Below the pieces are notes generated by a model. That model was not told where the DNA came from, did not search any database, and saw only the letters and a list, made by a program, of their open reading frames with translations. Made by a program: the position numbers and the translations under genes. From the NCBI GenBank assembly GCA_018027755.1, contig GCA_018027755.1_4098.1: DNA of 64,000 nt, one strand, 5' to 3'. This stretch comes from a phage. This document shows, piece after piece, positions 1 through 64,000 of this stretch. Each line of letters opens with the position of its first letter. Position 1 is the first letter of the stretch.

Positions 1-254
1 ATTTCAAAGATGGTACTATTCAATCTATCAGTACTGAATATGAATATCAATGGACTGAGTACTTCACTTATGGATCGCGTAATACATTGATGGCTTCACG
101 TAGTAAATTGGAAGAAGTACTGACTCGTATGAATGAACGCGAACGTCAATTTTATGACAAACCAGAAATGTGGAGTTCAACTTACATTGACCGTATTGAC
201 TATGTTATTATGACTCCAATCTTTGACACTGCTTACTATGATTCTTTGAAATAA
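1..254 (+). CDS. hypothetical protein, 3' portion (5' end outside window)
   Basis: Frame open from window edge to TAA at 252-254; co-oriented with downstream genes. Confidence 0.4.
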   Translation, partial: FKDGTIQSISTEYEYQWTEYFTYGSRNTLMASRSKLEEVLTRMNERERQFYDKPEMWSSTYIDRIDYVIMTPIFDTAYYDSLK

Positions 255-265
255 GGATAACTTAT

Positions 266-442
266 ATGAAACTACGTACTCGTAATCGACTGATGGATGC
301 ACTGTACCATGAACAGCTTTCACTGAATGAAGTGAAGCGACAGTTAATGTACACATATCTGTTACCCGCTCGCATTGCAAAACAACGTGCTAAAGAATTG
401 CTGAAAGAAGCAATCGAGTACTGGGAATCTGATTCGTACTAA
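266..442 (+). CDS. hypothetical small protein (58 aa)
   Basis: ATG 266 after AAGGA; below 60-aa track cutoff, read directly from sequence. Confidence 0.4.
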   Translation: MKLRTRNRLMDALYHEQLSLNEVKRQLMYTYLLPARIAKQRAKELLKEAIEYWESDSY

Positions 443-470
443 TTGTCACGTTAATTAAGTGAGGCGATAA

Positions 471-722
471 ATGAAAATTTTATTAGTTCTAATACTACTA
501 ATTGTTTTACCATTTACGTTAGTATCCCCTGAACTTGCATGGAATGTGTTTGTGTACTTACTATGTACTATTGTAGTAAATGGTATCTTGTTCTTAGTTC
601 TATTCATAAATGGAATAGGACACGGTGGAGGATGGACCAGTACTGCTGATATTGTACATAAAACCACTATGTCTTTATTTGTAGTGTGGAATTTATTCTG
701 GACTTGGTTTGTGTTCTTCTAA
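471..722 (+). CDS. small hydrophobic membrane protein (83 aa)
   Basis: ORF track; translation almost entirely L/I/V/F-rich. Confidence 0.5.
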   Translation: MKILLVLILLIVLPFTLVSPELAWNVFVYLLCTIVVNGILFLVLFINGIGHGGGWTSTADIVHKTTMSLFVVWNLFWTWFVFF

Positions 723-733
723 TTAAAAAAAAT

Positions 734-1105
734 ATGAATATAGATTTGAAAGGTGCAACACGAACTGTCATACTCATTGGGGAATATGCTATCAAGATTC
801 CAACCTTTAAAAGTTGGAAGCTATTCTTAACAGGGATGATAGCTAACCTCAATGAACGTTCGTGGATGCAGTACTCCAAGCGTAGTAATAGTGGTATCTG
901 CCCTACGTTGTGGTCATCATGTACTGGACTAGTAACTGTACAGAAACGTTGTAAGCCAGTACAACATAGGGGTTTATTTTGGGTGGAGTTGTGTGCTTTA
1001 GCATTGGATTCAGAGTTAAGTACTGACTTCTTCTATTCAGATGCGAAGCCAGAAAACTTTGGGTATCTGTGTGGTAAGTTGGTTAAACTTGATTATGGAG
1101 ATTAA
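734..1105 (+). CDS. small protein-kinase-like protein
   Basis: Motifs IGEYAIKIP, DAKPENFG, KLVKLDYG resemble kinase Lys/catalytic-loop/DFG-like segments; start placed at internal ATG of track ORF 686..1105. Confidence 0.4.
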   Translation: MNIDLKGATRTVILIGEYAIKIPTFKSWKLFLTGMIANLNERSWMQYSKRSNSGICPTLWSSCTGLVTVQKRCKPVQHRGLFWVELCALALDSELSTDFFYSDAKPENFGYLCGKLVKLDYGD

Positions 1106-1106
1106 T

Positions 1107-1376
1107 ATGTACGCACTGTATAATAAAGAAAAGAAACGATTTGCTAAGGTTGAAATTTCGATTGATACATTTGACATGTTGGAGTACTGTATTGTAACGG
1201 ACTTATATGCTAACTTGTATTACGTTCTTGATGACGTATCAGTACTGCAACGATTGCTTGAGAATTCCAAAAGTCAATGCCAGGACATCCATGATGGTTC
1301 ATCTTATGAAACACCTGAGTGTCCCCACGGGCAACTCGATGGGTATGAGATTGTTAAGTTGGGAATTGTTGAGTAA
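1107..1376 (+). CDS. hypothetical protein
   Basis: ATG 1107 overlaps upstream stop (TAATATG); track ORF 1041..1376 trimmed. Confidence 0.5.
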   Translation: MYALYNKEKKRFAKVEISIDTFDMLEYCIVTDLYANLYYVLDDVSVLQRLLENSKSQCQDIHDGSSYETPECPHGQLDGYEIVKLGIVE

Positions 1377-1382
1377 AAGGTA

Positions 1383-1411
1383 TTGACACCGTACTCATTT
1401 AACTGTATTAT
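1383..1411 (+). promoter_or_regulatory. sigma70-like promoter (TTGACA-N17-TATTAT, TG-extended)
   Basis: -35 at 1383-1388, -10 at 1406-1411, 30 bp upstream of ATG 1442. Confidence 0.5.
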
Positions 1412-1441
1412 GTATGTACACCAACTAATGAGGAATCGGAA

Positions 1442-1801
1442 ATGGCATCTTTATCTGAAATCACTGAACTGAATCCACTGGTAATTAGTACTGTTCAACG
1501 CACCAAGACGTTTTACTTCCGTCCTGCTGATGGATGGAAACGTGGAATGAATGGTGACTATCGAGTACTGGAAGATTCGCTCATCGAGCGTATCAACTCT
1601 GAACTACAGAAGTATGAAGGTGTTAAAGTTGTCCGTTCAACTTCTCGTTATTTTGAGTACTACATTGAGTCTTCAACTGTAAATGAAAACTCATCATTCT
1701 CGGTGGATAACACTGATATTCTTCGCAATGCAGTTGGTTTGCTATGCAACATTGCAGAAGAAATGGGATTAACTATCACCACAATGAGTGAGTTAGAATA
1801 G
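1442..1801 (+). CDS. hypothetical protein (119 aa)
   Basis: ORF track; GAGGAA RBS; promoter upstream. Confidence 0.6.
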   Translation: MASLSEITELNPLVISTVQRTKTFYFRPADGWKRGMNGDYRVLEDSLIERINSELQKYEGVKVVRSTSRYFEYYIESSTVNENSSFSVDNTDILRNAVGLLCNIAEEMGLTITTMSELE

Positions 1802-1805
1802 AATA

Positions 1806-1850
1806 AAAAAAGGGTTGACTTAGGTCGGCCCTTTTGCTATTATATCTATA
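1806..1850 (+). promoter_or_regulatory. composite element: A-run + hairpin overlapping TTGACT-N17-TATTAT promoter
   Basis: AGGGTTGAC..GTCGGCCCT stem between A-run and T-run; -35 1815-1820, -10 1838-1843; same element recurs at 35585, 39262, 42529, 45286. Confidence 0.5.
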
Positions 1851-1871
1851 TCGAAACGAAGGAGACAAACC

Positions 1872-2645
1872 ATGACCCGTCAAGAGAAAGCAATCCAAAT
1901 CGAAAAAAACTTCAATAGCATGATGGCTGCACTGGAATGCCTTCTTGATACACAAGCTAACTCTATCAACTCTCTGATCGTATCAGGTAAAGGTGGTGTT
2001 GGTAAAACTTATAACGTTGACCAACGGTTGCAGAAAGCTGATGATAACTTTGAAATCGACTACAAGAAAATCAGTGGTAAAGTAACTACTTTGGGTCTGT
2101 ACGAAGCACTGTATCGTTCACGTCATGCCGCATCAGTACTGTTACTTGATGACGTTGATATCTTCTCTGACGAGACTAATATTGATTTGCTTAAAGCTGT
2201 GTTGGATACGTCAGAGAAGCGTGTAGTTTCTTACGCGACTTCTGCTAAGTACCTGGAACAGCAGGGTATCCCTAAGCAGTTTGAATTCCGTGGTAAAGTA
2301 ATCTTTCTGACTAACAAAAACCTGTCACAGATTGCTAAAGGTAAAAGCAGCTTAGCACCACACATCGATGCACTGATCACTCGTAGTATCTTTGTTGACC
2401 TGCAACTGTTCACCAACGAAGAAGTGATGATTCACATTGAGAACATCATGAACAAAACTAACATCCTTGAAAACAATGGTGTTAACAAAAATGGTTGTAA
2501 AGCAATCCTGAATTGGATGCTGAACAACGAAGAACGTTTGCGTAGTCCATCACTGCGTATGCCAGTACTGATCGCTGGTTTGTATAATAAATTCCCATAC
2601 GATTGGGAATCAATGGCAGAGAATATGTTCCTTGAGAAAATTTAA
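1872..2645 (+). CDS. P-loop NTPase (deviant Walker A, ParA/MinD-like signature)
   Basis: SGKGGVGKTY Walker A and hydrophobic-LLLDDVD Walker B in translation; GGAGA RBS. Confidence 0.6.
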   Translation: MTRQEKAIQIEKNFNSMMAALECLLDTQANSINSLIVSGKGGVGKTYNVDQRLQKADDNFEIDYKKISGKVTTLGLYEALYRSRHAASVLLLDDVDIFSDETNIDLLKAVLDTSEKRVVSYATSAKYLEQQGIPKQFEFRGKVIFLTNKNLSQIAKGKSSLAPHIDALITRSIFVDLQLFTNEEVMIHIENIMNKTNILENNGVNKNGCKAILNWMLNNEERLRSPSLRMPVLIAGLYNKFPYDWESMAENMFLEKI

Positions 2646-2654
2646 TTACATGTA

Positions 2655-2683
2655 TTGACAGTACTACACTATGGTAGTACTAT
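2655..2683 (+). promoter_or_regulatory. sigma70-like promoter (TTGACA-N17-TACTAT)
   Basis: -35 2655-2660, -10 2678-2683; GGAG RBS then ATG 2713. Confidence 0.45.
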
Positions 2684-2712
2684 AACTTAATATTCACCAC
2701 CGGAGATACGAT

Positions 2713-3051
2713 ATGCTTGAGTTTTTTAATTCAGATACAATGATTAGTATTACTTTGATTTATCTGTTTGGTTTTTTCTTTTATCATGCACTGGTTGTAG
2801 TACTGTGGTATTTTAAAAAGAAAATTGTTTTTAAACTGTATCCAGTAAGGAATTCATCACTAGTTCTTTACACACTAGTTCAAGGTTTGTTTGCAATTGT
2901 TGGTCTTATGGCACACTTAATTTATTGTGCCAATCCTCACTTGAACTCAATCTCACAATATATTGTATTCTTTGGGTTGTTCATTTGGTTAGTTGTATAC
3001 TTAATCCATCTCATTATTCATGGTAGAGATAAAATTCGCGGAGACTTCTAA
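2713..3051 (+). CDS. small polytopic membrane protein, tandem family M
   Basis: ORF track; multiple hydrophobic segments; first of 7 abutting membrane ORFs. Confidence 0.6.
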   Translation: MLEFFNSDTMISITLIYLFGFFFYHALVVVLWYFKKKIVFKLYPVRNSSLVLYTLVQGLFAIVGLMAHLIYCANPHLNSISQYIVFFGLFIWLVVYLIHLIIHGRDKIRGDF

Positions 3052-3398
3052 TGTTTGAAGCTTATCTTGAGTTTTTAAGGAGTAGTTCAGTTGCACATTC
3101 ACTTGCAGGGATTATTCTAACAACTTATGTATCATTTTGGGTAGTTATGTTTCTAGGATGGTATTTTAAACGACAATTCTATAAACGTAATGGTGAAGAT
3201 TTTATGAATTCTGCCATTAATCAATCGTTGTTTGCATCAACATTGATTGCATGTATTGTAGCAACACTCACAGGAAAGGTACTACCAGCTTTTTCCGCAG
3301 TTTACGGCACACTTGGGATGATATGTTTAACTTTTATATTGACCATTAAAATTTGTTGTGTTATGATTGAACTTCGAAATAAGATACCGGAGGAATGA
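3051..3398 (+). CDS. small polytopic membrane protein, tandem family M
   Basis: ORF track; start overlaps upstream stop; hydrophobic segments. Confidence 0.6.
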   Translation: MFEAYLEFLRSSSVAHSLAGIILTTYVSFWVVMFLGWYFKRQFYKRNGEDFMNSAINQSLFASTLIACIVATLTGKVLPAFSAVYGTLGMICLTFILTIKICCVMIELRNKIPEE

Positions 3399-3733
3399 TG
3401 GAGTACTTTATTGATTTACTGCCGTGGTATATGAAAGTTAGTACTTTGTACTATATTATTAGTGCTGGATTCTACTTTCTGATGTGGTTCTTTAAACGAC
3501 CAATTTCAGTATTCATCGCTGATAACATGCTGCAATTAAAATTACACGCATGGTTTGGTATGGCGATGATTATGCCTATTATTCACTACTCAATGATTAG
3601 TAGAGGTTTCCGTTCTAATGGTGAACCAATTGTATTAGTATTCTATTGGGGTTCAACTATTGCATATGTAAGTTTGTTGTTGTTCCCAGTCGTTCATAAG
3701 TTACGTGCTAAAGTTCCTGATGCGAGGTACTAA
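3395..3733 (+). CDS. small polytopic membrane protein, tandem family M
   Basis: ORF track; ATGA overlap with upstream gene; hydrophobic segments. Confidence 0.6.
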   Translation: MMEYFIDLLPWYMKVSTLYYIISAGFYFLMWFFKRPISVFIADNMLQLKLHAWFGMAMIMPIIHYSMISRGFRSNGEPIVLVFYWGSTIAYVSLLLFPVVHKLRAKVPDARY

Positions 3734-4047
3734 TGGATATAGTAACATTGATTTACACGTTGTATTCATTCTATTTCATTATGTGTTGGGTTGGATTTTT
3801 ATTTGTACTCAAGATGTTTGATTATGTTGAAAAACAGATAAAAGAATTTTGTATTCCTTTTATCGGTTCAACCATTATTAGTGTTTCTTGTGTGTATTTT
3901 TTGGTTTTTGATCCACCAGATAACACTGCAATGATTGACTTGATGTTACTACCAACAACTGTTACTTTTTTATGTAGTCTGATGCCGCCGATTAGCCGTG
4001 GACTAACAGAATTTAGACGCAATCAAAAGCGTAAACGAGGGATGTAA
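3733..4047 (+). CDS. small polytopic membrane protein, tandem family M
   Basis: ORF track; C-terminus KRKRG shared with next gene. Confidence 0.6.
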   Translation: MDIVTLIYTLYSFYFIMCWVGFLFVLKMFDYVEKQIKEFCIPFIGSTIISVSCVYFLVFDPPDNTAMIDLMLLPTTVTFLCSLMPPISRGLTEFRRNQKRKRGM

Positions 4048-4415
4048 TGGAAATTGCTCTTATTATCTTAACTGCTATGCTGTTTATTAGTACTGTGGTT
4101 ATAATTGGTAAATTCTTTTGTGTATCATTTTTAGAAACGGTATACGATGAAATTGCTGATGATTATGAATTACAAGCCGGATTTTTCATTACGTATTGGC
4201 TTAGTTTATTTTGTCTAGTCATTGCTTGGATTTTACATATCTTTAAATGGGGTATGGTAGACGGTGATCCTATTATGGCAATTATTGTTCTAGTGTTTGG
4301 TATCCTTGGTGGTGCAGTGCATAATCTAATGGTTATCTGGCAAACTGTTCAATATGTTTTGGTTCCCTATTTCGAAAAGATGCACAGTACAATTAAAAAA
4401 CGTAAACGAGGTTAG
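4047..4415 (+). CDS. small polytopic membrane protein, tandem family M
   Basis: ORF track; C-terminus KKRKRG; hydrophobic segments. Confidence 0.6.
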   Translation: MEIALIILTAMLFISTVVIIGKFFCVSFLETVYDEIADDYELQAGFFITYWLSLFCLVIAWILHIFKWGMVDGDPIMAIIVLVFGILGGAVHNLMVIWQTVQYVLVPYFEKMHSTIKKRKRG

Positions 4416-4416
4416 T

Positions 4417-4779
4417 ATGAACGGGATAGAATTATCTTTCGTTGGTCAATTACTAGTAATGGCGTATACATTTATCTTCTCACTGAATGCATTCGTGTGC
4501 ATTGGGAAGTACTTCCATAAGCGACCATTATCAAATATATATGATGTAATCCAAAAGAGATATAGTCCAGCATATACTGTGTTGGGTACAGTATTCAATT
4601 TTGGTTTTATTGTATTAATAATTGGACTGTTCACATCCTCTTTGAATACAATAACCTTCGGTCTTATGATATGTTCATTGGTATTAGCCGTAATTATATG
4701 TTGTTTAGTACTGCACCTTGTGGTACTATTGTATATAAAGATCTCTGAAATCCACCAACGTTTGGGTATGAGGAAATAA
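4417..4779 (+). CDS. small polytopic membrane protein, tandem family M
   Basis: Track ORF 4354..4779 trimmed to ATG 4417 after CGAGG RBS. Confidence 0.55.
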   Translation: MNGIELSFVGQLLVMAYTFIFSLNAFVCIGKYFHKRPLSNIYDVIQKRYSPAYTVLGTVFNFGFIVLIIGLFTSSLNTITFGLMICSLVLAVIICCLVLHLVVLLYIKISEIHQRLGMRK

Positions 4780-4780
4780 T

Positions 4781-5152
4781 ATGAGTTACCGTGAGATATT
4801 TTCCATTATTTCAATTATTATGTTCAGTACTGGAACACTGGTATGGTTATTATACTTCTTCTGTATTAATCCAGTGTATAATATGTTATGTAATATTAAA
4901 TCAAGTGCCGGATATATCACTTTTATGGTCTTTATGGGATATTATTGTCTAAGCATTTTAGGTGTTGTTTTGGTTGTTATATTTGATGTGGGACCAAATA
5001 GTGATGGTATGGAAATACATGAATTAATAACCATGTTTGGATGTATGATACCAACAGCACTACTGTTTGTAGCTACTTGTAGTGGATTGATAAAATTATA
5101 TAATTATTTAAAATCCATTCATAATTCCATTCATAATAAGCGTATGTCATAA
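4781..5152 (+). CDS. small polytopic membrane protein, tandem family M
   Basis: ORF track; GAGGAA RBS; hydrophobic segments. Confidence 0.6.
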   Translation: MSYREIFSIISIIMFSTGTLVWLLYFFCINPVYNMLCNIKSSAGYITFMVFMGYYCLSILGVVLVVIFDVGPNSDGMEIHELITMFGCMIPTALLFVATCSGLIKLYNYLKSIHNSIHNKRMS

Positions 5153-5158
5153 TAAAAA

Positions 5159-5182
5159 ATCCAGTACTATTAAGTACTGGAT
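5159..5182 (+). other. perfect stem-loop ATCCAGTAC-N6-GTACTGGAT
   Basis: 9-bp inverted repeat built from two AGTACT hexamers between genes; no T-run. Confidence 0.35.
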
Positions 5183-5194
5183 GTATAAGGAGTT

Positions 5195-5857
5195 ATGATG
5201 AAATCAAAATTAGGTTTGTTTTATAAAAACTATTTTGTTAAACAACGTAAATTTATAAAAAAATATTTCTCTGGCGAGAAGTCTAGTCCTATAATCTTTA
5301 AAAGACCAAGTTATAATACTTACTTAGCTGGTGCTAAACAGTCTAAGAAATTTATTACTCTTTTACATAAAAACAAAATTAAAGCTTCTTATGTTGAAAC
5401 GAGAAGAAACTCATCAATAACTCCTGGTGATTTTATTGAGTACGGATGTTTCAATATTAAGTACAATGATAATACATACTTTATGGATATTGATTGTAAT
5501 ACATCCAATCTTTTTAACATTGTAGTAAATCCATTAAAACAATATAATGTTTATGGTGATTCTATTATCAAATTAATCAAAAACAAAGATAGCTTTGATT
5601 TTGAAATAAATGTTTTAGATGATAATTTTGACGAAGTACCAGTAAACCCTGAAATCTGTGATATTTTAAACAGTTTAAAAGGTAGTACCTACAATATATC
5701 ATCTGATTTAATGTTTCAGTACTCATTAATCCATAAAGATATTGAAAAGTATATTGAATGCTCCAGAATTTTGAATTTTCTCTATGATGAATTTAAAAAG
5801 AGTTCTAAAATAACTGCATACACTTTGTACAATATTCCTAAAATGGTGAATCTTTAA
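5195..5857 (+). CDS. hypothetical protein (220 aa), basic N-terminus
   Basis: ORF track; AAGGAG RBS. Confidence 0.6.
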   Translation: MMKSKLGLFYKNYFVKQRKFIKKYFSGEKSSPIIFKRPSYNTYLAGAKQSKKFITLLHKNKIKASYVETRRNSSITPGDFIEYGCFNIKYNDNTYFMDIDCNTSNLFNIVVNPLKQYNVYGDSIIKLIKNKDSFDFEINVLDDNFDEVPVNPEICDILNSLKGSTYNISSDLMFQYSLIHKDIEKYIECSRILNFLYDEFKKSSKITAYTLYNIPKMVNL

Positions 5858-6261
5858 CAAATACAGTACTGGCAACTCCACCGTCTGTAATATATTGTCC
5901 AGTACTGTAAATTTGTATACCATCGGTTAAGTAAGTTCTGTATAAAGTTGCTGTAACATATACGTTATTCATATTCATCTCTATTGGTAGTACACATTTG
6001 GTATAGGCCGACACATCTGTTTGTGTACCTATACCCAATTGACCTGCGTTATCGCCTGTGTTATTACCAGTTGCGTAAACACCCAATGAAGTTATAATAT
6101 GATTAGAAAAATATGAATAACCCAAACTCTTGAGATTCTCTACTGTACAACGTACCATCTGACATAAGGGCAAAAACTGTCGTATCAGATGAAGCTATTT
6201 TTGTAACAGAAGGTTGTATGTTCTTTTTTGATGATGTGATAATTCTTCGAAAGGGTAGCAT
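5838..6261 (-). pseudogene. decayed MLPF-leader RCC1-like paralog (frameshifted, truncated)
   Basis: ATG 6261 after GGAGG gives MLPFRRIITSS..DGTLYSRE then stop after about 53 codons; GQLGIG-containing continuation is in another frame (track ORF 5838..6173). Confidence 0.55.
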
Positions 6262-6353
6262 TGTATCCTCCAAATGTAAATCGTTATTATATTTAGGACA
6301 AAAAAATGCCAGTACAAGGCACTGGCATAAAATCTAAGCAGAAGGCATATCCT

Positions 6354-6464
6354 TCATCTTAATAAATGAAAATTGTGTACCAGTATTTGTGGTTCCAATT
6401 TCTTTATTTCAGGAAGAGTTGGTTTAATATTTCCGTACTTTAACATTCTTCCAAAAGGTAACAT
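6354..6464 (-). pseudogene. MLPF-leader stub (36 codons)
   Basis: Canonical cassette upstream; MLPFGRMLKYGNIKP.. terminates after 36 codons. Confidence 0.5.
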
Positions 6465-6539
6465 AAATCCCTCCTTTATTCATTATACTATATTTAATAC
6501 AAAAAAAAAGAAAAGCCAGTATCAAGTACTGGCCCTATA
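6465..6539 (-). promoter_or_regulatory. array cassette boundary (terminator hairpin + TATAAT + AAGGAGG)
   Basis: Minus-strand reading: GCCAGTA..TACTGGC hairpin, T-run, TATAGTATAATGAATAAAGGAGG, ATG. Confidence 0.55.
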
Positions 6540-7889
6540 TTATTGTAAAGGTATTTCAGTCAAGGTACTATATGTTGTGCCATTATACACACCACGCCAG
6601 TATAATTTACCTTCAGTACTAACCACTAATAATCCATATGTTGTAAACCCAAGAGTACCACCAACATACATAGCATCTTTGATTTTAATACCAATGTCTT
6701 CATATGTAAATGAAGCGACTGCTCCCGCTTGCCATGAAGGACTAGCATAGTAATCACTATAAACACCATGTGCTTTATATATTGATGTTGTTCCGGGTTC
6801 AAAAATTACAGTTCCACAGTAGTTCATTCGTATTTTGGTACTGGATGAAGTTGGTACATTTATACCTACATCATCTTTAATCCCTGTAGTTAGGACGTTA
6901 AAACCACCCGCTACACGGTTGACGTCATTCGCACCGATTAGAAACATACCAACGTTGTAGCCCATATAATACACACTACTTGTACCATTCCAGAAAGAAA
7001 AACCACCACCATTACCACAGCGATATAGTTGTGAATTTGAGCAGTACATCATGCCTTCGTTTGTTGCATCAAAATCATCTGCTGTTCCGATTACAGCCAC
7101 TGTAGTCCACGTTTTAATCACTTGGTTTGTACTAGCTGGTTTTTGTATACCATATCGTATATTATATCCCTTACCTACGATTGTACCATCTTCTAATTTG
7201 GCATAAAGTACAGGTCTATTACCAACAAAATACACATTATTATGTGACATGTCTATTGTGCATCTTAATGAAACTGCTTTTTGTGTCAATTGATTATCTT
7301 TAGTAAAAGAAGTAAAGTAGTAATCTGATGTGGAGTTGTTTATTAAACCTTGAATCGACAAACCCATATACCAGATTTCACCATTAGTGTTCAATGCTGC
7401 CAAAATACAACTATATTTTGAAGTGTATGCTGGGGTTAATGATGTTGCTGGACCTTTATCATATCCACCACAGAATACCATTTCCACAACTTCACCTACG
7501 TTAGAAAAATAAGAAGATACATTTATAAAACCATTTGTTATAAAAGGTGCTGTAGTTATACTTGAATGTGTGAATATTCCATTTGCATATACACCACAAA
7601 AATGATATGAACCATCATTATCTTTAACTATTATTCCATTTGATAGTAGCCAAAAATTGTTTACATTTTTTCGTACTAATTCAATTCCTGTACCATTGGT
7701 TGGTGTTATACCAAAAGAAACATATTTTGTTTGACCAATACCATATAAATTTCCATTTGATGCTAATATTGCACCAAACCAATTACCACCACCATTCCTA
7801 TCATGACCCATACCAATGGAGTCGAATTTCTTCACAGTAGAGGCTTCAACTTTATTTCCGTACTTAACCATTCTCGCAAAAGGTAACAT
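6540..7889 (-). CDS. MLPF-leader RCC1-like beta-propeller repeat protein (449 aa)
   Basis: ORF track; leader MLPFARMVKYGN; G/T/S/N/Y-rich with RCC1-like G-x-N-x-x-G-Q/E/K-L/F-G-x-G repeats. Confidence 0.75.
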   Translation of the reverse strand: MLPFARMVKYGNKVEASTVKKFDSIGMGHDRNGGGNWFGAILASNGNLYGIGQTKYVSFGITPTNGTGIELVRKNVNNFWLLSNGIIVKDNDGSYHFCGVYANGIFTHSSITTAPFITNGFINVSSYFSNVGEVVEMVFCGGYDKGPATSLTPAYTSKYSCILAALNTNGEIWYMGLSIQGLINNSTSDYYFTSFTKDNQLTQKAVSLRCTIDMSHNNVYFVGNRPVLYAKLEDGTIVGKGYNIRYGIQKPASTNQVIKTWTTVAVIGTADDFDATNEGMMYCSNSQLYRCGNGGGFSFWNGTSSVYYMGYNVGMFLIGANDVNRVAGGFNVLTTGIKDDVGINVPTSSSTKIRMNYCGTVIFEPGTTSIYKAHGVYSDYYASPSWQAGAVASFTYEDIGIKIKDAMYVGGTLGFTTYGLLVVSTEGKLYWRGVYNGTTYSTLTEIPLQ

Positions 7890-7959
7890 AATTCCCTCCT
7901 TTATTCATTATACTATATTTAACCAAAAAGAAAAGCCAGTACAGAGTACTGGCATTGTA
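7890..7959 (-). promoter_or_regulatory. array cassette boundary (terminator hairpin + TATAAT + AAGGAGG)
   Basis: Same conserved cassette as at 6465. Confidence 0.55.
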
Positions 7960-9093
7960 TTAAGGTTTATTTTTATAATTAATTTCTACATAGTTACGTT
8001 GTGTTCCAGTATATCCTGGAACATTCCCTATATTTCCATTACCTGCACCAAACAGACGTTCTCCGACTGCAAAATATGTCCCATAGAAACAACCATCAAA
8101 CACAGGAACATCATTATAATTTGATATGTAATTATCCATTGAATCCATTCTAGTGTATGCAGTCAGAGTTACATTTGTACCTATACCATATGCACCATAA
8201 GGGTTAGTACCAGCAACATAATACCCAGTGGGTGTACATATTACTGGTGAATTTGCCCCTGATCTCGTGTGGATAAATCTAAATGTACCTTCAGGTACTG
8301 GTGCTTCTTTACTGAATAATGTTGTAGCTACTACTGGGTAATCAATACCATAACTATTACCACTCAACCACGTTTTACCATCACTATCTTTGAATAATGA
8401 ACAGGATTGTGTGCATCCGAACAGATTCAAATTGGTTACATTTGGAAATTTACTAATTTGTGTATATACCAGAACTGTGGTTGCGGCAGCACTACCAAGT
8501 TGTCCACGACCATTATCACCCGCACTGTACATGTACCCATCGGTCTTTAATATTATACTAGCGTTTCCTAAAATATCAAAATCAACAACATCCGTTTGTG
8601 TTAATGTAGCTATAGGATAACGAAAATTCACTGCCTCACCAGTACCAAATTGACAATTGGTGTTTACCCCACATCCATATAAGTTGCCGTTTTGCATTAA
8701 TATAAACAAACCTGTTGTCATTTTAATTTTCTTAATATTAAGAATATCTATATCTTGGAATATGTGTGTTACATTTACAAATGTGGTTGAGTTAACAGTA
8801 CTTGAACCATAATAAGAACCGTTCCCGCTACCAAAGAATTCATCGCCTTTTCTGTACATTGCACATAGACTGCCACCCCATACATCATCAACTCCAGTGT
8901 CAATTTGAATAACTGAAGTAACACTAGTTGTTGCACCAGTGCCAAGTTCACCACCTGAATTGAATCCAAAACCATACAAATCTCCACTTTCGGTGAGCAC
9001 CAAAACACTGTTATTGGTTGTGCATGAAATCTTTTTGATATTATTAGATGGTCTTTTATTTCCGTACTTAACCATTCTTGCAAAAGGTAACAT
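7960..9093 (-). CDS. MLPF-leader RCC1-like beta-propeller repeat protein (377 aa)
   Basis: ORF track; leader MLPFARMVKYGN; SGDLYGFGFNSGGELGTG-type repeats. Confidence 0.75.
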   Translation of the reverse strand: MLPFARMVKYGNKRPSNNIKKISCTTNNSVLVLTESGDLYGFGFNSGGELGTGATTSVTSVIQIDTGVDDVWGGSLCAMYRKGDEFFGSGNGSYYGSSTVNSTTFVNVTHIFQDIDILNIKKIKMTTGLFILMQNGNLYGCGVNTNCQFGTGEAVNFRYPIATLTQTDVVDFDILGNASIILKTDGYMYSAGDNGRGQLGSAAATTVLVYTQISKFPNVTNLNLFGCTQSCSLFKDSDGKTWLSGNSYGIDYPVVATTLFSKEAPVPEGTFRFIHTRSGANSPVICTPTGYYVAGTNPYGAYGIGTNVTLTAYTRMDSMDNYISNYNDVPVFDGCFYGTYFAVGERLFGAGNGNIGNVPGYTGTQRNYVEINYKNKP

Positions 9094-9166
9094 GATTTCT
9101 CTCCTTTATCCATTATACTATATTTAATACAAATAAGAAAGCCAGTACAGAGTACTGGCTTTTACA
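9094..9166 (-). promoter_or_regulatory. array cassette boundary
   Basis: Conserved hairpin/T-run/TATAAT/AAGGAG cassette. Confidence 0.55.
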
Positions 9167-10357
9167 TTACAATTGTCTAGGTGTATCCAGAACATATCTA
9201 TTTGTTTTAGGACCACCATCATCATAAGTTCCGGTTGAATATATATTTTTCATATCAGCAGTTAGGAAAGTACGTAACGACCCTCGATATATTTTTATTT
9301 TATCATACATAGAATATGTTATTTCTGACGGCAATGGACATGCAGTAAATTTACCAATGGTAACATTAGAACCAACACCCAATGAACCAGCATAACTACT
9401 CGCATTTAAACCTGTTGCATATACACCAGTACTCGTAACTAGTATACTAGATTGTGCTGGGTATCCAGTATGGATTGAATAATAAGTACCGGGTGGTAAT
9501 GTAGCACTATTATTTCCTAAAACTCCATTAACAGTGCTAGATGTAGTTTTATTTCCCCATGCCCCATTATTAGCGTTACCACCTACTAGGAACTGACGTG
9601 CTCCTGTACTTGGATTCTCTACTAAAGCACTGACAGCACCAAATGAACAAACAGTATATTGTAATGTTTTTGTATATGTGGTACTTGGCTTATACAAAGT
9701 ATATTCATTAAATGGTGTCCATGTGGTACTAGTACTTATGCCAGATGTACTACCACCAATATATAAATTATTTTGTGTATCAAAAAACATTGCACAGTAA
9801 TTTGTTGACTGTATTTGTGCAATATCTACATCTGGTGTTACCGCTTTAACAAATGAACCATCTGATATTTGATAAGTAGTTCCTGTACCATCTGCGAATT
9901 GTCTAGCACTATTCCACCCTGTACTCCATATTGTATTATTATCCATTAAGAAAGTAAACCATGTAGTACCTGCATACATCTGTTTAATTGAAGTACTTGA
10001 ACTTTGTTTGTACAATTTTTCAATATATTGGTTATAACTTAAAAATGATGTAGTACTAGTTTCTAAACCAATATGACTACCATATCCACAATAAAAATAA
10101 TTTAAGTCCTTATCTTGAACTAACAAAGTTCCTTGTGTCATCCAGCAATCTTTGACATTTTCTCTAATTAATGTCCACGACCTTACTGCATTATTATTTC
10201 CTCTACCAAACTTCCCAAAACTATTACTGCCTCGTGCGTATAGTTGACCGTCGGTATAAAGTACAACAACCTCAGTATCAGTTGGTATTATTTTCTTAAT
10301 TTGTAGTGGTACAGGCACAATATTCCCATAATTCATCATTCTTGCAAAAGGTAACAT
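9167..10357 (-). CDS. MLPF-leader RCC1-like beta-propeller repeat protein (396 aa)
   Basis: ORF track; leader MLPFARMMNYGN; body near-identical to 13612..14802. Confidence 0.75.
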   Translation of the reverse strand: MLPFARMMNYGNIVPVPLQIKKIIPTDTEVVVLYTDGQLYARGSNSFGKFGRGNNNAVRSWTLIRENVKDCWMTQGTLLVQDKDLNYFYCGYGSHIGLETSTTSFLSYNQYIEKLYKQSSSTSIKQMYAGTTWFTFLMDNNTIWSTGWNSARQFADGTGTTYQISDGSFVKAVTPDVDIAQIQSTNYCAMFFDTQNNLYIGGSTSGISTSTTWTPFNEYTLYKPSTTYTKTLQYTVCSFGAVSALVENPSTGARQFLVGGNANNGAWGNKTTSSTVNGVLGNNSATLPPGTYYSIHTGYPAQSSILVTSTGVYATGLNASSYAGSLGVGSNVTIGKFTACPLPSEITYSMYDKIKIYRGSLRTFLTADMKNIYSTGTYDDGGPKTNRYVLDTPRQL

Positions 10358-10436
10358 AATTCCCCTCCTTATTCATTATACTATATTTAATACAAATAAG
10401 AAAGCCAGTATCAAGTACTGGCATAGTTTTATAGTA
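10358..10436 (-). promoter_or_regulatory. array cassette boundary
   Basis: Conserved cassette. Confidence 0.55.
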
Positions 10437-11546
10437 TCATTTCGGCATTGTAATTGCAGACCATGAGTTCGTGGTAATAGGACCTGGCACATACAAAAAA
10501 GAACCACAAGCATAAATTTGATTATTACCATCAAATACTATACTAAAATGTGCACATGTGTATAATGCTGATTTTTCTGGGTTGTAATTATCTAAAGTTA
10601 GTGTATTGGTGAATCTACTCAAACCACCACCAGAACCATTTCTACCAAATTCACCAGTACTATATATCTTTCCTTCGGTTGTTGCGTACATATTAACATA
10701 TGAAGTTGCACTTGATTTTGATATTTTATGTATCTTACTATCAATAGTAGTGGAGTTAAATGCAAATGGATATACTTGTGTGTTCGTTGTAATACCGTTA
10801 CCAAGTTGACCAACATACTGCCAACCTGCGTTGTATATATTGCTGGCTGAATAAGCAAGAGTACCAGTACTGTTACCACCAAATAGTTTAACACTTGTTA
10901 ACCTTCTTACTAGTGTAGTATACTGTCCGGGACTTACGCCAAGTGAACCATACCCACTGCTCCCGCAACCGAGAAGTTCATTATTTGATGTTAATATTAA
11001 TGTGTTATTCTGTGTACCCAATATATCAAGGACTGTATTAGCTCCGGTATTAACAACTGAAACAAAAGTACTCTGAGCCGTGGAATACCCACCACCGAGT
11101 GAATAGTTACCATTCATGCCTCTACCATAAACAATCGAACCACTAGCATCAACGTAGTGCATTGTATCTGCACCAATTGATATCATTTTAATATTAGATA
11201 TATGTGGAAATGAAGAAGTAACATTCAAACCACCCAACGGAATCATAGTATTTCCTGTGCCTAATTGTGTGGTAACTCCATGCATTATGAATTCTTCACC
11301 CTTGAGATAAAGAATATTGTACGCACCAGCCCATGCATCAGTAACACCTTCTGAAATTAATATCCAAGTATTTCTTGTTGCTGTATTTTCAACGTTTAAC
11401 TGCAAATACGTATTAACCCCACAACCATAAAGTGAGCCATCGCCATAGAGGACGTACAAATTATCAAGACCGCACAGTACTTTCTTTATCTTTGGAGCTT
11501 CAGGTGCAATATTTCCGTACTTAACCATTCTTGCAAAAGGTAACAT
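10437..11546 (-). CDS. MLPF-leader RCC1-like beta-propeller repeat protein (369 aa)
   Basis: Track ORF trimmed to MLPF ATG; AGGAGTG RBS only 8 nt after upstream gene stop. Confidence 0.7.
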   Translation of the reverse strand: MLPFARMVKYGNIAPEAPKIKKVLCGLDNLYVLYGDGSLYGCGVNTYLQLNVENTATRNTWILISEGVTDAWAGAYNILYLKGEEFIMHGVTTQLGTGNTMIPLGGLNVTSSFPHISNIKMISIGADTMHYVDASGSIVYGRGMNGNYSLGGGYSTAQSTFVSVVNTGANTVLDILGTQNNTLILTSNNELLGCGSSGYGSLGVSPGQYTTLVRRLTSVKLFGGNSTGTLAYSASNIYNAGWQYVGQLGNGITTNTQVYPFAFNSTTIDSKIHKISKSSATSYVNMYATTEGKIYSTGEFGRNGSGGGLSRFTNTLTLDNYNPEKSALYTCAHFSIVFDGNNQIYACGSFLYVPGPITTNSWSAITMPK

Positions 11547-11554
11547 ATTCACTC

Positions 11555-12730
11555 CTATTCTGGTAAAATCATTTTCTTCATTTTAACTTGTTGTGTACCT
11601 GGACTCTGTTCCTGAAACATAGACCCGTTACCACACCAGTACACCTCATTAGTACCCACTAACGCGTATAACACACCAGAACCACCTTGTACTGAAAATG
11701 CATTAACATCTGGTGCAACATCCATATCCTCATATTGTACCTGGTGGTAATAAGATCTTTCTGATGCAGTAGTAACAGGCCAACCAAGAGGAACACCACT
11801 ACCACATGTATAAAGTTTACCATTCTGTGTCATTGCCATTATAAAATAATTCAAACTGTGATTGTTCATCGACCCAGCATCTGGTATAATACCACTAATT
11901 GCAGGAGTGGTACTAAATGGACTCATGATAATAGTAGTGTCGCCATACCCTATTCCTAAACAATAATCAGTGTTTTTTCCAGCAGTATATACATTAATCT
12001 TATTTCTATTGGATGTAAGTACTGAAGTGGTTTCAGGAGTACATGAAATACCAATAACTGTTCCAGATATATCAGTACTTACCGTAAATGTCGAAAGTTT
12101 AGAAGAACCTGACCCTAAGTTGTAACTTGCGTTATTCCCACATCTGTAGTATTGATTATTTTTAACATAATGGAAAGCATCCCCAGCCGTTGTTCCCGCA
12201 ATTATAGTAACTCCAGTAGCAATCTGAATTGGCGTTGTTTTTCTACCAGTAACACCCAATGCACCTCCTGTATTACGCCCAATCCCATATAAGTCCCCAT
12301 TACTTAACAAAATCAATAACGCACCATTTGATGCAGTAGTTTCAGTAGCAGCTATATCTACTACTGTAGTAAGTGCTGGTATTGTAGACAATAAAGATGT
12401 GATATTAGTCCATCCAGGAACTGGTGATGCAGATACACCGACATAACCCATTTGACCAGCTAAGTAAAATTCTCCGTCAGTCGTAAGTATAATTGTTGCT
12501 GCAAAGAAGCACCAAACATTAGAAACTTTATATGGACACTGTACCCACCCATTTTGCACATACGCAGTGCTATTATTTCCTAGCATATAGTGTGCACCAT
12601 TTCCACGTAGATATAAGTTACCACTATCAAATAACATACCCATATGTGATGGAGATGTACTTATCTTCATAACACCTGAAGGTGCTGGAACTCTGTTTCC
12701 GTACTTAACCATTCTTGCAAAAGGTAACAT
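11555..12730 (-). CDS. MLPF-leader RCC1-like beta-propeller repeat protein (391 aa)
   Basis: Track ORF trimmed to MLPF ATG after AAGGAGG; leader MLPFARMVKYGN. Confidence 0.7.
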   Translation of the reverse strand: MLPFARMVKYGNRVPAPSGVMKISTSPSHMGMLFDSGNLYLRGNGAHYMLGNNSTAYVQNGWVQCPYKVSNVWCFFAATIILTTDGEFYLAGQMGYVGVSASPVPGWTNITSLLSTIPALTTVVDIAATETTASNGALLILLSNGDLYGIGRNTGGALGVTGRKTTPIQIATGVTIIAGTTAGDAFHYVKNNQYYRCGNNASYNLGSGSSKLSTFTVSTDISGTVIGISCTPETTSVLTSNRNKINVYTAGKNTDYCLGIGYGDTTIIMSPFSTTPAISGIIPDAGSMNNHSLNYFIMAMTQNGKLYTCGSGVPLGWPVTTASERSYYHQVQYEDMDVAPDVNAFSVQGGSGVLYALVGTNEVYWCGNGSMFQEQSPGTQQVKMKKMILPE

Positions 12731-12801
12731 ATTTCCTCCTTTATTCATTATACTATATTTAATACAAAAAGAAATGCCAGTATCAAGTACTGGCCTATAT
12801 T
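12731..12801 (-). promoter_or_regulatory. array cassette boundary
   Basis: Conserved cassette. Confidence 0.55.
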
Positions 12802-13539
12802 TTAGACTGAATTGTTAGGATAATATCTCCCACGTCCCCATATTATTCGCACAGCACCACCACCAGCAGCCGTATAAGAAAAATTATCCCATATACTACC
12901 ACCACCACCATACATCTTACCAGCACCACCACTACCAGCACCACCATTATATGAACCATCGTATCTACCGCCAATACCATTAGCACCTTGAACAATGATA
13001 CCAGTACCACCACCCGTACCAATGAACGAGGTATTATAGAATGCACCACCACCACCGCCGCCGCCAGCACCATTTTCACCAGTGATTGCATCTCCGTTAC
13101 CACCTTTACCAGTGTAGCCACCAGCACCACCACCAATGACTGCACCACCACTTACACCAGCGTTGCCCCCATTACCACCACCATCATTAATAGCGTTAGC
13201 AGCTTTCCCACCTAGTCCACCAACCCTATATTCACCAGTGAAGCTAACACATAGTTTTTCAGTTCCACGATATAAACCGTTTTCAACTGCTGTAGTAGTG
13301 TTGGGATGTGTAAGAGAAACACTTAAGTACTCACCACTAGTAACCGGAATATTATTACGCCACGATAAGCCGCCGCCAGCACCACGTTGACCACCCGGCG
13401 AAATAACACATACTGATATTTCGGTAACGCTAGCAGGAACTGTAAATTGTGTTGTTCCTATTGTCGTGATTAATTGTTCACCATGTGGCTTATATTCAAT
13501 TTCATTCCCGTACTTAATCATTCTTCCAAAAGGTAACAT
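12802..13539 (-). CDS. MLPF-leader glycine-rich protein (245 aa)
   Basis: ORF track; leader MLPFGRMIKYGN but body is Gly-rich (runs of GGG/GxG) and unlike the RCC1-like paralogs. Confidence 0.7.
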   Translation of the reverse strand: MLPFGRMIKYGNEIEYKPHGEQLITTIGTTQFTVPASVTEISVCVISPGGQRGAGGGLSWRNNIPVTSGEYLSVSLTHPNTTTAVENGLYRGTEKLCVSFTGEYRVGGLGGKAANAINDGGGNGGNAGVSGGAVIGGGAGGYTGKGGNGDAITGENGAGGGGGGGAFYNTSFIGTGGGTGIIVQGANGIGGRYDGSYNGGAGSGGAGKMYGGGGSIWDNFSYTAAGGGAVRIIWGRGRYYPNNSV

Positions 13540-13611
13540 AATTCCCTCCTTTATTCATTATAATATATTTAATACAAAAAAGAAAAGCCAGTACAAAGTA
13601 CTGGCATTATA
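13540..13611 (-). promoter_or_regulatory. array cassette boundary
   Basis: Conserved cassette. Confidence 0.55.
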
Positions 13612-14802
13612 TTATAACTGTCTTGGAGTATCCAGTACATATCTATTTGTACGAGGACCACCATCATCATCAGTTCCTGTTGAATATATATTTTTCATAT
13701 CAGCAGTTAGGAAAGTACGATACGAACCGCGATATATTTTAATTTTATCATACATAGAATATGTTATTTCTGACGGCAATGGACATGCAGTAAATTTACC
13801 AATGGTAACATTAGAACCAACACCCAATGTGCCAGCATAACTACTCGCATTTAAACCAGTTGCATATACACCTGCACTCGTAACTAGTATACTAGATTGT
13901 GTTGGGTATCCAGTATGAATTGAATACAAAGTACCGGGTGGTAAGGTTGTACTATTATTTCCTAAAACTCCATTAACAGTGCTAGATGTAGTTTTATTTC
14001 CCCATGCTCCATTATTAGCTAATCCACCAACTAGAAACTGACGTGCTCCTGTATTTGGATTCTCCACCAAAGCACTGACTGAACCCATTGAGCATCCAGT
14101 GTATTGTAACGTTTTTGTGTATGTGGTACTTGGCTGATATAAAGTATATTCATTATATAAAGTCCATGTAGTGCTGGAACTTATACCGGATGTACCACCA
14201 CCAATATATAAATTATTTTGTGTATCAAAAAACATTGCACAGCTATTTGTTGACATTATTTGTGCAATATCAACATCTGGTGTTACAGCTTTAACAAATG
14301 AACCATCGGTTATTTGTTGAGTTTTTCCAGTACCATCAGCGAATTGTTTAGCCCCACTCCACCCAGTACTCCATATTGTATTATTATCCATTAAGAAAGT
14401 AAACCATGTAGTACCTGCATACATCTGTTTAATTGAAGTACTTGAACTTTGTTTGTACAATTTTTCAATATATTGGTTATAACTTAAAAATGATGTAGTA
14501 CTAGTTTCTAAACCAATATAACCACCATAGCCACAATAAAAATAATTTAAGTCCTTATCTTGTACTAACAAAGTTCCTTCTGACATCCAACAATCGTTAA
14601 CGTTTTCTCTAATTAATGTCCATGTTCTTAATGCAGTGTTGTTTCCTCTCCCAAACTTCCCAAAACTATTATTGCCTCGTGCGTATAGTTGACCATCAGT
14701 ATAAAGTACAACAACATCACTATTGATTGGTATTATTTTCTTAATTTGAAGAGGCTCAGGTGTAATATTTCCATAATCAAACATTCTAACAAAAGGTAAC
14801 AT
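13612..14802 (-). CDS. MLPF-leader RCC1-like beta-propeller repeat protein (396 aa)
   Basis: Track ORF 13612..14859 trimmed to MLPF ATG; leader MLPFVRMFDYGN; body near-identical to 9167..10357. Confidence 0.75.
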   Translation of the reverse strand: MLPFVRMFDYGNITPEPLQIKKIIPINSDVVVLYTDGQLYARGNNSFGKFGRGNNTALRTWTLIRENVNDCWMSEGTLLVQDKDLNYFYCGYGGYIGLETSTTSFLSYNQYIEKLYKQSSSTSIKQMYAGTTWFTFLMDNNTIWSTGWSGAKQFADGTGKTQQITDGSFVKAVTPDVDIAQIMSTNSCAMFFDTQNNLYIGGGTSGISSSTTWTLYNEYTLYQPSTTYTKTLQYTGCSMGSVSALVENPNTGARQFLVGGLANNGAWGNKTTSSTVNGVLGNNSTTLPPGTLYSIHTGYPTQSSILVTSAGVYATGLNASSYAGTLGVGSNVTIGKFTACPLPSEITYSMYDKIKIYRGSYRTFLTADMKNIYSTGTDDDGGPRTNRYVLDTPRQL

Positions 14803-14873
14803 ATTTCCTCCTTTATTCATTATACTATATTTAATACAAAAAAGAAAAGCCAGTATCAAGTACTGGCCTATAT
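14803..14873 (-). promoter_or_regulatory. array cassette boundary
   Basis: Conserved cassette. Confidence 0.55.
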
Positions 14874-16043
14874 TTAAACTGGCGAATCTAATATAAATTC
14901 TAAACTACTAATGCCACCATATGTGACATCTGTTCCCGTGCTATATACAAAATTACCATCAGTTATATAAGTTCGGTTATAACTACCTGCCATCTGTGAC
15001 TTACTATAATCAAACCCATCAGGTACGATTGCTTTGGTATATACTAATGCATTAGTAGATGTACCAATACCTAACATACCAGCTTGTGTAGATTGATTGT
15101 AGCCGCAACAATATATACCATCTGTTGTAGCAATAACTTGGTTATAATATGAAGTATTGTTAGCAATGCTTACTACATCACCAGGTGGCATTAGTGATGC
15201 TGTTTGTACCTCAAATGCTCTATAATCTTTGAGAGAACCATCTTTCCCATCTGCTTGTGCACCAAATATTCTTGAACCACCATTTGCGATGATAGTTTTA
15301 CCAGTGGGATCAGTGCCTATTGCCATTGCCATTGAAGTACCATTATTCACATAGTACTTTATATTAATTGTATTACTTAAGCTGGTAGGAGCACCATAAT
15401 ATATATTATATAACTTACTTCCTGAACTTGTAACTGCATTGACTCTTCCTGTATAAAATAACCATCCTTGGTTTGTAACATAACCGTGCATTAAATTACT
15501 TGCAAACAATTTAACAGGTAATTGATTTGCTGCGGTAGGAACAGTACTTTTGACGAATCTACCAGAAACATGGTTAATTGTTGTCCCATCACCCAACTGA
15601 CCATCCGACCCTACTCCAGTACTCCATATTGTTTGGTCTGATAGTAACACACTTGTAGTCTGATAACTAACGGCTATATCTAATATTGGTAATGTTAATG
15701 TATTGAATATAGGCATAGCAGATGTCCATATTGATACTCCTGACCCTTTCATACCAACAGTTGTTGAACTTCCACTGTACCATATTTCATTATTGCTTTT
15801 CTTAACAACTATCGACGTGGCTCCCATCCAAAAATCTTCAACACCAGAAGTACTAAAAGTCCATGTAGTAACAGTATTTTTGTGACCTAAACCCAAAATA
15901 CCATATGCATTATCACCACGCACATATAAATCACCACTGTTTGTTAAAACAGCAACATTATAGTTGTTAGCAAGTATTTTTTTAATATTTGGTTTAGCAG
16001 GTGCAATATTCCCGTAATCAAACAATCTCACAAAAGGTAACAT
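14874..16043 (-). CDS. MLPF-leader RCC1-like beta-propeller repeat protein (389 aa)
   Basis: Track ORF trimmed to MLPF ATG; leader MLPFVRLFDYGN; SGDLYVRGDNAYGILGLG repeats. Confidence 0.7.
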   Translation of the reverse strand: MLPFVRLFDYGNIAPAKPNIKKILANNYNVAVLTNSGDLYVRGDNAYGILGLGHKNTVTTWTFSTSGVEDFWMGATSIVVKKSNNEIWYSGSSTTVGMKGSGVSIWTSAMPIFNTLTLPILDIAVSYQTTSVLLSDQTIWSTGVGSDGQLGDGTTINHVSGRFVKSTVPTAANQLPVKLFASNLMHGYVTNQGWLFYTGRVNAVTSSGSKLYNIYYGAPTSLSNTINIKYYVNNGTSMAMAIGTDPTGKTIIANGGSRIFGAQADGKDGSLKDYRAFEVQTASLMPPGDVVSIANNTSYYNQVIATTDGIYCCGYNQSTQAGMLGIGTSTNALVYTKAIVPDGFDYSKSQMAGSYNRTYITDGNFVYSTGTDVTYGGISSLEFILDSPV

Positions 16044-16114
16044 AATTCCTCCTTTATTCATTATACTATATTTACCCCAAAAAGAAATGCCAGTACTTGA
16101 GTACTGGCATTATG
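16044..16114 (-). promoter_or_regulatory. array cassette boundary
   Basis: Conserved cassette. Confidence 0.55.
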
Positions 16115-17224
16115 TTATTTTGGTAAATCAATTTTAGTAAAGACTGCAACATCTGCACTTGCACCTGGAATGGCGTAATACGATCCAGTACTATATACAT
16201 TCCCGTCTTTGGTTAATAATGATGTTAATCCGTCACTAAAAGCAACATCACTAATCTCACTAACTTCTACAGGTAATTGTAAATTAGCAGCACTATAGAT
16301 AGCACCCGTTTGAGAATTGTTTAATCCCAAACCACGGTTTCCCCCAATACCTTTCTGATATGCACTAGTTAATATAATTTGCGTAGCCGTGCTTGTTGCC
16401 TCTGAATTTGTCATAAACAAAGGTGAATTATTAGGTAAAGTACTTACAGGAACTGCTTTGAATGTAGTTGAATCTGAACTAAGAAAGTTTGGAGTTGTAC
16501 CACATGTGAAATATGATGTACCATTATAGTAATTGAGTGTATGTCCACCAATAGCTGCATCTATTACACCAGAACTACGCAGTCCCCAAATGTTAACTTG
16601 TGTTCTGTTCCCTGTGCCATGTAATCCACGGTCATTCCACCCTGAACTATATAACTTATTATCTATGCTAATATACATACTATCATTAGGAGTAGACATA
16701 ACTTTACGCACATTAGAAGCACATAGTGTTAATGTATATATTGATGAAGAACCAATCCCCAATACACCACGGTATCCATTAGCCCCAGCACCATAGAGTA
16801 CTGAACTTGAACTGAGTACAAATATTACACCACCATTGCATACAATATTAGCAATTTGATTCACAGGAATTGTATTTGTAAACCACTCCGTTCTATCAAC
16901 TAATGTAGTACTGTAAGAAGTTGTTGATGATGATGTGAACCAAAATGTTTCACCTGATGTCCATATCGTATTGTCATTTTTAATAATAACAAGTGTTCGT
17001 CCTCCAGTGAAAAAATTAGAAACATCTGCACTTACTAATGTCCAAGAAGATACCGTGTTTTTATTACCATTTCCAGATTCACCACCTTGATTTCTGCCTA
17101 TGTAATACAATTCATGTGAATCAGTCAATACGAATTGACCTTGAGTAGAAGCACCAACTTTAATTATATTTTTAGGACCAGAGGTAATATTCCCATAATC
17201 AAATAGTCTTACAAAAGGTAACAT
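16115..17224 (-). CDS. MLPF-leader RCC1-like beta-propeller repeat protein (369 aa)
   Basis: Track ORF trimmed to MLPF ATG; leader MLPFVRLFDYGN; RBS 8 nt after upstream gene stop. Confidence 0.7.
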   Translation of the reverse strand: MLPFVRLFDYGNITSGPKNIIKVGASTQGQFVLTDSHELYYIGRNQGGESGNGNKNTVSSWTLVSADVSNFFTGGRTLVIIKNDNTIWTSGETFWFTSSSTTSYSTTLVDRTEWFTNTIPVNQIANIVCNGGVIFVLSSSSVLYGAGANGYRGVLGIGSSSIYTLTLCASNVRKVMSTPNDSMYISIDNKLYSSGWNDRGLHGTGNRTQVNIWGLRSSGVIDAAIGGHTLNYYNGTSYFTCGTTPNFLSSDSTTFKAVPVSTLPNNSPLFMTNSEATSTATQIILTSAYQKGIGGNRGLGLNNSQTGAIYSAANLQLPVEVSEISDVAFSDGLTSLLTKDGNVYSTGSYYAIPGASADVAVFTKIDLPK

Positions 17225-17232
17225 AATTCCTC

Positions 17233-18435
17233 CTATTGTTGCCATAACTGCGTTGGCATTAATGTTAGTGTAGTAATACTATAAGTGCCATCAGGCAATC
17301 TACCACCATTACCATTCCAGCCACCACATGCATATAATTTATAATCTTTAGTAATTATTATGGTTCTGCTCCAATCTTTAGATGCCATAAGAACATTGTC
17401 ATAACCACCACTTATTGCATTAAGATTAAAAATATTCCAAGTCCTAACTAATGTATTAGTTCCATTACCTTCTTGACCGTATCCGTTAGCACCACTACTT
17501 CTAACATATGGTGCGTATTGTGCCATAGGTGCACCAATTGATGCATTTCCCATATTACTTGGACAAATAAAAGTACTGTACTTACTTACATCAACCGTGA
17601 CCGATGTGTTCCTAATTGGTGTTAGCTGATTTACCGATGTAGTCGTACCATTACCAGCTTGTCCAGTACTGTTAGCCCCGCTATAATATACAGGCCCACC
17701 AGTAGTAAACCACCAAGTAACATCGTATGTAGTACTAATATGTTCGACATCACTCATCACATATTTGTTCAAATATATCATAGAACTAGCACCACAACCA
17801 CTTTCACCGAAGTTATCCTTACCACAAAACCATGCCTTTTTATTTGATTTAATATAGTGCGTTCCTTGTAATGAACATGCCATATGTGTAACTTCACCCA
17901 TATTAGTCATAACTGTTAGTGTAGGTATGGAATTTTGATTACCAGACCCACATTCACCATTGGTATTTCTTCCACACGCAATTACTCTACCATCGGTTAA
18001 TAATATTCTAGTACTTTCACCTATATATACACTCTTGATCATATTAGCCATAACACCAATTTTATTAAATGAAGCAGTAACATCAGTCCATGTTCTCAAA
18101 TAACCATTAACAGGTGTTGCATCTCCATAATCAGAAAATGCACCAACCGACCCAGTGTAGTATATTTTATTATCCAAATCAATCATCAATGAACCTTGAA
18201 CACCAAGCCAAAAGGCTGCACATCGCGTTGCAAGTACTGTAAATGACGCAACTGCTGCTGAATTCCCAAGACCAAATTGATAAAAGTTATTACTACCATA
18301 ACCATATAAAGTATTAGTTGGGCTATGTAGATACATACAGTTTGTATAATGTTGTTGTAAAACATCTGAGAACTCTACAGGTTCTGGACCTGGTGCAATA
18401 TTTGCGTACTTAACCATTCGTGCAAAAGGTAACAT
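17233..18435 (-). CDS. MLPF-leader RCC1-like beta-propeller repeat protein (400 aa)
   Basis: ORF track; leader MLPFARMVKYAN. Confidence 0.7.
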   Translation of the reverse strand: MLPFARMVKYANIAPGPEPVEFSDVLQQHYTNCMYLHSPTNTLYGYGSNNFYQFGLGNSAAVASFTVLATRCAAFWLGVQGSLMIDLDNKIYYTGSVGAFSDYGDATPVNGYLRTWTDVTASFNKIGVMANMIKSVYIGESTRILLTDGRVIACGRNTNGECGSGNQNSIPTLTVMTNMGEVTHMACSLQGTHYIKSNKKAWFCGKDNFGESGCGASSMIYLNKYVMSDVEHISTTYDVTWWFTTGGPVYYSGANSTGQAGNGTTTSVNQLTPIRNTSVTVDVSKYSTFICPSNMGNASIGAPMAQYAPYVRSSGANGYGQEGNGTNTLVRTWNIFNLNAISGGYDNVLMASKDWSRTIIITKDYKLYACGGWNGNGGRLPDGTYSITTLTLMPTQLWQQ

Positions 18436-18507
18436 ATTTCCCTCCTTTATTCATTATACTATATTTAATACAAAAAGAAATGCCAGTATCAAGTACTGGC
18501 ATAGTAT
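18436..18507 (-). promoter_or_regulatory. array cassette boundary
   Basis: Conserved cassette. Confidence 0.55.
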
Positions 18508-19635
18508 TCAAAAAGGTAAATCAATTTGCTTAGTAATAATAGTATCTAACGGTATTGAACACAATGAGAAATTCTTTCCACCCGTATTTTTAGGATTATA
18601 TCCATTCATCCATACATTATTACCTTCGTAAAATGTATTCCAGTATAAAGACCCACTATATCGTGTATTCGAATTGAACGATGTAAAATTGAATTCTTGA
18701 AATGCTGTAAAATATGGAAGGGAACTTGAACTACTTCCCGTAAATGGGGTATGCCCAGTTGCTATTAGTTTGTTTGTATCTGCATTAATTAAAAATACAA
18801 CACTAGTCGAATAGTCCAACGAATCAGGATGATATATATTACTCATATCACCTATAGTAAAACCAACATCAAAAACTTTACTATGTGCACCACTACCAGC
18901 AAAAGTAGTTCCAGTTGCATATATTTTATTATCAGATGTTATCATTACAAAACCAACACCAGAAACAAAACTGCATTTTATATCATAAGATATATCATCA
19001 AACAACGGAACAAATGTGGTTGCATCACCCGATGTTGCTTTAACTTGAAAGCTGTTATTTGAACCTGAACCATATACAGTTCCATCGTTTTTAATCTTAA
19101 ACAATGTATCGCCAAGGTAACCGCCAAATATATTATCCACATTAGTGTCAAGTACAGTCCACGCTGAAACATAATTTTTATGTCCTAAACCTAATGCACC
19201 ACTTCGATTCCATCCTCTTCCATAAAGTGTTCCGTCTTTCATTAATATAAATGCTGTATAACCACATAACATTTTTTTAATTTGGGTAACATCTATACCA
19301 GTGAAATACACAGCCCAGTCAGTATATCCTTGTTGGAAAGTATTAGAATTCGTGAATGCATATGTTGAACCTGAACCATATATTTTATCACCTTTAATAA
19401 CAACGGAAAACGATCCTAACCATAAGTCATCAACTTCAGTTGTGATTTGTTGAACTGCTCCTAACGATACAAACTTTGTACTTAAACCCGCATTATAGTT
19501 TGAATCTTCACCGTGTGCATATACAGTGCCATCTTGCATTAGAAACATTTCAAGAGTGTAACTAACAACACTTTTCTTTATATTATTAACTTCGATTATA
19601 TTCCCATAATCAAACATTCTAACAAAAGGTAACAT
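18508..19635 (-). CDS. MLPF-leader RCC1-like beta-propeller repeat protein (375 aa)
   Basis: ORF track; leader MLPFVRMFDYGN. Confidence 0.7.
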   Translation of the reverse strand: MLPFVRMFDYGNIIEVNNIKKSVVSYTLEMFLMQDGTVYAHGEDSNYNAGLSTKFVSLGAVQQITTEVDDLWLGSFSVVIKGDKIYGSGSTYAFTNSNTFQQGYTDWAVYFTGIDVTQIKKMLCGYTAFILMKDGTLYGRGWNRSGALGLGHKNYVSAWTVLDTNVDNIFGGYLGDTLFKIKNDGTVYGSGSNNSFQVKATSGDATTFVPLFDDISYDIKCSFVSGVGFVMITSDNKIYATGTTFAGSGAHSKVFDVGFTIGDMSNIYHPDSLDYSTSVVFLINADTNKLIATGHTPFTGSSSSSLPYFTAFQEFNFTSFNSNTRYSGSLYWNTFYEGNNVWMNGYNPKNTGGKNFSLCSIPLDTIITKQIDLPF

Positions 19636-19707
19636 AATTCCCTCCTTTATTCATTATACTTTATTTAATACAAATAAGAATTCCTGTATCGAGTACTGGC
19701 ATTCAAT
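19636..19707 (-). promoter_or_regulatory. array cassette boundary
   Basis: Conserved cassette. Confidence 0.55.
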
Positions 19708-20856
19708 TTATTGTAAAAAGGACATATCTACTTCTGTATAACTAAGAATGTTTTGACCAGCAATTCCACCCATTACTACTATTGCATACCCACAATAATA
19801 TAATTTCCCAGTGTCCGTAAGTATAAGTGAACCAGAAGGTGTTCTTACCAAATTACACGAACTATTAAAAGAAGTATACGAAGGAGTATAGGAGTACTGA
19901 TTAATATTATTACCAACACCTAATTGACCACCCCTATTCGAACCAGATGCATAAAGTACTTCATCTGCTTTGACAATATGTGATGCCATGTTAGCAACAC
20001 ATGCATATACACCATATACCCCTGTACTCAATAATGTAGGAGTCTTGTATTGAATATCAGTACTAGTAGATGTTCCACCTGTGCCAAATTCATTACCATA
20101 TTGTGCTCCGTACTGCTTCCCACATGCGTACAAATTATTATCCGATTTGATAAAAAATGTACTCTGATAACTTACATCAAAATCTATAACATCCGAAGAA
20201 ATCATCGTTACCCCAGTAATCGAAGTTTGATTACCAGTACCCAACTGGTAGTAATAGTTAAAACCACAACCCCATAAAGTATTATCTTCTCGCAAATAAA
20301 TGTTACCAACAGCCTTTTTAACAGATGTTATAGTACTGACCTTCTTGAATGTATTAAATGAATCAATGTTAGTACCATCTCCAAAGGAGGATATGTTCGA
20401 TGCGTTATTAGCACCACAACAATATAATGTCCCATCCTTCAGTACTAAATTTACCTTCATATCATTAAAACTGCTCATGTACTCAATATCAGATACACTA
20501 ATACCACCTGATGTTATCCACGTAGTACAGTCCGTCCATAACGTCTTCCTATCAGTTACCCCAGTAAATGCCTTCGTGTTACCAGTGATAAACACTTTAC
20601 CAGTACCCTTTTCTTCATACAATTGACAATCACTACTGTTATCTTCCAATAAAACCCTCTGTACATTCTCTGCACAAAGAATAAATTTACTCGAAGCTAC
20701 TCCTGTACCAGTACCCCAATTCGTCGCAGAAGATGCATACAACTTGTGTGTTAGTGTATCATGCAAATACATAGAACCACTAGAATATATTTTAAAACGC
20801 CCTTCTTTCTCAGGTATAATATTCCCATAATCAAACATTCTAACAAAAGGTAACAT
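19708..20856 (-). CDS. MLPF-leader RCC1-like beta-propeller repeat protein (382 aa)
   Basis: Track ORF trimmed to MLPF ATG; leader MLPFVRMFDYGN. Confidence 0.7.
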   Translation of the reverse strand: MLPFVRMFDYGNIIPEKEGRFKIYSSGSMYLHDTLTHKLYASSATNWGTGTGVASSKFILCAENVQRVLLEDNSSDCQLYEEKGTGKVFITGNTKAFTGVTDRKTLWTDCTTWITSGGISVSDIEYMSSFNDMKVNLVLKDGTLYCCGANNASNISSFGDGTNIDSFNTFKKVSTITSVKKAVGNIYLREDNTLWGCGFNYYYQLGTGNQTSITGVTMISSDVIDFDVSYQSTFFIKSDNNLYACGKQYGAQYGNEFGTGGTSTSTDIQYKTPTLLSTGVYGVYACVANMASHIVKADEVLYASGSNRGGQLGVGNNINQYSYTPSYTSFNSSCNLVRTPSGSLILTDTGKLYYCGYAIVVMGGIAGQNILSYTEVDMSFLQ

Positions 20857-20958
20857 ATTTCCTCCTTTATTCATTATATCATATTTACCCCATAAACAAA
20901 ACCCTTGACAACCTTCCAGTACTGATGTACTATAGAAGGAATATAAGGAGAACTACAC
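20857..20958. promoter_or_regulatory. divergent promoter region
   Basis: Minus-strand cassette promoter/RBS for 19708..20856; plus-strand TTGACA-N17-TACTAT and TAAGGAG before ATG 20959. Confidence 0.5.
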
Positions 20959-21186
20959 ATGACAAATACTCTTAAGTACTACCTCAATACTCTAAATGAA
21001 CTAGAGTACGCGAAGTTTCTCGCGGATAGTTCGTGGCTAATTGAGCTAAAAACACATAACAGTACTGGATGTAACCTAATGCTGAACAATGCACTTGATA
21101 CCCTTGTAGTGAGTATTTTACACAGCAACATCTGCGGGGATAGAAACAAACAATTATCAAAAATCTTAGTACTGCTATCTATATGA
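20959..21186 (+). CDS. small protein, tandem family A
   Basis: ORF track; first of a run of 59-75-aa paralogs. Confidence 0.5.
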   Translation: MTNTLKYYLNTLNELEYAKFLADSSWLIELKTHNSTGCNLMLNNALDTLVVSILHSNICGDRNKQLSKILVLLSI

Positions 21187-21386
21187 ATATCGAACAGTAC
21201 TACATCGATGCACTACCAACAAAAGGTCTACGTGAAAGCCTACTGCATACACAAACTAATTTCAAACACCTCAAACGTAGCCCTAAACTCCTGAACTCGT
21301 ACAGGAATAATAACATAAGAAATGCTTTACAAGGGGTAGAATGTATGCAATACTATTACATCCTTACCCTATTAATCGAGTACTAA
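21183..21386 (+). CDS. small protein, tandem family A
   Basis: ORF track; ATGA overlap; C-terminal L-x-L-I-x-Y-like tail. Confidence 0.55.
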   Translation: MNIEQYYIDALPTKGLRESLLHTQTNFKHLKRSPKLLNSYRNNNIRNALQGVECMQYYYILTLLIEY

Positions 21387-21387
21387 T

Positions 21388-21597
21388 ATGAATACTGAAC
21401 ATAAAGAATTCTACACCAAATACCTTAGCAACGAAGAACAATTGTTTCTAAGGAGTGTATCACCTGTAAGTACCAATACTCAATTCGGTAGAGATTGCTT
21501 TAATAATTGTATACGTAGTACTCTAGAAGCAATCGAATGCAATAACAAAAATATTATGTACTCAGGTTTAATAGGACTAATATATTTCTATGAATAA
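21388..21597 (+). CDS. small protein, tandem family A
   Basis: ORF track; MNTEHKEFYTKYLS..; close paralog of 24340..24549. Confidence 0.6.
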   Translation: MNTEHKEFYTKYLSNEEQLFLRSVSPVSTNTQFGRDCFNNCIRSTLEAIECNNKNIMYSGLIGLIYFYE

Positions 21598-21784
21598 TCA
21601 TAAAGATTTCTATTGTAGTAAACTACCCAAACAAGAACAGCTATCATTCTCTTTAGCACCACCTATGAGAAAGGATAATCTGTATTATAATTACGATTTC
21701 AGGATGGTGACACGTTATGCAATAGAACATCAGTTCCCTGAAACTAAGTACCGCTCTATCCTGAACCTCATCTTTAAGTTCTAA
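21590..21784 (+). CDS. small protein, tandem family A
   Basis: ORF track; MNNHKDFY.. N-terminus. Confidence 0.55.
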   Translation: MNNHKDFYCSKLPKQEQLSFSLAPPMRKDNLYYNYDFRMVTRYAIEHQFPETKYRSILNLIFKF

Positions 21785-21836
21785 AAGGTACACCAGGGAC
21801 CGAGTACTTTAATATAGTAAGGCTAATTACATTATA

Positions 21837-22022
21837 ATGAATCATATAAGCTACTACTACCAACAACTATCCGACAGAGACAAGTACAGTCACAACTCCC
21901 ATGTGTGGTACTACAAACGCGGCAGTATAAGAGACAAACAACATTACTTCTGTATTTCTATTAAAGAAGCACTGACAACTAAGTACACGTACCGAGCAGT
22001 ACTTAAACTAATCTCTATTTGA
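21837..22022 (+). CDS. small protein, tandem family A
   Basis: ORF track; ..YTYRAVLKLISI tail. Confidence 0.55.
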   Translation: MNHISYYYQQLSDRDKYSHNSHVWYYKRGSIRDKQHYFCISIKEALTTKYTYRAVLKLISI

Positions 22023-22030
22023 GGTAATAT

Positions 22031-22216
22031 ATGAATACATTTGAGTACTATACCAATAAACTATCTATGCCTGAAAGATCTCATCTCTATGTGTGGAGAA
22101 ATGCGTATAAAAGCGGCAATAAACTTATACAAAGAAATTCCCTTACAGTGTGTACAAATTTAATTAAAGCAGAGTACCGCACATATATTGAAGTACTGAA
22201 GCTGATAGCAATCTAA
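22031..22216 (+). CDS. small protein, tandem family A
   Basis: ORF track; ..YIEVLKLIAI tail. Confidence 0.55.
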   Translation: MNTFEYYTNKLSMPERSHLYVWRNAYKSGNKLIQRNSLTVCTNLIKAEYRTYIEVLKLIAI

Positions 22217-22224
22217 GGTACTCT

Positions 22225-22404
22225 ATGCAAGAATTCTATATCTATAACCTCCAGCACAAAGATAGATACAACTATAATAAATTCCAAAGGTACTACACAG
22301 TCGGGAACAAAAGAGATAAAAAACGATACTTTCTATCATGTACAGTAGAAGCACAAAACGAAAAGTACACGTACAGAGAAGTACTGAAACTCATCTCTAT
22401 GTAA
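22225..22404 (+). CDS. small protein, tandem family A (59 aa)
   Basis: Below track cutoff; MQEFYIYNLQ..YTYREVLKLISM read from sequence. Confidence 0.5.
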   Translation: MQEFYIYNLQHKDRYNYNKFQRYYTVGNKRDKKRYFLSCTVEAQNEKYTYREVLKLISM

Positions 22405-22412
22405 GGAATAAT

Positions 22413-22592
22413 ATGCAAGAATACTATATAGAACACATAAGCATTAAAGACCGTTTCATGTACGACACCTTCGTGAAGTACTACAACCTGGCAACTAACA
22501 GTACTAAAAATATTAATCTCAATAGCTGCATTCATCACGCACTAACAAAAGATAATCCCTTCAGGGAAATCCTCGCACTAGCATCTGTATAA
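22413..22592 (+). CDS. small protein, tandem family A (59 aa)
   Basis: Track ORF 22338..22592 trimmed to MQEYYIEHIS.. Confidence 0.5.
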   Translation: MQEYYIEHISIKDRFMYDTFVKYYNLATNSTKNINLNSCIHHALTKDNPFREILALASV

Positions 22593-22602
22593 AGGAAACC
22601 AA

Positions 22603-23262
22603 ATGAAACTTAATGCACACAGCAAACAATACCTTAAGCACTTTAAGTACCTCAACAGTATTCAAGCAGAATCTTTTACACCAGCATATACGTATCACCC
22701 TAATGTACTAAAGAAACGAAATAAAAAGAAAAAATCCAGAAATGTTCTCGTATCTAAGAACCTCAAATCGTACTTGAAGAAAAATAATATAGCTCTTGCT
22801 TTTATTAATATCTATAATACTGATTTAAAAGTATTGAGTACTAATACCAGCACAAAAGCACTAAAGAATGCATCTATCTATATACACATGGATAATATCC
22901 CGTGCACTATAATTCTATCTTTCGGGAATGTATACTTCTTCGGGAATTGTAATAGCACCCATGATATCAGTACTGCACAATTCCAAATCGGAGATATGTA
23001 CTGCATGGGTTCAGAAAAAATACACGATAACATGCACTTCTTCCAAAAGCAACGTACTAACGAAACTGATACAGTACTGCAATTCCTCAAAGAATTACAA
23101 AACAAAGAATTATCCGAGGAAGAAGAATTCATGTACAGTACTGTAATCGATAATCCAGAACTCTATAAAAACGCGTACAAACTAACAAAACATGTACAGG
23201 AACTTATCAGTACTGATAAGAAATTTCATCACCTCATTACGTATATTTCAAACTATGTATAA
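22603..23262 (+). CDS. hypothetical protein (219 aa)
   Basis: ORF track; GGAAAC RBS; no similarity to flanking family A. Confidence 0.55.
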   Translation: MKLNAHSKQYLKHFKYLNSIQAESFTPAYTYHPNVLKKRNKKKKSRNVLVSKNLKSYLKKNNIALAFINIYNTDLKVLSTNTSTKALKNASIYIHMDNIPCTIILSFGNVYFFGNCNSTHDISTAQFQIGDMYCMGSEKIHDNMHFFQKQRTNETDTVLQFLKELQNKELSEEEEFMYSTVIDNPELYKNAYKLTKHVQELISTDKKFHHLITYISNYV

Positions 23263-23386
23263 AGAATACTAAAATTATCTATAATGAATTAATGAAAGAA
23301 TGTATTAAAGGTGCTATTAACCCTAAAGATACGTATGACTTGTACTATGCAGTACTAACCCTTGTTTTCACGAAATAACACATAAT

Positions 23387-23578
23387 ATGAATAACCACAA
23401 AGAATACTACATAGAGAAACTCCCAATGTATCTCCAACACCTTGTACCAACAGAACCATTGGGTATAGAAAAAAACTACGAAAAAGACTACTTCATTCAG
23501 TGCACTAAATCCTCGATATATATTGAAGACTATAATCGAGTACTGTATCACATCCTTTTACTAATATATAGGTACTAA
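23387..23578 (+). CDS. small protein, tandem family A
   Basis: ORF track; MNNHKEYYIEKLP...LLLIYRY. Confidence 0.6.
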   Translation: MNNHKEYYIEKLPMYLQHLVPTEPLGIEKNYEKDYFIQCTKSSIYIEDYNRVLYHILLLIYRY

Positions 23579-23579
23579 T

Positions 23580-23762
23580 ATGCACAAAGAATACTACACA
23601 CAATTTCTCCCCAGCATTTTTGAACACTACGCCAGATACAAAGTCCCTATGGATAACGATTTGGCAGTACTGGGATTCAATAACTGCATAGAACGAAGTA
23701 TAGAAAATAGTAGTAGTTATGACCAGCTATATAACACTATCCTACTTATATTCAGGTACTAA
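23580..23762 (+). CDS. small protein, tandem family A
   Basis: ORF track; MHKEYYTQFLP...ILLIFRY. Confidence 0.6.
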   Translation: MHKEYYTQFLPSIFEHYARYKVPMDNDLAVLGFNNCIERSIENSSSYDQLYNTILLIFRY

Positions 23763-23763
23763 T

Positions 23764-23952
23764 ATGCATAAAGAATACTACACAAAATATTTCCCAATGT
23801 ACCTCAGTACTAATCTATTAGATAAACCTCGCGGTATCAATGCACAAAACGATAAAGTGTACTTTACTATGTGCACTAAAGCATGTATACTAGATTTTGA
23901 CAGCTATCATCGAGTACTGTATCATACCCTGTACCTAGCTTTCGTATTCTAA
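23764..23952 (+). CDS. small protein, tandem family A
   Basis: Track ORF 23719..23952 trimmed to MHKEYYTKYFP.. Confidence 0.55.
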   Translation: MHKEYYTKYFPMYLSTNLLDKPRGINAQNDKVYFTMCTKACILDFDSYHRVLYHTLYLAFVF

Positions 23953-23961
23953 AAGAACAAT

Positions 23962-24147
23962 ATGCATAAAGAATTCTACTTAAGCCATCTCGATCTAAAC
24001 TCCCAAATGCTTATACCACTAATCCCAATAGATATCAAGGATAAGAAAAATACCGAACAATTCATTTACCATACACAGTGTGCGATCACCCCAAATTACA
24101 TTCCATATGAATTGTACTACATTATCGCCCTAATATATAGGTACTAA
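23962..24147 (+). CDS. small protein, tandem family A
   Basis: ORF track; MHKEFYLSHL...ALIYRY. Confidence 0.6.
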   Translation: MHKEFYLSHLDLNSQMLIPLIPIDIKDKKNTEQFIYHTQCAITPNYIPYELYYIIALIYRY

Positions 24148-24148
24148 T

Positions 24149-24334
24149 ATGCATAGAGAATACTACACACAATTTGTTAAAGGGAACTACAAACATGCCG
24201 TACCCAGAACCCCTTTAAATTCTCATGACCCAAGTACTATATTCTTGTTTAATGACGCAATACGTACAGTACTCAATACTAAAGATGAAGATGTGCAGTA
24301 CGTATTCTTACTATTACTTATATACAGACACTAA
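24149..24334 (+). CDS. small protein, tandem family A
   Basis: ORF track; MHREYYTQFV...LLLIYRH. Confidence 0.6.
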   Translation: MHREYYTQFVKGNYKHAVPRTPLNSHDPSTIFLFNDAIRTVLNTKDEDVQYVFLLLLIYRH

Positions 24335-24339
24335 CTAAT

Positions 24340-24549
24340 ATGAATAAAGAACATAAAGAATTCTACTCCAAATACATAAGCCCCTCAGAACAAATGTTTC
24401 TAAGAACTACTCCACCTTTAAGTACTAATACATTTTTCGGCAGAGTATGCTACAATAATTGTATTCAAATGACTTTAAACGCAAACGAAGATGGTAACAG
24501 TACTAACCTGTACTCAGGTATCATAGGTATACTATTCCTGTATGAATAA
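24340..24549 (+). CDS. small protein, tandem family A
   Basis: ORF track; paralog of 21388..21597. Confidence 0.6.
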   Translation: MNKEHKEFYSKYISPSEQMFLRTTPPLSTNTFFGRVCYNNCIQMTLNANEDGNSTNLYSGIIGILFLYE

Positions 24550-24730
24550 TTTCAAAGACTTCTATTTGAATACACTACCTACTGTACTTTCTCTAAGTGC
24601 TCAATGTAAAATCCCGCTGGATAATGCTTACGCCAGATATAGCTATTCCATAACTGTTAATCGATGTATAGAGAATCATTGCAGTACTAACCAGTACTAT
24701 AACATAATCCTACTTATATTCAGGTACTAA
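24542..24730 (+). CDS. small protein, tandem family A
   Basis: ORF track; MNNFKDFYLNTLP...ILLIFRY. Confidence 0.6.
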   Translation: MNNFKDFYLNTLPTVLSLSAQCKIPLDNAYARYSYSITVNRCIENHCSTNQYYNIILLIFRY

Positions 24731-24731
24731 T

Positions 24732-24914
24732 ATGAATAAAGAACATAAAGAATTCTATATACGAAAACTAACATTCGTCCCCGTAAGAATATATAAAGAA
24801 TGCGACCCAAGATTATACCTATGGCACTTCAATGAGTGCATAAAAGATTCTATATACCATAAGAACTATAAAGAACAATTGTGCTCAGTACTAACACTAG
24901 TACTATCATATTAA
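24732..24914 (+). CDS. small protein, tandem family A
   Basis: ORF track; MNKEHKEFYIRKL.. Confidence 0.6.
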   Translation: MNKEHKEFYIRKLTFVPVRIYKECDPRLYLWHFNECIKDSIYHKNYKEQLCSVLTLVLSY

Positions 24915-24929
24915 TTAATAGAGAATACT

Positions 24930-25121
24930 ATGTATAAAAACTTCTATATAAGTAAACTAAAAGAAAATGAACAAGTATGGATTAGATCTATAATTCCACT
25001 GGCATTTAATAGATATGCATTTAACAGATGTACCGAGATTGCTATAGACCCTTATAATATTAAAGAGAATGTACAGTATAATCAGTACTACTATATCTTA
25101 ATGCTTATATATAGAAAGTAA
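24930..25121 (+). CDS. small protein, tandem family A
   Basis: ORF track; MYKNFYISKL...LMLIYRK. Confidence 0.55.
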   Translation: MYKNFYISKLKENEQVWIRSIIPLAFNRYAFNRCTEIAIDPYNIKENVQYNQYYYILMLIYRK

Positions 25122-25532
25122 TTAAACACATAGAGACAGGGGAAGCTCCTAGTGAACAACCTTTATGTACAGGCGAATTGTTAAAATTCAGCCTGGACAA
25201 ATGCGATCACTAGGATTCTCCCCAGGCTAAACCCCGTAATCATAGGTAGTCATAAGTAATCATATATAAACATTTATATGAGCACCGTAGAATCACAGAA
25301 TGATTATATATGATTCAGTACTGATTAGTATAGACAAGATTGCTCAAGAATGCACGGAAATGTGTGTGAATGATTCAGTACTGATATCCCACTAAGTAGG
25401 CAGAGGAAGTCTGCCGTACTTTGTAGTTTCCAAGCTCCTTTTCCATTTTGCAAATTACATCAAATGTAATCAAAAGTAATCACACAATGATTAGTACTGA
25501 ATTATTACTTTCACCTTAATTACAATTACCCT

Positions 25533-25550
25533 TTTACCCTTCGGGGTAAA
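25533..25550 (+). other. stem-loop with TTCG tetraloop
   Basis: TTTACCC-TTCG-GGGTAAA perfect inverted repeat in ORF-free hub. Confidence 0.35.
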
Positions 25551-26169
25551 ATTCCATTACCCCTTGAGGCTCCAGCAAAAAGTTGGTTAGTACTCCATCC
25601 TAAATCTCGATCCTAAAAATTTTGGAGTACCTATGAAATAAAAGTTGGATCTTCGAAAGTTGAAATTTACGTTGGGACGTTTATGATTTGTGGGATATAA
25701 TGATGTTTGTAGTCGGGTAGTTCTCAAGAATATCAGTACTGAATGATGAAAGAAAGCTATTGACTTTATGATTCAGTACTGTATAATGTTTTACATAGAG
25801 AGATGAGTTGCCGCAAACAATTCATTCACTCTACTTCCTGTCGTGAGACAGTACAGAAAGATAGTTCCTCCTATGGGTGGTACATCTTTTAGAACCTCTT
25901 TTTTCGTAATATGAACAGTACTGATATTAACAGAATGGTGTCAGTACTGATTTTAATTTAATGCATTATGCCACCAGCACAAGCTGGTGGATTCCCTCTA
26001 ACAGTATTCAGTACTACATGATGGTCTTCATCCTCCTAGGGTAACATAGTGAGGGCTATGATGGCAGTACTGAATACTCCCTTTCAAAAGATAGATCTAT
26101 GGTATAGTACTGACGGATTTTGGGCGTAGTTACCCTGGATGGATTTTGGGCGTAGATATGTCTAGCCCT

Positions 26170-26320
26170 CCAGAAGTCTGGAAGTAAAGATGGCTATCCA
26201 TCTAGACGGCTAAACGGCTAGATTTCTGGATGGCTGGATGGCTGGATGGCTGGATGGCTAGACGTTTGGACGGCTAAACGGCTAGATGGTTACACGTCTG
26301 GAAGTATAGACGGCTAAATC
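26170..26320. repeat. iteron-like tandem/symmetric repeat block
   Basis: CTGGATGG x4 in tandem (26226-26258) flanked by repeated GACGGCTAAACGGCTAGA and TCTGGAAGTA-AGA-GGCTA units. Confidence 0.6.
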
Positions 26321-26499
26321 AAAATTTTATTTTGTTTTTTCCAATAGTTCCCCTACCGCGTGGGGATAGTTTCCCCGCAGTATCTGGAGTTAGATTTTTC
26401 TGAATCTGGAATCATTATCTTATAAACTGGGGGCAATGTCAACGACCTGGTCGGATATTTTTAAAAATTTTTTCAGTACTGAATTTTGGGCGTAACTAT

Positions 26500-26514
26500 G
26501 CACCCGGTGGGCTT
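26500..26514 (+). repeat. motif-2 copy (GCACCCGGTGGGyT)
   Basis: Reverse complement of motif-1 core; preceded by GAATTTTGGGCGTAA. Confidence 0.5.
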
Positions 26515-26661
26515 GAGTCTTTCTCGACTTGATGGAACTATTATACAGTACTGAAAAAATAAAGCAATACCCTGGAAGCAAAAAAATTTTAATTAATTTG
26601 CTTGCTATCCTGGGCCGGACTATGGTACTATATTTCAGTACTGAGAAAGTGCGTTTGCCTG

Positions 26662-26681
26662 CTAGGGTGCGGGAGTGTATC
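26662..26681 (+). repeat. motif-1 copy (..AGGGTGCGGGAGTGTATC)
   Basis: Conserved 20-25-nt element, one of 7 copies. Confidence 0.5.
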
Positions 26682-26715
26682 CTTTTTTTATATCTTGAAT
26701 TTTGGGCGTAATTCC

Positions 26716-26730
26716 GCACCCCCTGGGGTT
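26716..26730 (+). repeat. motif-2 copy
   Basis: GCACCCCCTGGGGTT; about 50 nt downstream of motif-1 copy. Confidence 0.45.
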
Positions 26731-26936
26731 TCCGCTTTCTCGCGTCTATGTAGTAATTATACGCTTTTTCAGGATCAAGTCAATACCTAAAAACAAAATA
26801 ATTGAAAATAATTTAACGCGTTTAAACGGCCCGTAAAGCCCTGGAATGATTGGAATGGTGCAAATGTATAGCTTAGGTGTATTAATGCGTTAGAATGCGT
26901 CTGAGGCCGTTTTACGGGGTATAGGGATGATTTAGT

Positions 26937-27031
26937 GGATTGATTCAGTACTGAATAATAGTACTCCTATATAGAAAGATAGTTCCCCTGGATTGATTCA
27001 GTACTGAATAATAGTTCCCCTATATAGAAAG
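26937..27031 (+). repeat. about 42-bp direct repeat x2 containing palindrome TCAGTACTGA
   Basis: GGATTGATTCAGTACTGAATAATAGT.CC.TATATAGAAAG at 26937 and 26990, just upstream of first early promoter. Confidence 0.6.
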
Positions 27032-27063
27032 AAAACTATTTTAAAAGTATTTGTAGAAAGTAC

Positions 27064-27091
27064 TTGCACAGTACTGAAAAAAGCGTATAAT
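27064..27091 (+). promoter_or_regulatory. early promoter (TTGCAC-N16-TATAAT)
   Basis: -35 27064-27069, -10 27086-27091; followed by GTTTTACATC and GGGAA-CAC-TTCCC hairpin. Confidence 0.6.
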
Positions 27092-27145
27092 GTTTTACAT
27101 CGAGAGCGGGAACACTTCCCTACTCACTTTTAAGAGATTAAAACG

Positions 27146-27508
27146 ATGGCGACTCAAATCACTAAAATCATTGCTAACCTGGTTAACTTCCGCGACGATA
27201 TGAAAGATCTTCCGGCGGCAACGGTTAAAACTCACATTGACGCATACCGCGAACTGATTAAAATGCTGCCGCTTAAGCGTGAACAATACGCCGCCACCGT
27301 GATGCTTGATGCGATGATCCATAAGATGATCGCCAGTGATTTGACGATGGTTTATCAGTATATGGGCGAAAATTTCGCGGTGTATAGTAAACCAGTACCA
27401 GGAATGGAAAGTACAGAAGTATTACACGGTTTAAATTTAAAACAAGATGCATGGGATAATATGCCTCGTTTCCTGGTATGGGCTGACAGTGGCAAAATTT
27501 ACGAATAA
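27146..27508 (+). CDS. hypothetical protein (120 aa)
   Basis: ORF track; promoter + 5' hairpin upstream; E. coli-like codons. Confidence 0.65.
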   Translation: MATQITKIIANLVNFRDDMKDLPAATVKTHIDAYRELIKMLPLKREQYAATVMLDAMIHKMIASDLTMVYQYMGENFAVYSKPVPGMESTEVLHGLNLKQDAWDNMPRFLVWADSGKIYE

Positions 27509-27522
27509 GTTTTAGAAAGTAC

Positions 27523-27550
27523 TTGCAAACTAAGTTTAAAAGCGTATAAT
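27523..27550 (+). promoter_or_regulatory. early promoter (TTGCAA-N16-TATAAT)
   Basis: -35 27523-27528, -10 27545-27550. Confidence 0.6.
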
Positions 27551-27564
27551 GTTTTACATCAGGT

Positions 27565-27579
27565 GGGGAATAGTTCCCC
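27565..27579 (+). promoter_or_regulatory. 5'-proximal leader hairpin
   Basis: GGGGAA-TAG-TTCCCC immediately after predicted start site, before AGAGGA RBS. Confidence 0.5.
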
Positions 27580-27600
27580 ACTATATAAGAGGATTAAAAA

Positions 27601-27840
27601 ATGGCTAAATCAAAAATGTTCTTAGGTCACAAAAACAAAACTCATTGGAATGTAAGCCTTTGGATTAATAACGATGAGTCATTGTACCGGTTGGCCCTGG
27701 ACTTTATTGCCGCCAATACTAATCGCAATGATGCGGCCCGTCATATGATGTTATTTTTAGAACAGACTGGACAAGATAAAACACCGGACGGATTCAAATA
27801 TAGCACTACTGCGATCCGTGCGGCGATGGTTGGAATGTAA
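27601..27840 (+). CDS. hypothetical protein (79 aa), paralog of 29645..29884
   Basis: ORF track; shares GHKNKTHWNVSLWINNDESLYR and TPDGFKYSTTAIRAAMVGM with 29645..29884. Confidence 0.7.
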   Translation: MAKSKMFLGHKNKTHWNVSLWINNDESLYRLALDFIAANTNRNDAARHMMLFLEQTGQDKTPDGFKYSTTAIRAAMVGM

Positions 27841-27926
27841 TAGAATTTATTTAAAGTACTATCATTTTTTTGCGATAGTACTTTATAATAGTGTTTTATT
27901 CATACACCAACGATAAGGGCAACAGC

Positions 27927-28193
27927 ATGAATATTAAGTATTTTGCGACGCGTGAACAAGCTCGGATCGCCGCTCGCCAGGACGGGGCAACGTTTAAAGA
28001 TATGGGCGTACAATCGGAACGTGGTAAACGTTGGGCCATTGTAAAGCGTAGTACCGCCAGATCATTACAGTACTGGTTAGCGGCCTTAAAAAGTCCCGAT
28101 AGTGTATCGCGTCGAGTGGTAGAAATAAAGCTCGACCGAAAGGGCAACCGCGTGACCGTGTACCGTACTAAAAAGATTGCAGTACTTGAATAA
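27927..28193 (+). CDS. hypothetical protein (88 aa), paralog of 40612..41016
   Basis: Track ORF trimmed to ATG 27927; KYFATREQARIAAR and DRKGNRVTVY shared with 40612..41016. Confidence 0.6.
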   Translation: MNIKYFATREQARIAARQDGATFKDMGVQSERGKRWAIVKRSTARSLQYWLAALKSPDSVSRRVVEIKLDRKGNRVTVYRTKKIAVLE

Positions 28194-28200
28194 AAAGTAC

Positions 28201-28228
28201 TTGCAAACTATGTTTAATGGCGTATAAT
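28201..28228 (+). promoter_or_regulatory. early promoter (TTGCAA-N16-TATAAT)
   Basis: -35 28201-28206, -10 28223-28228. Confidence 0.6.
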
Positions 28229-28242
28229 GTTTTACATCGAGA

Positions 28243-28259
28243 GCGGGAACACTTCCCGC
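28243..28259 (+). promoter_or_regulatory. 5'-proximal leader hairpin
   Basis: GCGGGAA-CAC-TTCCCGC. Confidence 0.5.
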
Positions 28260-28281
28260 CTATAACCTGGAGTAATAAAAA

Positions 28282-28512
28282 ATGACTAATATGTATATGA
28301 CTGAAGTTAAAACCGTAAAAGATACTACCACGAATAAAACTACTTACTTACAGCGGATCTGCGGTGTATGGCAACGTATCAGCAAATCAAAGTACTTTAA
28401 ATTAACATCATATGCAAATCGTTCGGATTCATTCAGTACTGAAATAAAAGGTAATAAAGTACACCAATACGGCACTTATTATTATTACAGCCTGGACGCG
28501 ATTGCAGTATAA
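28282..28512 (+). CDS. hypothetical protein (76 aa)
   Basis: ORF track; GGAG RBS. Confidence 0.6.
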   Translation: MTNMYMTEVKTVKDTTTNKTTYLQRICGVWQRISKSKYFKLTSYANRSDSFSTEIKGNKVHQYGTYYYYSLDAIAV

Positions 28513-28545
28513 TCATATTTTTTGAAAAATTTACAATTGCCGGTA

Positions 28546-28574
28546 TTGACTTATTTTGTCAGTACTGGCATAAT
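28546..28574 (+). promoter_or_regulatory. promoter (TTGACT-N17-CATAAT) driving an ORF-less unit
   Basis: -35 28546-28551, -10 28569-28574; downstream about 150 nt carries motif-1 and motif-2 and ends in a T-run. Confidence 0.45.
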
Positions 28575-28597
28575 GTATTCATTGGCAGATAAGCCGT

Positions 28598-28622
28598 AGC
28601 CCATAGGGTGCGGGAGTGTATC
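28598..28622 (+). repeat. motif-1 copy
   Basis: AGCCCATAGGGTGCGGGAGTGTATC. Confidence 0.5.
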
Positions 28623-28666
28623 TATAGAAAAATTAGTTTAGTATAGTTACAATTGTGCACCCGGTG

Positions 28667-28680
28667 GGTTAGCTGTTGTC
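28667..28680 (+). repeat. motif-2 copy
   Basis: GCACCCGGTGGGTT. Confidence 0.5.
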
Positions 28681-28764
28681 ATGGGGTATATTATGCCAGT
28701 ACTTGATAATGCTGTCAATACTTTTTTTTAATATTCAGTACTGAAAACTATTTTTAAAAAGTAC

Positions 28765-28792
28765 TTGTAAACTATGTTTAAAGGCGTATAAT
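28765..28792 (+). promoter_or_regulatory. upstream promoter P1 (TTGTAA-N16-TATAAT)
   Basis: First of two tandem promoters before 28943. Confidence 0.5.
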
Positions 28793-28801
28793 GTTTTACA
28801 T

Positions 28802-28881
28802 CAGGACGGGGAACGAAATAAGTAACTTCCCGTTAAGTAGCCCAGGAGTAAGGCACACGAAAAACTCCCCTGATAAAATAG
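28802..28881 (+). ncRNA. candidate about 80-nt leader/small RNA element, copy 1
   Basis: CAGGACGGGGAACGAAATAAG...CTCCCCTGATAAAATAG between promoters P1 and P2; second copy at 39430..39508 before an unrelated gene. Confidence 0.35.
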
Positions 28882-28882
28882 T

Positions 28883-28910
28883 TTGACAATAGAAAGTAAA
28901 AGCGTATAAT
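28883..28910 (+). promoter_or_regulatory. promoter P2 (TTGACA-N16-TATAAT)
   Basis: -35 28883-28888, -10 28905-28910. Confidence 0.6.
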
Positions 28911-28942
28911 ACTTACATCAACTACTGAATGAGGGTTACAAA

Positions 28943-29554
28943 ATGAAAACTATCACTACTACTACTTTTGTTATGGCTTTTTCTGAACTGAACGCAGAAC
29001 AAAAAACGGCGGCTATCGAACTGGTTCGGGATCGTGAGCGTTCATGTGAGGATAATTTCTTTGCTGAGGGCGTTATCGAGTACTATAAAGAAACAGTACT
29101 ACCAGAATACGGCATAGATGAAGCTGAATTGCAATACAGTGGTTTTTGGTCGCAAGGTGACGGTGCATCAATCAGTACTAACCACGTTGACGCTGAGAAG
29201 TTTTTACGCAAGGTTAAGGCGTTAACGAAATATCGTTCAATCCGTCACCTGTTGAACGAGGATGATTTAGAAATGAGTGTAGAACGTTTCCAATCACGCT
29301 ACGCACACGAAAACACGGTAGGCGGTTGCGTTGATACTCGCTACACTGATTTAACTGTAAAACAGGCGGCATTGGCTGAGGATCTGGAAAACTTACTGAC
29401 TGATGCGATCCGTGAATTATCTCGTAAGTTGTACCGTGATTTAGAGAATGCATATGAGGATCAATTCACTACTGAAAACATCGTAGCACTGATTGAGGGT
29501 AACGAATATCAATTCAATGTGATTGATGGCGTAGTAGAATCAATCGAATATTAA
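28943..29554 (+). CDS. hypothetical protein (203 aa), acidic
   Basis: ORF track; GAGGG RBS; only a weak ISTNH motif reminiscent of ArdA, not called. Confidence 0.65.
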   Translation: MKTITTTTFVMAFSELNAEQKTAAIELVRDRERSCEDNFFAEGVIEYYKETVLPEYGIDEAELQYSGFWSQGDGASISTNHVDAEKFLRKVKALTKYRSIRHLLNEDDLEMSVERFQSRYAHENTVGGCVDTRYTDLTVKQAALAEDLENLLTDAIRELSRKLYRDLENAYEDQFTTENIVALIEGNEYQFNVIDGVVESIEY

Positions 29555-29566
29555 TTTAAAAAGTAC

Positions 29567-29594
29567 TTGCATACTAAGTTTAAAAGCGTATAAT
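29567..29594 (+). promoter_or_regulatory. early promoter (TTGCAT-N16-TATAAT)
   Basis: -35 29567-29572, -10 29589-29594. Confidence 0.6.
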
Positions 29595-29607
29595 ACTTTA
29601 TATCGAG

Positions 29608-29626
29608 GCGGGGAGTGGTTCCCCGC
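29608..29626 (+). promoter_or_regulatory. 5'-proximal leader hairpin
   Basis: GCGGGGA-GTGGT-TCCCCGC. Confidence 0.5.
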
Positions 29627-29644
29627 TCAAACGAGGATTTAAAA

Positions 29645-29884
29645 ATGGCTAGTACTAAAACTTATAACGGACACAAAAACAAAACTCATTGGAATGTAAG
29701 CCTTTGGATCAATAACGATGAATCATTATACCGGATTGCTCAAAATTGCATCGCACAAAGTAGAACTAAAGATATTGCTGCGGAATGTATGTACCGCAGA
29801 TTAAAAGCCAACGGTACTACTACAACGCCGGACGGCTTTAAGTATAGCACTACTGCGATCCGTGCTGCAATGGTTGGAATGTAA
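29645..29884 (+). CDS. hypothetical protein (79 aa), paralog of 27601..27840
   Basis: Track ORF trimmed to ATG 29645 after GAGGA RBS. Confidence 0.7.
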   Translation: MASTKTYNGHKNKTHWNVSLWINNDESLYRIAQNCIAQSRTKDIAAECMYRRLKANGTTTTPDGFKYSTTAIRAAMVGM

Positions 29885-29941
29885 TATTCAGTACTGAGAT
29901 AATGGCGGGTAATAGTTCCCGCCTTTACTGAGGGTTATCTA

Positions 29942-30202
29942 ATGAGTAAAGTAATTAGCTATACAGCACTAAGCAAGACATTATCTATTAGCCAGTGCAC
30001 CGATGGTTATTGGCTATTTGATGAAACGCGTGGCATGAATTTAGCCATGCGTGCAAAAACTGCTGAGGCGGCGTATCTTGAAGCATTGGAATACTACCAG
30101 GAACGTTTAAAGGAAGTAGAAGAAGATTATAAAAGCCTCAAAGCGAAAGTAGATCATTTCGTCGGTCAATTCATCGAGGAAGACGACGACAAACAATATT
30201 GA
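29942..30202 (+). CDS. hypothetical protein (86 aa)
   Basis: ORF track; GAGGG RBS; leader hairpin upstream. Confidence 0.6.
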   Translation: MSKVISYTALSKTLSISQCTDGYWLFDETRGMNLAMRAKTAEAAYLEALEYYQERLKEVEEDYKSLKAKVDHFVGQFIEEDDDKQY

Positions 30203-30210
30203 AAAAGTAC

Positions 30211-30238
30211 TTGCAATTAGTTTTCAGTACTGTATAAT
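30211..30238 (+). promoter_or_regulatory. early promoter (TTGCAA-N16-TATAAT, TG-extended)
   Basis: -35 30211-30216, -10 30233-30238. Confidence 0.6.
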
Positions 30239-30250
30239 GGTTTACATCAA

Positions 30251-30270
30251 AGGGAGAAATGGTTCTCCCT
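30251..30270 (+). promoter_or_regulatory. 5'-proximal leader hairpin
   Basis: AGGGAGAA-ATGG-TTCTCCCT. Confidence 0.5.
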
Positions 30271-30288
30271 GGTAATGAGGAAAATAAA

Positions 30289-30510
30289 ATGGCTAATATC
30301 ACTACTCTTTCCCAACTGGAAGCACTGGTGAAATCTATGCGGGAACATGCCGACAAAATCGGCGTACAAGATCCAGCCGTTTGCTTCTGCGACGAATTGA
30401 ATGATGATACCCTGGTAATAGCAGAAGTCCAGGACGTTTCTAACTATTCCTCGCGTTACACTGGCGGCGTAGCAAATAAAGGCGACTTCTGTTTATACCT
30501 TACAAAATAA
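30289..30510 (+). CDS. hypothetical protein (73 aa)
   Basis: Track ORF trimmed to ATG 30289 after GAGGAAAA. Confidence 0.6.
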   Translation: MANITTLSQLEALVKSMREHADKIGVQDPAVCFCDELNDDTLVIAEVQDVSNYSSRYTGGVANKGDFCLYLTK

Positions 30511-30586
30511 CAACGCGGGGAGATAATAACTCCCCGTTACTTTTTCAGTACTGAATCATTTAATAGACGGATCTCGGCACCCGGTG

Positions 30587-30600
30587 GGTTAGTGACTGTT
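30587..30600 (+). repeat. motif-2 copy
   Basis: GCACCCGGTGGGTT. Confidence 0.5.
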
Positions 30601-30678
30601 TCGTCTTGATGTAGTAATTATGCCAGTACTGGATGCACTTGTCAACAACTATTTTTCAAATACTTTTTATTAAAATAC

Positions 30679-30706
30679 TTGCAATTAGTTTTTAAACGCG
30701 TATAAT
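30679..30706 (+). promoter_or_regulatory. early promoter (TTGCAA-N16-TATAAT)
   Basis: -35 30679-30684, -10 30701-30706. Confidence 0.6.
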
Positions 30707-30716
30707 GTTTTGCATA

Positions 30717-30733
30717 GGGGGAGCGGTTCCCCC
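30717..30733 (+). promoter_or_regulatory. 5'-proximal leader hairpin
   Basis: GGGGGA-GCGGT-TCCCCC; identical leader reused at 31039. Confidence 0.5.
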
Positions 30734-30754
30734 TGGTAACTAAGGAATAATAAA

Positions 30755-30991
30755 ATGCTTGAACAAATCAAATCAACGACTTCGAATGTAACGGGAACGG
30801 TAGCACACTTTACTAGTGATGAATCGCGGGGCGTACCCTATTGTGCTGTACATGTAAACACTGATGGCAACTACTGGTTTACTGTTTACGGATCATATTC
30901 CTTTGGACGACCAGGGCATCAAAAAATTCTGGATAAAGTACAGCCAACGGGTAAAAATATCACTGCTGAAATGTTTTATAAAAAATCATAA
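30755..30991 (+). CDS. hypothetical protein (78 aa)
   Basis: ORF track; AAGGAA RBS. Confidence 0.6.
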   Translation: MLEQIKSTTSNVTGTVAHFTSDESRGVPYCAVHVNTDGNYWFTVYGSYSFGRPGHQKILDKVQPTGKNITAEMFYKKS

Positions 30992-30996
30992 AGTAC

Positions 30997-31024
30997 TTGA
31001 TAATAGTTTTTAGTACTGTATAAT
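30997..31024 (+). promoter_or_regulatory. early promoter (TTGATA-N16-TATAAT, TG-extended)
   Basis: -35 30997-31002, -10 31019-31024. Confidence 0.55.
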
Positions 31025-31038
31025 ATTTTACATCGCAA

Positions 31039-31055
31039 GGGGGAGCGGTTCCCCC
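31039..31055 (+). promoter_or_regulatory. 5'-proximal leader hairpin
   Basis: GGGGGA-GCGGT-TCCCCC. Confidence 0.5.
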
Positions 31056-31075
31056 TGGTAACTAAGGATAATCAA

Positions 31076-31375
31076 ATGAAAATTGCAATCATCGCCCTGG
31101 CTTTATCTGTTTCCTCTTTCGCTGTTAATGCGTCATTAGATGTAAGTAGTGAAAAATTCATTCAGTGCACTGTTGCAATGACCGATGAAAGTACTGGCGA
31201 GATTGTATTAAAGGATTTAGAGATCAAGCCGGAAGCATTTAAAAACGGCCCGTTCCATGAAGAAGACGAAAACGGTAGTACAACAATTTATTATGATGCC
31301 AGTACTAAACGCGGTTCGGTCACTGTAATGGATACTGAGAAAGTAACTCATACTGGCGTTATTAATTGCCGTTGA
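31076..31375 (+). CDS. small secreted/periplasmic protein (signal-peptide-like N-terminus)
   Basis: ORF track; MKIAIIALALSVSSFAVNAS.. hydrophobic leader. Confidence 0.6.
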   Translation: MKIAIIALALSVSSFAVNASLDVSSEKFIQCTVAMTDESTGEIVLKDLEIKPEAFKNGPFHEEDENGSTTIYYDASTKRGSVTVMDTEKVTHTGVINCR

Positions 31376-31396
31376 TAGATACTACGGGGTAACATC

Positions 31397-31627
31397 ATGA
31401 CTAAGCGAATTGTTTTACTTAACGAAAGCAGTACTACACAACTACTTAACGCCGTGCATTATGATATTGAAACGAGCGTTAATCTTATCAGTACTGTCGT
31501 ACTGTTGGACACTGGAAAGGTCGCCAATGATAAAGCGATTGCAGGTATACTAACGGATCTTGAGCCTGGTAGCAGTGCACCAATAACGTTAAATGGTAAA
31601 GTGTTTAATATTTTACTCACTGATTAA
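31397..31627 (+). CDS. hypothetical protein (76 aa)
   Basis: ORF track; terminator immediately downstream. Confidence 0.6.
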   Translation: MTKRIVLLNESSTTQLLNAVHYDIETSVNLISTVVLLDTGKVANDKAIAGILTDLEPGSSAPITLNGKVFNILLTD

Positions 31628-31633
31628 GTACAT

Positions 31634-31663
31634 AGCCCACCTGGTGGGCTTTTTTTGTTTTTG
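31634..31663 (+). terminator. intrinsic terminator
   Basis: AGCCCACC-TGGTGGGCT hairpin followed by TTTTTTTGTTTTT. Confidence 0.7.
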
Positions 31664-31861
31664 TAGTATCGTAGTACTGAGATACTTTGAAAATAGTTTT
31701 AAGAAAGTAGTTGACATTACCGCAGAAAAGCGTAGAATGTATTACATCAAGACGGGGAGCACTAAGTAGACCGCCAGTAAGTCGAACGAAAAACTGGACA
31801 CGTCGAGAAAACTTTGATACACTAACCAACGTAAACTAAACTTTAATTGAGGATTTATAAA

Positions 31862-32344
31862 ATGGCTAATGTAAAATCATTCATCAAAGCACTGGTAGCA
31901 AATGAAACTAACGTCGCGGCTGAGATCCTGGCTGAACTGGATAACGATACCATGAAAGCGGTACGCAATAATTTTAACATCGCGTACAGTACTGCGAAAG
32001 AACTACAAGCAAATAAAGCGGCAGAAATTGAAGCGGCAAAGGCGGCCCGTGAAGCAGAACTACAAGCAACAATTGAAAGTATTCAGGCGGCAGTAGTTGG
32101 ATTGGATCTGGAAGTAGTTACAGAGATGGCACAAAAAGCCCTGGCGAAAAAGTACGGTGAAGATAAGCCAGAAGTAAAAGCTAAAAAATGGATTCAAGAA
32201 CGTGTAGCGGTAGTACTTGATAACGGGGAAGAATATCTGATTCCGGTGCGTGGTAACTGCATTGCGGTAGTACTGGATGCGATTAACTCCAGTGGTATGA
32301 CTCGCGAGGAATGGATCGAAGCTCATCGCAAAGTTGAAGCATAA
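31862..32344 (+). CDS. hypothetical protein (160 aa), Ala/Glu-rich coiled-coil-like N-terminus
   Basis: Track ORF trimmed to ATG 31862 after GAGGA RBS. Confidence 0.6.
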   Translation: MANVKSFIKALVANETNVAAEILAELDNDTMKAVRNNFNIAYSTAKELQANKAAEIEAAKAAREAELQATIESIQAAVVGLDLEVVTEMAQKALAKKYGEDKPEVKAKKWIQERVAVVLDNGEEYLIPVRGNCIAVVLDAINSSGMTREEWIEAHRKVEA

Positions 32345-32365
32345 CAATTAAAGTACTGAATCACT

Positions 32366-32392
32366 AGCCCACCTTAAACAGTGGGCTTTTTT
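32366..32392 (+). terminator. intrinsic terminator
   Basis: AGCCCAC-CTTAAACA-GTGGGCT hairpin followed by TTTTTTG. Confidence 0.65.
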
Positions 32393-32619
32393 GTGTCTAT
32401 CGTTTACCAGGCCACCAGCACCGCCTAGAAACGATTCTAACGCATTAAACTGATTATCTGATGCATTGCCCTAGCTGGTGGCGTTAAAGTCGTTAGAATG
32501 CGATTGAGAGCGTTTAAAGTATTTTGCAAAAAGTAATAAAAAGTACTTGCACGATTAAGAGATTAGCGTATAATTAATTACATCAAGGTAAGACACCTTA
32601 ACTAACTGAGGATATAAAG

Positions 32620-32772
32620 ATGAATACTTATGACCTGGATTGTTTTACTTTACAAGTAATGTCAGTATGCAGTAAGAAAGATTGGTCATCAAAGGAATTT
32701 AAAGCAGTTATCGCGTGTGCAAAACACGGCAAGACTATCAATGAAACGGCATCAATCATTGATAAACTTTAA
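32620..32772 (+). CDS. hypothetical small protein (50 aa)
   Basis: Below track cutoff; promoter and GAGGA RBS upstream; read from sequence. Confidence 0.45.
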   Translation: MNTYDLDCFTLQVMSVCSKKDWSSKEFKAVIACAKHGKTINETASIIDKL

Positions 32773-32842
32773 AAAATAGTTTGACAATAGTTTTAAGTAC
32801 TGGCATAATACATACATCAACTACTGAATAGGAATCAAAACA

Positions 32843-33070
32843 ATGGCTATCGTAATCGCTTATGTAACTGGTACTACTGGCACTTCTTCTACTGTTGCTG
32901 TAATTACCAACAAGAAAGGTGCGGAATTACATTCTGCAATGGATACCTGGGCGGTAAATGAGTTCGGTCAGTGGGCAAGTGTAGCATATGTTGAAACCTA
33001 TCAAGTGCCAACCATTAGCTTAACGGATCTCGGTGTAGATCGTATCCTTTGCCTGGATGAATTAAATTAA
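32843..33070 (+). CDS. hypothetical protein (75 aa)
   Basis: ORF track; TAGGAA RBS. Confidence 0.6.
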   Translation: MAIVIAYVTGTTGTSSTVAVITNKKGAELHSAMDTWAVNEFGQWASVAYVETYQVPTISLTDLGVDRILCLDELN

Positions 33071-33157
33071 AAAAGTACTTGCAAAGTAAGTTGGATAAAG
33101 TATAATACATTACATCAAGGGGAGAAAATGGTTCTCCCCACTAAGAGGAAACTAAAA

Positions 33158-33301
33158 ATGAAAACTTGTCAATGTGGTAAAAAATCTATTACTGGTTTGA
33201 AACGGGGCGTTGCTCTTTGTCAGTATCACTATAACGCTCAGGTATGGGGTAAAGAGTGGGCCGACCAGGTGGAAGCAGTAAAGAAAGCAAAAAGTAAGTA
33301 A
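33158..33301 (+). CDS. small Cys-containing protein (47 aa), possible zinc ribbon
   Basis: Below track cutoff; promoter + leader hairpin + AGAGGAAA RBS; MKTCQCGKK...CQYHY. Confidence 0.45.
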   Translation: MKTCQCGKKSITGLKRGVALCQYHYNAQVWGKEWADQVEAVKKAKSK

Positions 33302-33382
33302 AATTATTATCACAGTACTATTGACATAGATTGATAGTACTGGCATAATAGATTTTATCAAGACAACTAAGAGGAAACAATA

Positions 33383-33595
33383 ATGGCTATCATCACAAAA
33401 ATCAAAGTAAACAAATCACTGGTTAAGCTGGAAGAAGTGAAAGAAGGTTATAAAGTATCGTGGTGCGGCATGTATCGGATTTTTACAGATGTTGACGATG
33501 CAATCAATTACTACACTGACACGGTAAAAAACTTTGTTCGTGCTGATGTGGTTATGGCAGTGGCAACACACAAAGCATCGAAAGAAAGTAAGTAA
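33383..33595 (+). CDS. hypothetical protein (70 aa), paralog of 36530..36709
   Basis: ORF track; MAIITKIK..; shared upstream promoter sequence with 33677 and 36530 genes. Confidence 0.6.
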   Translation: MAIITKIKVNKSLVKLEEVKEGYKVSWCGMYRIFTDVDDAINYYTDTVKNFVRADVVMAVATHKASKESK

Positions 33596-33676
33596 AAATA
33601 TTATCACAGTACTATTGACATAGTTTGATAGTACTGGCATAATAGATTTTATCAAGACAACTAAGAGGAAATTAAA

Positions 33677-34021
33677 ATGGCTAATATCAACACTATCGCA
33701 AAACAAAATATCAACCTGTCTTCTGTTGAAGTTGTACATATTGCCGCTCGGCGTTGGTTCCAGGCTTCATATGGTAACACTTATTTCTCTTTAAGTGTAG
33801 ACGTAGAAATTGATGGTAATTTTATTGAAGTAGTAAACGTGCCGTTCCAATATGGATACGGGGATCACTTTGACACTGTAGCAATGGAAGAATTTAGCAA
33901 GGTTATTAATATGGAAGATAAAGAGTTTTTACGCGGTTCTTATCTTTCCCGTTTTTGCCGTGACAATAATATCACTGTTTACAGTTCGGTAACTGATGTT
34001 AAACGCAAAAAAGATCTTTAA
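33677..34021 (+). CDS. hypothetical protein (114 aa), paralog of 40202..40525
   Basis: ORF track; shared GNTY, YGYG and C-terminal DVKRKKD. Confidence 0.65.
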   Translation: MANINTIAKQNINLSSVEVVHIAARRWFQASYGNTYFSLSVDVEIDGNFIEVVNVPFQYGYGDHFDTVAMEEFSKVINMEDKEFLRGSYLSRFCRDNNITVYSSVTDVKRKKDL

Positions 34022-34101
34022 TTAGCTTTACTTTATGCAGATACTTTGATATAGTGTCTGCATAGGGGAAAGAAATTAAATTAACTTAAGAGGATCGTAT
34101 A

Positions 34102-34371
34102 ATGAAAAATATCAGTACTTTAATCGATGCAGGTACTCATGTTCGTCGGTCTATGGTTGCAACCAGTACTACAAAACAAGTAGCGAGCGGTTATCTTGTA
34201 TTTGTGCACGATGGTAAACTCCTGGAACGTTCAATCAATTTTGATGTTAAAAACAATTGCCGTTTTATTATCTTTCGCCGTGAACAATATAAGATCGACA
34301 TTCCAGCGAAGCCCATTAGCGGTGCGTACAACGTGCAATCATTGTTTGAACGTCAACCATACACCTATTAA
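34102..34371 (+). CDS. hypothetical protein (89 aa)
   Basis: ORF track; AGAGGA RBS. Confidence 0.6.
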   Translation: MKNISTLIDAGTHVRRSMVATSTTKQVASGYLVFVHDGKLLERSINFDVKNNCRFIIFRREQYKIDIPAKPISGAYNVQSLFERQPYTY

Positions 34372-34422
34372 TCAAAACATCGTTAGCGGTCGATTTAGGC
34401 CGCTTATATTGGGGATTATACC

Positions 34423-34695
34423 ATGAACGTTAATCAAGTACTGAATGAGATCGAAAGCATCATTAAACCGATGAAGCGTACTGATGCTATGTTAACACCG
34501 GAAGAATGCCGCCTTTATGAGCGTTACAGCGTCGAACAAGTCCAGGCAATGGCTATGGCTACCCCAGCCGTTAAACAGCCTGAGAACGCGTTACAGGACG
34601 TTACAGGGGATTATATCATCAATCCAGTACTAGGGAAGATGGCTGCAATCACCGAAGATCAACAAGACTACTTAAGCCAGTACTTAAAAGGTTAA
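34423..34695 (+). CDS. hypothetical protein (90 aa)
   Basis: ORF track. Confidence 0.55.
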   Translation: MNVNQVLNEIESIIKPMKRTDAMLTPEECRLYERYSVEQVQAMAMATPAVKQPENALQDVTGDYIINPVLGKMAAITEDQQDYLSQYLKG

Positions 34696-34700
34696 TTAAT

Positions 34701-34910
34701 ATGCTTACTGTACAGGATAAGATCGACATCTTAAAGGTTAATATGTATGTGATTGATGCAGTACCTGGTAAAGTATTTGCATACGATGACAGTACTGTAA
34801 GCGATTTCTACTATAGCCAGGACGTGGGGGATCTTTCTGTACAGTCGGTTATTGAAAACGTAGTTAATGCAGCGTATGAGCATTTACTTTCAAATAGTAC
34901 TTGCAATTAG
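34701..34910 (+). CDS. hypothetical protein (69 aa)
   Basis: ORF track; starts 5 nt after upstream stop. Confidence 0.55.
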   Translation: MLTVQDKIDILKVNMYVIDAVPGKVFAYDDSTVSDFYYSQDVGDLSVQSVIENVVNAAYEHLLSNSTCN

Positions 34911-34979
34911 TTTTTAAACGCGTATAATGTTTTACATGAAGGGGAGAAATGATTCTCCCCACTAATTAAGGAATATGAA

Positions 34980-35126
34980 ATGAAAGCATCAAAAAAGAGT
35001 AATACTAAGAAAGCACGTTCAACCTTAGATGGGGTATTCCCTTTACGTTTCGTTGATGAAGTAGTTTCCTACCCGCCGGGCCTTACTCCTGAGATGGTAG
35101 AAAGTTTGCGTAAATCTAAAAAATAG
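34980..35126 (+). CDS. hypothetical small protein (48 aa)
   Basis: Below track cutoff; promoter + leader hairpin upstream. Confidence 0.4.
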   Translation: MKASKKSNTKKARSTLDGVFPLRFVDEVVSYPPGLTPEMVESLRKSKK

Positions 35127-35207
35127 TACTTGCAATTAGTTTTCAGTACTGTATAATAGTTTACATGAAGGGGAGAAATGATTCTCCCCAATAACAGGAG
35201 AAACAAA

Positions 35208-35360
35208 ATGAAACAATACAACGCTCGGTTTGATGTTACTATCGGTAACGGCAAAGGTCAATTCTCTTTCAGTACTCGCCGCAGTTATACAGAAAACTTC
35301 CTGCGTAATTGTGCACTGACCGCCGCACAAATTAAACATTACTTCCAGGCTAAAAAATGA
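35208..35360 (+). CDS. hypothetical small protein (50 aa)
   Basis: Track ORF trimmed to ATG 35208 after CAGGAG RBS. Confidence 0.5.
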   Translation: MKQYNARFDVTIGNGKGQFSFSTRRSYTENFLRNCALTAAQIKHYFQAKK

Positions 35361-35446
35361 AATCATTAGCTTATTACAGTTCAGCGGTGATCGGTGCATT
35401 GATCGCGGCATTGTTAGTAACCTATCTATTCTTTATGGTGATTTAA
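35357..35446 (+). CDS. hydrophobic micro-protein (29 aa)
   Basis: ATGA overlap with upstream gene; MKSLAYYSSAVIGALIAALLVTYLFFMVI single TM-like helix. Confidence 0.35.
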   Translation: MKSLAYYSSAVIGALIAALLVTYLFFMVI

Positions 35447-35581
35447 ATGAATCCTAACGGTTTAATTTACAGTACTCCTAAAACGAAAGCAGATAAAGCG
35501 AAAGCACGTAAAGCGAAAGTAAAGGAGTACATTAAGCAAGGCATGACGCGAAAGGCGGCAGTACTGAAAGCTAAAAAATAA
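35447..35581 (+). CDS. basic micro-protein (44 aa)
   Basis: TAAATGA coupling; Lys/Ala-rich. Confidence 0.35.
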   Translation: MNPNGLIYSTPKTKADKAKARKAKVKEYIKQGMTRKAAVLKAKK

Positions 35582-35584
35582 ATG

Positions 35585-35625
35585 AAAAAAGTGGTTGACT
35601 TCGGTCAGCCATTTTGCTATTATAT
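35585..35625 (+). promoter_or_regulatory. composite element: A-run + hairpin overlapping TTGACT-N17-TATTAT promoter
   Basis: Same element as 1806; followed by motif-1 copy and a second promoter. Confidence 0.5.
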
Positions 35626-35647
35626 ATTCATTGAGAGATAGCTCACT

Positions 35648-35672
35648 AGCCCACCGGGTGCATAAGTGTATC
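35648..35672 (+). repeat. motif-1 copy
   Basis: AGCCCACCGGGTGCATAAGTGTATC. Confidence 0.5.
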
Positions 35673-35795
35673 TATTATATAAGTATTGAGTACTGAAAAC
35701 TATTTTTAAAAAGTACTTGCAAACTATCTCAATTGGCGTATAATGTTTTACATCGCAAGGGGAAACGGTTTCCCCTGGTAATAAGGAAACAAATC

Positions 35796-36137
35796 ATGAC
35801 TATCTCAATTGCTCAATCTAACTTTGAAAATGAAATCATCGCCCAGGCACTGCGTTTAAATGATGGTCGGGCCGAAATTAATTACGGTTTCAATTCAGGC
35901 GGTTGTGAAAACTATCAGTACTTTGTAACGGCTGATGGCGGTGTCCTGGGTATCAATACAGTTATTGTAAACATCCAAAAAATTAATTTCAATGATCCAG
36001 ACGATAGCCAGTTTTACATTGTAGGCGTAGACGTGAACTATGAGGATGACTCACTAACTGATGATCACACTGGCGAGCGGTTAGAAAGTGCATACGGTGA
36101 AGATGATTATCAGTCCGGTCCAGAAGATTTCGAATAA
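35796..36137 (+). CDS. hypothetical protein (113 aa), acidic C-terminus
   Basis: Track ORF trimmed to ATG 35796 after AAGGAAAC. Confidence 0.6.
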   Translation: MTISIAQSNFENEIIAQALRLNDGRAEINYGFNSGGCENYQYFVTADGGVLGINTVIVNIQKINFNDPDDSQFYIVGVDVNYEDDSLTDDHTGERLESAYGEDDYQSGPEDFE

Positions 36138-36233
36138 TATAAAAAAATAGTTTGACAATAGATTATAGTACTGTATAATAGTTTACATCAAGGGGAGAAA
36201 AACTTCTCCCCACTAACAGAGAGAGAAAACAAA

Positions 36234-36446
36234 ATGGCTAATATCCGGTCGAAATTAAAAAATGCAAAACAAGTTTTATTTTCAGATCATGAATACTTTA
36301 ATAAAGATATTACAGGAGTTACAAGTATCAAGGAAGTAAAAGAAAAAACCGGTGTTTTGTGTGATGTGCGATTAGTTGGGACATTTGGGAATAACGTGCT
36401 ATATCGCTGCGGTGATTACAATTTTACACTGACTATCATTAACTAA
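36234..36446 (+). CDS. hypothetical protein (70 aa)
   Basis: ORF track; promoter + leader hairpin upstream. Confidence 0.6.
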   Translation: MANIRSKLKNAKQVLFSDHEYFNKDITGVTSIKEVKEKTGVLCDVRLVGTFGNNVLYRCGDYNFTLTIIN

Positions 36447-36529
36447 AAATATTATCACAGTACTATTGACATAGTTTGATAGTACTGACATAATAACTTT
36501 TATCAACTACACTACTAAGGAATTAAAAA

Positions 36530-36709
36530 ATGGCTATCATCGCAAAAACTGAAATCGTTGGTCTGGATTCTATCATCATGACGTTTGAAGATCAAAAAGG
36601 TATGTATGTAGTTTCCTATGGTGATTATGTTCGGGAGTATGAAACGGTAGACGAAGCCTTTGAAAGTTATATTCGCCAGGTGAATAAAGCATACGACGAC
36701 TACCGCTAA
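36530..36709 (+). CDS. hypothetical protein (59 aa), paralog of 33383..33595
   Basis: Below track cutoff; MAIIAKTEIVGL..; same upstream promoter sequence. Confidence 0.5.
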   Translation: MAIIAKTEIVGLDSIIMTFEDQKGMYVVSYGDYVREYETVDEAFESYIRQVNKAYDDYR

Positions 36710-36810
36710 AATATATTACCAGTACTATTAAATCTATTGACAACGTTTGATAGTACTGTATAATAAGTTTTATAAACAGTAATTAACTTAACCTAAGAGA
36801 GAGAAACAAA

Positions 36811-36954
36811 ATGATCGCACTGGATTCATTCATCGACGCAGTACTGGCAAAAACTGGCGAGGATCTGACCGCAGAACAATACGCGATGATCGAGCAATGT
36901 CAGCAAAACGGTAAATCGGTGAAAGATACTGTTAAGATTATCCGCAAGATGTAA
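36811..36954 (+). CDS. hypothetical small protein (47 aa)
   Basis: Below track cutoff; AGAGAGAGAAAC leader then ATG. Confidence 0.4.
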   Translation: MIALDSFIDAVLAKTGEDLTAEQYAMIEQCQQNGKSVKDTVKIIRKM

Positions 36955-36960
36955 TATTAT

Positions 36961-36986
36961 AGCCCACTGGTTAACGCTGGTGGGCT
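36961..36986 (+). terminator. probable intrinsic terminator (weak T-tract)
   Basis: AGCCCAC-TGGTTAACGC-TGGTGGGCT hairpin; contains a GCTGGTGG octamer. Confidence 0.45.
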
Positions 36987-37059
36987 TTAATCATTTACCC
37001 TATACAATGCCAGTACTAAACCGTTTATCTCGTTAGAATGCGTTACAGGACGTTTAACA

Positions 37060-37257
37060 ATGATTAGCATGAAATCAGTACAAAAACAAATAGAAACATT
37101 ATCAAAAATTAAACGTAAACAGTACTCCTTAGAATATACAATCAATGGTAACTATCATCTAATGAAAGAAAATAATTTTATAGTCATTGATGAATCATTG
37201 CAAATCATTAGTATAGTACTGAAAGCATTAATCAATGACAGAAAAAAATTAAAATAA
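37060..37257 (+). CDS. hypothetical protein (65 aa)
   Basis: ORF track; AT-rich, weak RBS. Confidence 0.4.
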   Translation: MISMKSVQKQIETLSKIKRKQYSLEYTINGNYHLMKENNFIVIDESLQIISIVLKALINDRKKLK

Positions 37258-37317
37258 TCTATTGACAATATCATCCAGTACTGGCATAATACTTACATCA
37301 AGACGAGAACGTCACTA

Positions 37318-37342
37318 ACCCATAGGGTGCACAAATGTAACT
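37318..37342 (+). repeat. motif-1 copy (diverged)
   Basis: AACCCATAGGGTGCACAAATGTAAC. Confidence 0.4.
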
Positions 37343-37586
37343 ATATAATATCGTTCAATAAATGATCAAAAAAGTACTGGATCAATTTAACATAAGGAGT
37401 ATAATTCTGATCAATTCTTGATCAAAGGCAATATACGCAGTTGAATTTATATAGACAATACAAAGGCGTTACTATCCGTGGTAATGCTGGTGGATATGTA
37501 GTATCATATGGTTTGAATAAGATTAGCACTAGTAGTATTATTGTAGCATTACAGTACTATAGTATTTTTATAATGAGGTTAAAATA

Positions 37587-37844
37587 ATGGCAGTAGGATA
37601 CGCGAAAGACGGGGCCGAACAAGACGAGATTCACGCAGTGATTCAGGCCGCCGTTAACCACGCTAGAAAGCAAATTAACGCACAAAGAGAATCACTGGTA
37701 CATTGCCTCGACTGCGGCGATAAAATCCCTGAGAATCGACGCCAGGCCGTTATAGGGTGCATGTATTGTATTACTTGCCAGGAGGATCATGATAGTACTT
37801 TTAAAAGAGATCCGCGTAATTGTTGGCATAGATCTATGAGATAA
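37587..37844 (+). CDS. TraR/DksA-family C4 zinc-finger protein
   Basis: INAQRESLVHCLDCGDKIPENRR....CMYCITCQ matches TraR-type CxxC-N17-CxxC pattern. Confidence 0.65.
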   Translation: MAVGYAKDGAEQDEIHAVIQAAVNHARKQINAQRESLVHCLDCGDKIPENRRQAVIGCMYCITCQEDHDSTFKRDPRNCWHRSMR

Positions 37845-37907
37845 AAAGTATTGACAGTACTGAAAGATAGTGTATAATGTTTTATATCTTAACTGAGGAT
37901 AGTAATC

Positions 37908-38264
37908 ATGGGAATACAACATATCACGCGTACTACTGACAATGGAGAGATCACTGGTTATCAGGTACAGGGCAAAGTAGCACAATTGCAGTACTGGTTT
38001 GTTAAACGTGGAATCATTGCACCGGATCTTGATTATGACCGTGTAGCGTTTATTGATTCTCTTTATGTTGATCCTGATAGTCGGGGCAATGGTGAAGGTA
38101 ACGAATTAATGAATGCCTTTATTGATGCCGCCGGTGATTCAGATTGTATCATCTTAGAATGCGATACGGGAGAAGATAACGCCTTTAATCTTAAAGAATG
38201 GTACGAAGGTTTCGGATTCGAGGTATTGATAGATAGTGAATATCCTATCATGATTTTATCATAG
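37908..38264 (+). CDS. GNAT-family N-acetyltransferase-like protein
   Basis: IDSLYVDPDSRGNGEGNELM resembles GNAT acetyl-CoA motif (V-x-P-x-x-R-G-x-G); promoter upstream. Confidence 0.45.
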   Translation: MGIQHITRTTDNGEITGYQVQGKVAQLQYWFVKRGIIAPDLDYDRVAFIDSLYVDPDSRGNGEGNELMNAFIDAAGDSDCIILECDTGEDNAFNLKEWYEGFGFEVLIDSEYPIMILS

Positions 38265-38336
38265 TACTTGCATTTAGTTTTCAGTACTGTTATAGTACTT
38301 ACATCAAGGGGAAACGTCTTCCCCTACTAAGAGGAA

Positions 38337-38531
38337 ATGAAAATGGAAAACTTATCAAGTATTTTAGTACAAGATGATTTTGGCAATCCTGGTAGTGCTA
38401 TCATTGTTCGGGGTAATAAAGCAACGTTTGTTATTGCTGGTGGGCCAGTACAGCGTAGCATTAAAAATAATGCTGTTACCATTAATAATGTACGCTATCG
38501 CTTAGATAAAGAATTGATTCATAAACTTTAA
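38337..38531 (+). CDS. hypothetical protein (64 aa)
   Basis: ORF track; leader hairpin + AGAGGAAA RBS. Confidence 0.6.
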   Translation: MKMENLSSILVQDDFGNPGSAIIVRGNKATFVIAGGPVQRSIKNNAVTINNVRYRLDKELIHKL

Positions 38532-38615
38532 AAAGTATTTGACAATAGATTATAGTGCTGTATAATAAGTTACATGAAGGGGTGAAATGATTCTCCCCAC
38601 TAAGAGGAAAGAAAA

Positions 38616-38828
38616 ATGCAAGGTCAACTAATCGTTCGTAAATGGTCTGATACTAACGAAAAACCGTGGGATGTACAATACATCGGACCGGATGGGGTAT
38701 CACGTTATCAGCCTGGCGTAACGCATAGTACTGAGCAATTCGCAAACGCTCACCGCGAACGCCTGTTAGAATCCATGAAACAGGGATTCTGTGAAAAATT
38801 CATTCAAGATCATTGGCTGAAAGATTAA
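38616..38828 (+). CDS. hypothetical protein (70 aa)
   Basis: ORF track; leader hairpin + AGAGGAAA RBS. Confidence 0.6.
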   Translation: MQGQLIVRKWSDTNEKPWDVQYIGPDGVSRYQPGVTHSTEQFANAHRERLLESMKQGFCEKFIQDHWLKD

Positions 38829-38845
38829 TATAAGGAGTACAGCTT

Positions 38846-38938
38846 ATGCAAATGAATCCGATGATTATTGTTTTAGCTGTACTTATGATCATTCATGCAA
38901 TAGTAGAAGTATTAACGCAATCAGGAGTAATAAAATGA
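38846..38938 (+). CDS. hydrophobic micro-protein (30 aa)
   Basis: AAGGAG RBS; MQMNPMIIVLAVLMIIHAIVEVL.. Confidence 0.35.
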   Translation: MQMNPMIIVLAVLMIIHAIVEVLTQSGVIK

Positions 38939-39108
38939 TTCAAGTAGAATTATCAGTACTGAAAGATCTGTTTTATCGGTTAGGTACTACTGGCGAGTAT
39001 CCTAAAAGTGATACCGCAAAACTTTTTGTATCACTCGACTTATGGCAACGCGAACAATTAGTAATGTCCTGGCGTAAAGGTAAAGCAGATAGCGAGGTGA
39101 AAGCATGA
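38935..39108 (+). CDS. hypothetical small protein (57 aa)
   Basis: ATGA overlap with upstream micro-ORF. Confidence 0.4.
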   Translation: MIQVELSVLKDLFYRLGTTGEYPKSDTAKLFVSLDLWQREQLVMSWRKGKADSEVKA

Positions 39109-39254
39109 AAGAATTCTTATTCGAAGTAGTGTTTCAAGGTGTCGGTAGTAACCAACTGATTCGCTCAAGTGGTTACAATGTTAACCAGGCATGGAATAAC
39201 ATTAAACAAATGTACCCGAACGCTATCACCTATCGCAACCCGAAACAAGTTTAA
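39105..39254 (+). CDS. hypothetical small protein (49 aa)
   Basis: ATGA overlap; followed by composite terminator/promoter element. Confidence 0.4.
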   Translation: MKEFLFEVVFQGVGSNQLIRSSGYNVNQAWNNIKQMYPNAITYRNPKQV

Positions 39255-39261
39255 AAATAAT

Positions 39262-39303
39262 TGAAAAAGGGATTGACACCGGTCAGTCCCTTTGCTATTA
39301 TAT
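39262..39303 (+). promoter_or_regulatory. composite element: A-run + hairpin overlapping TTGACA-N17-TATTAT promoter
   Basis: AGGGATTGAC-ACCG-GTCAGTCCCT; -35 39273-39278, -10 39296-39301. Confidence 0.5.
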
Positions 39304-39320
39304 ACGCATAGAAACAAATC

Positions 39321-39345
39321 AGCCCACAGGGTGCATAAATGTATC
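39321..39345 (+). repeat. motif-1 copy
   Basis: AGCCCACAGGGTGCATAAATGTATC, followed by a GCTGGTGG octamer. Confidence 0.5.
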
Positions 39346-39429
39346 TATTGTTTGCTGGTGGCTAGTACTGAAAACTATTTTTAAAAAAGTACTTGCATTG
39401 TACTTAGAATCAAGTATAATGTTTTACAT

Positions 39430-39508
39430 CAGGACGGGGAACGAAACAAGTAACCCCGTTAAGTAGTCCAGGAGTAAGACATACGAAAAACTCCCCTGAT
39501 AAAATAGT
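39430..39508 (+). ncRNA. candidate about 80-nt leader/small RNA element, copy 2
   Basis: Near-identical to 28802..28881, again between tandem promoters. Confidence 0.35.
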
Positions 39509-39569
39509 TTGACAATAGAAATTAAACGAGTATAATACTTACATCAACCACTGATAAGGAAACATAAAA

Positions 39570-39845
39570 ATGCGGATTCTACTGACAGCTAACGAAATCG
39601 AACAAGTACTGACTACTAACCTGGAAGACTGGAAACGTGAAGCAGATATCCAGGCGGTTCAATGGCTTAACGATAAGTTAACGCCGGATGACTTAAGCAA
39701 GATTGTAGATCCTCAATTCTACGAAGATATTCACGACACCGCGTTAAGCGTCGAGGATGTACTTGATAAGCACTACATTGATACTGATTTACATGTTTAC
39801 GGTCGTAAAAACTTTATCACTATTCACGACATTTACAATACTTAA
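39570..39845 (+). CDS. hypothetical protein (91 aa)
   Basis: ORF track; AAGGAAAC RBS. Confidence 0.6.
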   Translation: MRILLTANEIEQVLTTNLEDWKREADIQAVQWLNDKLTPDDLSKIVDPQFYEDIHDTALSVEDVLDKHYIDTDLHVYGRKNFITIHDIYNT

Positions 39846-39932
39846 GTATTGACAAAGTATCTTAGTACTGTATAATAGTTTACATCAAGGCGGGGAAATG
39901 GTTCCCCTCCTAACTAAAAGAGAGAAATTAAA

Positions 39933-40115
39933 ATGGCTAAGTGCACTATCTGTAAGAAAGAAATCGTATTAGTTCCAAGTGCCCGTGAACGTGCCGCTCG
40001 GTTCGGTGGCAAAGCGTCAGACTATACAAAAATGTTTACTGCCCATGCAGATTGCCAGGTAGCAAAACGTTCACAAGAAAGCGTAGAATTAATGCGTAAA
40101 CTTTCCAAAAAATAA
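39933..40115 (+). CDS. small Cys-containing protein (60 aa)
   Basis: ORF track; MAKCTICKK...HADC; promoter + leader hairpin. Confidence 0.55.
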   Translation: MAKCTICKKEIVLVPSARERAARFGGKASDYTKMFTAHADCQVAKRSQESVELMRKLSKK

Positions 40116-40201
40116 GTATTGACAAAGTATCTTAGTACTGTATAATAGTTTACATCAAGTGAGGGGAAACGGTTCCCCTCCTAACAGAGAGAGAAATAAA
40201 A

Positions 40202-40525
40202 ATGGCTATGATCCTTACCCAGAAAGTGGAATTGAAAATTGTAACCTCCTTTGACATTAAAGTTAATCGCTGGACTGATCGGAACGGCAATACTTACCAC
40301 TCTTGCTACGTGTCTGCATTGATTGGTGATCGTTGGGAAGACCTGGGACACGAAACTTTTACATACGGTTACGGTACGCAAGGCGAATACACGGGCTTGG
40401 AGATCATTAAAGAAACCGTTATAGGTTTCAACCCGAAAGAAAAAGTTATTCACCGCATCGAAAAAGAGATTAACAAAGAAATAACAGTTCGCTACTACGA
40501 TGTAAAACGTAAGAAAGACATGTAA
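40202..40525 (+). CDS. hypothetical protein (107 aa), paralog of 33677..34021
   Basis: ORF track; C-terminal DVKRKKDM. Confidence 0.65.
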   Translation: MAMILTQKVELKIVTSFDIKVNRWTDRNGNTYHSCYVSALIGDRWEDLGHETFTYGYGTQGEYTGLEIIKETVIGFNPKEKVIHRIEKEINKEITVRYYDVKRKKDM

Positions 40526-40611
40526 TAGAATCCATTTAAAGTACTATTTGACATTACACAGATAGTACTTTATAATAGACTCTAACTTGTAGTACTAACT
40601 CAACTAATAGG

Positions 40612-41016
40612 ATGTATACCATGATTACTAAATTCTACGCTACCCGTGAAGCTGCCCGTATTGTTGCACGCGAGGAAGGAGCAGCATTTAAAGACATGGG
40701 AACGACAGCACCGAAAGGTCAACGCTGGGCCGTACAGTTCAAAGAAATCTCTGATATTGTGAATTCACCTGAGCCAGTACTGACAGCAGCAGAACTAAAA
40801 CGAGCGGATATGCTGGCGGCAATACTTGACGCTCAAGATGAATTTATCGCTGATTCTGATATCAAAGTACAGGTAAACCACACCGCATGGACTCACGCGG
40901 ATCACCTGGCAAACCTTAAGCGTCCAAGTGAACTGATTCGCAACCAGAAAGAGATCCGACACGACCGTAAGGGTAATCGTGTAACAGTATACAGTAAACG
41001 CCGCCAGGTTATCTAA
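40612..41016 (+). CDS. hypothetical protein (134 aa), paralog of 27927..28193
   Basis: ORF track; shared N- and C-terminal blocks with extra central insert. Confidence 0.6.
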   Translation: MYTMITKFYATREAARIVAREEGAAFKDMGTTAPKGQRWAVQFKEISDIVNSPEPVLTAAELKRADMLAAILDAQDEFIADSDIKVQVNHTAWTHADHLANLKRPSELIRNQKEIRHDRKGNRVTVYSKRRQVI

Positions 41017-41038
41017 TAACTTGCAGTACTAACAACAC

Positions 41039-41064
41039 GGCGGGATCAGTTCCCGCCTTTTTTA
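41039..41064 (+). terminator. intrinsic terminator
   Basis: GGCGGGA-TCAGT-TCCCGCC hairpin followed by TTTTTTA. Confidence 0.65.
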
Positions 41065-41077
41065 TAGGACAAACAAA

Positions 41078-41332
41078 ATGATTAAGGTTCAACTATATAA
41101 AGATAACATCTTACGGGTACACTATAAAGCACCGAAGAGAATCATCACAAAGGCCGTACAGCTTGCTAATGAGTTTATTAATGGTAACCTATTACCAAGG
41201 AAGTTAAGCAACGGGAAACTGCGTGTAATCGACGTGGACACTAACAACAGGATAGTAATCGAGAACACAGGAAAAATAAACCTTTATGAACACCAACAAT
41301 ATAATAAGAAAATAAAACTAATATCACGTTGA
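41078..41332 (+). CDS. hypothetical protein (84 aa)
   Basis: ORF track. Confidence 0.55.
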   Translation: MIKVQLYKDNILRVHYKAPKRIITKAVQLANEFINGNLLPRKLSNGKLRVIDVDTNNRIVIENTGKINLYEHQQYNKKIKLISR

Positions 41333-41385
41333 CAGTACTCAAATGTTTTAGTACTATGTACACATACCAACACGGGAGAAACAAA

Positions 41386-41604
41386 ATGAAATTATCTAAA
41401 ATCGAAAAAACAACTATTGATGTAGCAGTTAAGCACGGTTATACCTTTCGTAATGATTCACATTTTACCAATTTTCAACAAGGACAGAGAACTATTAAAA
41501 AACTAATTGACAAAGGCTTATTAGTTAAAGTAGATAACGGTAACGGTGTGGAGTATCAACCAACACAGGACGCATTTTATTTTAAGAAATATAATATTAT
41601 CTAA
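41386..41604 (+). CDS. hypothetical protein (72 aa)
   Basis: Track ORF trimmed to ATG 41386; TTGACA-N17-TACTAT promoter at about 41334. Confidence 0.55.
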   Translation: MKLSKIEKTTIDVAVKHGYTFRNDSHFTNFQQGQRTIKKLIDKGLLVKVDNGNGVEYQPTQDAFYFKKYNII

Positions 41605-41662
41605 TTGACAGTACTCAAATGTTTTAGTACTATATGTACATACCAACACGGGGAAAAACAAA

Positions 41663-41905
41663 ATGATTACTTTAGAAAAACGTATCAAAGAAACTACATC
41701 GCTGGTGGAATTGTTAACAGTACTCAAATGTAAAACAACACCATTCAGCACGCCGGACTTTATTAATATGGTTGATGTTAATGGTCGCTATCGTATCACG
41801 GTCGAACAAGGAGCGGCGAAAGTATTCAGTACTAAAAACACTAAGGAAGTGATCCACGCCGTTAATGTTAAAAAAGTAGTTGCCATTGATAGTAAAGTAC
41901 TGTAA
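41663..41905 (+). CDS. hypothetical protein (80 aa)
   Basis: ORF track; upstream region duplicates that of 41386 gene. Confidence 0.55.
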   Translation: MITLEKRIKETTSLVELLTVLKCKTTPFSTPDFINMVDVNGRYRITVEQGAAKVFSTKNTKEVIHAVNVKKVVAIDSKVL

Positions 41906-41936
41906 GATAGTTTCATTAACTCAAGGAGTAAATGCA

Positions 41937-42521
41937 ATGCGTAATTATACTAAATTCATCCGTACACTGTCAGAAATGGAAACCAACAAAGAGATCCTTT
42001 CAGCTTGTCGGTTAGCTGGCCTGGAGATCATCGGTGCTGGTTCTTCCCGTATAGTATTCGCTTTAAATGATCGGTTAGTGATTAAGGTCGCGAATTGTGA
42101 TGCGGGTGTCGAACAAAATGAAACTGAATGTAAGGTATGGAATTTTTTAGACTATGACCGCCCTCAGTTGAAACAGTACTTTGCAAAGGTGCATATGCAT
42201 TTATGCGATCCTGATAATATGTTTATCGTTATGGATCGGTTGAGTACTGCAAGCAAAGGCAGTGTGAAGCACGTTAACGCGTGCAATGAATTAAAGTACA
42301 ATATTAAACGTAATGCAATCGAACGCCAGCACCGCTTTGCTGATGCACTACAACACGTTGATGATACATTATCAACACTAACGATAAGAGATATCAGAAA
42401 ACAGAATATCGGCCAGGATCGTAATGGCCTTATTAAAGTACTTGATTACGGTTTAACCCGCAATATCTGGAATCAGTACTATAAAAAGCGTGATGTGGCA
42501 GCAAGTAAGGTAACACGATAA
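41937..42521 (+). CDS. protein-kinase-like protein (194 aa)
   Basis: Track ORF trimmed to ATG 41937 after AAGGAG; IIGAGSSRIVF (Gly loop), VIKV, IRDIRKQN, KVLDYG resemble kinase motifs. Confidence 0.45.
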   Translation: MRNYTKFIRTLSEMETNKEILSACRLAGLEIIGAGSSRIVFALNDRLVIKVANCDAGVEQNETECKVWNFLDYDRPQLKQYFAKVHMHLCDPDNMFIVMDRLSTASKGSVKHVNACNELKYNIKRNAIERQHRFADALQHVDDTLSTLTIRDIRKQNIGQDRNGLIKVLDYGLTRNIWNQYYKKRDVAASKVTR

Positions 42522-42528
42522 AAAAGAT

Positions 42529-42570
42529 TAAAAAAGGGATTGACTCCGGTCAGTCCCTTTGCTATTATAT
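42529..42570 (+). promoter_or_regulatory. composite element: A-run + hairpin overlapping TTGACT-N17-TATTAT promoter
   Basis: -35 42540-42545, -10 42563-42568. Confidence 0.5.
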
Positions 42571-42592
42571 ATCCATTGAGAGATAACTCACT

Positions 42593-42617
42593 GACCCATA
42601 GGGTGCGGAAGTGTATC
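42593..42617 (+). repeat. motif-1 copy
   Basis: GACCCATAGGGTGCGGAAGTGTATC. Confidence 0.5.
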
Positions 42618-42742
42618 TATTATATAAGTATTCAGTACTGAAAACTATTTTTAAAAAAGTACTTGCATTGTACTTAGAATCAAGTATAATGTTTTATATC
42701 GAGAGGGGGAAATGGTTCTCCCTGGCAATAAGGAATAAAATC

Positions 42743-42964
42743 ATGACTACAATGACTTGCATTTACGCTTCCAATCGTCTGAATGATGCGGCCTTTAATG
42801 TTGATTCAGAATATCAATGTTATCGGGATGAAAATAAAAAAGTTTTTGTAGTTGATAATAATGGTTTCCATATTGAATTACAATCCGGCTTCACTGGTGT
42901 TGATGGTAAATCAGTATGGGGCGTACAGGATGATAAAGGTACATATCATTTTAAACGTAATTAA
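42743..42964 (+). CDS. hypothetical protein (73 aa)
   Basis: Track ORF 42611..42964 trimmed to ATG after promoter, leader hairpin and AAGGAA RBS. Confidence 0.55.
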   Translation: MTTMTCIYASNRLNDAAFNVDSEYQCYRDENKKVFVVDNNGFHIELQSGFTGVDGKSVWGVQDDKGTYHFKRN

Positions 42965-43048
42965 GTATTTGACAAAGTATCTTAGTACTGTATAATAGTT
43001 TACATCAAGGGGAGAATAGTTCTCCCCGATACTAAAAGGAATAAAATC

Positions 43049-43456
43049 ATGACTACTACCAATCAAGCTCGGAACATCACCAACGATAAAAATCATGCTG
43101 CAATGGTCGCTGGTTACATTGAAGCTATGCAATTCAGTACTGTACACAATGAGAACGGCGAATACCTGGAAGATTATGAATTATCAGAGCAAGCCCATCA
43201 AGCGGCAGTGATTGCATGTTCACGTTTCCTTGCTGTACATGGTGAAGATATGGAAACAGTACAAAAACACCATAATCCTGATTATACTTATAGTCATGCA
43301 GGTCATGATCTCTTTCTTACTCGCGAAGGTCACGGCACTGGTTTTTGGGATCGTGATATCGGTCACTATGATGATATATTCACTAAGTACTGCGAAGAAA
43401 TCAACGTTTGCGATCCCTATGTAGGCGATGATAATCTAATCTATATGGGCGAATAA
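43049..43456 (+). CDS. hypothetical protein (135 aa), His-rich
   Basis: ORF track; leader hairpin + AAGGAA RBS. Confidence 0.6.
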   Translation: MTTTNQARNITNDKNHAAMVAGYIEAMQFSTVHNENGEYLEDYELSEQAHQAAVIACSRFLAVHGEDMETVQKHHNPDYTYSHAGHDLFLTREGHGTGFWDRDIGHYDDIFTKYCEEINVCDPYVGDDNLIYMGE

Positions 43457-43544
43457 AAGTATTTGACAAAGTATATCAGTACTGTATAATAGTTTACATC
43501 AAGGGGAGAATAGTTCTCCCCCACCAATAAAAGGAAACAAAATT

Positions 43545-43817
43545 ATGTCCAGCTACTCCGCTACTATGATCATTAAAGATATGAACGGTAATCCTACTTC
43601 TGCTGGTGGATCATTTGGAAACATTAATTTAGATGGGCGGTTATCCATGCAATCAGCCATCGATACAGCGAAAGAAGTTTTTAAGAATGAATGTACTGTA
43701 AGCAAGCTGGATTATATGGGATTCGCTATCGAGAAAACTAATCGTTTTGTGAACTACAAAAATCCACTGATGATTGATACTAACCTGAAAGCTAACGAAG
43801 TGGAATACTTATTATGA
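43545..43817 (+). CDS. hypothetical protein (90 aa)
   Basis: ORF track. Confidence 0.6.
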   Translation: MSSYSATMIIKDMNGNPTSAGGSFGNINLDGRLSMQSAIDTAKEVFKNECTVSKLDYMGFAIEKTNRFVNYKNPLMIDTNLKANEVEYLL

Positions 43818-44005
43818 CAGTTGAAGAAGTTAAAAAAGTACTGGCAGTACTACGCTATCATAATCATTGCAAGGTGAAGAATGATCCTGATTATCTCGAT
43901 TCATCCCTGGAAGAGGATACACTACAAGCAATAAGCCATATGCAAAAAATGCTTAAGCGTATGACCGAAAAGAATAGACCGGACTATATCGGAAATAAAA
44001 TTTAA
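43814..44005 (+). CDS. hypothetical protein (63 aa)
   Basis: ORF track; ATGA overlap. Confidence 0.55.
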   Translation: MTVEEVKKVLAVLRYHNHCKVKNDPDYLDSSLEEDTLQAISHMQKMLKRMTEKNRPDYIGNKI

Positions 44006-44091
44006 AAAGTACTTGCATTGTAGTTAGATTAACGTATAATGTTTTATATCGAGAGGGGAAATGGTTTCCCCTCAAGTCCAGGAGATACACC

Positions 44092-44355
44092 ATGAACACT
44101 ATCGAAATCACTATCAATGCACACGTATACGACAACGTAGTACTGCAAACTACTATGACCGCTAATGATACCAGTACTTTGCGGAATACTGTTATTAGTG
44201 CCGTATGTGCTGCAATCGGTGATGTTGCCCTGGAAAATGCAGAACATATCAACAACGGTTTCACTATGTGCAAACGTGATAACGCAAAACATATCATCGT
44301 GGAAGGTTACGGCGGTGTAGAATTTAATGTTTATATGAAAAAAGTATTTGCATAA
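44092..44355 (+). CDS. hypothetical protein (87 aa)
   Basis: ORF track. Confidence 0.6.
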   Translation: MNTIEITINAHVYDNVVLQTTMTANDTSTLRNTVISAVCAAIGDVALENAEHINNGFTMCKRDNAKHIIVEGYGGVEFNVYMKKVFA

Positions 44356-44422
44356 TAACTAAAACAAAGTATAATGTTTTGCATAGGGGGAGATATCCTC
44401 CCCCACTAAAAGGAGTAATAAA

Positions 44423-44647
44423 ATGGCTAACTTTGATGAACTGATGCGGGAAGTAGCTACCCTGGCAGAAGAGAAGAAATCATTCGATTCTATCTATAAC
44501 ACCTCTTACCGTGATTCAGTACTGGCATGTACTCAGGATCAAAAAGATGAACTAATCGCCACATATCATGAAGCATGGAAGTACTACCGCCAATGGGAGA
44601 AAGAAGAAAGCGAGTCTACCATCAACGGCATCAATAATCTAATCTAA
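44423..44647 (+). CDS. hypothetical protein (74 aa)
   Basis: ORF track. Confidence 0.6.
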   Translation: MANFDELMREVATLAEEKKSFDSIYNTSYRDSVLACTQDQKDELIATYHEAWKYYRQWEKEESESTINGINNLI

Positions 44648-44723
44648 AAGTTTTATTTCAGTACTATTGACATAGCTTGATAGTACTGATGTAATAACTT
44701 TACTAACTACAAGGGGAAACATA

Positions 44724-44981
44724 ATGGAACAGTTCACACAATATCGGGTAAATCCTCAAGCTATGGCCTACGTAGAAGACCATAAAACGTTACCAGTACT
44801 GCAACCAGTTAAAGGCCATATCTATCGTGCAATGTCGTGGAGTACGGCCCAGGATGGCTATAAAACCGTAGCTGTCGGTATGTACTGCGGTAATGGTGAA
44901 TGGTTTGATCCAAATAATCCGGTCGCCGTTGACAGTACTGAAAAAATGAAATGGGCCGACTACATCGAAGATATTTCATAA
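44724..44981 (+). CDS. hypothetical protein (85 aa)
   Basis: ORF track. Confidence 0.6.
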   Translation: MEQFTQYRVNPQAMAYVEDHKTLPVLQPVKGHIYRAMSWSTAQDGYKTVAVGMYCGNGEWFDPNNPVAVDSTEKMKWADYIEDIS

Positions 44982-45071
44982 AAACTATTTGACAGTACTA
45001 ACCAGTAATGTATAATGTTTTACATAGAGCGGGGGAATAGTTCTCCCGCCAATAGTTTGGAGTAAAACATT

Positions 45072-45272
45072 ATGTCTATCGCTATCGCCCTGGTTGAAGT
45101 ACTGAAAGAAGCTAAAGCCAACCTTATCGATGTACAGATTAAGGAATTGCAAAACGGCTTAATCGGCTGCACTTGTACCGCTGGCGGTGCGGCAGACTAT
45201 CGAGAACACGAATCACTCGAATCACTGGTTCGGTATCTTACCATGATCGTTGATGATTGGAGAATCATCTAA
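45072..45272 (+). CDS. hypothetical protein (66 aa)
   Basis: ORF track. Confidence 0.55.
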   Translation: MSIAIALVEVLKEAKANLIDVQIKELQNGLIGCTCTAGGAADYREHESLESLVRYLTMIVDDWRII

Positions 45273-45285
45273 CAAAAAAAGAATA

Positions 45286-45327
45286 AAAAAAGGGATTGAC
45301 TCCGGTCAGTCCCTTTGCTATTATATA
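45286..45327 (+). promoter_or_regulatory. composite element: A-run + hairpin overlapping TTGACT-N17-TATTAT promoter
   Basis: -35 45297-45302, -10 45320-45325. Confidence 0.5.
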
Positions 45328-45343
45328 CGCATAGACAAAAACT

Positions 45344-45368
45344 AGCCCACAGGGTGCATAAGTGTATC
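45344..45368 (+). repeat. motif-1 copy
   Basis: AGCCCACAGGGTGCATAAGTGTATC, followed by a GCTGGTGG octamer. Confidence 0.5.
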
Positions 45369-45519
45369 CAAAATATATAGTTAATAACGGTGAGTAACTA
45401 TCTGCTGGTGGAGTGAAAACTATTAATAAAAAAAGTATTGACAAAGTATATCAGTACTGCGATAATGTATCTCGTAGGGCGGCAATGGTGCGACGGCCCA
45501 CAAAGTTAGGAGATTCAAA

Positions 45520-45852
45520 ATGACTACTTCAATCGCTATCGTTAAAGCTTTCATCCGTACTAATGTTTCCTCTGTATTCATCGACGGCCTCGACCGTAAC
45601 GTAGAATACTCAATCATTATCGCACAAACGGCAAACGGTTCTCGGTACATCCTTAATGATAGTGAAGCAAATCACTACTACTTCACTAAAGCCACTGGCT
45701 TTAAACGCATCGATGCTGATGTAGTATACGCTAAGATGAATAAGCTGGTAGATAAGATTAACGCTAAAGGTACTATAGATTTACAGTACTGGACCGAAAC
45801 CGATCCAGAATATGGATCTCACCGCTACCTGAATCCAGGTATTAAAATGTAA
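45520..45852 (+). CDS. hypothetical protein (110 aa)
   Basis: ORF track; AGGAG RBS. Confidence 0.6.
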   Translation: MTTSIAIVKAFIRTNVSSVFIDGLDRNVEYSIIIAQTANGSRYILNDSEANHYYFTKATGFKRIDADVVYAKMNKLVDKINAKGTIDLQYWTETDPEYGSHRYLNPGIKM

Positions 45853-45941
45853 AAAGTACTTGCATAGTACTTAGAATCAAGTATAATGTTTTACATAGAG
45901 AGGGGGAAATGGTTCTCCCTCCTAAATTAAGGAGTTTTATC

Positions 45942-46343
45942 ATGACCTTCTCAATCAATTCCTTCGCTGACGTTTTAGTACTGGCTCGGACTTTCGGTAA
46001 AGATGCACTGGAGTACGCTGTAAGTAATGGTACTATCCAACCGGAACAGTGCCGCATCATTGGAAACTGCAAACGTTGGGCGGTATCCAATACTATTGCA
46101 CTGGAAAACTTCCACGATGGCAACAATGAATATTCTGTTGATGTAGTATTCGAAGCCGTTGATCTCGGCGGTATCTATAATACTAACCTGAATGATGTGC
46201 GTATCGTTCGCACGGGGTTCGGTGCTTATGATGTATCTATTCGTGAAGCTATGAACACCGGATACATTAGCAAGGACTTACTTGCTCACATCATGCAGCT
46301 GTGTACGGAACGTAACGAAGCACGTACTATCTTAGGGCTGTAA
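45942..46343 (+). CDS. hypothetical protein (133 aa)
   Basis: Track ORF trimmed to ATG 45942 after AAGGAG. Confidence 0.6.
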   Translation: MTFSINSFADVLVLARTFGKDALEYAVSNGTIQPEQCRIIGNCKRWAVSNTIALENFHDGNNEYSVDVVFEAVDLGGIYNTNLNDVRIVRTGFGAYDVSIREAMNTGYISKDLLAHIMQLCTERNEARTILGL

Positions 46344-46411
46344 GCAATACACATCACCAAACATCATAGGCCGCTCTCTAGCGGCCTTAACTATATCAGG
46401 AGGGCATACAT

Positions 46412-46621
46412 ATGTTCTATACAGTATACAGCGTTCTAGGCACTATTGCAGGCGTACATGATAACGTCAATGATGCTATGCGTACAGTACTGCAACAGGT
46501 TCCACTAAAGCCTAAGACCATTAAGCAGATGACAGCACGACTAACCAGGGCGACCGATGGCGTGGAAGTATGGCAGGACTACGGGGATACACAGATAATC
46601 GTAAGCGTAACGAAGGATTAA
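46412..46621 (+). CDS. hypothetical protein (69 aa)
   Basis: ORF track; AGGAGGG RBS. Confidence 0.6.
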   Translation: MFYTVYSVLGTIAGVHDNVNDAMRTVLQQVPLKPKTIKQMTARLTRATDGVEVWQDYGDTQIIVSVTKD

Positions 46622-46871
46622 TGCGTAAAGGGATCTAGTACTGATTCAGAAAAAAGTCAAGGCGTTTTTAAAATTATGCGTTAAAAAAATGCATAGGTAA
46701 TCCCTTGACTTTTTTGAAATAAAAGGGATTGGACTATGGCAAAATGCGTAGGGGGCTAAAGGGCGGGTAACCTTAGCGACTTCGATAAAGGGGTATTACG
46801 AATAAAATGTTATTGATTTTTTATACGAATCGTATATTATAGGATTGATATTATTTTTTAATGGAGTCCCT

Positions 46872-47069
46872 ATGCGTATTTTAACTAAAGAACAGCACCA
46901 CGAAAGACTTATCAATAACATGGCTATGATAATGTATAAGTCCCATGACCGTGGTATTGCCTATAAGCGTGAATTAATTATGGCACTATTCATTGGAACT
47001 AACTTTCAGGAAAGGTATGTCAACGATTGGATTTGGTATTTAATTGAAGATATAACGAGTAAACTATGA
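46872..47069 (+). CDS. small protein, tandem family B (LGTNYQE motif)
   Basis: Track ORF trimmed to MRILTKEQ; FIGTNFQERYV motif. Confidence 0.6.
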   Translation: MRILTKEQHHERLINNMAMIMYKSHDRGIAYKRELIMALFIGTNFQERYVNDWIWYLIEDITSKL

Positions 47070-47266
47070 AAATGCGTATTTTAAATAAAGAAGAATATCA
47101 ATCACTGTTACGTAAAAACTTCACAAAGATTTATAATACAGACACACACGTAGAACGAATGGAGTTATACCTTTTGATTACTTTGGGAACTAACTATCAG
47201 GAAAGATGGGTGATTCAATATATGGATACATTGAAAAATAAAATATTGTCCACGAGGAAACAATGA
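47066..47266 (+). CDS. small protein, tandem family B
   Basis: ORF track; ATGA overlap; LGTNYQERWV. Confidence 0.65.
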   Translation: MKMRILNKEEYQSLLRKNFTKIYNTDTHVERMELYLLITLGTNYQERWVIQYMDTLKNKILSTRKQ

Positions 47267-47472
47267 AAACTATAACACGAACCCAATCATACGGTCTTAT
47301 CTTGAAATACATGGACTTAATGGTGGATATCAGCAAAGACCTTCCTAAAACTGAAATTGAAGTTGCAAGAGCAGAGATCCGCATGTTGGCTGTACTGAAC
47401 ACAAACCATCAGGAAGATTATGTTGAAGAATGGATTCGATTTTTAATTCAAGATATAAAGAGTAAATTATGA
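47263..47472 (+). CDS. small protein, tandem family B
   Basis: ORF track; LNTNHQEDYV. Confidence 0.6.
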   Translation: MKTITRTQSYGLILKYMDLMVDISKDLPKTEIEVARAEIRMLAVLNTNHQEDYVEEWIRFLIQDIKSKL

Positions 47473-47684
47473 TTATTATAGAAAACTCATATCAATATAC
47501 TGAACGCATCGCTGCCAGACAACTTGAAATCCTCATAATATACGAAGAGACTTCTGATTTAAACTTAGCCGAGGTATTGGAAAATGATATACTATTGGGT
47601 GCATTCTTAGGAACAGACTATCAGAAGTATTATGAGGAAAAGTATTTGTCATCTCTTGAGAAATATATCAGGAGCAAATTATGA
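47469..47684 (+). CDS. small protein, tandem family B
   Basis: ORF track; LGTDYQKYY. Confidence 0.6.
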   Translation: MIIIENSYQYTERIAARQLEILIIYEETSDLNLAEVLENDILLGAFLGTDYQKYYEEKYLSSLEKYIRSKL

Positions 47685-47893
47685 TTTTTTTAACACCAGA
47701 AGAATATAAGAAACGTTTCAATTCCGCACAGGGTGAAATCTTACTTATATACCTTTCAAATGCAGACCTTAACTTATCAAGGGTATTAGAAAAAGATTTA
47801 CTTATGGGTGCATTCCTTGATACAGACTTTCAGGTGTATTATGTAGGGGAATACTTAATTGCACTTCAGAATTATATCAGGAGTAAACTATGA
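47681..47893 (+). CDS. small protein, tandem family B
   Basis: ORF track; close paralog of 47469..47684. Confidence 0.65.
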   Translation: MIFLTPEEYKKRFNSAQGEILLIYLSNADLNLSRVLEKDLLMGAFLDTDFQVYYVGEYLIALQNYIRSKL

Positions 47894-48117
47894 AACATTT
47901 AAGTAACTCCGAGAAGAATAAAATTATCGTTGCTGCAATAAACAAATATTTTACACTTCCTCACAAAGAAGGTTTATGTGTAAGGGAACACAGGATAAAC
48001 ACCACCGATAAACGCATGATGGCTGTACTGGGGACGAACTTCCAGGAAGAGTATGTTATTGCACACATAGTTGCACTCAAGAATTACATTATGGACAAAT
48101 GTAATGAACATCATTAA
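47890..48117 (+). CDS. small protein, tandem family B
   Basis: ORF track; LGTNFQEEYV. Confidence 0.65.
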   Translation: MKHLSNSEKNKIIVAAINKYFTLPHKEGLCVREHRINTTDKRMMAVLGTNFQEEYVIAHIVALKNYIMDKCNEHH

Positions 48118-48328
48118 TAACTTTGAATACGAGGCCCGTGCTAAGAGTGCCAGAAAAAAAGAGAACACCATTTACTTCACTATGATGTACTTACAATGGA
48201 CTGAAATTGAAGAAAAGGTTGCTGAAGTATGGATGTTGGAATTCATGGGGACGCAGTATCAGAATAGGTTTGCGGGTGAGTATATCAATGTTCTTATGAA
48301 ACAAATAGAAAGAAAGGAAAAGAACTAA
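48104..48328 (+). CDS. small protein, tandem family B
   Basis: Track ORF trimmed to MNIINNFEYE; MGTQYQNRF. Confidence 0.55.
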   Translation: MNIINNFEYEARAKSARKKENTIYFTMMYLQWTEIEEKVAEVWMLEFMGTQYQNRFAGEYINVLMKQIERKEKN

Positions 48329-48486
48329 TGGTTTTCATTAACATATCTGACCAACTCGATACTAAACTAGAAGTCGAGCAGAGTGAGGGAGGGATGTTGT
48401 ACTTTCTTGGAACTTCTCATCAGAATTTTTATATCCATGAACACATAGTTGCACTCACAAATCTAATAAGGGATAAATGTAAATGA
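48328..48486 (+). CDS. small protein, tandem family B (52 aa)
   Basis: Below track cutoff; FLGTSHQNFY motif. Confidence 0.5.
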   Translation: MVFINISDQLDTKLEVEQSEGGMLYFLGTSHQNFYIHEHIVALTNLIRDKCK

Positions 48487-48740
48487 AACACTTGACGAAC
48501 GATGAATATTCACTTAGAATTCGAAAGCTCACCCCAGAAGCAAGAGTAATCTACGATGACGATGCACTTTCATGGAACGAGATGAAAGTTAAAGTTCATG
48601 AGCTATGGTTGCTGTACTTTGTGGGAACCCAATATCAAGAGAAATATTGTACCGATTATCTTGAACAACTAATGGATCTTATACAGATAAAACTAAATGA
48701 ACGAATTGTGGAAAAATATGAAAACTTTATCAAGCACTGA
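48483..48740 (+). CDS. small protein, tandem family B
   Basis: ORF track; VGTQYQEKY. Confidence 0.65.
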   Translation: MKHLTNDEYSLRIRKLTPEARVIYDDDALSWNEMKVKVHELWLLYFVGTQYQEKYCTDYLEQLMDLIQIKLNERIVEKYENFIKH

Positions 48741-48969
48741 GTATCAAACTGCCCTCTTCTCCCTTCTAAACACCCTCCGCACGAACAATAAACTTTATAA
48801 TTCCCGTGAAGCTGATATCGTCAACGCTGATGTATATCTTAATAAATTCATAGGGACTAACTATCAAGAACTGTTCACTCTACGATATATCGCTGCATTG
48901 AGAAACGAAATATCAGATAAAACCCGTCAAGCCAGAAGAGAATGGAATAAACAATGCGACACAGACTAA
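48718..48969 (+). CDS. small protein, tandem family B
   Basis: Track ORF trimmed to MKTLSSTEY; IGTNYQELF. Confidence 0.6.
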   Translation: MKTLSSTEYQTALFSLLNTLRTNNKLYNSREADIVNADVYLNKFIGTNYQELFTLRYIAALRNEISDKTRQARREWNKQCDTD

Positions 48970-49205
48970 ATCACAAAATGTATTGTAAACTATTACAGAC
49001 ACTGGCACAGAAACACTATGACACGGTATCTGGAATATTACCCTATGATATCATGCGTTTACTTCACTGTGAGGCCGAGATGCTTGTACTGATGACTGGC
49101 ACAGATAAAAACGCAATTGCCAAATCTATAGATATGTTCATCGATGCACACTGCCAACACATTAGAACCGAGATATGGAGACGTGAGAATGAAAATCCTG
49201 ACTGA
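48954..49205 (+). CDS. small protein, tandem family B (divergent)
   Basis: ORF track; MTGTDKNAIAK in motif position. Confidence 0.5.
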   Translation: MRHRLNHKMYCKLLQTLAQKHYDTVSGILPYDIMRLLHCEAEMLVLMTGTDKNAIAKSIDMFIDAHCQHIRTEIWRRENENPD

Positions 49206-49404
49206 GCATGAGTATTACAATAGGTTAAGAACTATACAAGGAAAAGTCTCGTGGACTTTTTTAGATAATTCTATTGCAGAAGCGGACCGATGTGTTATAA
49301 TAGCTGAAATGAAGCTATTACTCTTCATTGGGACAAACTATCAAAGTATCTACATAGACGCATGGTTAAGCAGCTTACGTCTGAAGTCGGTGAGTTTAAA
49401 ATGA
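49189..49404 (+). CDS. small protein, tandem family B
   Basis: Track ORF trimmed to MKILTEHEY; IGTNYQSIY. Confidence 0.6.
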   Translation: MKILTEHEYYNRLRTIQGKVSWTFLDNSIAEADRCVIIAEMKLLLFIGTNYQSIYIDAWLSSLRLKSVSLK

Positions 49405-49619
49405 GAAAATTAATAGGTTTCGAATATGTTAAGCTTCTACAAACCTGTGGAATCAGAAGGAGAATGATTCAAAAGGATAAAAAAATTGCCGAAGAACGAA
49501 AGTATATAATGATAACTGAACTTTATGTCTTAACACTCTTAGGCACAAACTATCAACACACTTATGTAGACCTATGGATCGATGCACTACAGAAAGAGGT
49601 TAAAAGTAAATGCAAATGA
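49401..49619 (+). CDS. small protein, tandem family B
   Basis: Track ORF trimmed to MRKLIGFEY; LGTNYQHTYV. Confidence 0.6.
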   Translation: MRKLIGFEYVKLLQTCGIRRRMIQKDKKIAEERKYIMITELYVLTLLGTNYQHTYVDLWIDALQKEVKSKCK

Positions 49620-49828
49620 TTAATTTAAGTAAAGATGAATATTATGAACGTCTTGCAAAAACTTATCCAGCACGTAACGCCGTTTATAATAGTAACATTA
49701 TTGAACGCTCAAAGAAGTTGATTGTAGTAAATGAGATTAAGATGCTTTCAGTCTTAGGAACAAACTATCAAGAGAATGCTGTACTGTTGTTAATTGATGC
49801 CCTCCAGAGAGAGATACAAAGTAAATGA
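49610..49828 (+). CDS. small protein, tandem family B
   Basis: ORF track; MQMINLSKDEY; LGTNYQENAV. Confidence 0.65.
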   Translation: MQMINLSKDEYYERLAKTYPARNAVYNSNIIERSKKLIVVNEIKMLSVLGTNYQENAVLLLIDALQREIQSK

Positions 49829-50073
49829 TTCATTTATCTTACCATGATTATCAAAAACGTTTAAATGCATCAAGGGATATAAGGATTCAAATCTTCAATA
49901 ACAAAAAATTGAAACCTGACACCAGAAGAATCAAAATGATAGAAGCAGAGTTATGCAACTTCCTGGGGACGAACTATCAGGCAGGTAAGGTAAAAAACTA
50001 TCTTAGAGAACTAATGATTTGTATCGAAAATAAATGTGAGGTTGATGAACATGCAAATGATCAATTTAAGTAA
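49825..50073 (+). CDS. small protein, tandem family B
   Basis: ORF track; LGTNYQAGKV. Confidence 0.6.
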   Translation: MIHLSYHDYQKRLNASRDIRIQIFNNKKLKPDTRRIKMIEAELCNFLGTNYQAGKVKNYLRELMICIENKCEVDEHANDQFK

Positions 50074-50314
50074 AGATGAATATACCGAGCGTATGACAAA
50101 AATTACGCACAAACGTAATACAATCTATCACAACCCAGAAATCCAACACAGTAAGAAAATGATTATGATGCGTGAGTTAAAGATGGGTGTATTCTTAGGA
50201 ACAAACTATCAAGATACAGAAGTAAATCGCTTAATCGCGGAGTTACTACTGGAAATCAGAGGTAAGCTGTACTTTCATCAAATGACCCAACCACTGAGGT
50301 GTACTGATCGATGA
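50051..50314 (+). CDS. small protein, tandem family B
   Basis: Track ORF trimmed to MQMINLSKDEYTER; paralog of 49610..49828. Confidence 0.6.
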   Translation: MQMINLSKDEYTERMTKITHKRNTIYHNPEIQHSKKMIMMRELKMGVFLGTNYQDTEVNRLIAELLLEIRGKLYFHQMTQPLRCTDR

Positions 50315-50562
50315 ATGCGATGAATATTGTGAATAACATCAGATTAGCAGAAAGATTTGATAGAATTGGGGAAGCACTGAGAAGATACGATAAAGAATAT
50401 GGTCATTTGAGCTTTTCTATAGAAAAGAGATATGAACTTGAAGCAGAGTTTAAAATGCAGAGTCTCTTAGGCACACAGTATCAAAACCAATATATTCAAA
50501 CTTGGATTGATTGTTTAATCCAGACAATTTACGTAAGAAACATTAAATGCAAAATGAAATGA
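50311..50562 (+). CDS. small protein, tandem family B
   Basis: ORF track; LGTQYQNQYI. Confidence 0.6.
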   Translation: MNAMNIVNNIRLAERFDRIGEALRRYDKEYGHLSFSIEKRYELEAEFKMQSLLGTQYQNQYIQTWIDCLIQTIYVRNIKCKMK

Positions 50563-50807
50563 TATACTTAACCTATAATGAATACGTCGAGAGATTAGTT
50601 CGTGCCAAGAGATATACCAATAAACGTCCAATTGACCTAAACCAAACCCCAGCAGAAAGGAGTGCAGAAGTATTATTCCAATCACTACCATATCTTCTGG
50701 GAACTGATAGACAAGAGGAATATGTTGCACGTATGATTAGATATCTTAAAATCACTATTAAGGAAAAAGTAAATGCAAATGCAAATGAAATACTTAACAG
50801 ACGATGA
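50547..50807 (+). CDS. small protein, tandem family B
   Basis: ORF track; LGTDRQEEYV; paralog of next gene. Confidence 0.6.
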   Translation: MQNEMIYLTYNEYVERLVRAKRYTNKRPIDLNQTPAERSAEVLFQSLPYLLGTDRQEEYVARMIRYLKITIKEKVNANANEILNRR

Positions 50808-51030
50808 GTTAAAAGAACGACTAATTAAATCCAGAAAACTTACAAATCAACTTCCAAACGACACAAACAAGTCACATGCCGAAAGGAGTGCAGAAGTTTT
50901 ATACATTCAACTCATGTACTTTCTTGGAACTGACAGACAAGAGTATTACATTGAAAGTATGCTTCGATATCTTAAATTCTCTATAAAGGAAAAGATACAT
51001 GCTCAAGAATTTAAAAATCCTAACAGTTAA
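50773..51030 (+). CDS. small protein, tandem family B
   Basis: ORF track; LGTDRQEYYI. Confidence 0.6.
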   Translation: MQMQMKYLTDDELKERLIKSRKLTNQLPNDTNKSHAERSAEVLYIQLMYFLGTDRQEYYIESMLRYLKFSIKEKIHAQEFKNPNS

Positions 51031-51256
51031 TGAATATCATACGATTGTAATGAAAACTAATAGTGAAATTTCTAAAAAATCAAACCCAAAGTACATACTG
51101 GAACACACATTCGAAGAACGCCAATTAGCTCTAGTTGAAGCAAAACTTCTTGCACTCCTAGGAACAAACTATCAGGAAGAATACATCAGAAAACTAATAT
51201 ACCTTTTAACTAAACACATCAGGAAAAGAAAAAAGCATGAAGCACTTGACAGATGA
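50999..51256 (+). CDS. small protein, tandem family B
   Basis: ORF track; LGTNYQEEYI. Confidence 0.65.
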   Translation: MLKNLKILTVNEYHTIVMKTNSEISKKSNPKYILEHTFEERQLALVEAKLLALLGTNYQEEYIRKLIYLLTKHIRKRKKHEALDR

Positions 51257-51467
51257 TGAACATGGGCTTATAGTAATGGATGTAATCAACATCGAATACA
51301 AAAAGTTGATACGCTACCGTTGTTATGAAGATAAGCAACTCGTTCTAGCAGAACAGAAGTTGTTTCGACTCTTAAACACAAACTTCCAAGCACAATACGA
51401 AGAATCGTATATGTACCTTTTGGCGAGGAAAGCAAAAAGAGATTATGAAAATTTTAAGCAAAGGTGA
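51237..51467 (+). CDS. small protein, tandem family B
   Basis: ORF track; LNTNFQAQY. Confidence 0.6.
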   Translation: MKHLTDDEHGLIVMDVINIEYKKLIRYRCYEDKQLVLAEQKLFRLLNTNFQAQYEESYMYLLARKAKRDYENFKQR

Positions 51468-51660
51468 TTCAGTAATATTACTTATAGAGAGTTCAAGTAA
51501 ATTCTTAAACATAACACTGTCTGATATAGATGAAGATGACAAAGAAGTACTGAGAGCAGATTTAAGAGTACTGTTACATATCGGAACAAACCTACAAGAA
51601 GAATATGTAGAGTGCTACATCAATGAACTTAAAGAATTAGTACTGAGAAAATGCAAATGA
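51445..51660 (+). CDS. small protein, tandem family B
   Basis: ORF track; IGTNLQEEYV. Confidence 0.6.
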   Translation: MKILSKGDSVILLIESSSKFLNITLSDIDEDDKEVLRADLRVLLHIGTNLQEEYVECYINELKELVLRKCK

Positions 51661-51878
51661 AAATCATTACCGATGCAGAATACCTAACAATCATAAATGG
51701 ACTGTTTTTGAAGCTCTTCGTCATTAACACATCAGATATACCAGATATGGATAAAATTATTAAGAGAAATGAAGTCTATGTTCTAGCTACCCTTGGAACG
51801 AACTATCAAGAACACGACATTAAAGATTATATTAATACACTTAAACGAGCGATTGAACTAAAATGCCAAAACCACTAG
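51651..51878 (+). CDS. small protein, tandem family B
   Basis: ORF track; LGTNYQEHDI. Confidence 0.65.
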   Translation: MQMKIITDAEYLTIINGLFLKLFVINTSDIPDMDKIIKRNEVYVLATLGTNYQEHDIKDYINTLKRAIELKCQNH

Positions 51879-52078
51879 GAACAGCAGAATACATTGAACT
51901 AATGGGATTACACTTCTCATCCTTTCAGAAACTTATGCGAGAATCAAAGAATGATTTAGAATATACCATCAGAGGTTCCGATTTAAGAATGCTTCTCACC
52001 CTAGACACAGATTCCCAAGAGCGATTTGTCAATGAGCATATTAGAGCACTTTTAATGGAAATTCAAAGTAAACTATGA
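51863..52078 (+). CDS. small protein, tandem family B
   Basis: ORF track; LDTDSQERFV. Confidence 0.55.
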   Translation: MPKPLGTAEYIELMGLHFSSFQKLMRESKNDLEYTIRGSDLRMLLTLDTDSQERFVNEHIRALLMEIQSKL

Positions 52079-52290
52079 AGGTAATATCAAATCAAGAGTA
52101 CTTGGCACTATTCAGGAAGAATAATCACAAATATATGGCACTTGATTCAAGAACTGATATAAGTGAACTTGAAAAAAATCTTTTGCGTTCAGATATGATA
52201 GTACTGACACTCTTAGGAACACAGCATCAAGAGAGAACTGTTAATTCACACATAGAAATACTTAAGAAGCTTATACAGGAAAAGTTATGA
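52075..52290 (+). CDS. small protein, tandem family B
   Basis: ORF track; LGTQHQERTV. Confidence 0.6.
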   Translation: MKVISNQEYLALFRKNNHKYMALDSRTDISELEKNLLRSDMIVLTLLGTQHQERTVNSHIEILKKLIQEKL

Positions 52291-52508
52291 GAATCATAAC
52301 ACAACAAGATATTCTTAAGTTCACAAGGGTTCATGCATCTGAATTTGATGCTATATTATCAAAAAGTTACAACAACCCTTATACACAAGATGTACACTAC
52401 AATGAATTATGGGTGTATATACTTTTAGGTACAGATCATCAAGAGCAAGCAGTACAGAAGTATTTGTTAGCTTTACGTGATGCTACTGCTAATGGAGTAC
52501 GTGTTTAA
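52287..52508 (+). CDS. small protein, tandem family B
   Basis: ORF track; LGTDHQEQAV. Confidence 0.6.
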   Translation: MRIITQQDILKFTRVHASEFDAILSKSYNNPYTQDVHYNELWVYILLGTDHQEQAVQKYLLALRDATANGVRV

Positions 52509-52509
52509 T

Positions 52510-52752
52510 ATGAAAGTACTGACAGAACTAGAAATGTATCATAGATTTAATAAGTACTATCATTTACTTAAGCCTATACAGAGGATTAAATGTCCATTTG
52601 AAGAGAAACAGGTTTTAATCTATGAGCACAAGTTCTTTGTATCATTAGGTACAGATCAACAAGAGTACTATTTGACGTTGTACTTGATTACATTAATAGA
52701 TTTAATTTACTATAAAACCAAACAAGCTAATAAAGAGAAATATGAAAACTAA
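52510..52752 (+). CDS. small protein, tandem family B
   Basis: Track ORF trimmed to MKVLTELEMY; LGTDQQEYYL. Confidence 0.6.
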   Translation: MKVLTELEMYHRFNKYYHLLKPIQRIKCPFEEKQVLIYEHKFFVSLGTDQQEYYLTLYLITLIDLIYYKTKQANKEKYEN

Positions 52753-53086
52753 TATACAACTCAAGGTATATAAATCATTTGAACATACATATATCAAAAG
52801 TAGTCTATGTAGAGATGTAATGGATTACAAGGGTAAGCCATTCACAATTACTTATGATTCTTATGTTGATGATTTATATATATCATTTGTTAATTACGAA
52901 AATAAAATATACAAGCACGTTGATATTAAAGATTTAAGTACTTTATCTGAAGAGGAATACTTTCAGGAATCATTAGTATGGGATTTAGAGTTTCCTATGC
53001 CATTAGTACATAAGATGATAGTACTAATGAAAGAATCTAAACAGGAGCCTAATGGTGATTATGAAGAACACACAGTTGAGTATTAA
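52742..53086 (+). CDS. tandem family C protein (acidic-aromatic-FQ-x-SL motif)
   Basis: ORF track; SEEEYFQESLVWD. Confidence 0.6.
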   Translation: MKTNIQLKVYKSFEHTYIKSSLCRDVMDYKGKPFTITYDSYVDDLYISFVNYENKIYKHVDIKDLSTLSEEEYFQESLVWDLEFPMPLVHKMIVLMKESKQEPNGDYEEHTVEY

Positions 53087-53456
53087 AAGTACTGATAATA
53101 TTAAGAGTTATACAAGCTCAAGTACTGTGACAATCGAAGTGAATTCTATTAATGCTGGTAATGCAGTAGATAAGTTCTTTATTGCTCAAGGGTACAGGAA
53201 AGATATTCATCAATATTGTTCAGTATATGGGGAGTACAATAGTACTGAAGATATAATTTATTGGTCAACACATCAAGATTATCTAACTAAAATTGGAGTC
53301 CCAGATGTTAGTACTTTATCTGAAGAAGAATACTTTCAGTACAGCTTAATATGTGATGTACCTATACCTTTAGGGTTAATCAAGGGTATACAGGAAGAGG
53401 TTCATAAGCTTAAATCCATGAGTAAAGGTACTTTCATTAGAACAGTGCAATACTAG
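53052..53456 (+). CDS. tandem family C protein
   Basis: ORF track; SEEEYFQYSLICD; paralog of previous. Confidence 0.6.
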   Translation: MVIMKNTQLSIKSTDNIKSYTSSSTVTIEVNSINAGNAVDKFFIAQGYRKDIHQYCSVYGEYNSTEDIIYWSTHQDYLTKIGVPDVSTLSEEEYFQYSLICDVPIPLGLIKGIQEEVHKLKSMSKGTFIRTVQY

Positions 53457-53457
53457 C

Positions 53458-53486
53458 TTGACAGTACTTTTCATTACTGATATAGT
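53458..53486 (+). promoter_or_regulatory. sigma70-like promoter (TTGACA-N17-TATAGT)
   Basis: -35 53458-53463, -10 53481-53486, before ATG 53516. Confidence 0.5.
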
Positions 53487-53515
53487 ACACTAACGTTAAT
53501 CATAGGGTAAAAATT

Positions 53516-53761
53516 ATGTTAAATTTTTTAAATTTCCTTATCGTTTTGTGTATTGTTCTTGGGATTGCACCATTTGTATTGTATTTCATGGATTCAGATG
53601 AAATGCAGAAGATGAATTGCACAAGGACAGGACAGAGTAGAGAAGAGACGATTCTTATGCCTGTTACGGTTATTGTTAACAACATGCCCATTACAAACAT
53701 GGTCCCTACCCTAACGACAACGTACCAGTACTCTTGTGCTGACGGAGAGAGGTGGAGATGA
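53516..53761 (+). CDS. small membrane-anchored protein (81 aa)
   Basis: ORF track; hydrophobic N-terminal helix; own promoter. Confidence 0.55.
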   Translation: MLNFLNFLIVLCIVLGIAPFVLYFMDSDEMQKMNCTRTGQSREETILMPVTVIVNNMPITNMVPTLTTTYQYSCADGERWR

Positions 53762-54078
53762 AATTTAATATAGCAAAAACATCGAGTATATGTATTTTTG
53801 GTTATGCAGAAGAGTTAGGTGATATTGACATTCTTTTGTACAAAAAGGATGGTGTTATGCATTTCAAGTACCAGGATGAAGAGGCAGACAATTATCTTTT
53901 ACCTAATTTAGTACAAATGCAGGAAGAGGAATTATTCCAGTACAGCTTAGTATACGACATTGATATTTGCACGATGCCAGTACTAATTAGTATTCAAAAA
54001 GTGATGCTCGATATGTATGATAAGCTAATACAAGGTACATCAGGGAGAATCATTGAAATCGATATACAAGACAATTAA
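53752..54078 (+). CDS. tandem family C protein
   Basis: ORF track; EEELFQYSLVYD. Confidence 0.6.
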   Translation: MEMKFNIAKTSSICIFGYAEELGDIDILLYKKDGVMHFKYQDEEADNYLLPNLVQMQEEELFQYSLVYDIDICTMPVLISIQKVMLDMYDKLIQGTSGRIIEIDIQDN

Positions 54079-54271
54079 TCAAGAATGGAAGACCCAAAAG
54101 TACAGGGAATTCAACAGGAATTTTACAAAAGATGCATTGAATTTAAAAACAACAGAGTTTGATATGTTTATTTTTCTTGGAACACGTTCACAAGAACAAT
54201 TTGTTCATTATTATATAAATTCGTTGCGAACGGAGATAGTATGCAAAACACAGGGTATTATAAAAAGGTAA
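54053..54271 (+). CDS. small protein, family B-like (embedded in family C array)
   Basis: ORF track; FLGTRSQEQFV motif. Confidence 0.5.
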   Translation: MKSIYKTINQEWKTQKYREFNRNFTKDALNLKTTEFDMFIFLGTRSQEQFVHYYINSLRTEIVCKTQGIIKR

Positions 54272-54507
54272 ACCAATATTTGTACGCTACAAAGTACAGG
54301 GATTTTTGTTTAAAGGGTGGTGATGAAGATTTTTCTTTGCGATTATCAGAATTTAATCTGTTATTTTATCTTGGTACAAAAGAACAAGAAGAAATGGCAC
54401 AGAAATTTATCAAGCACCTTTTACAAAAAATTAATATGCAAATTTTGATGCTTAAGTTACAGAATGAGATAAATGAATATGAATCCAGAAATAGTTCAGG
54501 ATCTTAA
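54241..54507 (+). CDS. small protein, family B-like
   Basis: ORF track; YLGTKEQEEMA motif. Confidence 0.5.
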   Translation: MQNTGYYKKVNQYLYATKYRDFCLKGGDEDFSLRLSEFNLLFYLGTKEQEEMAQKFIKHLLQKINMQILMLKLQNEINEYESRNSSGS

Positions 54508-54865
54508 AAAAGTAATATTTCTTTTGAATACCAGAAGTGAATTGTATACAGAGTTAAAAGAGATTAATGCATTTTATCAGAATTTTGTAATCCAAGAGTT
54601 CAGTGATTTAATTACAGATGCATTATTTGAATTCTCGGAGAAATACAAAGGAACAGAGTTCAGTGTTAAGAATGTTATTCGTCCAAGTACAAGGAAAATT
54701 ATATTATCACATTTTACATTTGACAATAAAGATTTATTCAGTCATAATCCAAGTACAGCTTTATATTTTATTCCTGATTCAGACAAAAATCATCCTATTC
54801 ATTACGGATGGATTTTGTCATATATAGTACAAGGAAAGGAGTATCCTATTAAATGGAAAGATTAG
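54473..54865 (+). CDS. hypothetical protein (130 aa)
   Basis: ORF track; no family motif. Confidence 0.5.
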   Translation: MNMNPEIVQDLKKVIFLLNTRSELYTELKEINAFYQNFVIQEFSDLITDALFEFSEKYKGTEFSVKNVIRPSTRKIILSHFTFDNKDLFSHNPSTALYFIPDSDKNHPIHYGWILSYIVQGKEYPIKWKD

Positions 54866-55013
54866 GGCGATTAGATTATTACACAATTAATACAAATTAT
54901 TTGTTGAGTAATATAAAATCCGATTACAAAATATGGATAAAGAACAGAGATAGCATGTGTTATGAATTTTATTTAGATTATGCTATCAAACGATTTTTAA
55001 GAGAAGAACATTA

Positions 55014-55217
55014 ATGCAAAAGATTAATACGATAACATTAAATGCATTACAGGATTCATTATTAGATAGTATTAAGATGTATTACAATATACATTTGAAG
55101 GGTGGTATTGATAATTACGATTATTATTTGAGTTTAATTACATTTGAGCACCTTTCAGTACAGGACAGGATTATACATCCTACAAATCCTAGGTATCCAT
55201 CGATAGGTAAATTATGA
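55014..55217 (+). CDS. hypothetical protein (67 aa)
   Basis: ORF track. Confidence 0.45.
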   Translation: MQKINTITLNALQDSLLDSIKMYYNIHLKGGIDNYDYYLSLITFEHLSVQDRIIHPTNPRYPSIGKL

Positions 55218-55762
55218 ATGAGATAGATTTATTAGCACACAAGATAAGTACAATAATGCTTATCCTCAATAACAACCATCCTATATCGCAGATAGATGGA
55301 ATCCTGAGTCAGAGGACAGGTGGTAGTTTATATTTGTCCATAAACGCAGATATCGCAAGGAAATACATTGATATTGATGTTGAAATCGAATATGATACAA
55401 CGGGGATTGTTGATGTAGGAGCATTAATCAGTTCAAATCCAGTATCAGCATCCCCATTGACCAAAGATGTTAGTACAGGATTCGAAGGATATTTGTGGTA
55501 CAATACCAATGATGATTATTTTATATATCAGCATTCCAATACAAATTATGATGAAGACAAATTTCAGTTCATAGACCCTTATGATGAAGCTGAAGTATTT
55601 CAAAAATCATTAATCACAAAACCGCATGAGATGATGTATCTAATGTTATTCAGTACAATGCATTTGAATCCATTAATTAAAGGTTTAAAATTTTATATTC
55701 AATTAAATTTAGTCCATGTAGTTTATGATTTATTAATGCAAGGATATAGTTATGAAGTATAA
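55214..55762 (+). CDS. tandem family C protein
   Basis: ORF track; DEAEVFQKSLITKP. Confidence 0.55.
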   Translation: MNEIDLLAHKISTIMLILNNNHPISQIDGILSQRTGGSLYLSINADIARKYIDIDVEIEYDTTGIVDVGALISSNPVSASPLTKDVSTGFEGYLWYNTNDDYFIYQHSNTNYDEDKFQFIDPYDEAEVFQKSLITKPHEMMYLMLFSTMHLNPLIKGLKFYIQLNLVHVVYDLLMQGYSYEV

Positions 55763-56063
55763 AATGATGTATACCCCAGATATGATTTATGTTGAATTAG
55801 AAGATGATGACGATGGGTGGAATTTGATTTATTCAAGAAGTTCAGGTTGGTACATGGCACATTTAAATGATTCGATAGTTACAGATTATTTTGTAGATTT
55901 CAATACATTATCCGATGAAGAATTGTTCCAACAGCAATTAGTGATTGACACGGGTGGTTATGATGTCTTATTATTAAAAAAGATACAAAAAGCTGTTATT
56001 GATTTTAAGCCCATGATATGGCAAAGGAAATATTATGACCTCGAAGTACCATACCAGCAATGA
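55752..56063 (+). CDS. tandem family C protein
   Basis: ORF track; SDEELFQQQLVID. Confidence 0.6.
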   Translation: MKYKMMYTPDMIYVELEDDDDGWNLIYSRSSGWYMAHLNDSIVTDYFVDFNTLSDEELFQQQLVIDTGGYDVLLLKKIQKAVIDFKPMIWQRKYYDLEVPYQQ

Positions 56064-56601
56064 AATTCAGTACACCTACGCTAATGCAATCCTTATGGGA
56101 CAAAAGTTAGCTTGTATTGTTGCAGCCTTATATAATGCCCAGAAAGATTACAAGCGTCATATCCACAAATGTATTGGTATTATTCCATCGAAGTACAATA
56201 CATATATTGCGTGCACGAGTCATTTTGATAAACGATTCAATACACCTGATACCCCAAATGCCAGTAGTGTTATTGGTCTTTTGGATTTCGCACCTGGTGC
56301 TGTTATTGGAAAGAATGATTTAGAGTACACATGGTATAATAAAAATGCCCCGTTAGTAATGGGAAAATATGATACAGAAACGAATAAAACAATAGAGTAC
56401 AATACATATAAATCAGAGGAAGAATTTTTCCAAGGTTCATTGCTTGTACCAGTGCGTTTGTTGTTTTATAATGTCCTTATTAGTACAGTACACAATAGTC
56501 CATTACACAAGAATCACAAAATTAATTTCAATTTTTGTGCTTATGCGATTGATGGTGTGTATGAGTGTTTAATGGAGGTATTGAGTTATGAAGCTGAATA
56601 A
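56035..56601 (+). CDS. tandem family C protein
   Basis: ORF track; SEEEFFQGSLLV. Confidence 0.6.
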   Translation: MTSKYHTSNEIQYTYANAILMGQKLACIVAALYNAQKDYKRHIHKCIGIIPSKYNTYIACTSHFDKRFNTPDTPNASSVIGLLDFAPGAVIGKNDLEYTWYNKNAPLVMGKYDTETNKTIEYNTYKSEEEFFQGSLLVPVRLLFYNVLISTVHNSPLHKNHKINFNFCAYAIDGVYECLMEVLSYEAE

Positions 56602-56929
56602 TACATTTGATATTAATAAGTTAAGAGAATGGTTTTATAGTATTGAAATTGAAGCCATCCCGTATCATAGATATGAACAATATAATTTAACCAGTATTGA
56701 TATCCGTGAGTTGTACGCGTATTATCAAAGTGCATTAGAGATGCATAAGTTATTTTTGAGTACAGATTTTGTTATAAATTACAATTTTGAGGAATTTAAT
56801 AATTATAATTTAGTACAGAAATATGTAGTAGCAAAGTACATGTACCTTCAAGGAATTACAAGTAATTTGGAATTCAATACAGTCCTGGCTTTAGTTGAGG
56901 TAATTTTATGCAGTACATGTATGATTTAG
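56588..56929 (+). CDS. hypothetical protein (113 aa)
   Basis: ORF track; no clear family motif. Confidence 0.5.
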   Translation: MKLNNTFDINKLREWFYSIEIEAIPYHRYEQYNLTSIDIRELYAYYQSALEMHKLFLSTDFVINYNFEEFNNYNLVQKYVVAKYMYLQGITSNLEFNTVLALVEVILCSTCMI

Positions 56930-57414
56930 AGTTTAGTTTAGATGCTGCCTTTAAATTTGTTCACAAGATAGAAACAATATACAGTACATTATGTGCAATA
57001 CAATCAGTATCATCTGAGTTTGATGTTGGTGAAAAATATCAGGTATGGAATAATACATTTCTAAACAAAGAACGTTGCTCTACGGGGTTTAATATTTTAA
57101 CATTTAATCCCAGCAATTGTTACCCAGAGAAGCATGAACGTTATCCGAATGACGACATGTGGTTTGATTACACAAAAGATGGTGATATGTCATCCCTTGT
57201 AGTTCCTGATGATTTTAATGCCGAAGATTTAACGAAAGAGTGGTGGTTTCAACAGAATTTAGTACACGATGATATTGATTTATTTTTTTATGTAGTATTT
57301 AAAATGCTTTACCACAACAATATATTAAAAGATAGTGTGTTTTTTTCATGTCTATATATTGATGATTTGTACAATGAAATCCAAATCAACATGCCCAGAA
57401 CGCCTGTATCGTAA
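56908..57414 (+). CDS. tandem family C protein
   Basis: ORF track; KEWWFQQNLVHDD. Confidence 0.55.
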   Translation: MQYMYDLEFSLDAAFKFVHKIETIYSTLCAIQSVSSEFDVGEKYQVWNNTFLNKERCSTGFNILTFNPSNCYPEKHERYPNDDMWFDYTKDGDMSSLVVPDDFNAEDLTKEWWFQQNLVHDDIDLFFYVVFKMLYHNNILKDSVFFSCLYIDDLYNEIQINMPRTPVS

Positions 57415-57439
57415 GATATGGGCTTTTTTCGTTTTGGTA

Positions 57440-57468
57440 TTGACAAAGAAGTGCAAAGCTGTTATCAT
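57440..57468 (+). promoter_or_regulatory. sigma70-like promoter (TTGACA-N17-TATCAT)
   Basis: -35 57440-57445, -10 57463-57468; T-run just upstream; AAAGGAG RBS downstream. Confidence 0.45.
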
Positions 57469-57496
57469 GTGTAATCATTTTAAAGGAGAACATATA

Positions 57497-58009
57497 GTGA
57501 GTTTCATAATCCCTAGTACATACGAAGATGCATCAAGTGCAGTTCATAAGATTCATTATATTTTTAATTTAATTATTAGATCTGCAAAAATTAAAATGTA
57601 TGCACCTCTTGTGACAAATAATCGAAATGAAGAAATTTTTATTAGCACAGACAAAATTATTTTTCCATATTTCAATGAAGATATATTGTGGTTCATACAT
57701 TTAGCTGCATTACAAAAATATAAAATGTCAATTCGTAATAATTTGGATATACCGTTATATCATCCTGATATTGGAGAGGATGAATATTTTCAGTACAGTA
57801 CAGTACACCGCCATGAAGATATCTTTGTTGCTATGCTTATTGCTAAATTGAACACCGTTGATTTGGAGTACCACAAATACAATAATAAATCATGTAAGAT
57901 CATAATCCCTGCATTCATAGCTCTTTATGATTATGTGGTGCATAACAAAAAAGATGATACATATGCTTTCAATGAAGAGTATTTGAATTTTTTTAAGGAG
58001 AACATATGA
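57497..58009 (+). CDS. tandem family C protein
   Basis: Track ORF 57335..58009 trimmed to GTG 57497 after AAAGGAG; EDEYFQYSTVH. Confidence 0.5.
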   Translation: MSFIIPSTYEDASSAVHKIHYIFNLIIRSAKIKMYAPLVTNNRNEEIFISTDKIIFPYFNEDILWFIHLAALQKYKMSIRNNLDIPLYHPDIGEDEYFQYSTVHRHEDIFVAMLIAKLNTVDLEYHKYNNKSCKIIIPAFIALYDYVVHNKKDDTYAFNEEYLNFFKENI

Positions 58010-58533
58010 GCAGTGAAGTGCAGAAATCAATGACATTCAATGAAATTGGTGCATTTAAAGATAAGATCATTGATTGCATTGAATACATGATTTGTAGTAA
58101 TATCGAAAGTATCGAGATATTTAACAAGACAAATCGCTCTTACCATATGATGTACATTGCAAACAATAATGGTATCATTCCATTTATTTCGGATAGTACA
58201 ATATGGTACGCATGTGATACGAAAAAAACCACAATAGGTTTACATTCATTTGAGACACATTATGATCTAATTATTCCTGAACATTGTATGCAAGAAGAAG
58301 AATATTTTCAAATGCAATGTATACATTCACCATTAGTGTTGTTTAGTTTATATATTATACCTTATATCACCAAATGTGTTCATGAGAATAAAGCTCCGTG
58401 GAATCATGAATTTGTATCGTTGAAGTTATTGTATAATGTATTAGTAGAATATTATGATTACAGGCACAATGGTACAATCAGTGATGTATGGGATTTTGAA
58501 TCGCTAAGGGTGAAAACATACACAGGTGAATGA
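58006..58533 (+). CDS. tandem family C protein
   Basis: ORF track; EEEYFQMQCIH. Confidence 0.6.
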   Translation: MSSEVQKSMTFNEIGAFKDKIIDCIEYMICSNIESIEIFNKTNRSYHMMYIANNNGIIPFISDSTIWYACDTKKTTIGLHSFETHYDLIIPEHCMQEEEYFQMQCIHSPLVLFSLYIIPYITKCVHENKAPWNHEFVSLKLLYNVLVEYYDYRHNGTISDVWDFESLRVKTYTGE

Positions 58534-59149
58534 TATGACCAGAATTAAAATGTATGATTTGATGCAGTACAGTAAAATTGCCATTCCAGTGCTTAATAAA
58601 GTGCTGGATGCATTCATTGCCAAATACCCTGAGAATTCAGTGTTATGTATTCCATTTAGTGTTCCAGATAAAGATGATATATTCCAAGTGAATGTCAGTA
58701 CACGTGGTATTACATTGCAGCAGAAATATATGGATACGGAATATTATGGAATAAAGTTGGATTCAGTACAGGGTTCTAAATCAGCCTATGATTTTTTTGT
58801 TCCTAATAACATCGAGTCATGGGAAACAAACATTTCAAAGAAAGATGAAAATGATGTTCCTATTAGTGGTGTGTTCAACAATAAAGTTTTTTATTATTAC
58901 GAAACCGACAAATTCCCTGAAGAGTTATATTACAATTCAGAAATGAATGAAGATGTAGATGCATTCATGTTTCAATTATCTTTAGTACATGATATCATTG
59001 ATGTTCAAGAGTTAAGAGCAGAAATCAATTTAGCTAAAGAGTTATCGGACATGCTGCCACCGTTTAGTATGCTTTTTTGTGAAGGAGGTTATTTTTCAAA
59101 AGAAGTGTTTGAACATTTCGTAGATGTTGTAAAAGGGTTGGATATATAG
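58526..59149 (+). CDS. tandem family C protein
   Basis: ORF track; DAFMFQLSLVHD. Confidence 0.55.
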   Translation: MNDMTRIKMYDLMQYSKIAIPVLNKVLDAFIAKYPENSVLCIPFSVPDKDDIFQVNVSTRGITLQQKYMDTEYYGIKLDSVQGSKSAYDFFVPNNIESWETNISKKDENDVPISGVFNNKVFYYYETDKFPEELYYNSEMNEDVDAFMFQLSLVHDIIDVQELRAEINLAKELSDMLPPFSMLFCEGGYFSKEVFEHFVDVVKGLDI

Positions 59150-59150
59150 T

Positions 59151-59345
59151 ATGCTTATAATTGATATTAAACAAAAATACCGTAAGTTTGATTGGTTCAC
59201 CGATAGTTTCCAGCTTGAATTATTACATATGAATATCAGTGAAACATTATGTGCAGAAACACAAGATGAATTTGATGATAGAGTGATGAACATAGTAATG
59301 CTTTCTTGCTTTAAACATTTTGGTTATTTTTTCGGACAGAATTGA
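59151..59345 (+). CDS. hypothetical protein (64 aa)
   Basis: ORF track. Confidence 0.45.
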   Translation: MLIIDIKQKYRKFDWFTDSFQLELLHMNISETLCAETQDEFDDRVMNIVMLSCFKHFGYFFGQN

Positions 59346-59353
59346 GGTAAAAA

Positions 59354-59872
59354 ATGCATCAACACAAGCATCATTCATATGATTTTGCAATTAACATTAT
59401 GAAGTTTATTCGAGCGTTGGAGGATGGGAAGCTTAGTCATAAGTACACCAAAGTAGGTGACAATTGGTTCAGAAATGATGATGATGAGTTCAGAAGTCAT
59501 AAGATTGTTTACAGCAATAATTACAGTGCCAATTACCTACAAGATGTAGTGATGTGTTTTGAATACGTGTTGCAGTTCAGGGGTTCAATCCAAGATGAGT
59601 TGATGGAGAACATGTACATCCGATACCTTCCAATGCTCAAAGATGAAAATGTATTATTAAATTCAATATACCAACGAGTTCGTGAAATTGAGTGCAGGGA
59701 TATATTAGATACAGAAGAATCGTATTTCCAGCAATCCCTGATTTATGCACCTGATTTATTACAGGTACATAATTTGTTTAATACATTACGTCAGAACATC
59801 AGTACAGACATATTTTTGTCATTATCGGATTATGATACATTTGTCAAAGATTTAGAGGAAATAGGTTTATGA
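59354..59872 (+). CDS. tandem family C protein
   Basis: ORF track; EESYFQQSLIYAPD. Confidence 0.6.
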   Translation: MHQHKHHSYDFAINIMKFIRALEDGKLSHKYTKVGDNWFRNDDDEFRSHKIVYSNNYSANYLQDVVMCFEYVLQFRGSIQDELMENMYIRYLPMLKDENVLLNSIYQRVREIECRDILDTEESYFQQSLIYAPDLLQVHNLFNTLRQNISTDIFLSLSDYDTFVKDLEEIGL

Positions 59873-60213
59873 GTCGATTTTCGGTTTATATAGTAAACGT
59901 CAGTAAAGATGGTAGTTTAATTGAATTTGATGTAGTTGATAACAATGATAATTCATATGGTATTAAGGTACAGGACAATAATGTACAGTTCAGTACAAGG
60001 ACAAATTTTGAGAATCCAGTCCAAGTTCCGAATTTCATAGAAGATGAAGCTGCACGATTCCAATACGAAACGGCCTTTGATAATATGCATATGCATATTA
60101 TTATGCAACAAAGTTTAGTTCAATTGCTTCAGGTATTCAGACAAAATATATATGTACATGAAGTGTCGATTAATGGCATTCAAAGTTCCGTTTTGTTCGG
60201 TACAAATATGTAA
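59869..60213 (+). CDS. tandem family C-like protein
   Basis: ORF track; degenerate motif (ARFQYETAF..QQSLVQL). Confidence 0.5.
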   Translation: MSRFSVYIVNVSKDGSLIEFDVVDNNDNSYGIKVQDNNVQFSTRTNFENPVQVPNFIEDEAARFQYETAFDNMHMHIIMQQSLVQLLQVFRQNIYVHEVSINGIQSSVLFGTNM

Positions 60214-60223
60214 GGAAAGTACA

Positions 60224-60775
60224 ATGAGTTCAATGAGTTTATTAGATACATTAGAAAAAGACAGAAGTGCAATTAAGCGTTTAAAAGAGCAAGTACAAAA
60301 GATTGTATACAACGTTGATAAGTTTGAGGTTCCCGGAAGATTTGGTGATATTTCCCATACGGAGATCAAATCCCTTAAGTCAGATTTGTTGATTAAAAAT
60401 AAAAATGGGTTGATTTTAGTTTTGAGTTCAGATATGATGGGGGCAACACATAGTTATAATGCCGTATCGGTGCGTTCCGAGTGTGAAGGTATATATCTAT
60501 CACAGGGTTTCAATAGCGAGACACAGGTTTGTTTTTGTGATGCAGTACATGACCCTATGAAGTTCACGAGAAGTGAAGCCCAAGCGTTATTAGAGCTATC
60601 AGACGAGAGTTTGTTTCAGTACAGTACAATGTATGACAATGATAAGCTTCGTTGTATGTACGCTGTAAAGCATTATACACAGGAGTTTTCTGGATTTGCA
60701 TACCTTTTAGTTAGAACCAATACCAGATATATTGATATGTTAGAAGATTACATCGATAAAGTTGTTAATGTATGA
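60224..60775 (+). CDS. tandem family C protein
   Basis: Track ORF trimmed to ATG 60224 after AAGGAAAG; DESLFQYSTMYD. Confidence 0.55.
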   Translation: MSSMSLLDTLEKDRSAIKRLKEQVQKIVYNVDKFEVPGRFGDISHTEIKSLKSDLLIKNKNGLILVLSSDMMGATHSYNAVSVRSECEGIYLSQGFNSETQVCFCDAVHDPMKFTRSEAQALLELSDESLFQYSTMYDNDKLRCMYAVKHYTQEFSGFAYLLVRTNTRYIDMLEDYIDKVVNV

Positions 60776-60965
60776 TGTATTATTATGTGATGGGATAATG
60801 CTGATGAAAGAGTTATTTGAAGATCAGTTCAATACATATGTGGATAATATTCTTTATTCCAGCCGTGCTAGTCAACGAGGAAATCGTGCTTACAATATTG
60901 ATTACCTATTAGTGGTGCTGAGTTCACAGTACACCTACGCTGTACAGAGGACATATTATGAATAA
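60762..60965 (+). CDS. hypothetical protein (67 aa)
   Basis: ORF track. Confidence 0.45.
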   Translation: MLMYDVLLCDGIMLMKELFEDQFNTYVDNILYSSRASQRGNRAYNIDYLLVVLSSQYTYAVQRTYYE

Positions 60966-61161
60966 TTTTAGAGATGTTGCTAAGGAGAAGTTCAAGTGCA
61001 GTTTAGATTTTGGGTTAAATGATTTTCTGACATGCACAATGTACAGGAATGATGATTATGAGCAATCCGTAATTTCGTTGCACAGATATTTCGAAATAAT
61101 TTACGCAAGATATCTTAGAAGGTTAGAGGGAATAGGGGATTGGTATAATGATTACGTTTGA
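60958..61161 (+). CDS. hypothetical protein (67 aa)
   Basis: ORF track. Confidence 0.45.
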   Translation: MNNFRDVAKEKFKCSLDFGLNDFLTCTMYRNDDYEQSVISLHRYFEIIYARYLRRLEGIGDWYNDYV

Positions 61162-61384
61162 AGAACCAGAAACAATGAGTCCATATACGATGAAAGGTTT
61201 TGAATTCATGATGGATTCAATTTTGAAGAGTTCGTGTTTAGTACACAATCCTGAGCGTGCAACAGTGAGGGAATATCAGGACAATGCATTACAGCGTGTA
61301 ATGAATATGTACAGGAATACGAGTCGCAAGCTTTGTGCGTTGAAAAGGATTGAAGAAATCAAGGTTTCTAGGCTGAATAAATAG
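61148..61384 (+). CDS. hypothetical protein (78 aa)
   Basis: ORF track. Confidence 0.45.
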   Translation: MITFEEPETMSPYTMKGFEFMMDSILKSSCLVHNPERATVREYQDNALQRVMNMYRNTSRKLCALKRIEEIKVSRLNK

Positions 61385-61581
61385 AGACGTTTCATTTTGA
61401 CAGGCCGCAGGGGGGGTCAAAAAAATTTCCGCTGAAAAACATGCTAAGGTATATGTTTAATATAAAGTTTTATATTGTGTTTTTCAGAGTACAGTTCATG
61501 TTTCCTGAAACAAAAAATACCCCGCCGCCGAACGTTCTCCTTATATTGGAGTTTACCTTATTAATTATAGTAGAGATTAAG

Positions 61582-61959
61582 ATGGAAATAAAATATAATG
61601 AATTTTGTGCAAGGACATGGATGTACACTGGTGAGTTAGTTACGCACTCTAACTTATACAAGGGTGATTTAAACTACGCTAGGGACAAGATTTTAAAGTA
61701 CTGGAATGCTGACTTTTATTTGATGGATTTTAGTACTGGGTTTAGGGGTAAAGCAACCGAGATGTTGGACTATACAGTACTTGATGATGCTGCACTGTTT
61801 CAGGAGGCATTAGTATTTGATAAGAAGTACATCTGTACATTAGAAGAGATGATTGAATTACAGCGTAGTATTAAATGTATTCACAGGGAATGTATAGATA
61901 TCTGGTGCAGTACTGGTGAAGATAATTTTTGTAATCATTTCAATCTAGGGGAAGTGTGA
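61582..61959 (+). CDS. tandem family C protein
   Basis: Track ORF 61441..61959 trimmed to MEIKYNEF; DAALFQEALVFDKKY. Confidence 0.5.
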   Translation: MEIKYNEFCARTWMYTGELVTHSNLYKGDLNYARDKILKYWNADFYLMDFSTGFRGKATEMLDYTVLDDAALFQEALVFDKKYICTLEEMIELQRSIKCIHRECIDIWCSTGEDNFCNHFNLGEV

Positions 61960-62315
61960 TGGAATTTGATTTTTTAATATCAGTACATACTTTCAAGCAC
62001 AGTTATCAGTACTTTTGTAATTTAAACAAAGGTGATTTAATGCACAGTGCAAATGAGTATATTCATTACACTCAGGGTAAATTTACATTCATTGATTACA
62101 GTTCATTACAGTATCCACACCAAGATATGCCGGACTATACATTAATGGATACCGCAGAACTATTCCAAGAATCATTAGTATTTGATAAGAAGTACTTGTG
62201 TACATTTGAAGAAGTTATTGCAATACAAAATGAAATGAAAGAGTATGCTGCTTTGCATAAACCCAATGCAAGTATTAATCAAGAATACAAATTCAATTTA
62301 GGAATTCAAGAATGA
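61956..62315 (+). CDS. tandem family C protein
   Basis: ORF track; TAELFQESLVFDKKY; close paralog of neighbours. Confidence 0.65.
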   Translation: MMEFDFLISVHTFKHSYQYFCNLNKGDLMHSANEYIHYTQGKFTFIDYSSLQYPHQDMPDYTLMDTAELFQESLVFDKKYLCTFEEVIAIQNEMKEYAALHKPNASINQEYKFNLGIQE

Positions 62316-62671
62316 CATATGATTATTCTATGTACTATTATAAGTTACCTAAAGGATGGGACTTGTGCTGTAATCTTATTAAGGGCGACTCGGAACATGA
62401 GTTGAGTTTATATATGCATTACAAAGATTCTTGTTTTAAATTTATTCATGTATCACATGACGACTATGACTATGAATCTGAGAGTCTTATAGATTATACA
62501 GTACTGGACGATGGTGAACTATTTCAGGCTGCATTAGTGTTTGATAAGAATAAGTACTCCTGTACATTTGAAGAAATGGTTTCTTTGCAAAATGAAATGA
62601 AGAGATTTGAAAAAGAAAACGTATTTAATCCATCCCCATCAAGAACGAATAATTATTATTTCAATATATGA
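62312..62671 (+). CDS. tandem family C protein
   Basis: ORF track; DGELFQAALVFDKNKY. Confidence 0.65.
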   Translation: MTYDYSMYYYKLPKGWDLCCNLIKGDSEHELSLYMHYKDSCFKFIHVSHDDYDYESESLIDYTVLDDGELFQAALVFDKNKYSCTFEEMVSLQNEMKRFEKENVFNPSPSRTNNYYFNI

Positions 62672-62680
62672 GATTATAAA

Positions 62681-63175
62681 ATGACATTACAGAGTTCATT
62701 GGAAAAAGCAAAGAAGATTCATGAGTACATGAATATGGCAAAAGAAGGTTCAGTTTACGGTGTTTTCAAAGACACAAGTACTCAATATTATGTGCCAGAT
62801 AACCTCCTTTATAATGACTGCTCAGATACAGAAACGTGCGTACTGGATACAGAAACGTGCATACTAGATACCGACCCTAATGATTATGAATGTTTCATTG
62901 ATATGCATAATGAGTACATGGTCTATATTAATGATGCAGATATTACCATATACAGTACTGACTGCGATTCCGATGACATTATAATTCCGAGTGAAGTACT
63001 AGAAGGTCAGTGGGATAGTGAAGAGTATTACTTCCAACAAAGTACTGTATACGATGATGAAGTACTTGAAGTATTAGTTATTATGTGGTACTTTAAAAGT
63101 ATTGGTTCTGGGAACTTCTATTTCGATTACAGATACGTAACGAAAACTGTAGATAACGGTATTAACAGGGGTTGA
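62681..63175 (+). CDS. tandem family C protein
   Basis: ORF track; SEEYYFQQSTVYDDEVLEVLVIMWYF. Confidence 0.65.
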   Translation: MTLQSSLEKAKKIHEYMNMAKEGSVYGVFKDTSTQYYVPDNLLYNDCSDTETCVLDTETCILDTDPNDYECFIDMHNEYMVYINDADITIYSTDCDSDDIIIPSEVLEGQWDSEEYYFQQSTVYDDEVLEVLVIMWYFKSIGSGNFYFDYRYVTKTVDNGINRG

Positions 63176-63176
63176 A

Positions 63177-63647
63177 ATGAGTTTAGAAAGAGCATTAGAG
63201 ATTGCGAAGTTAATTGATTTATGCAGCAAAGAAATTGTAGCAAATTGTCTTAATGGATATCTATTCAAGGAAGGTAAATCATATTGTCGAATGAGATACG
63301 ATGACAGTAGTGAGTACATTCACATGTATGAAGAAAACTTAGATTCTTCTGAAACAACACTCAATGGGTGTGATGTTAATTTGGAAGATAATTACATGTA
63401 CTTCTGTCGTGATGCTGATATTTTAATACAAGATTCTGACATTATATCTGGTGCAGCAGAGAAACATCTTCCGTATTCAGTACTGGATAATGACTGGGGA
63501 AGTGAAGAGTACTACTTCCAGCAGAATACTATCTACGAGGAAGATGTACTTGACAAGCTTGTCATTCTGTGGTACTTTAATAATACAGATTGTCCTAGCT
63601 TCTATTTGGACTTGGATCTACTACGAGTTATTAAAGAGGATATATGA
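63177..63647 (+). CDS. tandem family C protein
   Basis: ORF track; SEEYYFQQNTIYEEDVLDKLVILWYF. Confidence 0.65.
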   Translation: MSLERALEIAKLIDLCSKEIVANCLNGYLFKEGKSYCRMRYDDSSEYIHMYEENLDSSETTLNGCDVNLEDNYMYFCRDADILIQDSDIISGAAEKHLPYSVLDNDWGSEEYYFQQNTIYEEDVLDKLVILWYFNNTDCPSFYLDLDLLRVIKEDI

Positions 63648-64000
63648 GTTTAGCAAGTGCACTTGAACTAGCACACAGAATACATCACTTCCACGATAAC
63701 ATAAAAAGTGGGTTCTATGGTGATAAAGTAAGTGCATTTGGTGATGAGTATTATCTATCAGGTATAAAGACATACTCTGATGATATTTTACTTATGGGAC
63801 AGGATAAAGACAATACTATACAGTACTCTTCATGTAGTCAATATACTAATTTTTTTGTATATATTCCAGGTACTAAGATTACTTTTGACACAACAAATAC
63901 ACCTGTTGACTTCGGGGTACTTGATGGCCCGTGGGGTACTGAAGAGTATTACTTCCAACAGAGTCTCATTTTTAACCAAGAAATTCTTGATTCCTTGGTT
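63644..64000 (+). CDS. tandem family C protein, 5' portion (3' end outside window)
   Basis: ATGA overlap at 63644; TEEYYFQQSLIFNQEILDSLV; open to window edge. Confidence 0.55.
   Translation, partial: MSLASALELAHRIHHFHDNIKSGFYGDKVSAFGDEYYLSGIKTYSDDILLMGQDKDNTIQYSSCSQYTNFFVYIPGTKITFDTTNTPVDFGVLDGPWGTEEYYFQQSLIFNQEILDSLV

What the first reader, a model, noticed from the sequence alone, without database searches (positions are those of the whole stretch)
46872..54507. About 28 tandem small paralogs (52-85 aa) with an LGTNYQE-type motif (family B)
Abutting or overlapping plus-strand genes, often ATGA-coupled, each with a variable N-terminal half and a conserved central hydrophobic-L/I-G-T-N/D-Y/F-Q-E-x-Y-V motif followed by an amphipathic tail. 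Two more copies sit inside the family C array (54053..54507). Such expansion of a tiny protein is characteristic of fast-evolving host-interaction or anti-defence repertoires.
Basis: seen in the sequence. Interest (0 to 1): 0.75.

Follow-up and report, generated by a model that had tools for sequence, protein, structure and literature searches.

The report
Tandem array of tiny phage paralogs
A giant E. coli virus carries 29 back-to-back genes for diverged copies of one tiny three-helix protein. The copies are kept intact by selection and swapped between related viruses, which suggests a repertoire for handling different hosts, but the function is untested.

Summary
The window comes from an Asteriusvirus jumbo coliphage (PBECO4/121Q/G17 group). 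It holds 29 plus-strand genes of one family (52-88 aa): 27 contiguous at 46872-52752 and 2 at 54053-54507. There is no intergenic gap over 2 nt, and 13 of 26 junctions are ATGA overlaps.

Conservation is at the protein level, with all synonymous codons used at conserved sites and HMM hits in one frame only, so this is not a nucleotide-repeat artefact. The family equals PHROG 4148 (unknown function). It matches nothing in Pfam, NCBIfam, PADLOC or PDB.

AlphaFold2 gives a very confident strand-helix-helix-strand-helix three-helix bundle (pLDDT 97.5). The GT[ND][YF]QE motif sits at the strand and N-cap of helix 3. Conserved positions form the buried helix faces, and the exposed surface and charge (pI 4.4-9.7) vary.

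Orthologs are under purifying but relaxed selection (dN/dS ~0.36 against ~0.1 in flanks). Related phages show gene-by-gene mosaic allele replacement and 17-32 copies. No member appears in the phAPEC6 virion proteome.

The best reading is a diversified repertoire of early, non-structural binder proteins for host takeover or anti-defence, and this is inferred only. The 121Q array was noted in one sentence in 2017, so its existence is not new.

The parts
46650..46716 (+). Terminator-like long hairpin ending in a T-run, downstream of gene 46412..46621. It separates the array from the upstream genes.
   Evidence: RNA fold of 46620-46812 gives -47.7 kcal/mol, z = -3.1. Sequence read. Conserved in the closest relatives, diverged in Turkey5.
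46813..46840 (+). Sigma-70-type promoter-like site (TTGATT-16-TATTAT here; TTGACT-16-TAAAAT or TATTAT in relatives), about 30 nt before the first gene.
   Evidence: Promoter scan. The TTGAYT hexamer is present in 7 of 8 aligned sequences, including Turkey5. Function is inferred, not shown.
46872..47069 (+). B01, 65 aa
   Evidence: HMM E 3.3e-18. GGAG Shine-Dalgarno. AF2 model pLDDT 97.5.
47072..47266 (+). B02, 64 aa
   Evidence: HMM E 4.7e-19; sequence.
47263..47472 (+). B03, 69 aa
   Evidence: HMM E 2.1e-21; ATGA junction.
47469..47684 (+). B04, 71 aa
   Evidence: HMM E 4.5e-15; 53% identical to B05.
47681..47893 (+). B05, 70 aa
   Evidence: HMM E 1.6e-18.
47890..48117 (+). B06, 75 aa
   Evidence: HMM E 4e-21.
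48104..48328 (+). B07, 74 aa
   Evidence: HMM E 2.8e-20; the start matches the G17 annotation.
48328..48486 (+). B08, 52 aa, the shortest member; most of helix 1 is missing.
   Evidence: HMM E 3.5e-14; alignment.
48483..48740 (+). B09, 85 aa
   Evidence: HMM E 1.5e-26.
48718..48969 (+). B10, 83 aa
   Evidence: HMM E 4.5e-21.
48954..49205 (+). B11, 83 aa, a divergent member. It keeps G-T but lacks the Gln and has a 6-residue insertion.
   Evidence: HMM E 2e-11; orthologs 78-96% identical, dN/dS 0.23.
49189..49404 (+). B12, 71 aa
   Evidence: HMM E 1.3e-19.
49401..49619 (+). B13, 72 aa
   Evidence: HMM E 1.3e-21.
49616..49828 (+). B14, 70 aa
   Evidence: HMM E 8.8e-22.
49825..50073 (+). B15, 82 aa
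   Evidence: HMM E 3.8e-22.
50057..50314 (+). B16, 85 aa
   Evidence: HMM E 3e-25.
50311..50562 (+). B17, 83 aa. This position shows the sharpest allele replacement.
   Evidence: HMM E 2.3e-17; 100% nt identity to EC.P1 but 57-58% to PBECO4 and G17.
50559..50807 (+). B18, 82 aa
   Evidence: HMM E 4e-19.
50785..51030 (+). B19, 81 aa
   Evidence: HMM E 1.1e-23.
50999..51256 (+). B20, 85 aa
   Evidence: HMM E 1.6e-19.
51237..51467 (+). B21, 76 aa
   Evidence: HMM E 5.3e-14; an ortholog forms the second half of P0090, which AF2 models with the same fold at pLDDT 92-97.
51445..51660 (+). B22, 71 aa
   Evidence: HMM E 2.9e-20.
51657..51878 (+). B23, 73 aa
   Evidence: HMM E 5.1e-24.
51863..52078 (+). 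B24, 71 aa
   Evidence: HMM E 3.6e-17.
52075..52290 (+). B25, 71 aa
   Evidence: HMM E 3.9e-20.
52287..52508 (+). B26, 73 aa
   Evidence: HMM E 1.9e-17.
52510..52752 (+). B27, 80 aa, the last member of the contiguous run.
   Evidence: HMM E 9.3e-21.
54053..54271 (+). B28, 72 aa, an outlying member with a TTG start after a GGGAG Shine-Dalgarno. It lacks the N-terminal MKxLT motif.
   Evidence: HMM E 2.9e-15; start context. Not annotated in G17 but annotated in CRJP21.
54241..54507 (+). B29, 88 aa, an outlying member that lacks the N-terminal motif and has a longer C-terminal tail.
   Evidence: HMM E 3.4e-15.

Best explanation
Family B is a lineage-specific expansion of one small, soluble, non-virion protein found in Rak2-like enterobacterial jumbo phages. 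All 27 contiguous copies are probably transcribed as one unit from a sigma-70-type promoter at about 46813-46840 by host RNA polymerase, so early or middle in infection. They are translated by coupling across overlapping stop and start codons. Promoter use and timing are inferred.

Each copy folds as a strand-helix-helix-strand-helix three-helix bundle. The N-terminal MKxLT strand pairs with the L-G-T strand. The invariant Thr and near-invariant Gln of GT[ND][YF]QE cap the N-terminus of helix 3. The conserved hydrophobic positions form the core. The fold is predicted; the capping role is inferred. The motif is therefore mainly a fold signature, not an active site.

The solvent-exposed faces, the helix 1-helix 2 loop and the net charge differ from copy to copy. 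I propose that each paralog binds and blocks or redirects a different cellular target, such as a host housekeeping or defence protein or a competing phage's protein. The array would then act as a standing repertoire that widens the range of E. coli and Salmonella strains the phage can exploit.

The array grew by old local tandem duplications. It is now diversified mainly by homologous recombination that swaps whole-gene alleles between co-circulating phages. The conserved junction sequences may help this exchange, which is inferred.
For: Shown:
- There are 29 intact copies in one orientation with no pseudogene, and the genes are fully packed with ATGA overlaps.
- Conservation is at the protein level.
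- The AF2 model of B01 has pLDDT 97.5 and pTM 0.80. The same topology appears in a B21 ortholog at pLDDT 92-97.
- Column conservation has a 100-degree periodicity in all three helices (permutation p < 0.002). The conserved residues therefore lie on one face of each helix, read as the buried one, and the opposite face varies.
- pI ranges from 4.4 to 9.7, GRAVY is mostly negative and no transmembrane-length hydrophobic segment was apparent.
- Pooled dN/dS is 0.34-0.46 in orthologs against 0.07-0.16 in upstream flanks. It is 0.16 in the motif, 0.35-0.41 in the variable parts and 0.98 in the C-terminal tail.
- Identity is mosaic gene by gene. Against PBECO4 it runs nine genes at 100%, then 81, 91, 71, 73 and so on. 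B17 is 100% identical to EC.P1 but 57% to PBECO4.
- Turkey5 keeps 92-100% identical upstream flanks but has a different set of 21 members only 26-70% identical.
- Copy number is 28-32 in most well-assembled Asteriusvirus genomes examined, 17 in an uncultured relative at the same syntenic site and about 12 scattered in Klebsiella phage RaK2.
- Adjacent paralogs are more alike than random pairs (29.2% against 24.5%, p < 1e-4).
- The phAPEC6 orthologs (gp467c-gp489c, gp462c) are absent from the 62-protein virion proteome.
- Upstream there is a terminator-like hairpin and a conserved promoter-like site, and the preceding 10 kb carries more than 10 near-consensus sigma-70 promoters.
- These phages encode their own sigma factor, mentioned in PMC7247149, which I take to serve late genes.
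Confidence: 0.4

Rival explanations
1. Adaptor model. One end of the bundle is conserved: the start of helix 1 (E8, Y9, R12) next to G-T-N-Y-Q-E. This end would dock every paralog onto one common partner, such as a phage enzyme like the nearby kinase-like protein, a protease or RNA polymerase. The hypervariable opposite end (end of helix 1, loop, start of helix 2, with indels) would recruit different substrates.
For: Polar and aromatic conserved residues (E8, Y9, R12, E34, N44, Y45, Q46, E47) cluster near the strand bridge in sequence and topology. The motif has the lowest dN/dS, 0.16. The indels concentrate in the helix 1-helix 2 connection.
Against: The conserved helix positions lie on the same face as the core hydrophobics. 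T-x-x-Q at a helix start is a textbook capping arrangement (my knowledge), so a purely structural role explains the motif. I had no model coordinates, so I could not measure exposure. B28 and B29 lack the N-terminal motif yet are retained.
Confidence: 0.12
2. Nucleic-acid-binding or self-assembling family. The paralogs would be small transcription factors or nucleoid proteins, or subunits that co-assemble into a hetero-oligomeric intracellular structure. This is what was suggested for the roughly 35-copy zinc-ribbon expansion of Bacillus phage G.
For: L-G-T-x-x-Q between two helices superficially resembles a helix-turn-helix turn. Co-transcribed, translationally coupled paralogs would be made in similar amounts. 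Iyer et al. proposed transcription-factor or structural DNA-binding roles for the phage G expansion (PMC7824862).
Confidence: 0.15
3. Genome filler. The array would be a by-product of tandem duplication that filled a capsid enlarged by mutation (the ratchet idea of Hua et al. 2017), and the individual copies would have little or no function of their own.
For: Hua et al. read the 121Q array of more than 30 genes as tandem duplication contributing to genome expansion (PMC5646251). Adjacent copies are more similar to each other.
Against: All 29 copies are intact despite divergence to about 24% identity. Every ortholog set has dN/dS below 1, pooled about 0.36. Core positions and the motif are kept in each copy. 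Translational coupling is maintained. The family persists in at least two phage genera and in an uncultured relative. Neutral filler would have decayed.
Confidence: 0.08
4. Virion internal or ejected proteins, comparable to the variable internal proteins of T4-like phages. The conserved N-terminus would act as a capsid-targeting peptide.
For: There is a conserved N-terminal decapeptide (MKxLTxxEY) on otherwise variable small proteins. phAPEC6 capsids contain an inner body (PMC7247149).
Against: None of the phAPEC6 orthologs (gp462c, gp467c-gp489c) is among the 62 virion proteins found by mass spectrometry. In the model the N-terminus is part of the fold, paired with the L-G-T strand, not a free peptide. 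The array sits among sigma-70-promoter genes, not late structural genes.
Confidence: 0.03

Closest known systems
PHROG 4148, with sub-cluster PHROG 28039 (phage orthologous groups, function unknown)
   Same: This is the same family. Twenty-eight of 29 members match PHROG 4148, best E 6.8e-26, and 14 also match PHROG 28039.
   Different: The PHROG entry has no function, structure or description. The array organisation, fold prediction and evolutionary pattern are added here.
[quoted passage not shown] 2017, PMC5646251; repeated in the 2026 review PMC13282480)
   Same: Almost certainly the same locus. 121Q is an Asteriusvirus, BFVD fold hits are 121Q proteins, and G17 members are annotated as similar to PBI_121Q_337 and _338. 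No other array seen in this window reaches 30 copies.
   Different: The paper gives one sentence and uses the array only as evidence for genome growth by duplication. The genes are not 'very similar': mean identity is 24.5% and the maximum 53%. That the quoted array is family B is my inference, because the paper gives no gene numbers in the text I read.
The roughly 35-copy zinc-ribbon lineage-specific expansion in Bacillus phage G (Iyer et al. 2021, PMC7824862)
   Same: A jumbo phage carrying some 30 or more copies of one very small domain, function unknown, proposed to act on many targets.
   Different: It is a different fold (zinc ribbon against all-helical, no metal ligands), a different phage group and an unrelated sequence.
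Amplified or variable anti-defence and host-takeover loci of phages (for example, segmental amplification of anti-defence genes in T6, PMC13096335; hyperplastic early regions and variable internal-protein loci of T4-like phages, from my own knowledge)
   Same: Small non-structural early-region genes, variable between close relatives, with tandem duplication as a route to new capacity (abstract).
   Different: Those amplifications are recent, near-identical copies selected for dosage. Family B copies are ancient and individually conserved. No anti-defence activity has been shown for family B.
Multigene families of large eukaryotic DNA viruses (African swine fever virus MGF110/360, poxvirus gene 'accordions'; from my own knowledge)
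   Same: Tandem paralog families in variable genome regions of giant DNA viruses, tied to host range and immune evasion.
   Different: This is an analogy only. There is no sequence or structural relationship, and the host biology differs.

Membership tests
PHROG 4148 (uncharacterised phage protein family) | Significant match to the family profile HMM | tested here: met
   28 of 29 members match at E <= 0.01, best E 6.8e-26, covering profile positions 1-71 of 74 for B01.
Any characterised protein family (Pfam-A, NCBIfam, PADLOC, PDB sequences) | A profile or sequence match shared by several members at or near the curated threshold | tested here: not met
   Only scattered single-member hits at E >= 0.0015, each to a different family. 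The profile search against PDB gave one hit at E 1.6.
Helix-turn-helix DNA-binding proteins | Structural match of the three-helix core to known helix-turn-helix domains | tested here: not met
Helix-turn-helix DNA-binding proteins | Basic surface or positive charge shared by the members | tested here: not met
   Net charge runs from -6 to +7 and pI from 4.4 to 9.7 across members.
Phage anti-defence or host-takeover proteins (a functional class) | Small, non-virion, encoded in an early-type region, variable among close relatives | tested here: met
   Members are 52-88 aa. Orthologs are absent from the phAPEC6 virion proteome. Sigma-70-type promoters surround the array. Alleles are mosaic and copy number varies. 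These features are permissive, not diagnostic.
Phage anti-defence or host-takeover proteins (a functional class) | Demonstrated binding or inhibition of a host or defence component | not testable with these tools
   No experimental data were found in the searched literature.
Virion internal proteins (T4 IP-like) | Presence in purified virions | tested here: not met
   The phAPEC6 virion mass-spectrometry table lists 62 proteins. None is gp462c or gp467c-gp489c. Small proteins can escape detection.
Nucleotide tandem repeat translated by accident | Conservation equal in all frames or at the DNA level | tested here: not met
   HMM hits occur in a single frame and strand only. Position 3 identity is 33% against 46% at positions 1+2, and synonymous codons are used freely at invariant residues.

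The most novel reading that the evidence does not exclude
The array would be a phage-encoded 'binder library': one minimal three-helix scaffold diversified on its exposed faces into about 30 specificities. Whole-gene alleles would be exchanged between co-infecting phages by recombination at the conserved gene junctions. Each phage would then carry a different combinatorial set of inhibitors (or, in the adaptor variant, substrate-recruiting modules for one common effector) against host defence and housekeeping proteins. That would make it a viral analogue of a diversified immune-receptor repertoire, and a source of many new small protein inhibitors of E. coli targets.
Probability: 0.2. Interest if true: 0.8.

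Novelty: new member of a known kind. Interest (0 to 1): 0.5.

Why it matters
Asteriusvirus phages are being isolated repeatedly as broad-host-range therapeutic candidates (36 records matched), yet 83% of the predicted phAPEC6 proteins have no known function. This array alone makes up about 5% of the gene count.

If the paralogs are target-specific binders, they would give about 30 to 90 distinct small inhibitors of enterobacterial proteins. They would also offer a handle on what sets the host range of jumbo phages, and a natural example of surface diversification on a 65-residue scaffold.

If they prove dispensable, the array is still a well-defined case for studying how tandem duplication, purifying selection and recombination keep large paralog families in a virus.

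Tried and rejected
- Nucleotide-repeat artefact: rejected.
- Match to a characterised family in Pfam, NCBIfam, PADLOC or PDB sequences: none.
- Helix-turn-helix idea from the L-G-T-x-x-Q turn: rejected on fold and charge.
- T4-style capsid-targeting peptide or internal protein: rejected on the virion proteome and on the N-terminus being part of the fold.
- The search for related loci with the 29-sequence alignment failed because no stretch was conserved enough.
- tblastn with the HMM consensus found only 5 weak hits, so I used divergent representatives, cluster look-ups and HMM scans of fetched loci instead.
- Paralog-paralog packing, tested with the natural B20-B21 fusion P0090: inconclusive. 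All paralogs aligned to the second half, so the first half had no alignment and came out at low pLDDT, with pTM 0.52.
- Relationship of family B to the neighbouring small-protein families A and C: the sequences show no shared motif. No profile-profile comparison was run.
- Pooled regional dN/dS found no region above 1 except the C-terminal tail at about 1, so positive selection is not demonstrated.
- Literature searches found no functional study of any member.

Full report
**Source and context**

The region 46800-54600 matches 36 phage records. The best is Escherichia phage vB_EcoM_CRJP21 at 94.7% over 100% of the query. The others are G17, Sharanji, PBECO4, phAPEC6, UB, EC.P1 and Salmonella SD phages, which are jumbo myoviruses of about 350 kb; every record whose taxonomy I retrieved and that carries a genus is assigned to Asteriusvirus. 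Every gene under the match is annotated 'hypothetical protein'.

The window is rich in tandem paralog families:
- A minus-strand run of 13 proteins of about 390 aa at 5838-20874.
- A family of roughly 60-aa proteins at about 21-25 kb.
- Family B, the subject of this report.
- A further family with an LSEEEYFQ-type motif.

There are no tRNA genes and no Rfam matches in the window.

**Checking the observation**

ORF listing and translation show the run of small plus-strand genes with the L-G-T-N-Y-Q-E motif. I set start codons by Shine-Dalgarno context, the N-terminal consensus and the G17 annotation. This gives 27 contiguous genes at 46872-52752 and two more at 54053-54271 and 54241-54507.

An HMM scan of the six-frame translation of the whole window finds exactly these 29, all on the + strand and in one frame each, with E from 2e-11 to 1.5e-26. 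That HMM contains the window's own sequences. The independent check is PHROG 4148, which 28 of 29 members match, best E 6.8e-26.

Thirteen of 26 junctions are ATGA overlaps. Ten overlap by 14-32 nt, one by 1 nt, and two are separated by 1-2 nt. Summed coding length (6132 nt) exceeds the span (5881 nt).

**Not a nucleotide repeat**

Mean pairwise identity is 24.5% for amino acids (maximum 53%) and 42% for nucleotides. Identity at codon position 3 is 33% against 46% at positions 1+2. The invariant Thr is encoded by four codons, the Gly by four, the Gln by both, and each conserved Leu by five or six.

Two corrections apply. There are 29 members, one of which (B11) has a degenerate motif. The extreme N-terminus is conserved (M-K-x-L-T-x-x-E-Y-x-x-R-L), and the variable segment is the middle of the protein.

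**What the protein is**

- *Sequence searches.* No member matches a characterised family in Pfam, NCBIfam or PADLOC. There are only single-member chance-level hits, each to a different family. A profile search of all PDB sequences finds nothing.
- *Predicted fold.* AlphaFold2 with the 29 paralogs as alignment gives a very confident model of B01 (mean pLDDT 97.5, pTM 0.80). The order is a short strand (residues 2-3), helix 6-24, helix 29-39, a one-residue bridge at Thr43, then helix 46-64. A B21 ortholog, the second half of the natural fusion P0090, has the same topology at pLDDT 92-97.
- *Role of the motif.* L-G-T pairs with the N-terminal strand. Thr43 and Gln46 sit at the N-cap and N3 positions of helix 3. 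I read this as a capping box, from general knowledge of helix capping and not from a measurement.
- *Conserved and variable faces.* Column entropy shows a 100-degree periodicity in all three helices (permutation p = 0.0018 for helix 1, 0.0008 for helix 2, below 0.0002 for helix 3; the best angle is exactly 100 degrees). This is sequence-only support for helices with one conserved face, read as buried, and one variable face, read as exposed.
- *Physical properties.* pI ranges from 4.4 to 9.7, net charge from -6 to +7, and GRAVY is mostly negative. These look like soluble cytoplasmic proteins without a common charged surface.

**Distribution**

A profile search of 1.84 billion representative proteins finds only 89 clusters. 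All named relatives come from E. coli or Salmonella Asteriusvirus genomes, or from Klebsiella Alcyoneusvirus phages (RaK2, K64-1, KP13-7, RCIP0023, phiKp_21).

| Genome or contig | Members found | Arrangement |
|---|---|---|
| This window | 29 | 27 contiguous plus 2 |
| Seven Asteriusvirus relatives | 21-32 | same locus |
| CMSTMSU (marked UNVERIFIED) | 38 | likely inflated by split ORFs |
| Klebsiella phage RaK2, 49-kb stretch | about 12 | scattered in small groups; two carry an extra C-terminal domain |
| Uncultured 101-kb contig (ENA ERZ14189038) | 17 | 12 contiguous, at the same syntenic site after the homolog of gene 46412..46621; flanks 40-84% identical |

The family is therefore older than the genus and confined to Rak2-like enterobacterial jumbo phages, with its largest expansion in Asteriusvirus.

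**Evolution**

- *Origin by local duplication.* Adjacent paralogs are more alike than random pairs (29.2% against 24.5%, p < 1e-4). The closest pairs are neighbours: B04/B05, B18/B19 and B14/B16. This fits local tandem duplication. No pair exceeds 53% identity, so no duplication is recent.
- *Selection.* Between genomes, orthologs at 60% identity or more have pooled dN/dS of 0.34-0.46, with all individual genes between 0.11 and 0.88. The three to six upstream non-family genes give 0.07-0.16 in good assemblies. By region, dN/dS is 0.16 in G-T-N-Y-Q, 0.23 in the helix 2 core, 0.35-0.41 in the variable parts and 0.98 in the C-terminal tail. Every copy is thus under purifying selection but is 3-4 times less constrained than its neighbours.
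- *Mosaic alleles.* Per-gene nucleotide identity to PBECO4 runs 100% for nine genes, then 81, 91, 71, 73, 90, 88, 97, 57, 96, 100 and so on. B17 is 100% identical to EC.P1 but 57-58% to PBECO4 and G17. B12 and B13 are 100% identical to CRJP21 but about 70-78% to the other four genomes compared.
- *Repertoire replacement.* Turkey5 has upstream flanks 92-100% identical in protein but only 21 members, 26-70% identical to those here.
- *Interpretation and caveat.* This pattern points to recombinational exchange of old, divergent whole-gene alleles. Downstream non-family genes are also mosaic, so the behaviour is regional and not unique to family B.

**Expression context (inferred)**

Upstream of the array there is a long hairpin with a T-run at 46650-46716 (fold z = -3.1). 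Next comes a G-rich segment at 46725-46790, almost invariant even in Turkey5. After that is a TTGAYT-16-TA(A/T)(A/T)AT promoter-like site at 46813-46840 whose TTGAYT hexamer is present in 7 of 8 aligned sequences. A GGAG Shine-Dalgarno and the first ATG follow.

The preceding 10 kb has more than 10 near-consensus sigma-70 promoters, one per small gene, several sharing the sequence TTGACAAAGTATCTTAGTACTGTATAAT. These phages encode their own sigma factor (PMC7247149). I therefore infer host-polymerase, early or middle transcription of the array as one translationally coupled unit. No transcriptome was found.

The phAPEC6 orthologs (gp467c-gp489c, gp462c) are absent from the 62-protein virion proteome.

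**Mechanism**

The best-supported reading is a conserved minimal scaffold carrying about 30 different surfaces. It would be made early and not packaged. Each copy would be kept by selection, and alleles would be exchanged among phages. This amounts to a repertoire of small binder or inhibitor proteins for host takeover, anti-defence or inter-phage competition. I put this at about 0.4, because no partner or phenotype is known.

The rivals are:
- An adaptor with a common docking end (0.12).
- A nucleic-acid-binding or self-assembling family (0.15).
- Functionless filler from duplication (0.08, disfavoured by the selection data).
- Virion internal proteins (0.03, disfavoured by the proteome and the fold).

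**Comparison with what is known**

The family is PHROG 4148, with no function assigned. Hua et al. [quoted passage not shown] A 2026 review repeats this (PMC13282480). By copy number this must be family B, so the array's existence is already on record. The genes are far from 'very similar', though, and nothing more was said about them.

The nearest analogue in kind is the roughly 35-copy zinc-ribbon expansion of phage G (PMC7824862). Recent tandem amplification of anti-defence genes in T-even phages (PMC13096335) shows the route by which such arrays can start, but those copies are young and near-identical.

**Verdict**

This is a real, well-delimited and selected protein family with a confidently predicted small fold and a striking mosaic population structure. 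It is uncharacterised rather than unknown. The functional claim is reasonable but unproven. Interest is moderate at 0.5.

Noticed in passing
window 5838-20874, minus strand: A tandem array of 13 paralogs, 111-449 aa and mostly about 375-415 aa, with RCC1-like G-x-N-x-x-x-Q-x-G repeats. Their phAPEC6 counterparts appear to be the proteins annotated 'DNA condensation protein' (gp003-gp010, gp549, gp551), which were detected in virions. Pfam gave no hit for the one member I tested.
   Followed up: partly
window 20959-25121, plus strand: Another family of about 9-15 tiny proteins (60-77 aa). They have a conserved N-terminal M-x-K-E-F-Y and a C-terminal L-I-Y-R-Y-like end. They share no motif with family B.
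   Followed up: partly
window 52742-54078, 55752-56063, 61441-62671 (possibly also 55214-56601): 'Family C': proteins of 100-190 aa that share an L-S/D-E-E-E-L/Y-F-Q-x-S-L-V motif. They are interleaved with the last two family B genes and are also variable between related phages.
   Followed up: partly
window about 35595-45016, intergenic regions: More than 10 near-consensus sigma-70 promoters, one per small gene. Three are identical 28-mers (TTGACAAAGTATCTTAGTACTGTATAAT at 39849, 40119 and 42969). This looks like a dedicated early-promoter family.
   Followed up: partly
window 46725-46790: A G-rich non-coding segment (GGGATTGGACTATGG...GCGGGTAACCTTAGCGACTTCGA) between the terminator-like hairpin and the array promoter. 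It is nearly invariant in all eight genomes aligned, including Turkey5 where the surrounding sequence diverges. It occurs once in the window and has no Rfam match.
   Followed up: partly
window 41078-41332 and 41880-42521: A small protein with a ParE-like toxin domain (Pfam PF24732, 43 bits against a cut-off of 24.4). Next to it is a 213-aa protein with a weak, sub-threshold protein-kinase match, annotated as serine/threonine kinase in phage Turkey5. Both lie in the early-promoter block upstream of the array.
   Followed up: partly
window 45289-45324, 42540-42568, 35595-35623: A recurring composite element in which a G+C-rich hairpin (for example AAAGGGATTGACTCCGGTCAGTCCCTTT) overlaps a TTGACT-17-TATTAT promoter-like site.
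   Followed up: no
L006 (EC.P1) 10455-11264; L009 (RaK2) 20125-20532 and 23808-24158: Some relatives carry a family B domain fused to extra C-terminal domains. One is a 269-aa protein in EC.P1 and UB whose C-terminal part resembles RaK2 ORF380. Others are RaK2 ORFs of about 117-121 aa that share a second domain. A 154-aa B20-B21 fusion (P0090) also occurs on one metagenome contig.
   Followed up: partly
window 51246-51274: An 11-of-12 sigma-70 consensus match (TTGACA-17-TATAGT) inside the array at the start of B21, which could be an internal promoter. The array as a whole is not enriched for promoter-like matches.
   Followed up: no

Follow-up and report, generated by a model that had tools for sequence, protein, structure and literature searches.

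A tandem family of small, mostly acidic proteins with a conserved F-Q helix in RaK2-like jumbo phages

Multigene families are a feature of large eukaryotic DNA viruses, among them the MGF of ASFV and the ankyrin/PRANC families of poxviruses. In jumbo phages, a lineage-specific expansion has been described in Bacillus phage G, which encodes a roughly 35-copy zinc-ribbon family (PMC7824862). The family described here was found in a window of 64,000 nucleotides, the whole stretch of DNA that was analysed, from an Asteriusvirus jumbo coliphage (host E. coli) with 97% identity to vB_EcoM_G17. Like the phage G family, it is functionally uncharacterised and consists of tens of diverged paralogs of a small domain per genome.

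The paralog array

Positions 52742-64000 of the window hold 18 complete paralogs of 103-207 aa and one truncated member, all on the + strand. Two probable diverged members lie outside the array.

Member 1, 52742-53086, + strand: 114 aa; FQ codons 52961-52966; LSEEEYFQESLVWD
Member 2, 53052-53456, + strand: 134 aa; FQ 53334-53339; LSEEEYFQYSLICD
Member 3, 53752-54078, + strand: 106-108 aa (GTG 53752 or ATG 53758); FQ 53935-53940
Member 4, 55214-55762, + strand: 182 aa, long type with N-terminal helix; FQ 55598-55603
Member 5, 55752-56063, + strand: 103 aa; FQ 55926-55931; LSDEELFQQQLVID
Member 6, 56035-56601, + strand: 188 aa; FQ 56428-56433; SEEEFFQGSLLVP
Member 7, 56908-57414, + strand: 168 aa; FQ 57247-57252; TKEWWFQQNLVHD
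Member 8, 57467-58009, + strand: about 170-180 aa, start uncertain; FQ 57788-57793
Member 9, 58006-58533, + strand: 175 aa; FQ 58306-58311; QEEEYFQMQCIHS
Member 10, 58526-59149, + strand: 204-207 aa; FQ 58970-58975; VDAFMFQLSLVHD
Member 11, 59354-59872, + strand: 172 aa; FQ 59726-59731
Member 12, 59869-60213, + strand: 114 aa; FQ 60058-60063; DEAARFQYETAFD
Member 13, 60224-60775, + strand: 183 aa; ORF opens at 60152; FQ 60614-60619
Member 14, 61582-61959, + strand: 125 aa; ORF opens at 61441; FQ 61798-61803
Member 15, 61956-62315, + strand: 118-119 aa, the modelled short member; helix 65-74, TAELFQESLV; FQ 62163-62168
Member 16, 62312-62671, + strand: 119 aa; FQ 62522-62527
Member 17, 62681-63175, + strand: 164 aa, the modelled long member; helix 114-120, EEYYFQQ; FQ 63032-63037
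Member 18, 63177-63647, + strand: 156 aa; FQ 63516-63521
Member 19, 63644-64000, + strand: cut by the window end; FQ 63953-63958; GTEEYYFQQSLIFN
Probable diverged member outside the array, 5195-5857, + strand: 220 aa, basic; C-terminal LMFQYSLIHKD; profile E=0.005
Probable diverged member outside the array, 22603-23262, + strand: 219 aa, basic; LSEEEEFMYSTVID; profile E=0.001

The start of member 8 is uncertain because a promoter-like -10 element overlaps ATG 57467; the equivalent CDS in G17 begins 30 nt later.

The preliminary description had counted about 20 tandem paralogs across this interval. The family is real and far beyond chance: the motif regular expression matched 19 times in the array region versus twice on the rest of the + strand and five times on the - strand, and the truncated member, which was left out of profile training, was recovered at E=1.2e-8. 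The members form a same-strand cluster gathered by one profile, with non-training members down to E 1e-26, as befits a tandem lineage-specific paralog family, and start and stop codons overlap in many of them. The array is not, however, an unbroken run. About 10 ORFs that do not belong to the family lie between its members, among them two genes of the neighbouring family B (54053-54507) and one for a small membrane protein (53516-53761). The array also continues far past the window end, and the two diverged probable members lie elsewhere in the window. The motif strings quoted at that stage were all located, namely SEEEYFQESLV (52742-53086), EEEFFQGSL (56035-56601), DEELFQQQLV (55752-56063), EEYYFQQS (62681-63175 and 63177-63647) and ELFQESLVFDKKY (61956-62315).

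Alignment of the window members left only F and Q as invariant columns, and at the sequence level a 24-column block is all that joins the long subfamily to the short one. The diverged member at 22603-23262 reads EEEFMYSTVID at this place, with M replacing the otherwise invariant Q. Median pI was 4.7 for the FQ-helix family, versus 8.8 for family B and 6.1 for other ORFs.

Distribution, selection and expression

In related genomes the array continues beyond the point at which the window ends. The G17 array has about 42 members across about 29 kb, roughly 8% of a 350-kb phage genome, and those G17 members that have no counterpart inside the window, being either absent from it or located past its end, matched the profile at E 1e-5 to 1e-26. 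A RaK2-like Klebsiella phage has 27-30 members, with F and Q kept in all but one weak match. The FQ pair was present in all 153 family sequences from the local profile search. The distribution is narrow: among 1.84 billion representatives, the profile found only 51 clusters at E<=1e-3, and those with names were Asteriusvirus, RaK2, K64-1 or Muenster proteins. Structural matches in BFVD at probability >=0.9 were all uncharacterised proteins, the named ones coming from PBECO4, slurp01, 121Q, RaK2 and Yersinia fHe-Yen9 phages. The array is plastic: copy number differs between phages, some orthologues are missing, and in UE-S1 two members are fused in-frame. About 30-40 copies are kept as an array in two related jumbo phage genera, which include phages proposed for therapy.

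Annotation resources added little. Pfam and NCBIfam gave no family match above curated thresholds, PADLOC returned isolated weak single-member matches only, and the family is not described in the searchable literature. In PHROGs the members are scattered among 18 families, none with an assigned function; the present analysis defines one superfamily in place of these 18 unrelated unknowns. Per-gene dS against fEgEco12 ranged from 0.03 to 1.5, a further sign of plasticity. Pooled dN/dS was 0.23-0.37; values of 0.2-0.4 reflect ordinary purifying selection and not an arms race, which counts against the role favoured below.

In phAPEC6 the orthologues are gp438c-gp466c, and none of them is in the published list of 62 virion proteins, which speaks against their being virion proteins processed by the prohead protease. 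For expression, three features in the array were considered.

53458-53486, + strand: sigma-70-like promoter match, TTGACA-17-TATAGT with TG, in an intergenic gap within the array
57402-57423, + strand: terminator-like hairpin with T-run; a terminator is annotated at the corresponding position of G17
57440-57468, + strand: sigma-70-like promoter match after the hairpin, TTGACA-17-TATCAT with TG

Both promoter matches score 11/12 with TG and occupy two of the few intergenic gaps, one of them directly after the terminator; the number of promoter-like matches overall was not above shuffled expectation. In the related phage CBB, RpoD-like promoters mark the presumed early region. The FQ-helix family is probably transcribed early, by host RNA polymerase, judging from these promoter-like sequences.

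The conserved block and its interpretation

We modelled one long member (62681-63175; pLDDT 88.2, pTM 0.85) and one short member (61956-62315; pLDDT 86.6, pTM 0.82) with AlphaFold2, the models resting on shallow alignments of 31 and 39 sequences, mainly paralogs. In both, the motif is helical within a single compact alpha+beta domain, with the blocks at pLDDT 93-98 and the helix assigned by DSSP from position -4 (numbering relative to the F-Q pair). No solved structural relative of this fold was found. In the logo of 110 distinct blocks, position -6 is L (40) or M (13), position -5 is S (33), D (31) or T (26), position -4 is E in 84 of 110, and position -1 is Y (41), L (31) or also F; downstream, S occupies +3 in 83 of 110 and D occupies +7 in 60 of 110. 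Positions -4 to -2 are E/A, and -6 and -1 are hydrophobic.

The helix N-capping box with hydrophobic staple is a general protein-structure motif, in which an S/T/D N-cap, Glu at N1-N3 and hydrophobic N' and N4 residues correspond to motif positions -6 to -1. The logo and the DSSP helix start agree with this arrangement, and helix N-capping accounts for the acidic-aromatic pattern. Capping is a structural rule and not a protein family; it covers the acidic-aromatic part and leaves the invariant Q unexplained. The block h-[S/T/D]-E-E-x-Ar-F-Q-x-S-[L/T]-[V/I]-Ar-D is best read as a structural element and not a cleavage site. Position -5 would cap a short helix that contains F and Q, the capping box and its staple would come from the acidic residues together with the hydrophobic residues at -6 and -1, S-L-V-Ar would be a short linker, and D at +7 would cap the next long helix in long members. 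This helix-linker-helix unit is predicted to pack on an antiparallel beta-sheet contributed by the variable N-terminal part. Helix periodicity and conservation suggest that F and Q are buried.

The preliminary description had pointed to the resemblance of the block to a 3C/TEV-type processing site, while allowing for a structural core, and had named structure prediction of the block as a check; a block placed within a folded core, as in both models, is the outcome that it had set as refuting a processing site. If the resemblance were meaningful, a Gln-specific 3C/TEV-like protease of phage or host would cut after F-Q, separating the variable N-terminal part from the helices at the C-terminus. 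The relaxed ExxYxQ pattern of TEV NIa and picornavirus 3C sites occurs in 35 of 110 distinct motifs, about a third, and Q is invariant across the 153 family sequences examined. The strict consensus ExxYxQ[GS], however, is found in only 3 of 110; most members have L, R, F or M at P3, which is often not Y, P1' is the most variable position of the block (Y, E, Q, A, L, K or N), and one diverged member carries M for Q. Unlike those sites, which lie in exposed linkers, the motif sits in a confidently predicted helix (residues 114-120 and 65-74, pLDDT above 90) of a one-domain fold that continues with a helix and a strand after the proposed cut. The host is bacterial, and no cognate protease was found: tblastn with TEV protease against 50,697 phage records gave no Asteriusvirus match at E<=10, a Pfam scan of the 10 larger window ORFs gave no protease match above threshold, and the published annotations of phAPEC6, Sharanji and RaK2 name only the T4-type prohead protease. 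The helix, the consensus misfit, the capping pattern, the lack of a 3C-like protease in these searches and the absence of the orthologues from the phAPEC6 virion mean that the resemblance holds at the level of letters only. Cleavage at this block is very unlikely; the evidence favours the structural core instead, and reading the block as a fold element removes a misleading lead.

The invariance of a polar residue exceeds the usual demands of a fold, and Q could mark a functional surface. The F-Q helix might be a shared docking surface through which all paralogs bind one partner, such as a host machine or phage enzyme; the paralogs would then be adaptors, the variable part of each recruiting or blocking a different target. 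F and Q are retained across Asteriusvirus and in all but one weak RaK2-like match while everything else drifts, helix periodicity read from the logo would place Q and the conserved V/I at +5 off the F/S/L face, and no single length or secondary structure is common to the variable N-terminal parts. Against this, capping and packing rules fully account for the rest of the block and one diverged member tolerates M in place of Q, and we regard docking as an unlikely explanation. Its broader form, in which the 30-40 paralogs per genome would be combinatorial adaptors or inhibitors directed at host defence or housekeeping proteins throughout the RaK2-like clade, appears equally doubtful. Known phage sponges use aromatic and polar pairs, and an invariant Phe beside an invariant Gln in small, non-virion, probably early proteins would suit a sponge for small molecules such as nucleotide immune signals, the aromatic residue stacking on the base and Gln hydrogen-bonding to it; this seems to us a long shot. 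Conservation might also reside in the DNA, as recombination or regulatory sequence with the protein motif as a by-product. When neighbouring paralogs are compared as nucleotides, conservation is highest in the block (75-85% over 48-59 nt), and the chimeric genes P0036 and P0001 are joined near or within it. Synonymous codons are nevertheless used about equally (TTT 10 and TTC 9 for F; CAA 10 and CAG 9 for Q), so selection acts on the protein and not on the DNA, and amino-acid conservation survives DNA divergence in the RaK2-like array. Recombination at the block more plausibly results from its conservation, and the DNA-level explanation, largely refuted by codon usage, retains almost no probability.

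Collectively, the results support a multigene family in RaK2-like jumbo phages, Asteriusvirus and its relatives, whose products are small soluble alpha+beta proteins, most of them acidic. They are most likely non-virion accessory proteins built on one conserved scaffold. We favour, with moderate confidence, a clade-specific structural-scaffold family, probably early, whose members would act in the infected cell as a diversified binding or inhibitor set for host takeover or anti-defence. The conserved helices would provide the fold, and specificity would come from the variable sheet together with the N-terminal helix. Should the members prove to be inhibitors directed at the host, many new anti-defence or host-takeover proteins could be drawn from the array.

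Comparison with known systems

The acidic alpha-beta-alpha proteins p32/MAM33/C1QBP are among the closest known systems. One orthologue (P0005) is named DUF2283 (PF10049) in UniRef, and its strand-turn-strand ITYDxxxDxLYISF resembles the start of that domain; membership was rejected, as P0005 alone scores 13.9 bits versus the Pfam cut-off of 23 and the window members do not match. In contrast to the zinc-ribbon family of phage G, the FQ-helix proteins have a different predicted fold, lack zinc ligands and are acidic, and their expansion is common to two related genera (Asteriusvirus and the RaK2 group), whereas the phage G family belongs to one phage. At present, the family is an uncharacterised expansion of paralogs whose fold is predicted to be new, and it is not surprising in kind. 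A docking module, if true, would give bacterial viruses a counterpart to the multigene families of large eukaryotic DNA viruses, on a fold that lacks a solved relative. The likeness to the ASFV MGF and the poxvirus families lies in diverged paralog arrays, copy-number variation between strains, a conserved module joined to variable parts, and a presumed host interaction. It is an analogy only, as the FQ-helix proteins share no sequence or fold kinship with those families, are much smaller and serve phages of a bacterial host.

The array and its relatives

Phe-Gln and the acidic-aromatic block around it are present in every array member between 52742 and 64000, where ORF listing and translation gave 18 complete + strand genes of 103-207 aa. 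The preliminary description had counted about 20 tandem paralogs; the number stands, as 18 complete members plus a 19th cut at the window end, while about ten small unrelated ORFs break up the array, so that its genes form a cluster and not a strict tandem. Whether whole proteins or cores were aligned, the only invariant columns were F and Q, and the cut 19th member, kept out of the profile, still matched it (E=1.2e-8). The motif regular expression scored 19 hits in the array region, compared with two on the rest of the + strand and five on the - strand. Two diverged probable members were also found:

5195-5857, diverged probable FQ member, LMFQYSLIH
22603-23262, diverged probable FQ member, LSEEEEFMYSTVID, with M in place of Q

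The FQ proteins are acidic (median pI 4.7; 15 of 18 below 5.5), compared with median pI values of 8.8 for the adjacent LGTxxQE family and 6.1 for other window ORFs. No member matched Pfam or NCBIfam above curated thresholds, PADLOC returned isolated weak single-member matches only, and PHROGs divided them among 18 families, all of unknown function. DUF2283, suggested by a UniRef name, fell below threshold. The LGTxxQE family was rejected as a relative (hhalign probability 0.25%). Its array, larger in the window than that of the FQ family, comprises at least 27 tandem, mostly basic genes of 66-92 aa at 46845-52752 and 54053-54507, the latter two copies lying inside the FQ array; these share L-G-T-x-x-Q-E, with T, Q and L invariant, and have no Pfam match.

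Other families and domains were noted in the window. Six consecutive ORFs of 60-69 aa at 23962-25121, with KEFY near the N-terminus and LIYRY or LxxSY at the C-terminus, form another small tandem family. On the - strand, 6540-20874 holds about ten consecutive paralogous ORFs of 371-449 aa, which we take to be candidates for the ~40-kDa 'DNA condensation proteins' of phAPEC6 virions; the one scanned, 9167-10357, contains RCC1 repeats. Among the small upstream genes, 37908-38264 has a GNAT acetyltransferase domain (E=5e-9), and 41880-42521 resembles protein kinases weakly, below threshold (E=0.003).

The array region is 97% identical to Escherichia phage vB_EcoM_G17 across its full length and 94-97% identical to PBECO4, 121Q, phAPEC6, SP27 and others; the five named phages are ~350 kb jumbo myoviruses of the genus Asteriusvirus. 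All matched genes are annotated 'hypothetical protein' except phAPEC6 gp447c (sequence L002, 11822-12199), labelled 'amidohydrolase 3', which appears, from its 378-nt length and its place in the gene order, to be orthologous to FQ member 14 (61582-61959). The label looks spurious because none of the window members has an amidohydrolase match in Pfam.

The window covers just the start of the array. With the same profile, G17 has about 42 members over roughly 29 kb (G17_00584 to about G17_00517), of which 32 lie in the window-equivalent locus together with the 6 kb that follow it, and the other 10 further downstream. A RaK2-like Klebsiella phage, OU509535.1, has 27-30 across about 30 kb. HMMER, run over all 1.84 billion representative proteins, returned only 51 clusters at E<=1e-3, and FQ is present in all 153 family sequences recovered locally, these clusters included. 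The relatives that carry names, all hypothetical proteins, come from Asteriusvirus phages, RaK2, K64-1, Muenster and phiKp_21; Foldseek against BFVD added relatives in Yersinia phages fHe-Yen9-03 and -04, all of its matches being uncharacterised. A word-indexed homologue search found close Asteriusvirus orthologues only, and tblastn with the divergent database protein P0062 matched no phage record. From this distribution the family is confined to the RaK2-like jumbo phage clade, and its expansion is older than the split of these genera.

Predicted fold and the protease-site reading

The preliminary description had offered two readings of the block, a 3C/TEV-type protease site or a structural core. 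Two members were modelled with AlphaFold2 from alignments of paralogs and representatives, both confidently, and in both the block is helical and lies inside a single domain:

62681-63172, + strand, long member, pLDDT 88.2, pTM 0.85: N-terminal helix 3-22, six strands, helix 104-108, helix 114-120 (EEYYFQQ), helix 126-140, strand, helix
61959-62312, + strand, short member, pLDDT 86.6, pTM 0.82: five strands, helix 65-74 (TAELFQESLV), helix 83-99, final strand

Mean pLDDT is 93-98 over the 10-residue blocks that include the motif. Long and short members are laid out alike, as sheet, FQ helix, long helix and strand, and the two subfamilies are joined at profile level through the 24-column motif block alone (probability 94%). 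No PDB sequence matched the FQ profiles, so the fold is without a detectable solved relative. In member 17, a 21-nt tandem duplication (62825-62866) encodes DTETCVL-DTETCIL in an acidic, low-confidence loop.

Motif logo from 110 distinct instances (F = 0)
-6: L/M
-5: S 33, D 31, T 26
-4: E 84
-3, -2: E/A
-1: Y/L/R/F
0, +1: F and Q, each 110/110
+2: variable
+3: S 83
+4: L/T
+5: V/I
+6: Y/F/H/W
+7: D 60

With DSSP placing the helix start at -4 in both models, position -5 is the N-cap, a place classically taken by S, T or D. The acidic residues then fill N1-N3, while -6 and -1, both hydrophobic, are the N' and N4 partners that generally form a hydrophobic staple. In the long model the next helix begins at +8, making D at +7 its N-cap. 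Given these capping and staple positions, the acidic-aromatic look of the motif is best read as a helix start signal. Helix periodicity puts F, S(+3) and L/T(+4) on one face and Q and V/I(+5) on the adjacent one.

The models, the consensus and searches for proteases and virion proteins favour the structural-core reading and lend no support to processing. Only 3 of the 110 motifs fit ExxYxQ[GS], 35 fit ExxYxQ, and P1' is the most variable motif position. A cleavage site would sit in a confident helix midway through a single domain in both models, and one diverged member carries M for Q. TEV protease had no tblastn match in Asteriusvirus even at E<=10, and the larger window ORFs yielded no protease, their matches being to RCC1 repeats, to a GNAT acetyltransferase and, weakly, to a kinase. 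The sole protease named in the phAPEC6, Sharanji and RaK2 papers is a T4-type prohead protease. The phAPEC6 orthologues gp438c-gp466c are absent from its 62 virion-detected proteins. A block predicted as a core element was what the preliminary description had named as counting against processing, and this is what the models suggest; we consider it quite probable that the FQ block is a structural core element and not a cleavage site.

Selection, recombination and expression context

Against phage UE-S1, pooled dN/dS was 0.33 for the stretch preceding the motif and 0.23 for the motif and all that follows it; against fEgEco12 the two values were 0.37 and 0.29. The genes are thus real and kept by purifying selection, which is somewhat stronger on the conserved half, and values of 0.23-0.37 rule out pervasive positive selection. 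Among neighbouring array genes (55214-63647 against the fEgEco12 sequence L005), dS ranges from about 0.03 to about 1.5, a spread that indicates mosaic allele replacement by recombination between phages. UE-S1 has no clear orthologue of the members at 53052-53456 and 56035-56601, and in this phage a single 242-aa two-domain gene (UES1_321; sequence L004, 9338-10066) is an in-frame fusion of the equivalents of 61582-61959 and 61956-62315. Metagenomic contigs encode chimeras whose junction falls in or close to the conserved block, namely the database proteins P0036 (28-kb contig) and P0001 (662-nt contig). The latter joins the N-terminal part of 53052 to the C-terminal part of 52742 and may be an assembly artefact. 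The FQ block is the best-conserved DNA stretch between neighbouring paralogs, and it probably acts as a crossover point, as a by-product of that conservation.

The FQ genes are densely packed on one strand, with stop/start codon overlaps in many. A scan of the + strand from 46 to 64 kb gave five 11-of-12 sigma-70 consensus matches; promoter-like matches as a whole were no more numerous than expected from shuffled sequence. Two of the five have an extended TG (53458-53486 and 57440-57468) and sit in two of the few intergenic gaps; the second is preceded by a hairpin and T-run (57402-57423), at the place equivalent to an annotated terminator in G17. In the related phage CBB, the presumed early region is marked by RpoD-like promoters. 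The matches in gaps, the terminator and the CBB parallel make early transcription of the array by host polymerase plausible. Directly downstream of 53458-53486, the best sigma-70-like match, an 81-aa ORF inside the array (53516-53761) has a strongly hydrophobic N-terminal segment and probably encodes a small membrane protein. At 61385-61581 the array is interrupted for ~200 nt by an unusually long gap, non-coding or weakly coding, in which there are G/C-rich runs (GGGGGGG, CCCCGCCGCC) and a TTGACA box.

Possible roles and comparison with other expansions

The role judged most likely, which we put forward tentatively, is that the FQ proteins would be diversified intracellular binding or inhibitor proteins for host takeover or counter-defence, each member combining a conserved scaffold with a variable sheet and N-terminal part. 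This judgement draws on proteins that are non-virion, probably early, acidic and soluble, built on one scaffold with variable parts, on the turnover of copy number and alleles between phages, and on the restriction to one clade. In the main rival reading, the invariant Gln would mark a surface through which all members dock onto one partner. A role as nucleotide sponges is less likely, as is a DNA-level signal behind conservation of the block: synonymous codons are used near-equally at the invariant F (TTT 10, TTC 9) and Q (CAA 10, CAG 9), which leads us to reject such a signal and places the constraint on the protein.

The feature is of moderate interest, and the array is larger than first reported. 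Literature on Asteriusvirus, RaK2 and jumbo-phage paralogs yielded no description of the FQ family; the RaK2 paper remarks generically that nearly 10% of RaK2 proteins are paralogs. The expansion highlighted in a comparative jumbo-phage survey (PMC7824862) is not the FQ family but that of a zinc ribbon with roughly 35 copies in phage G. The FQ family is an uncharacterised instance of such lineage-specific paralog expansions in giant phages.
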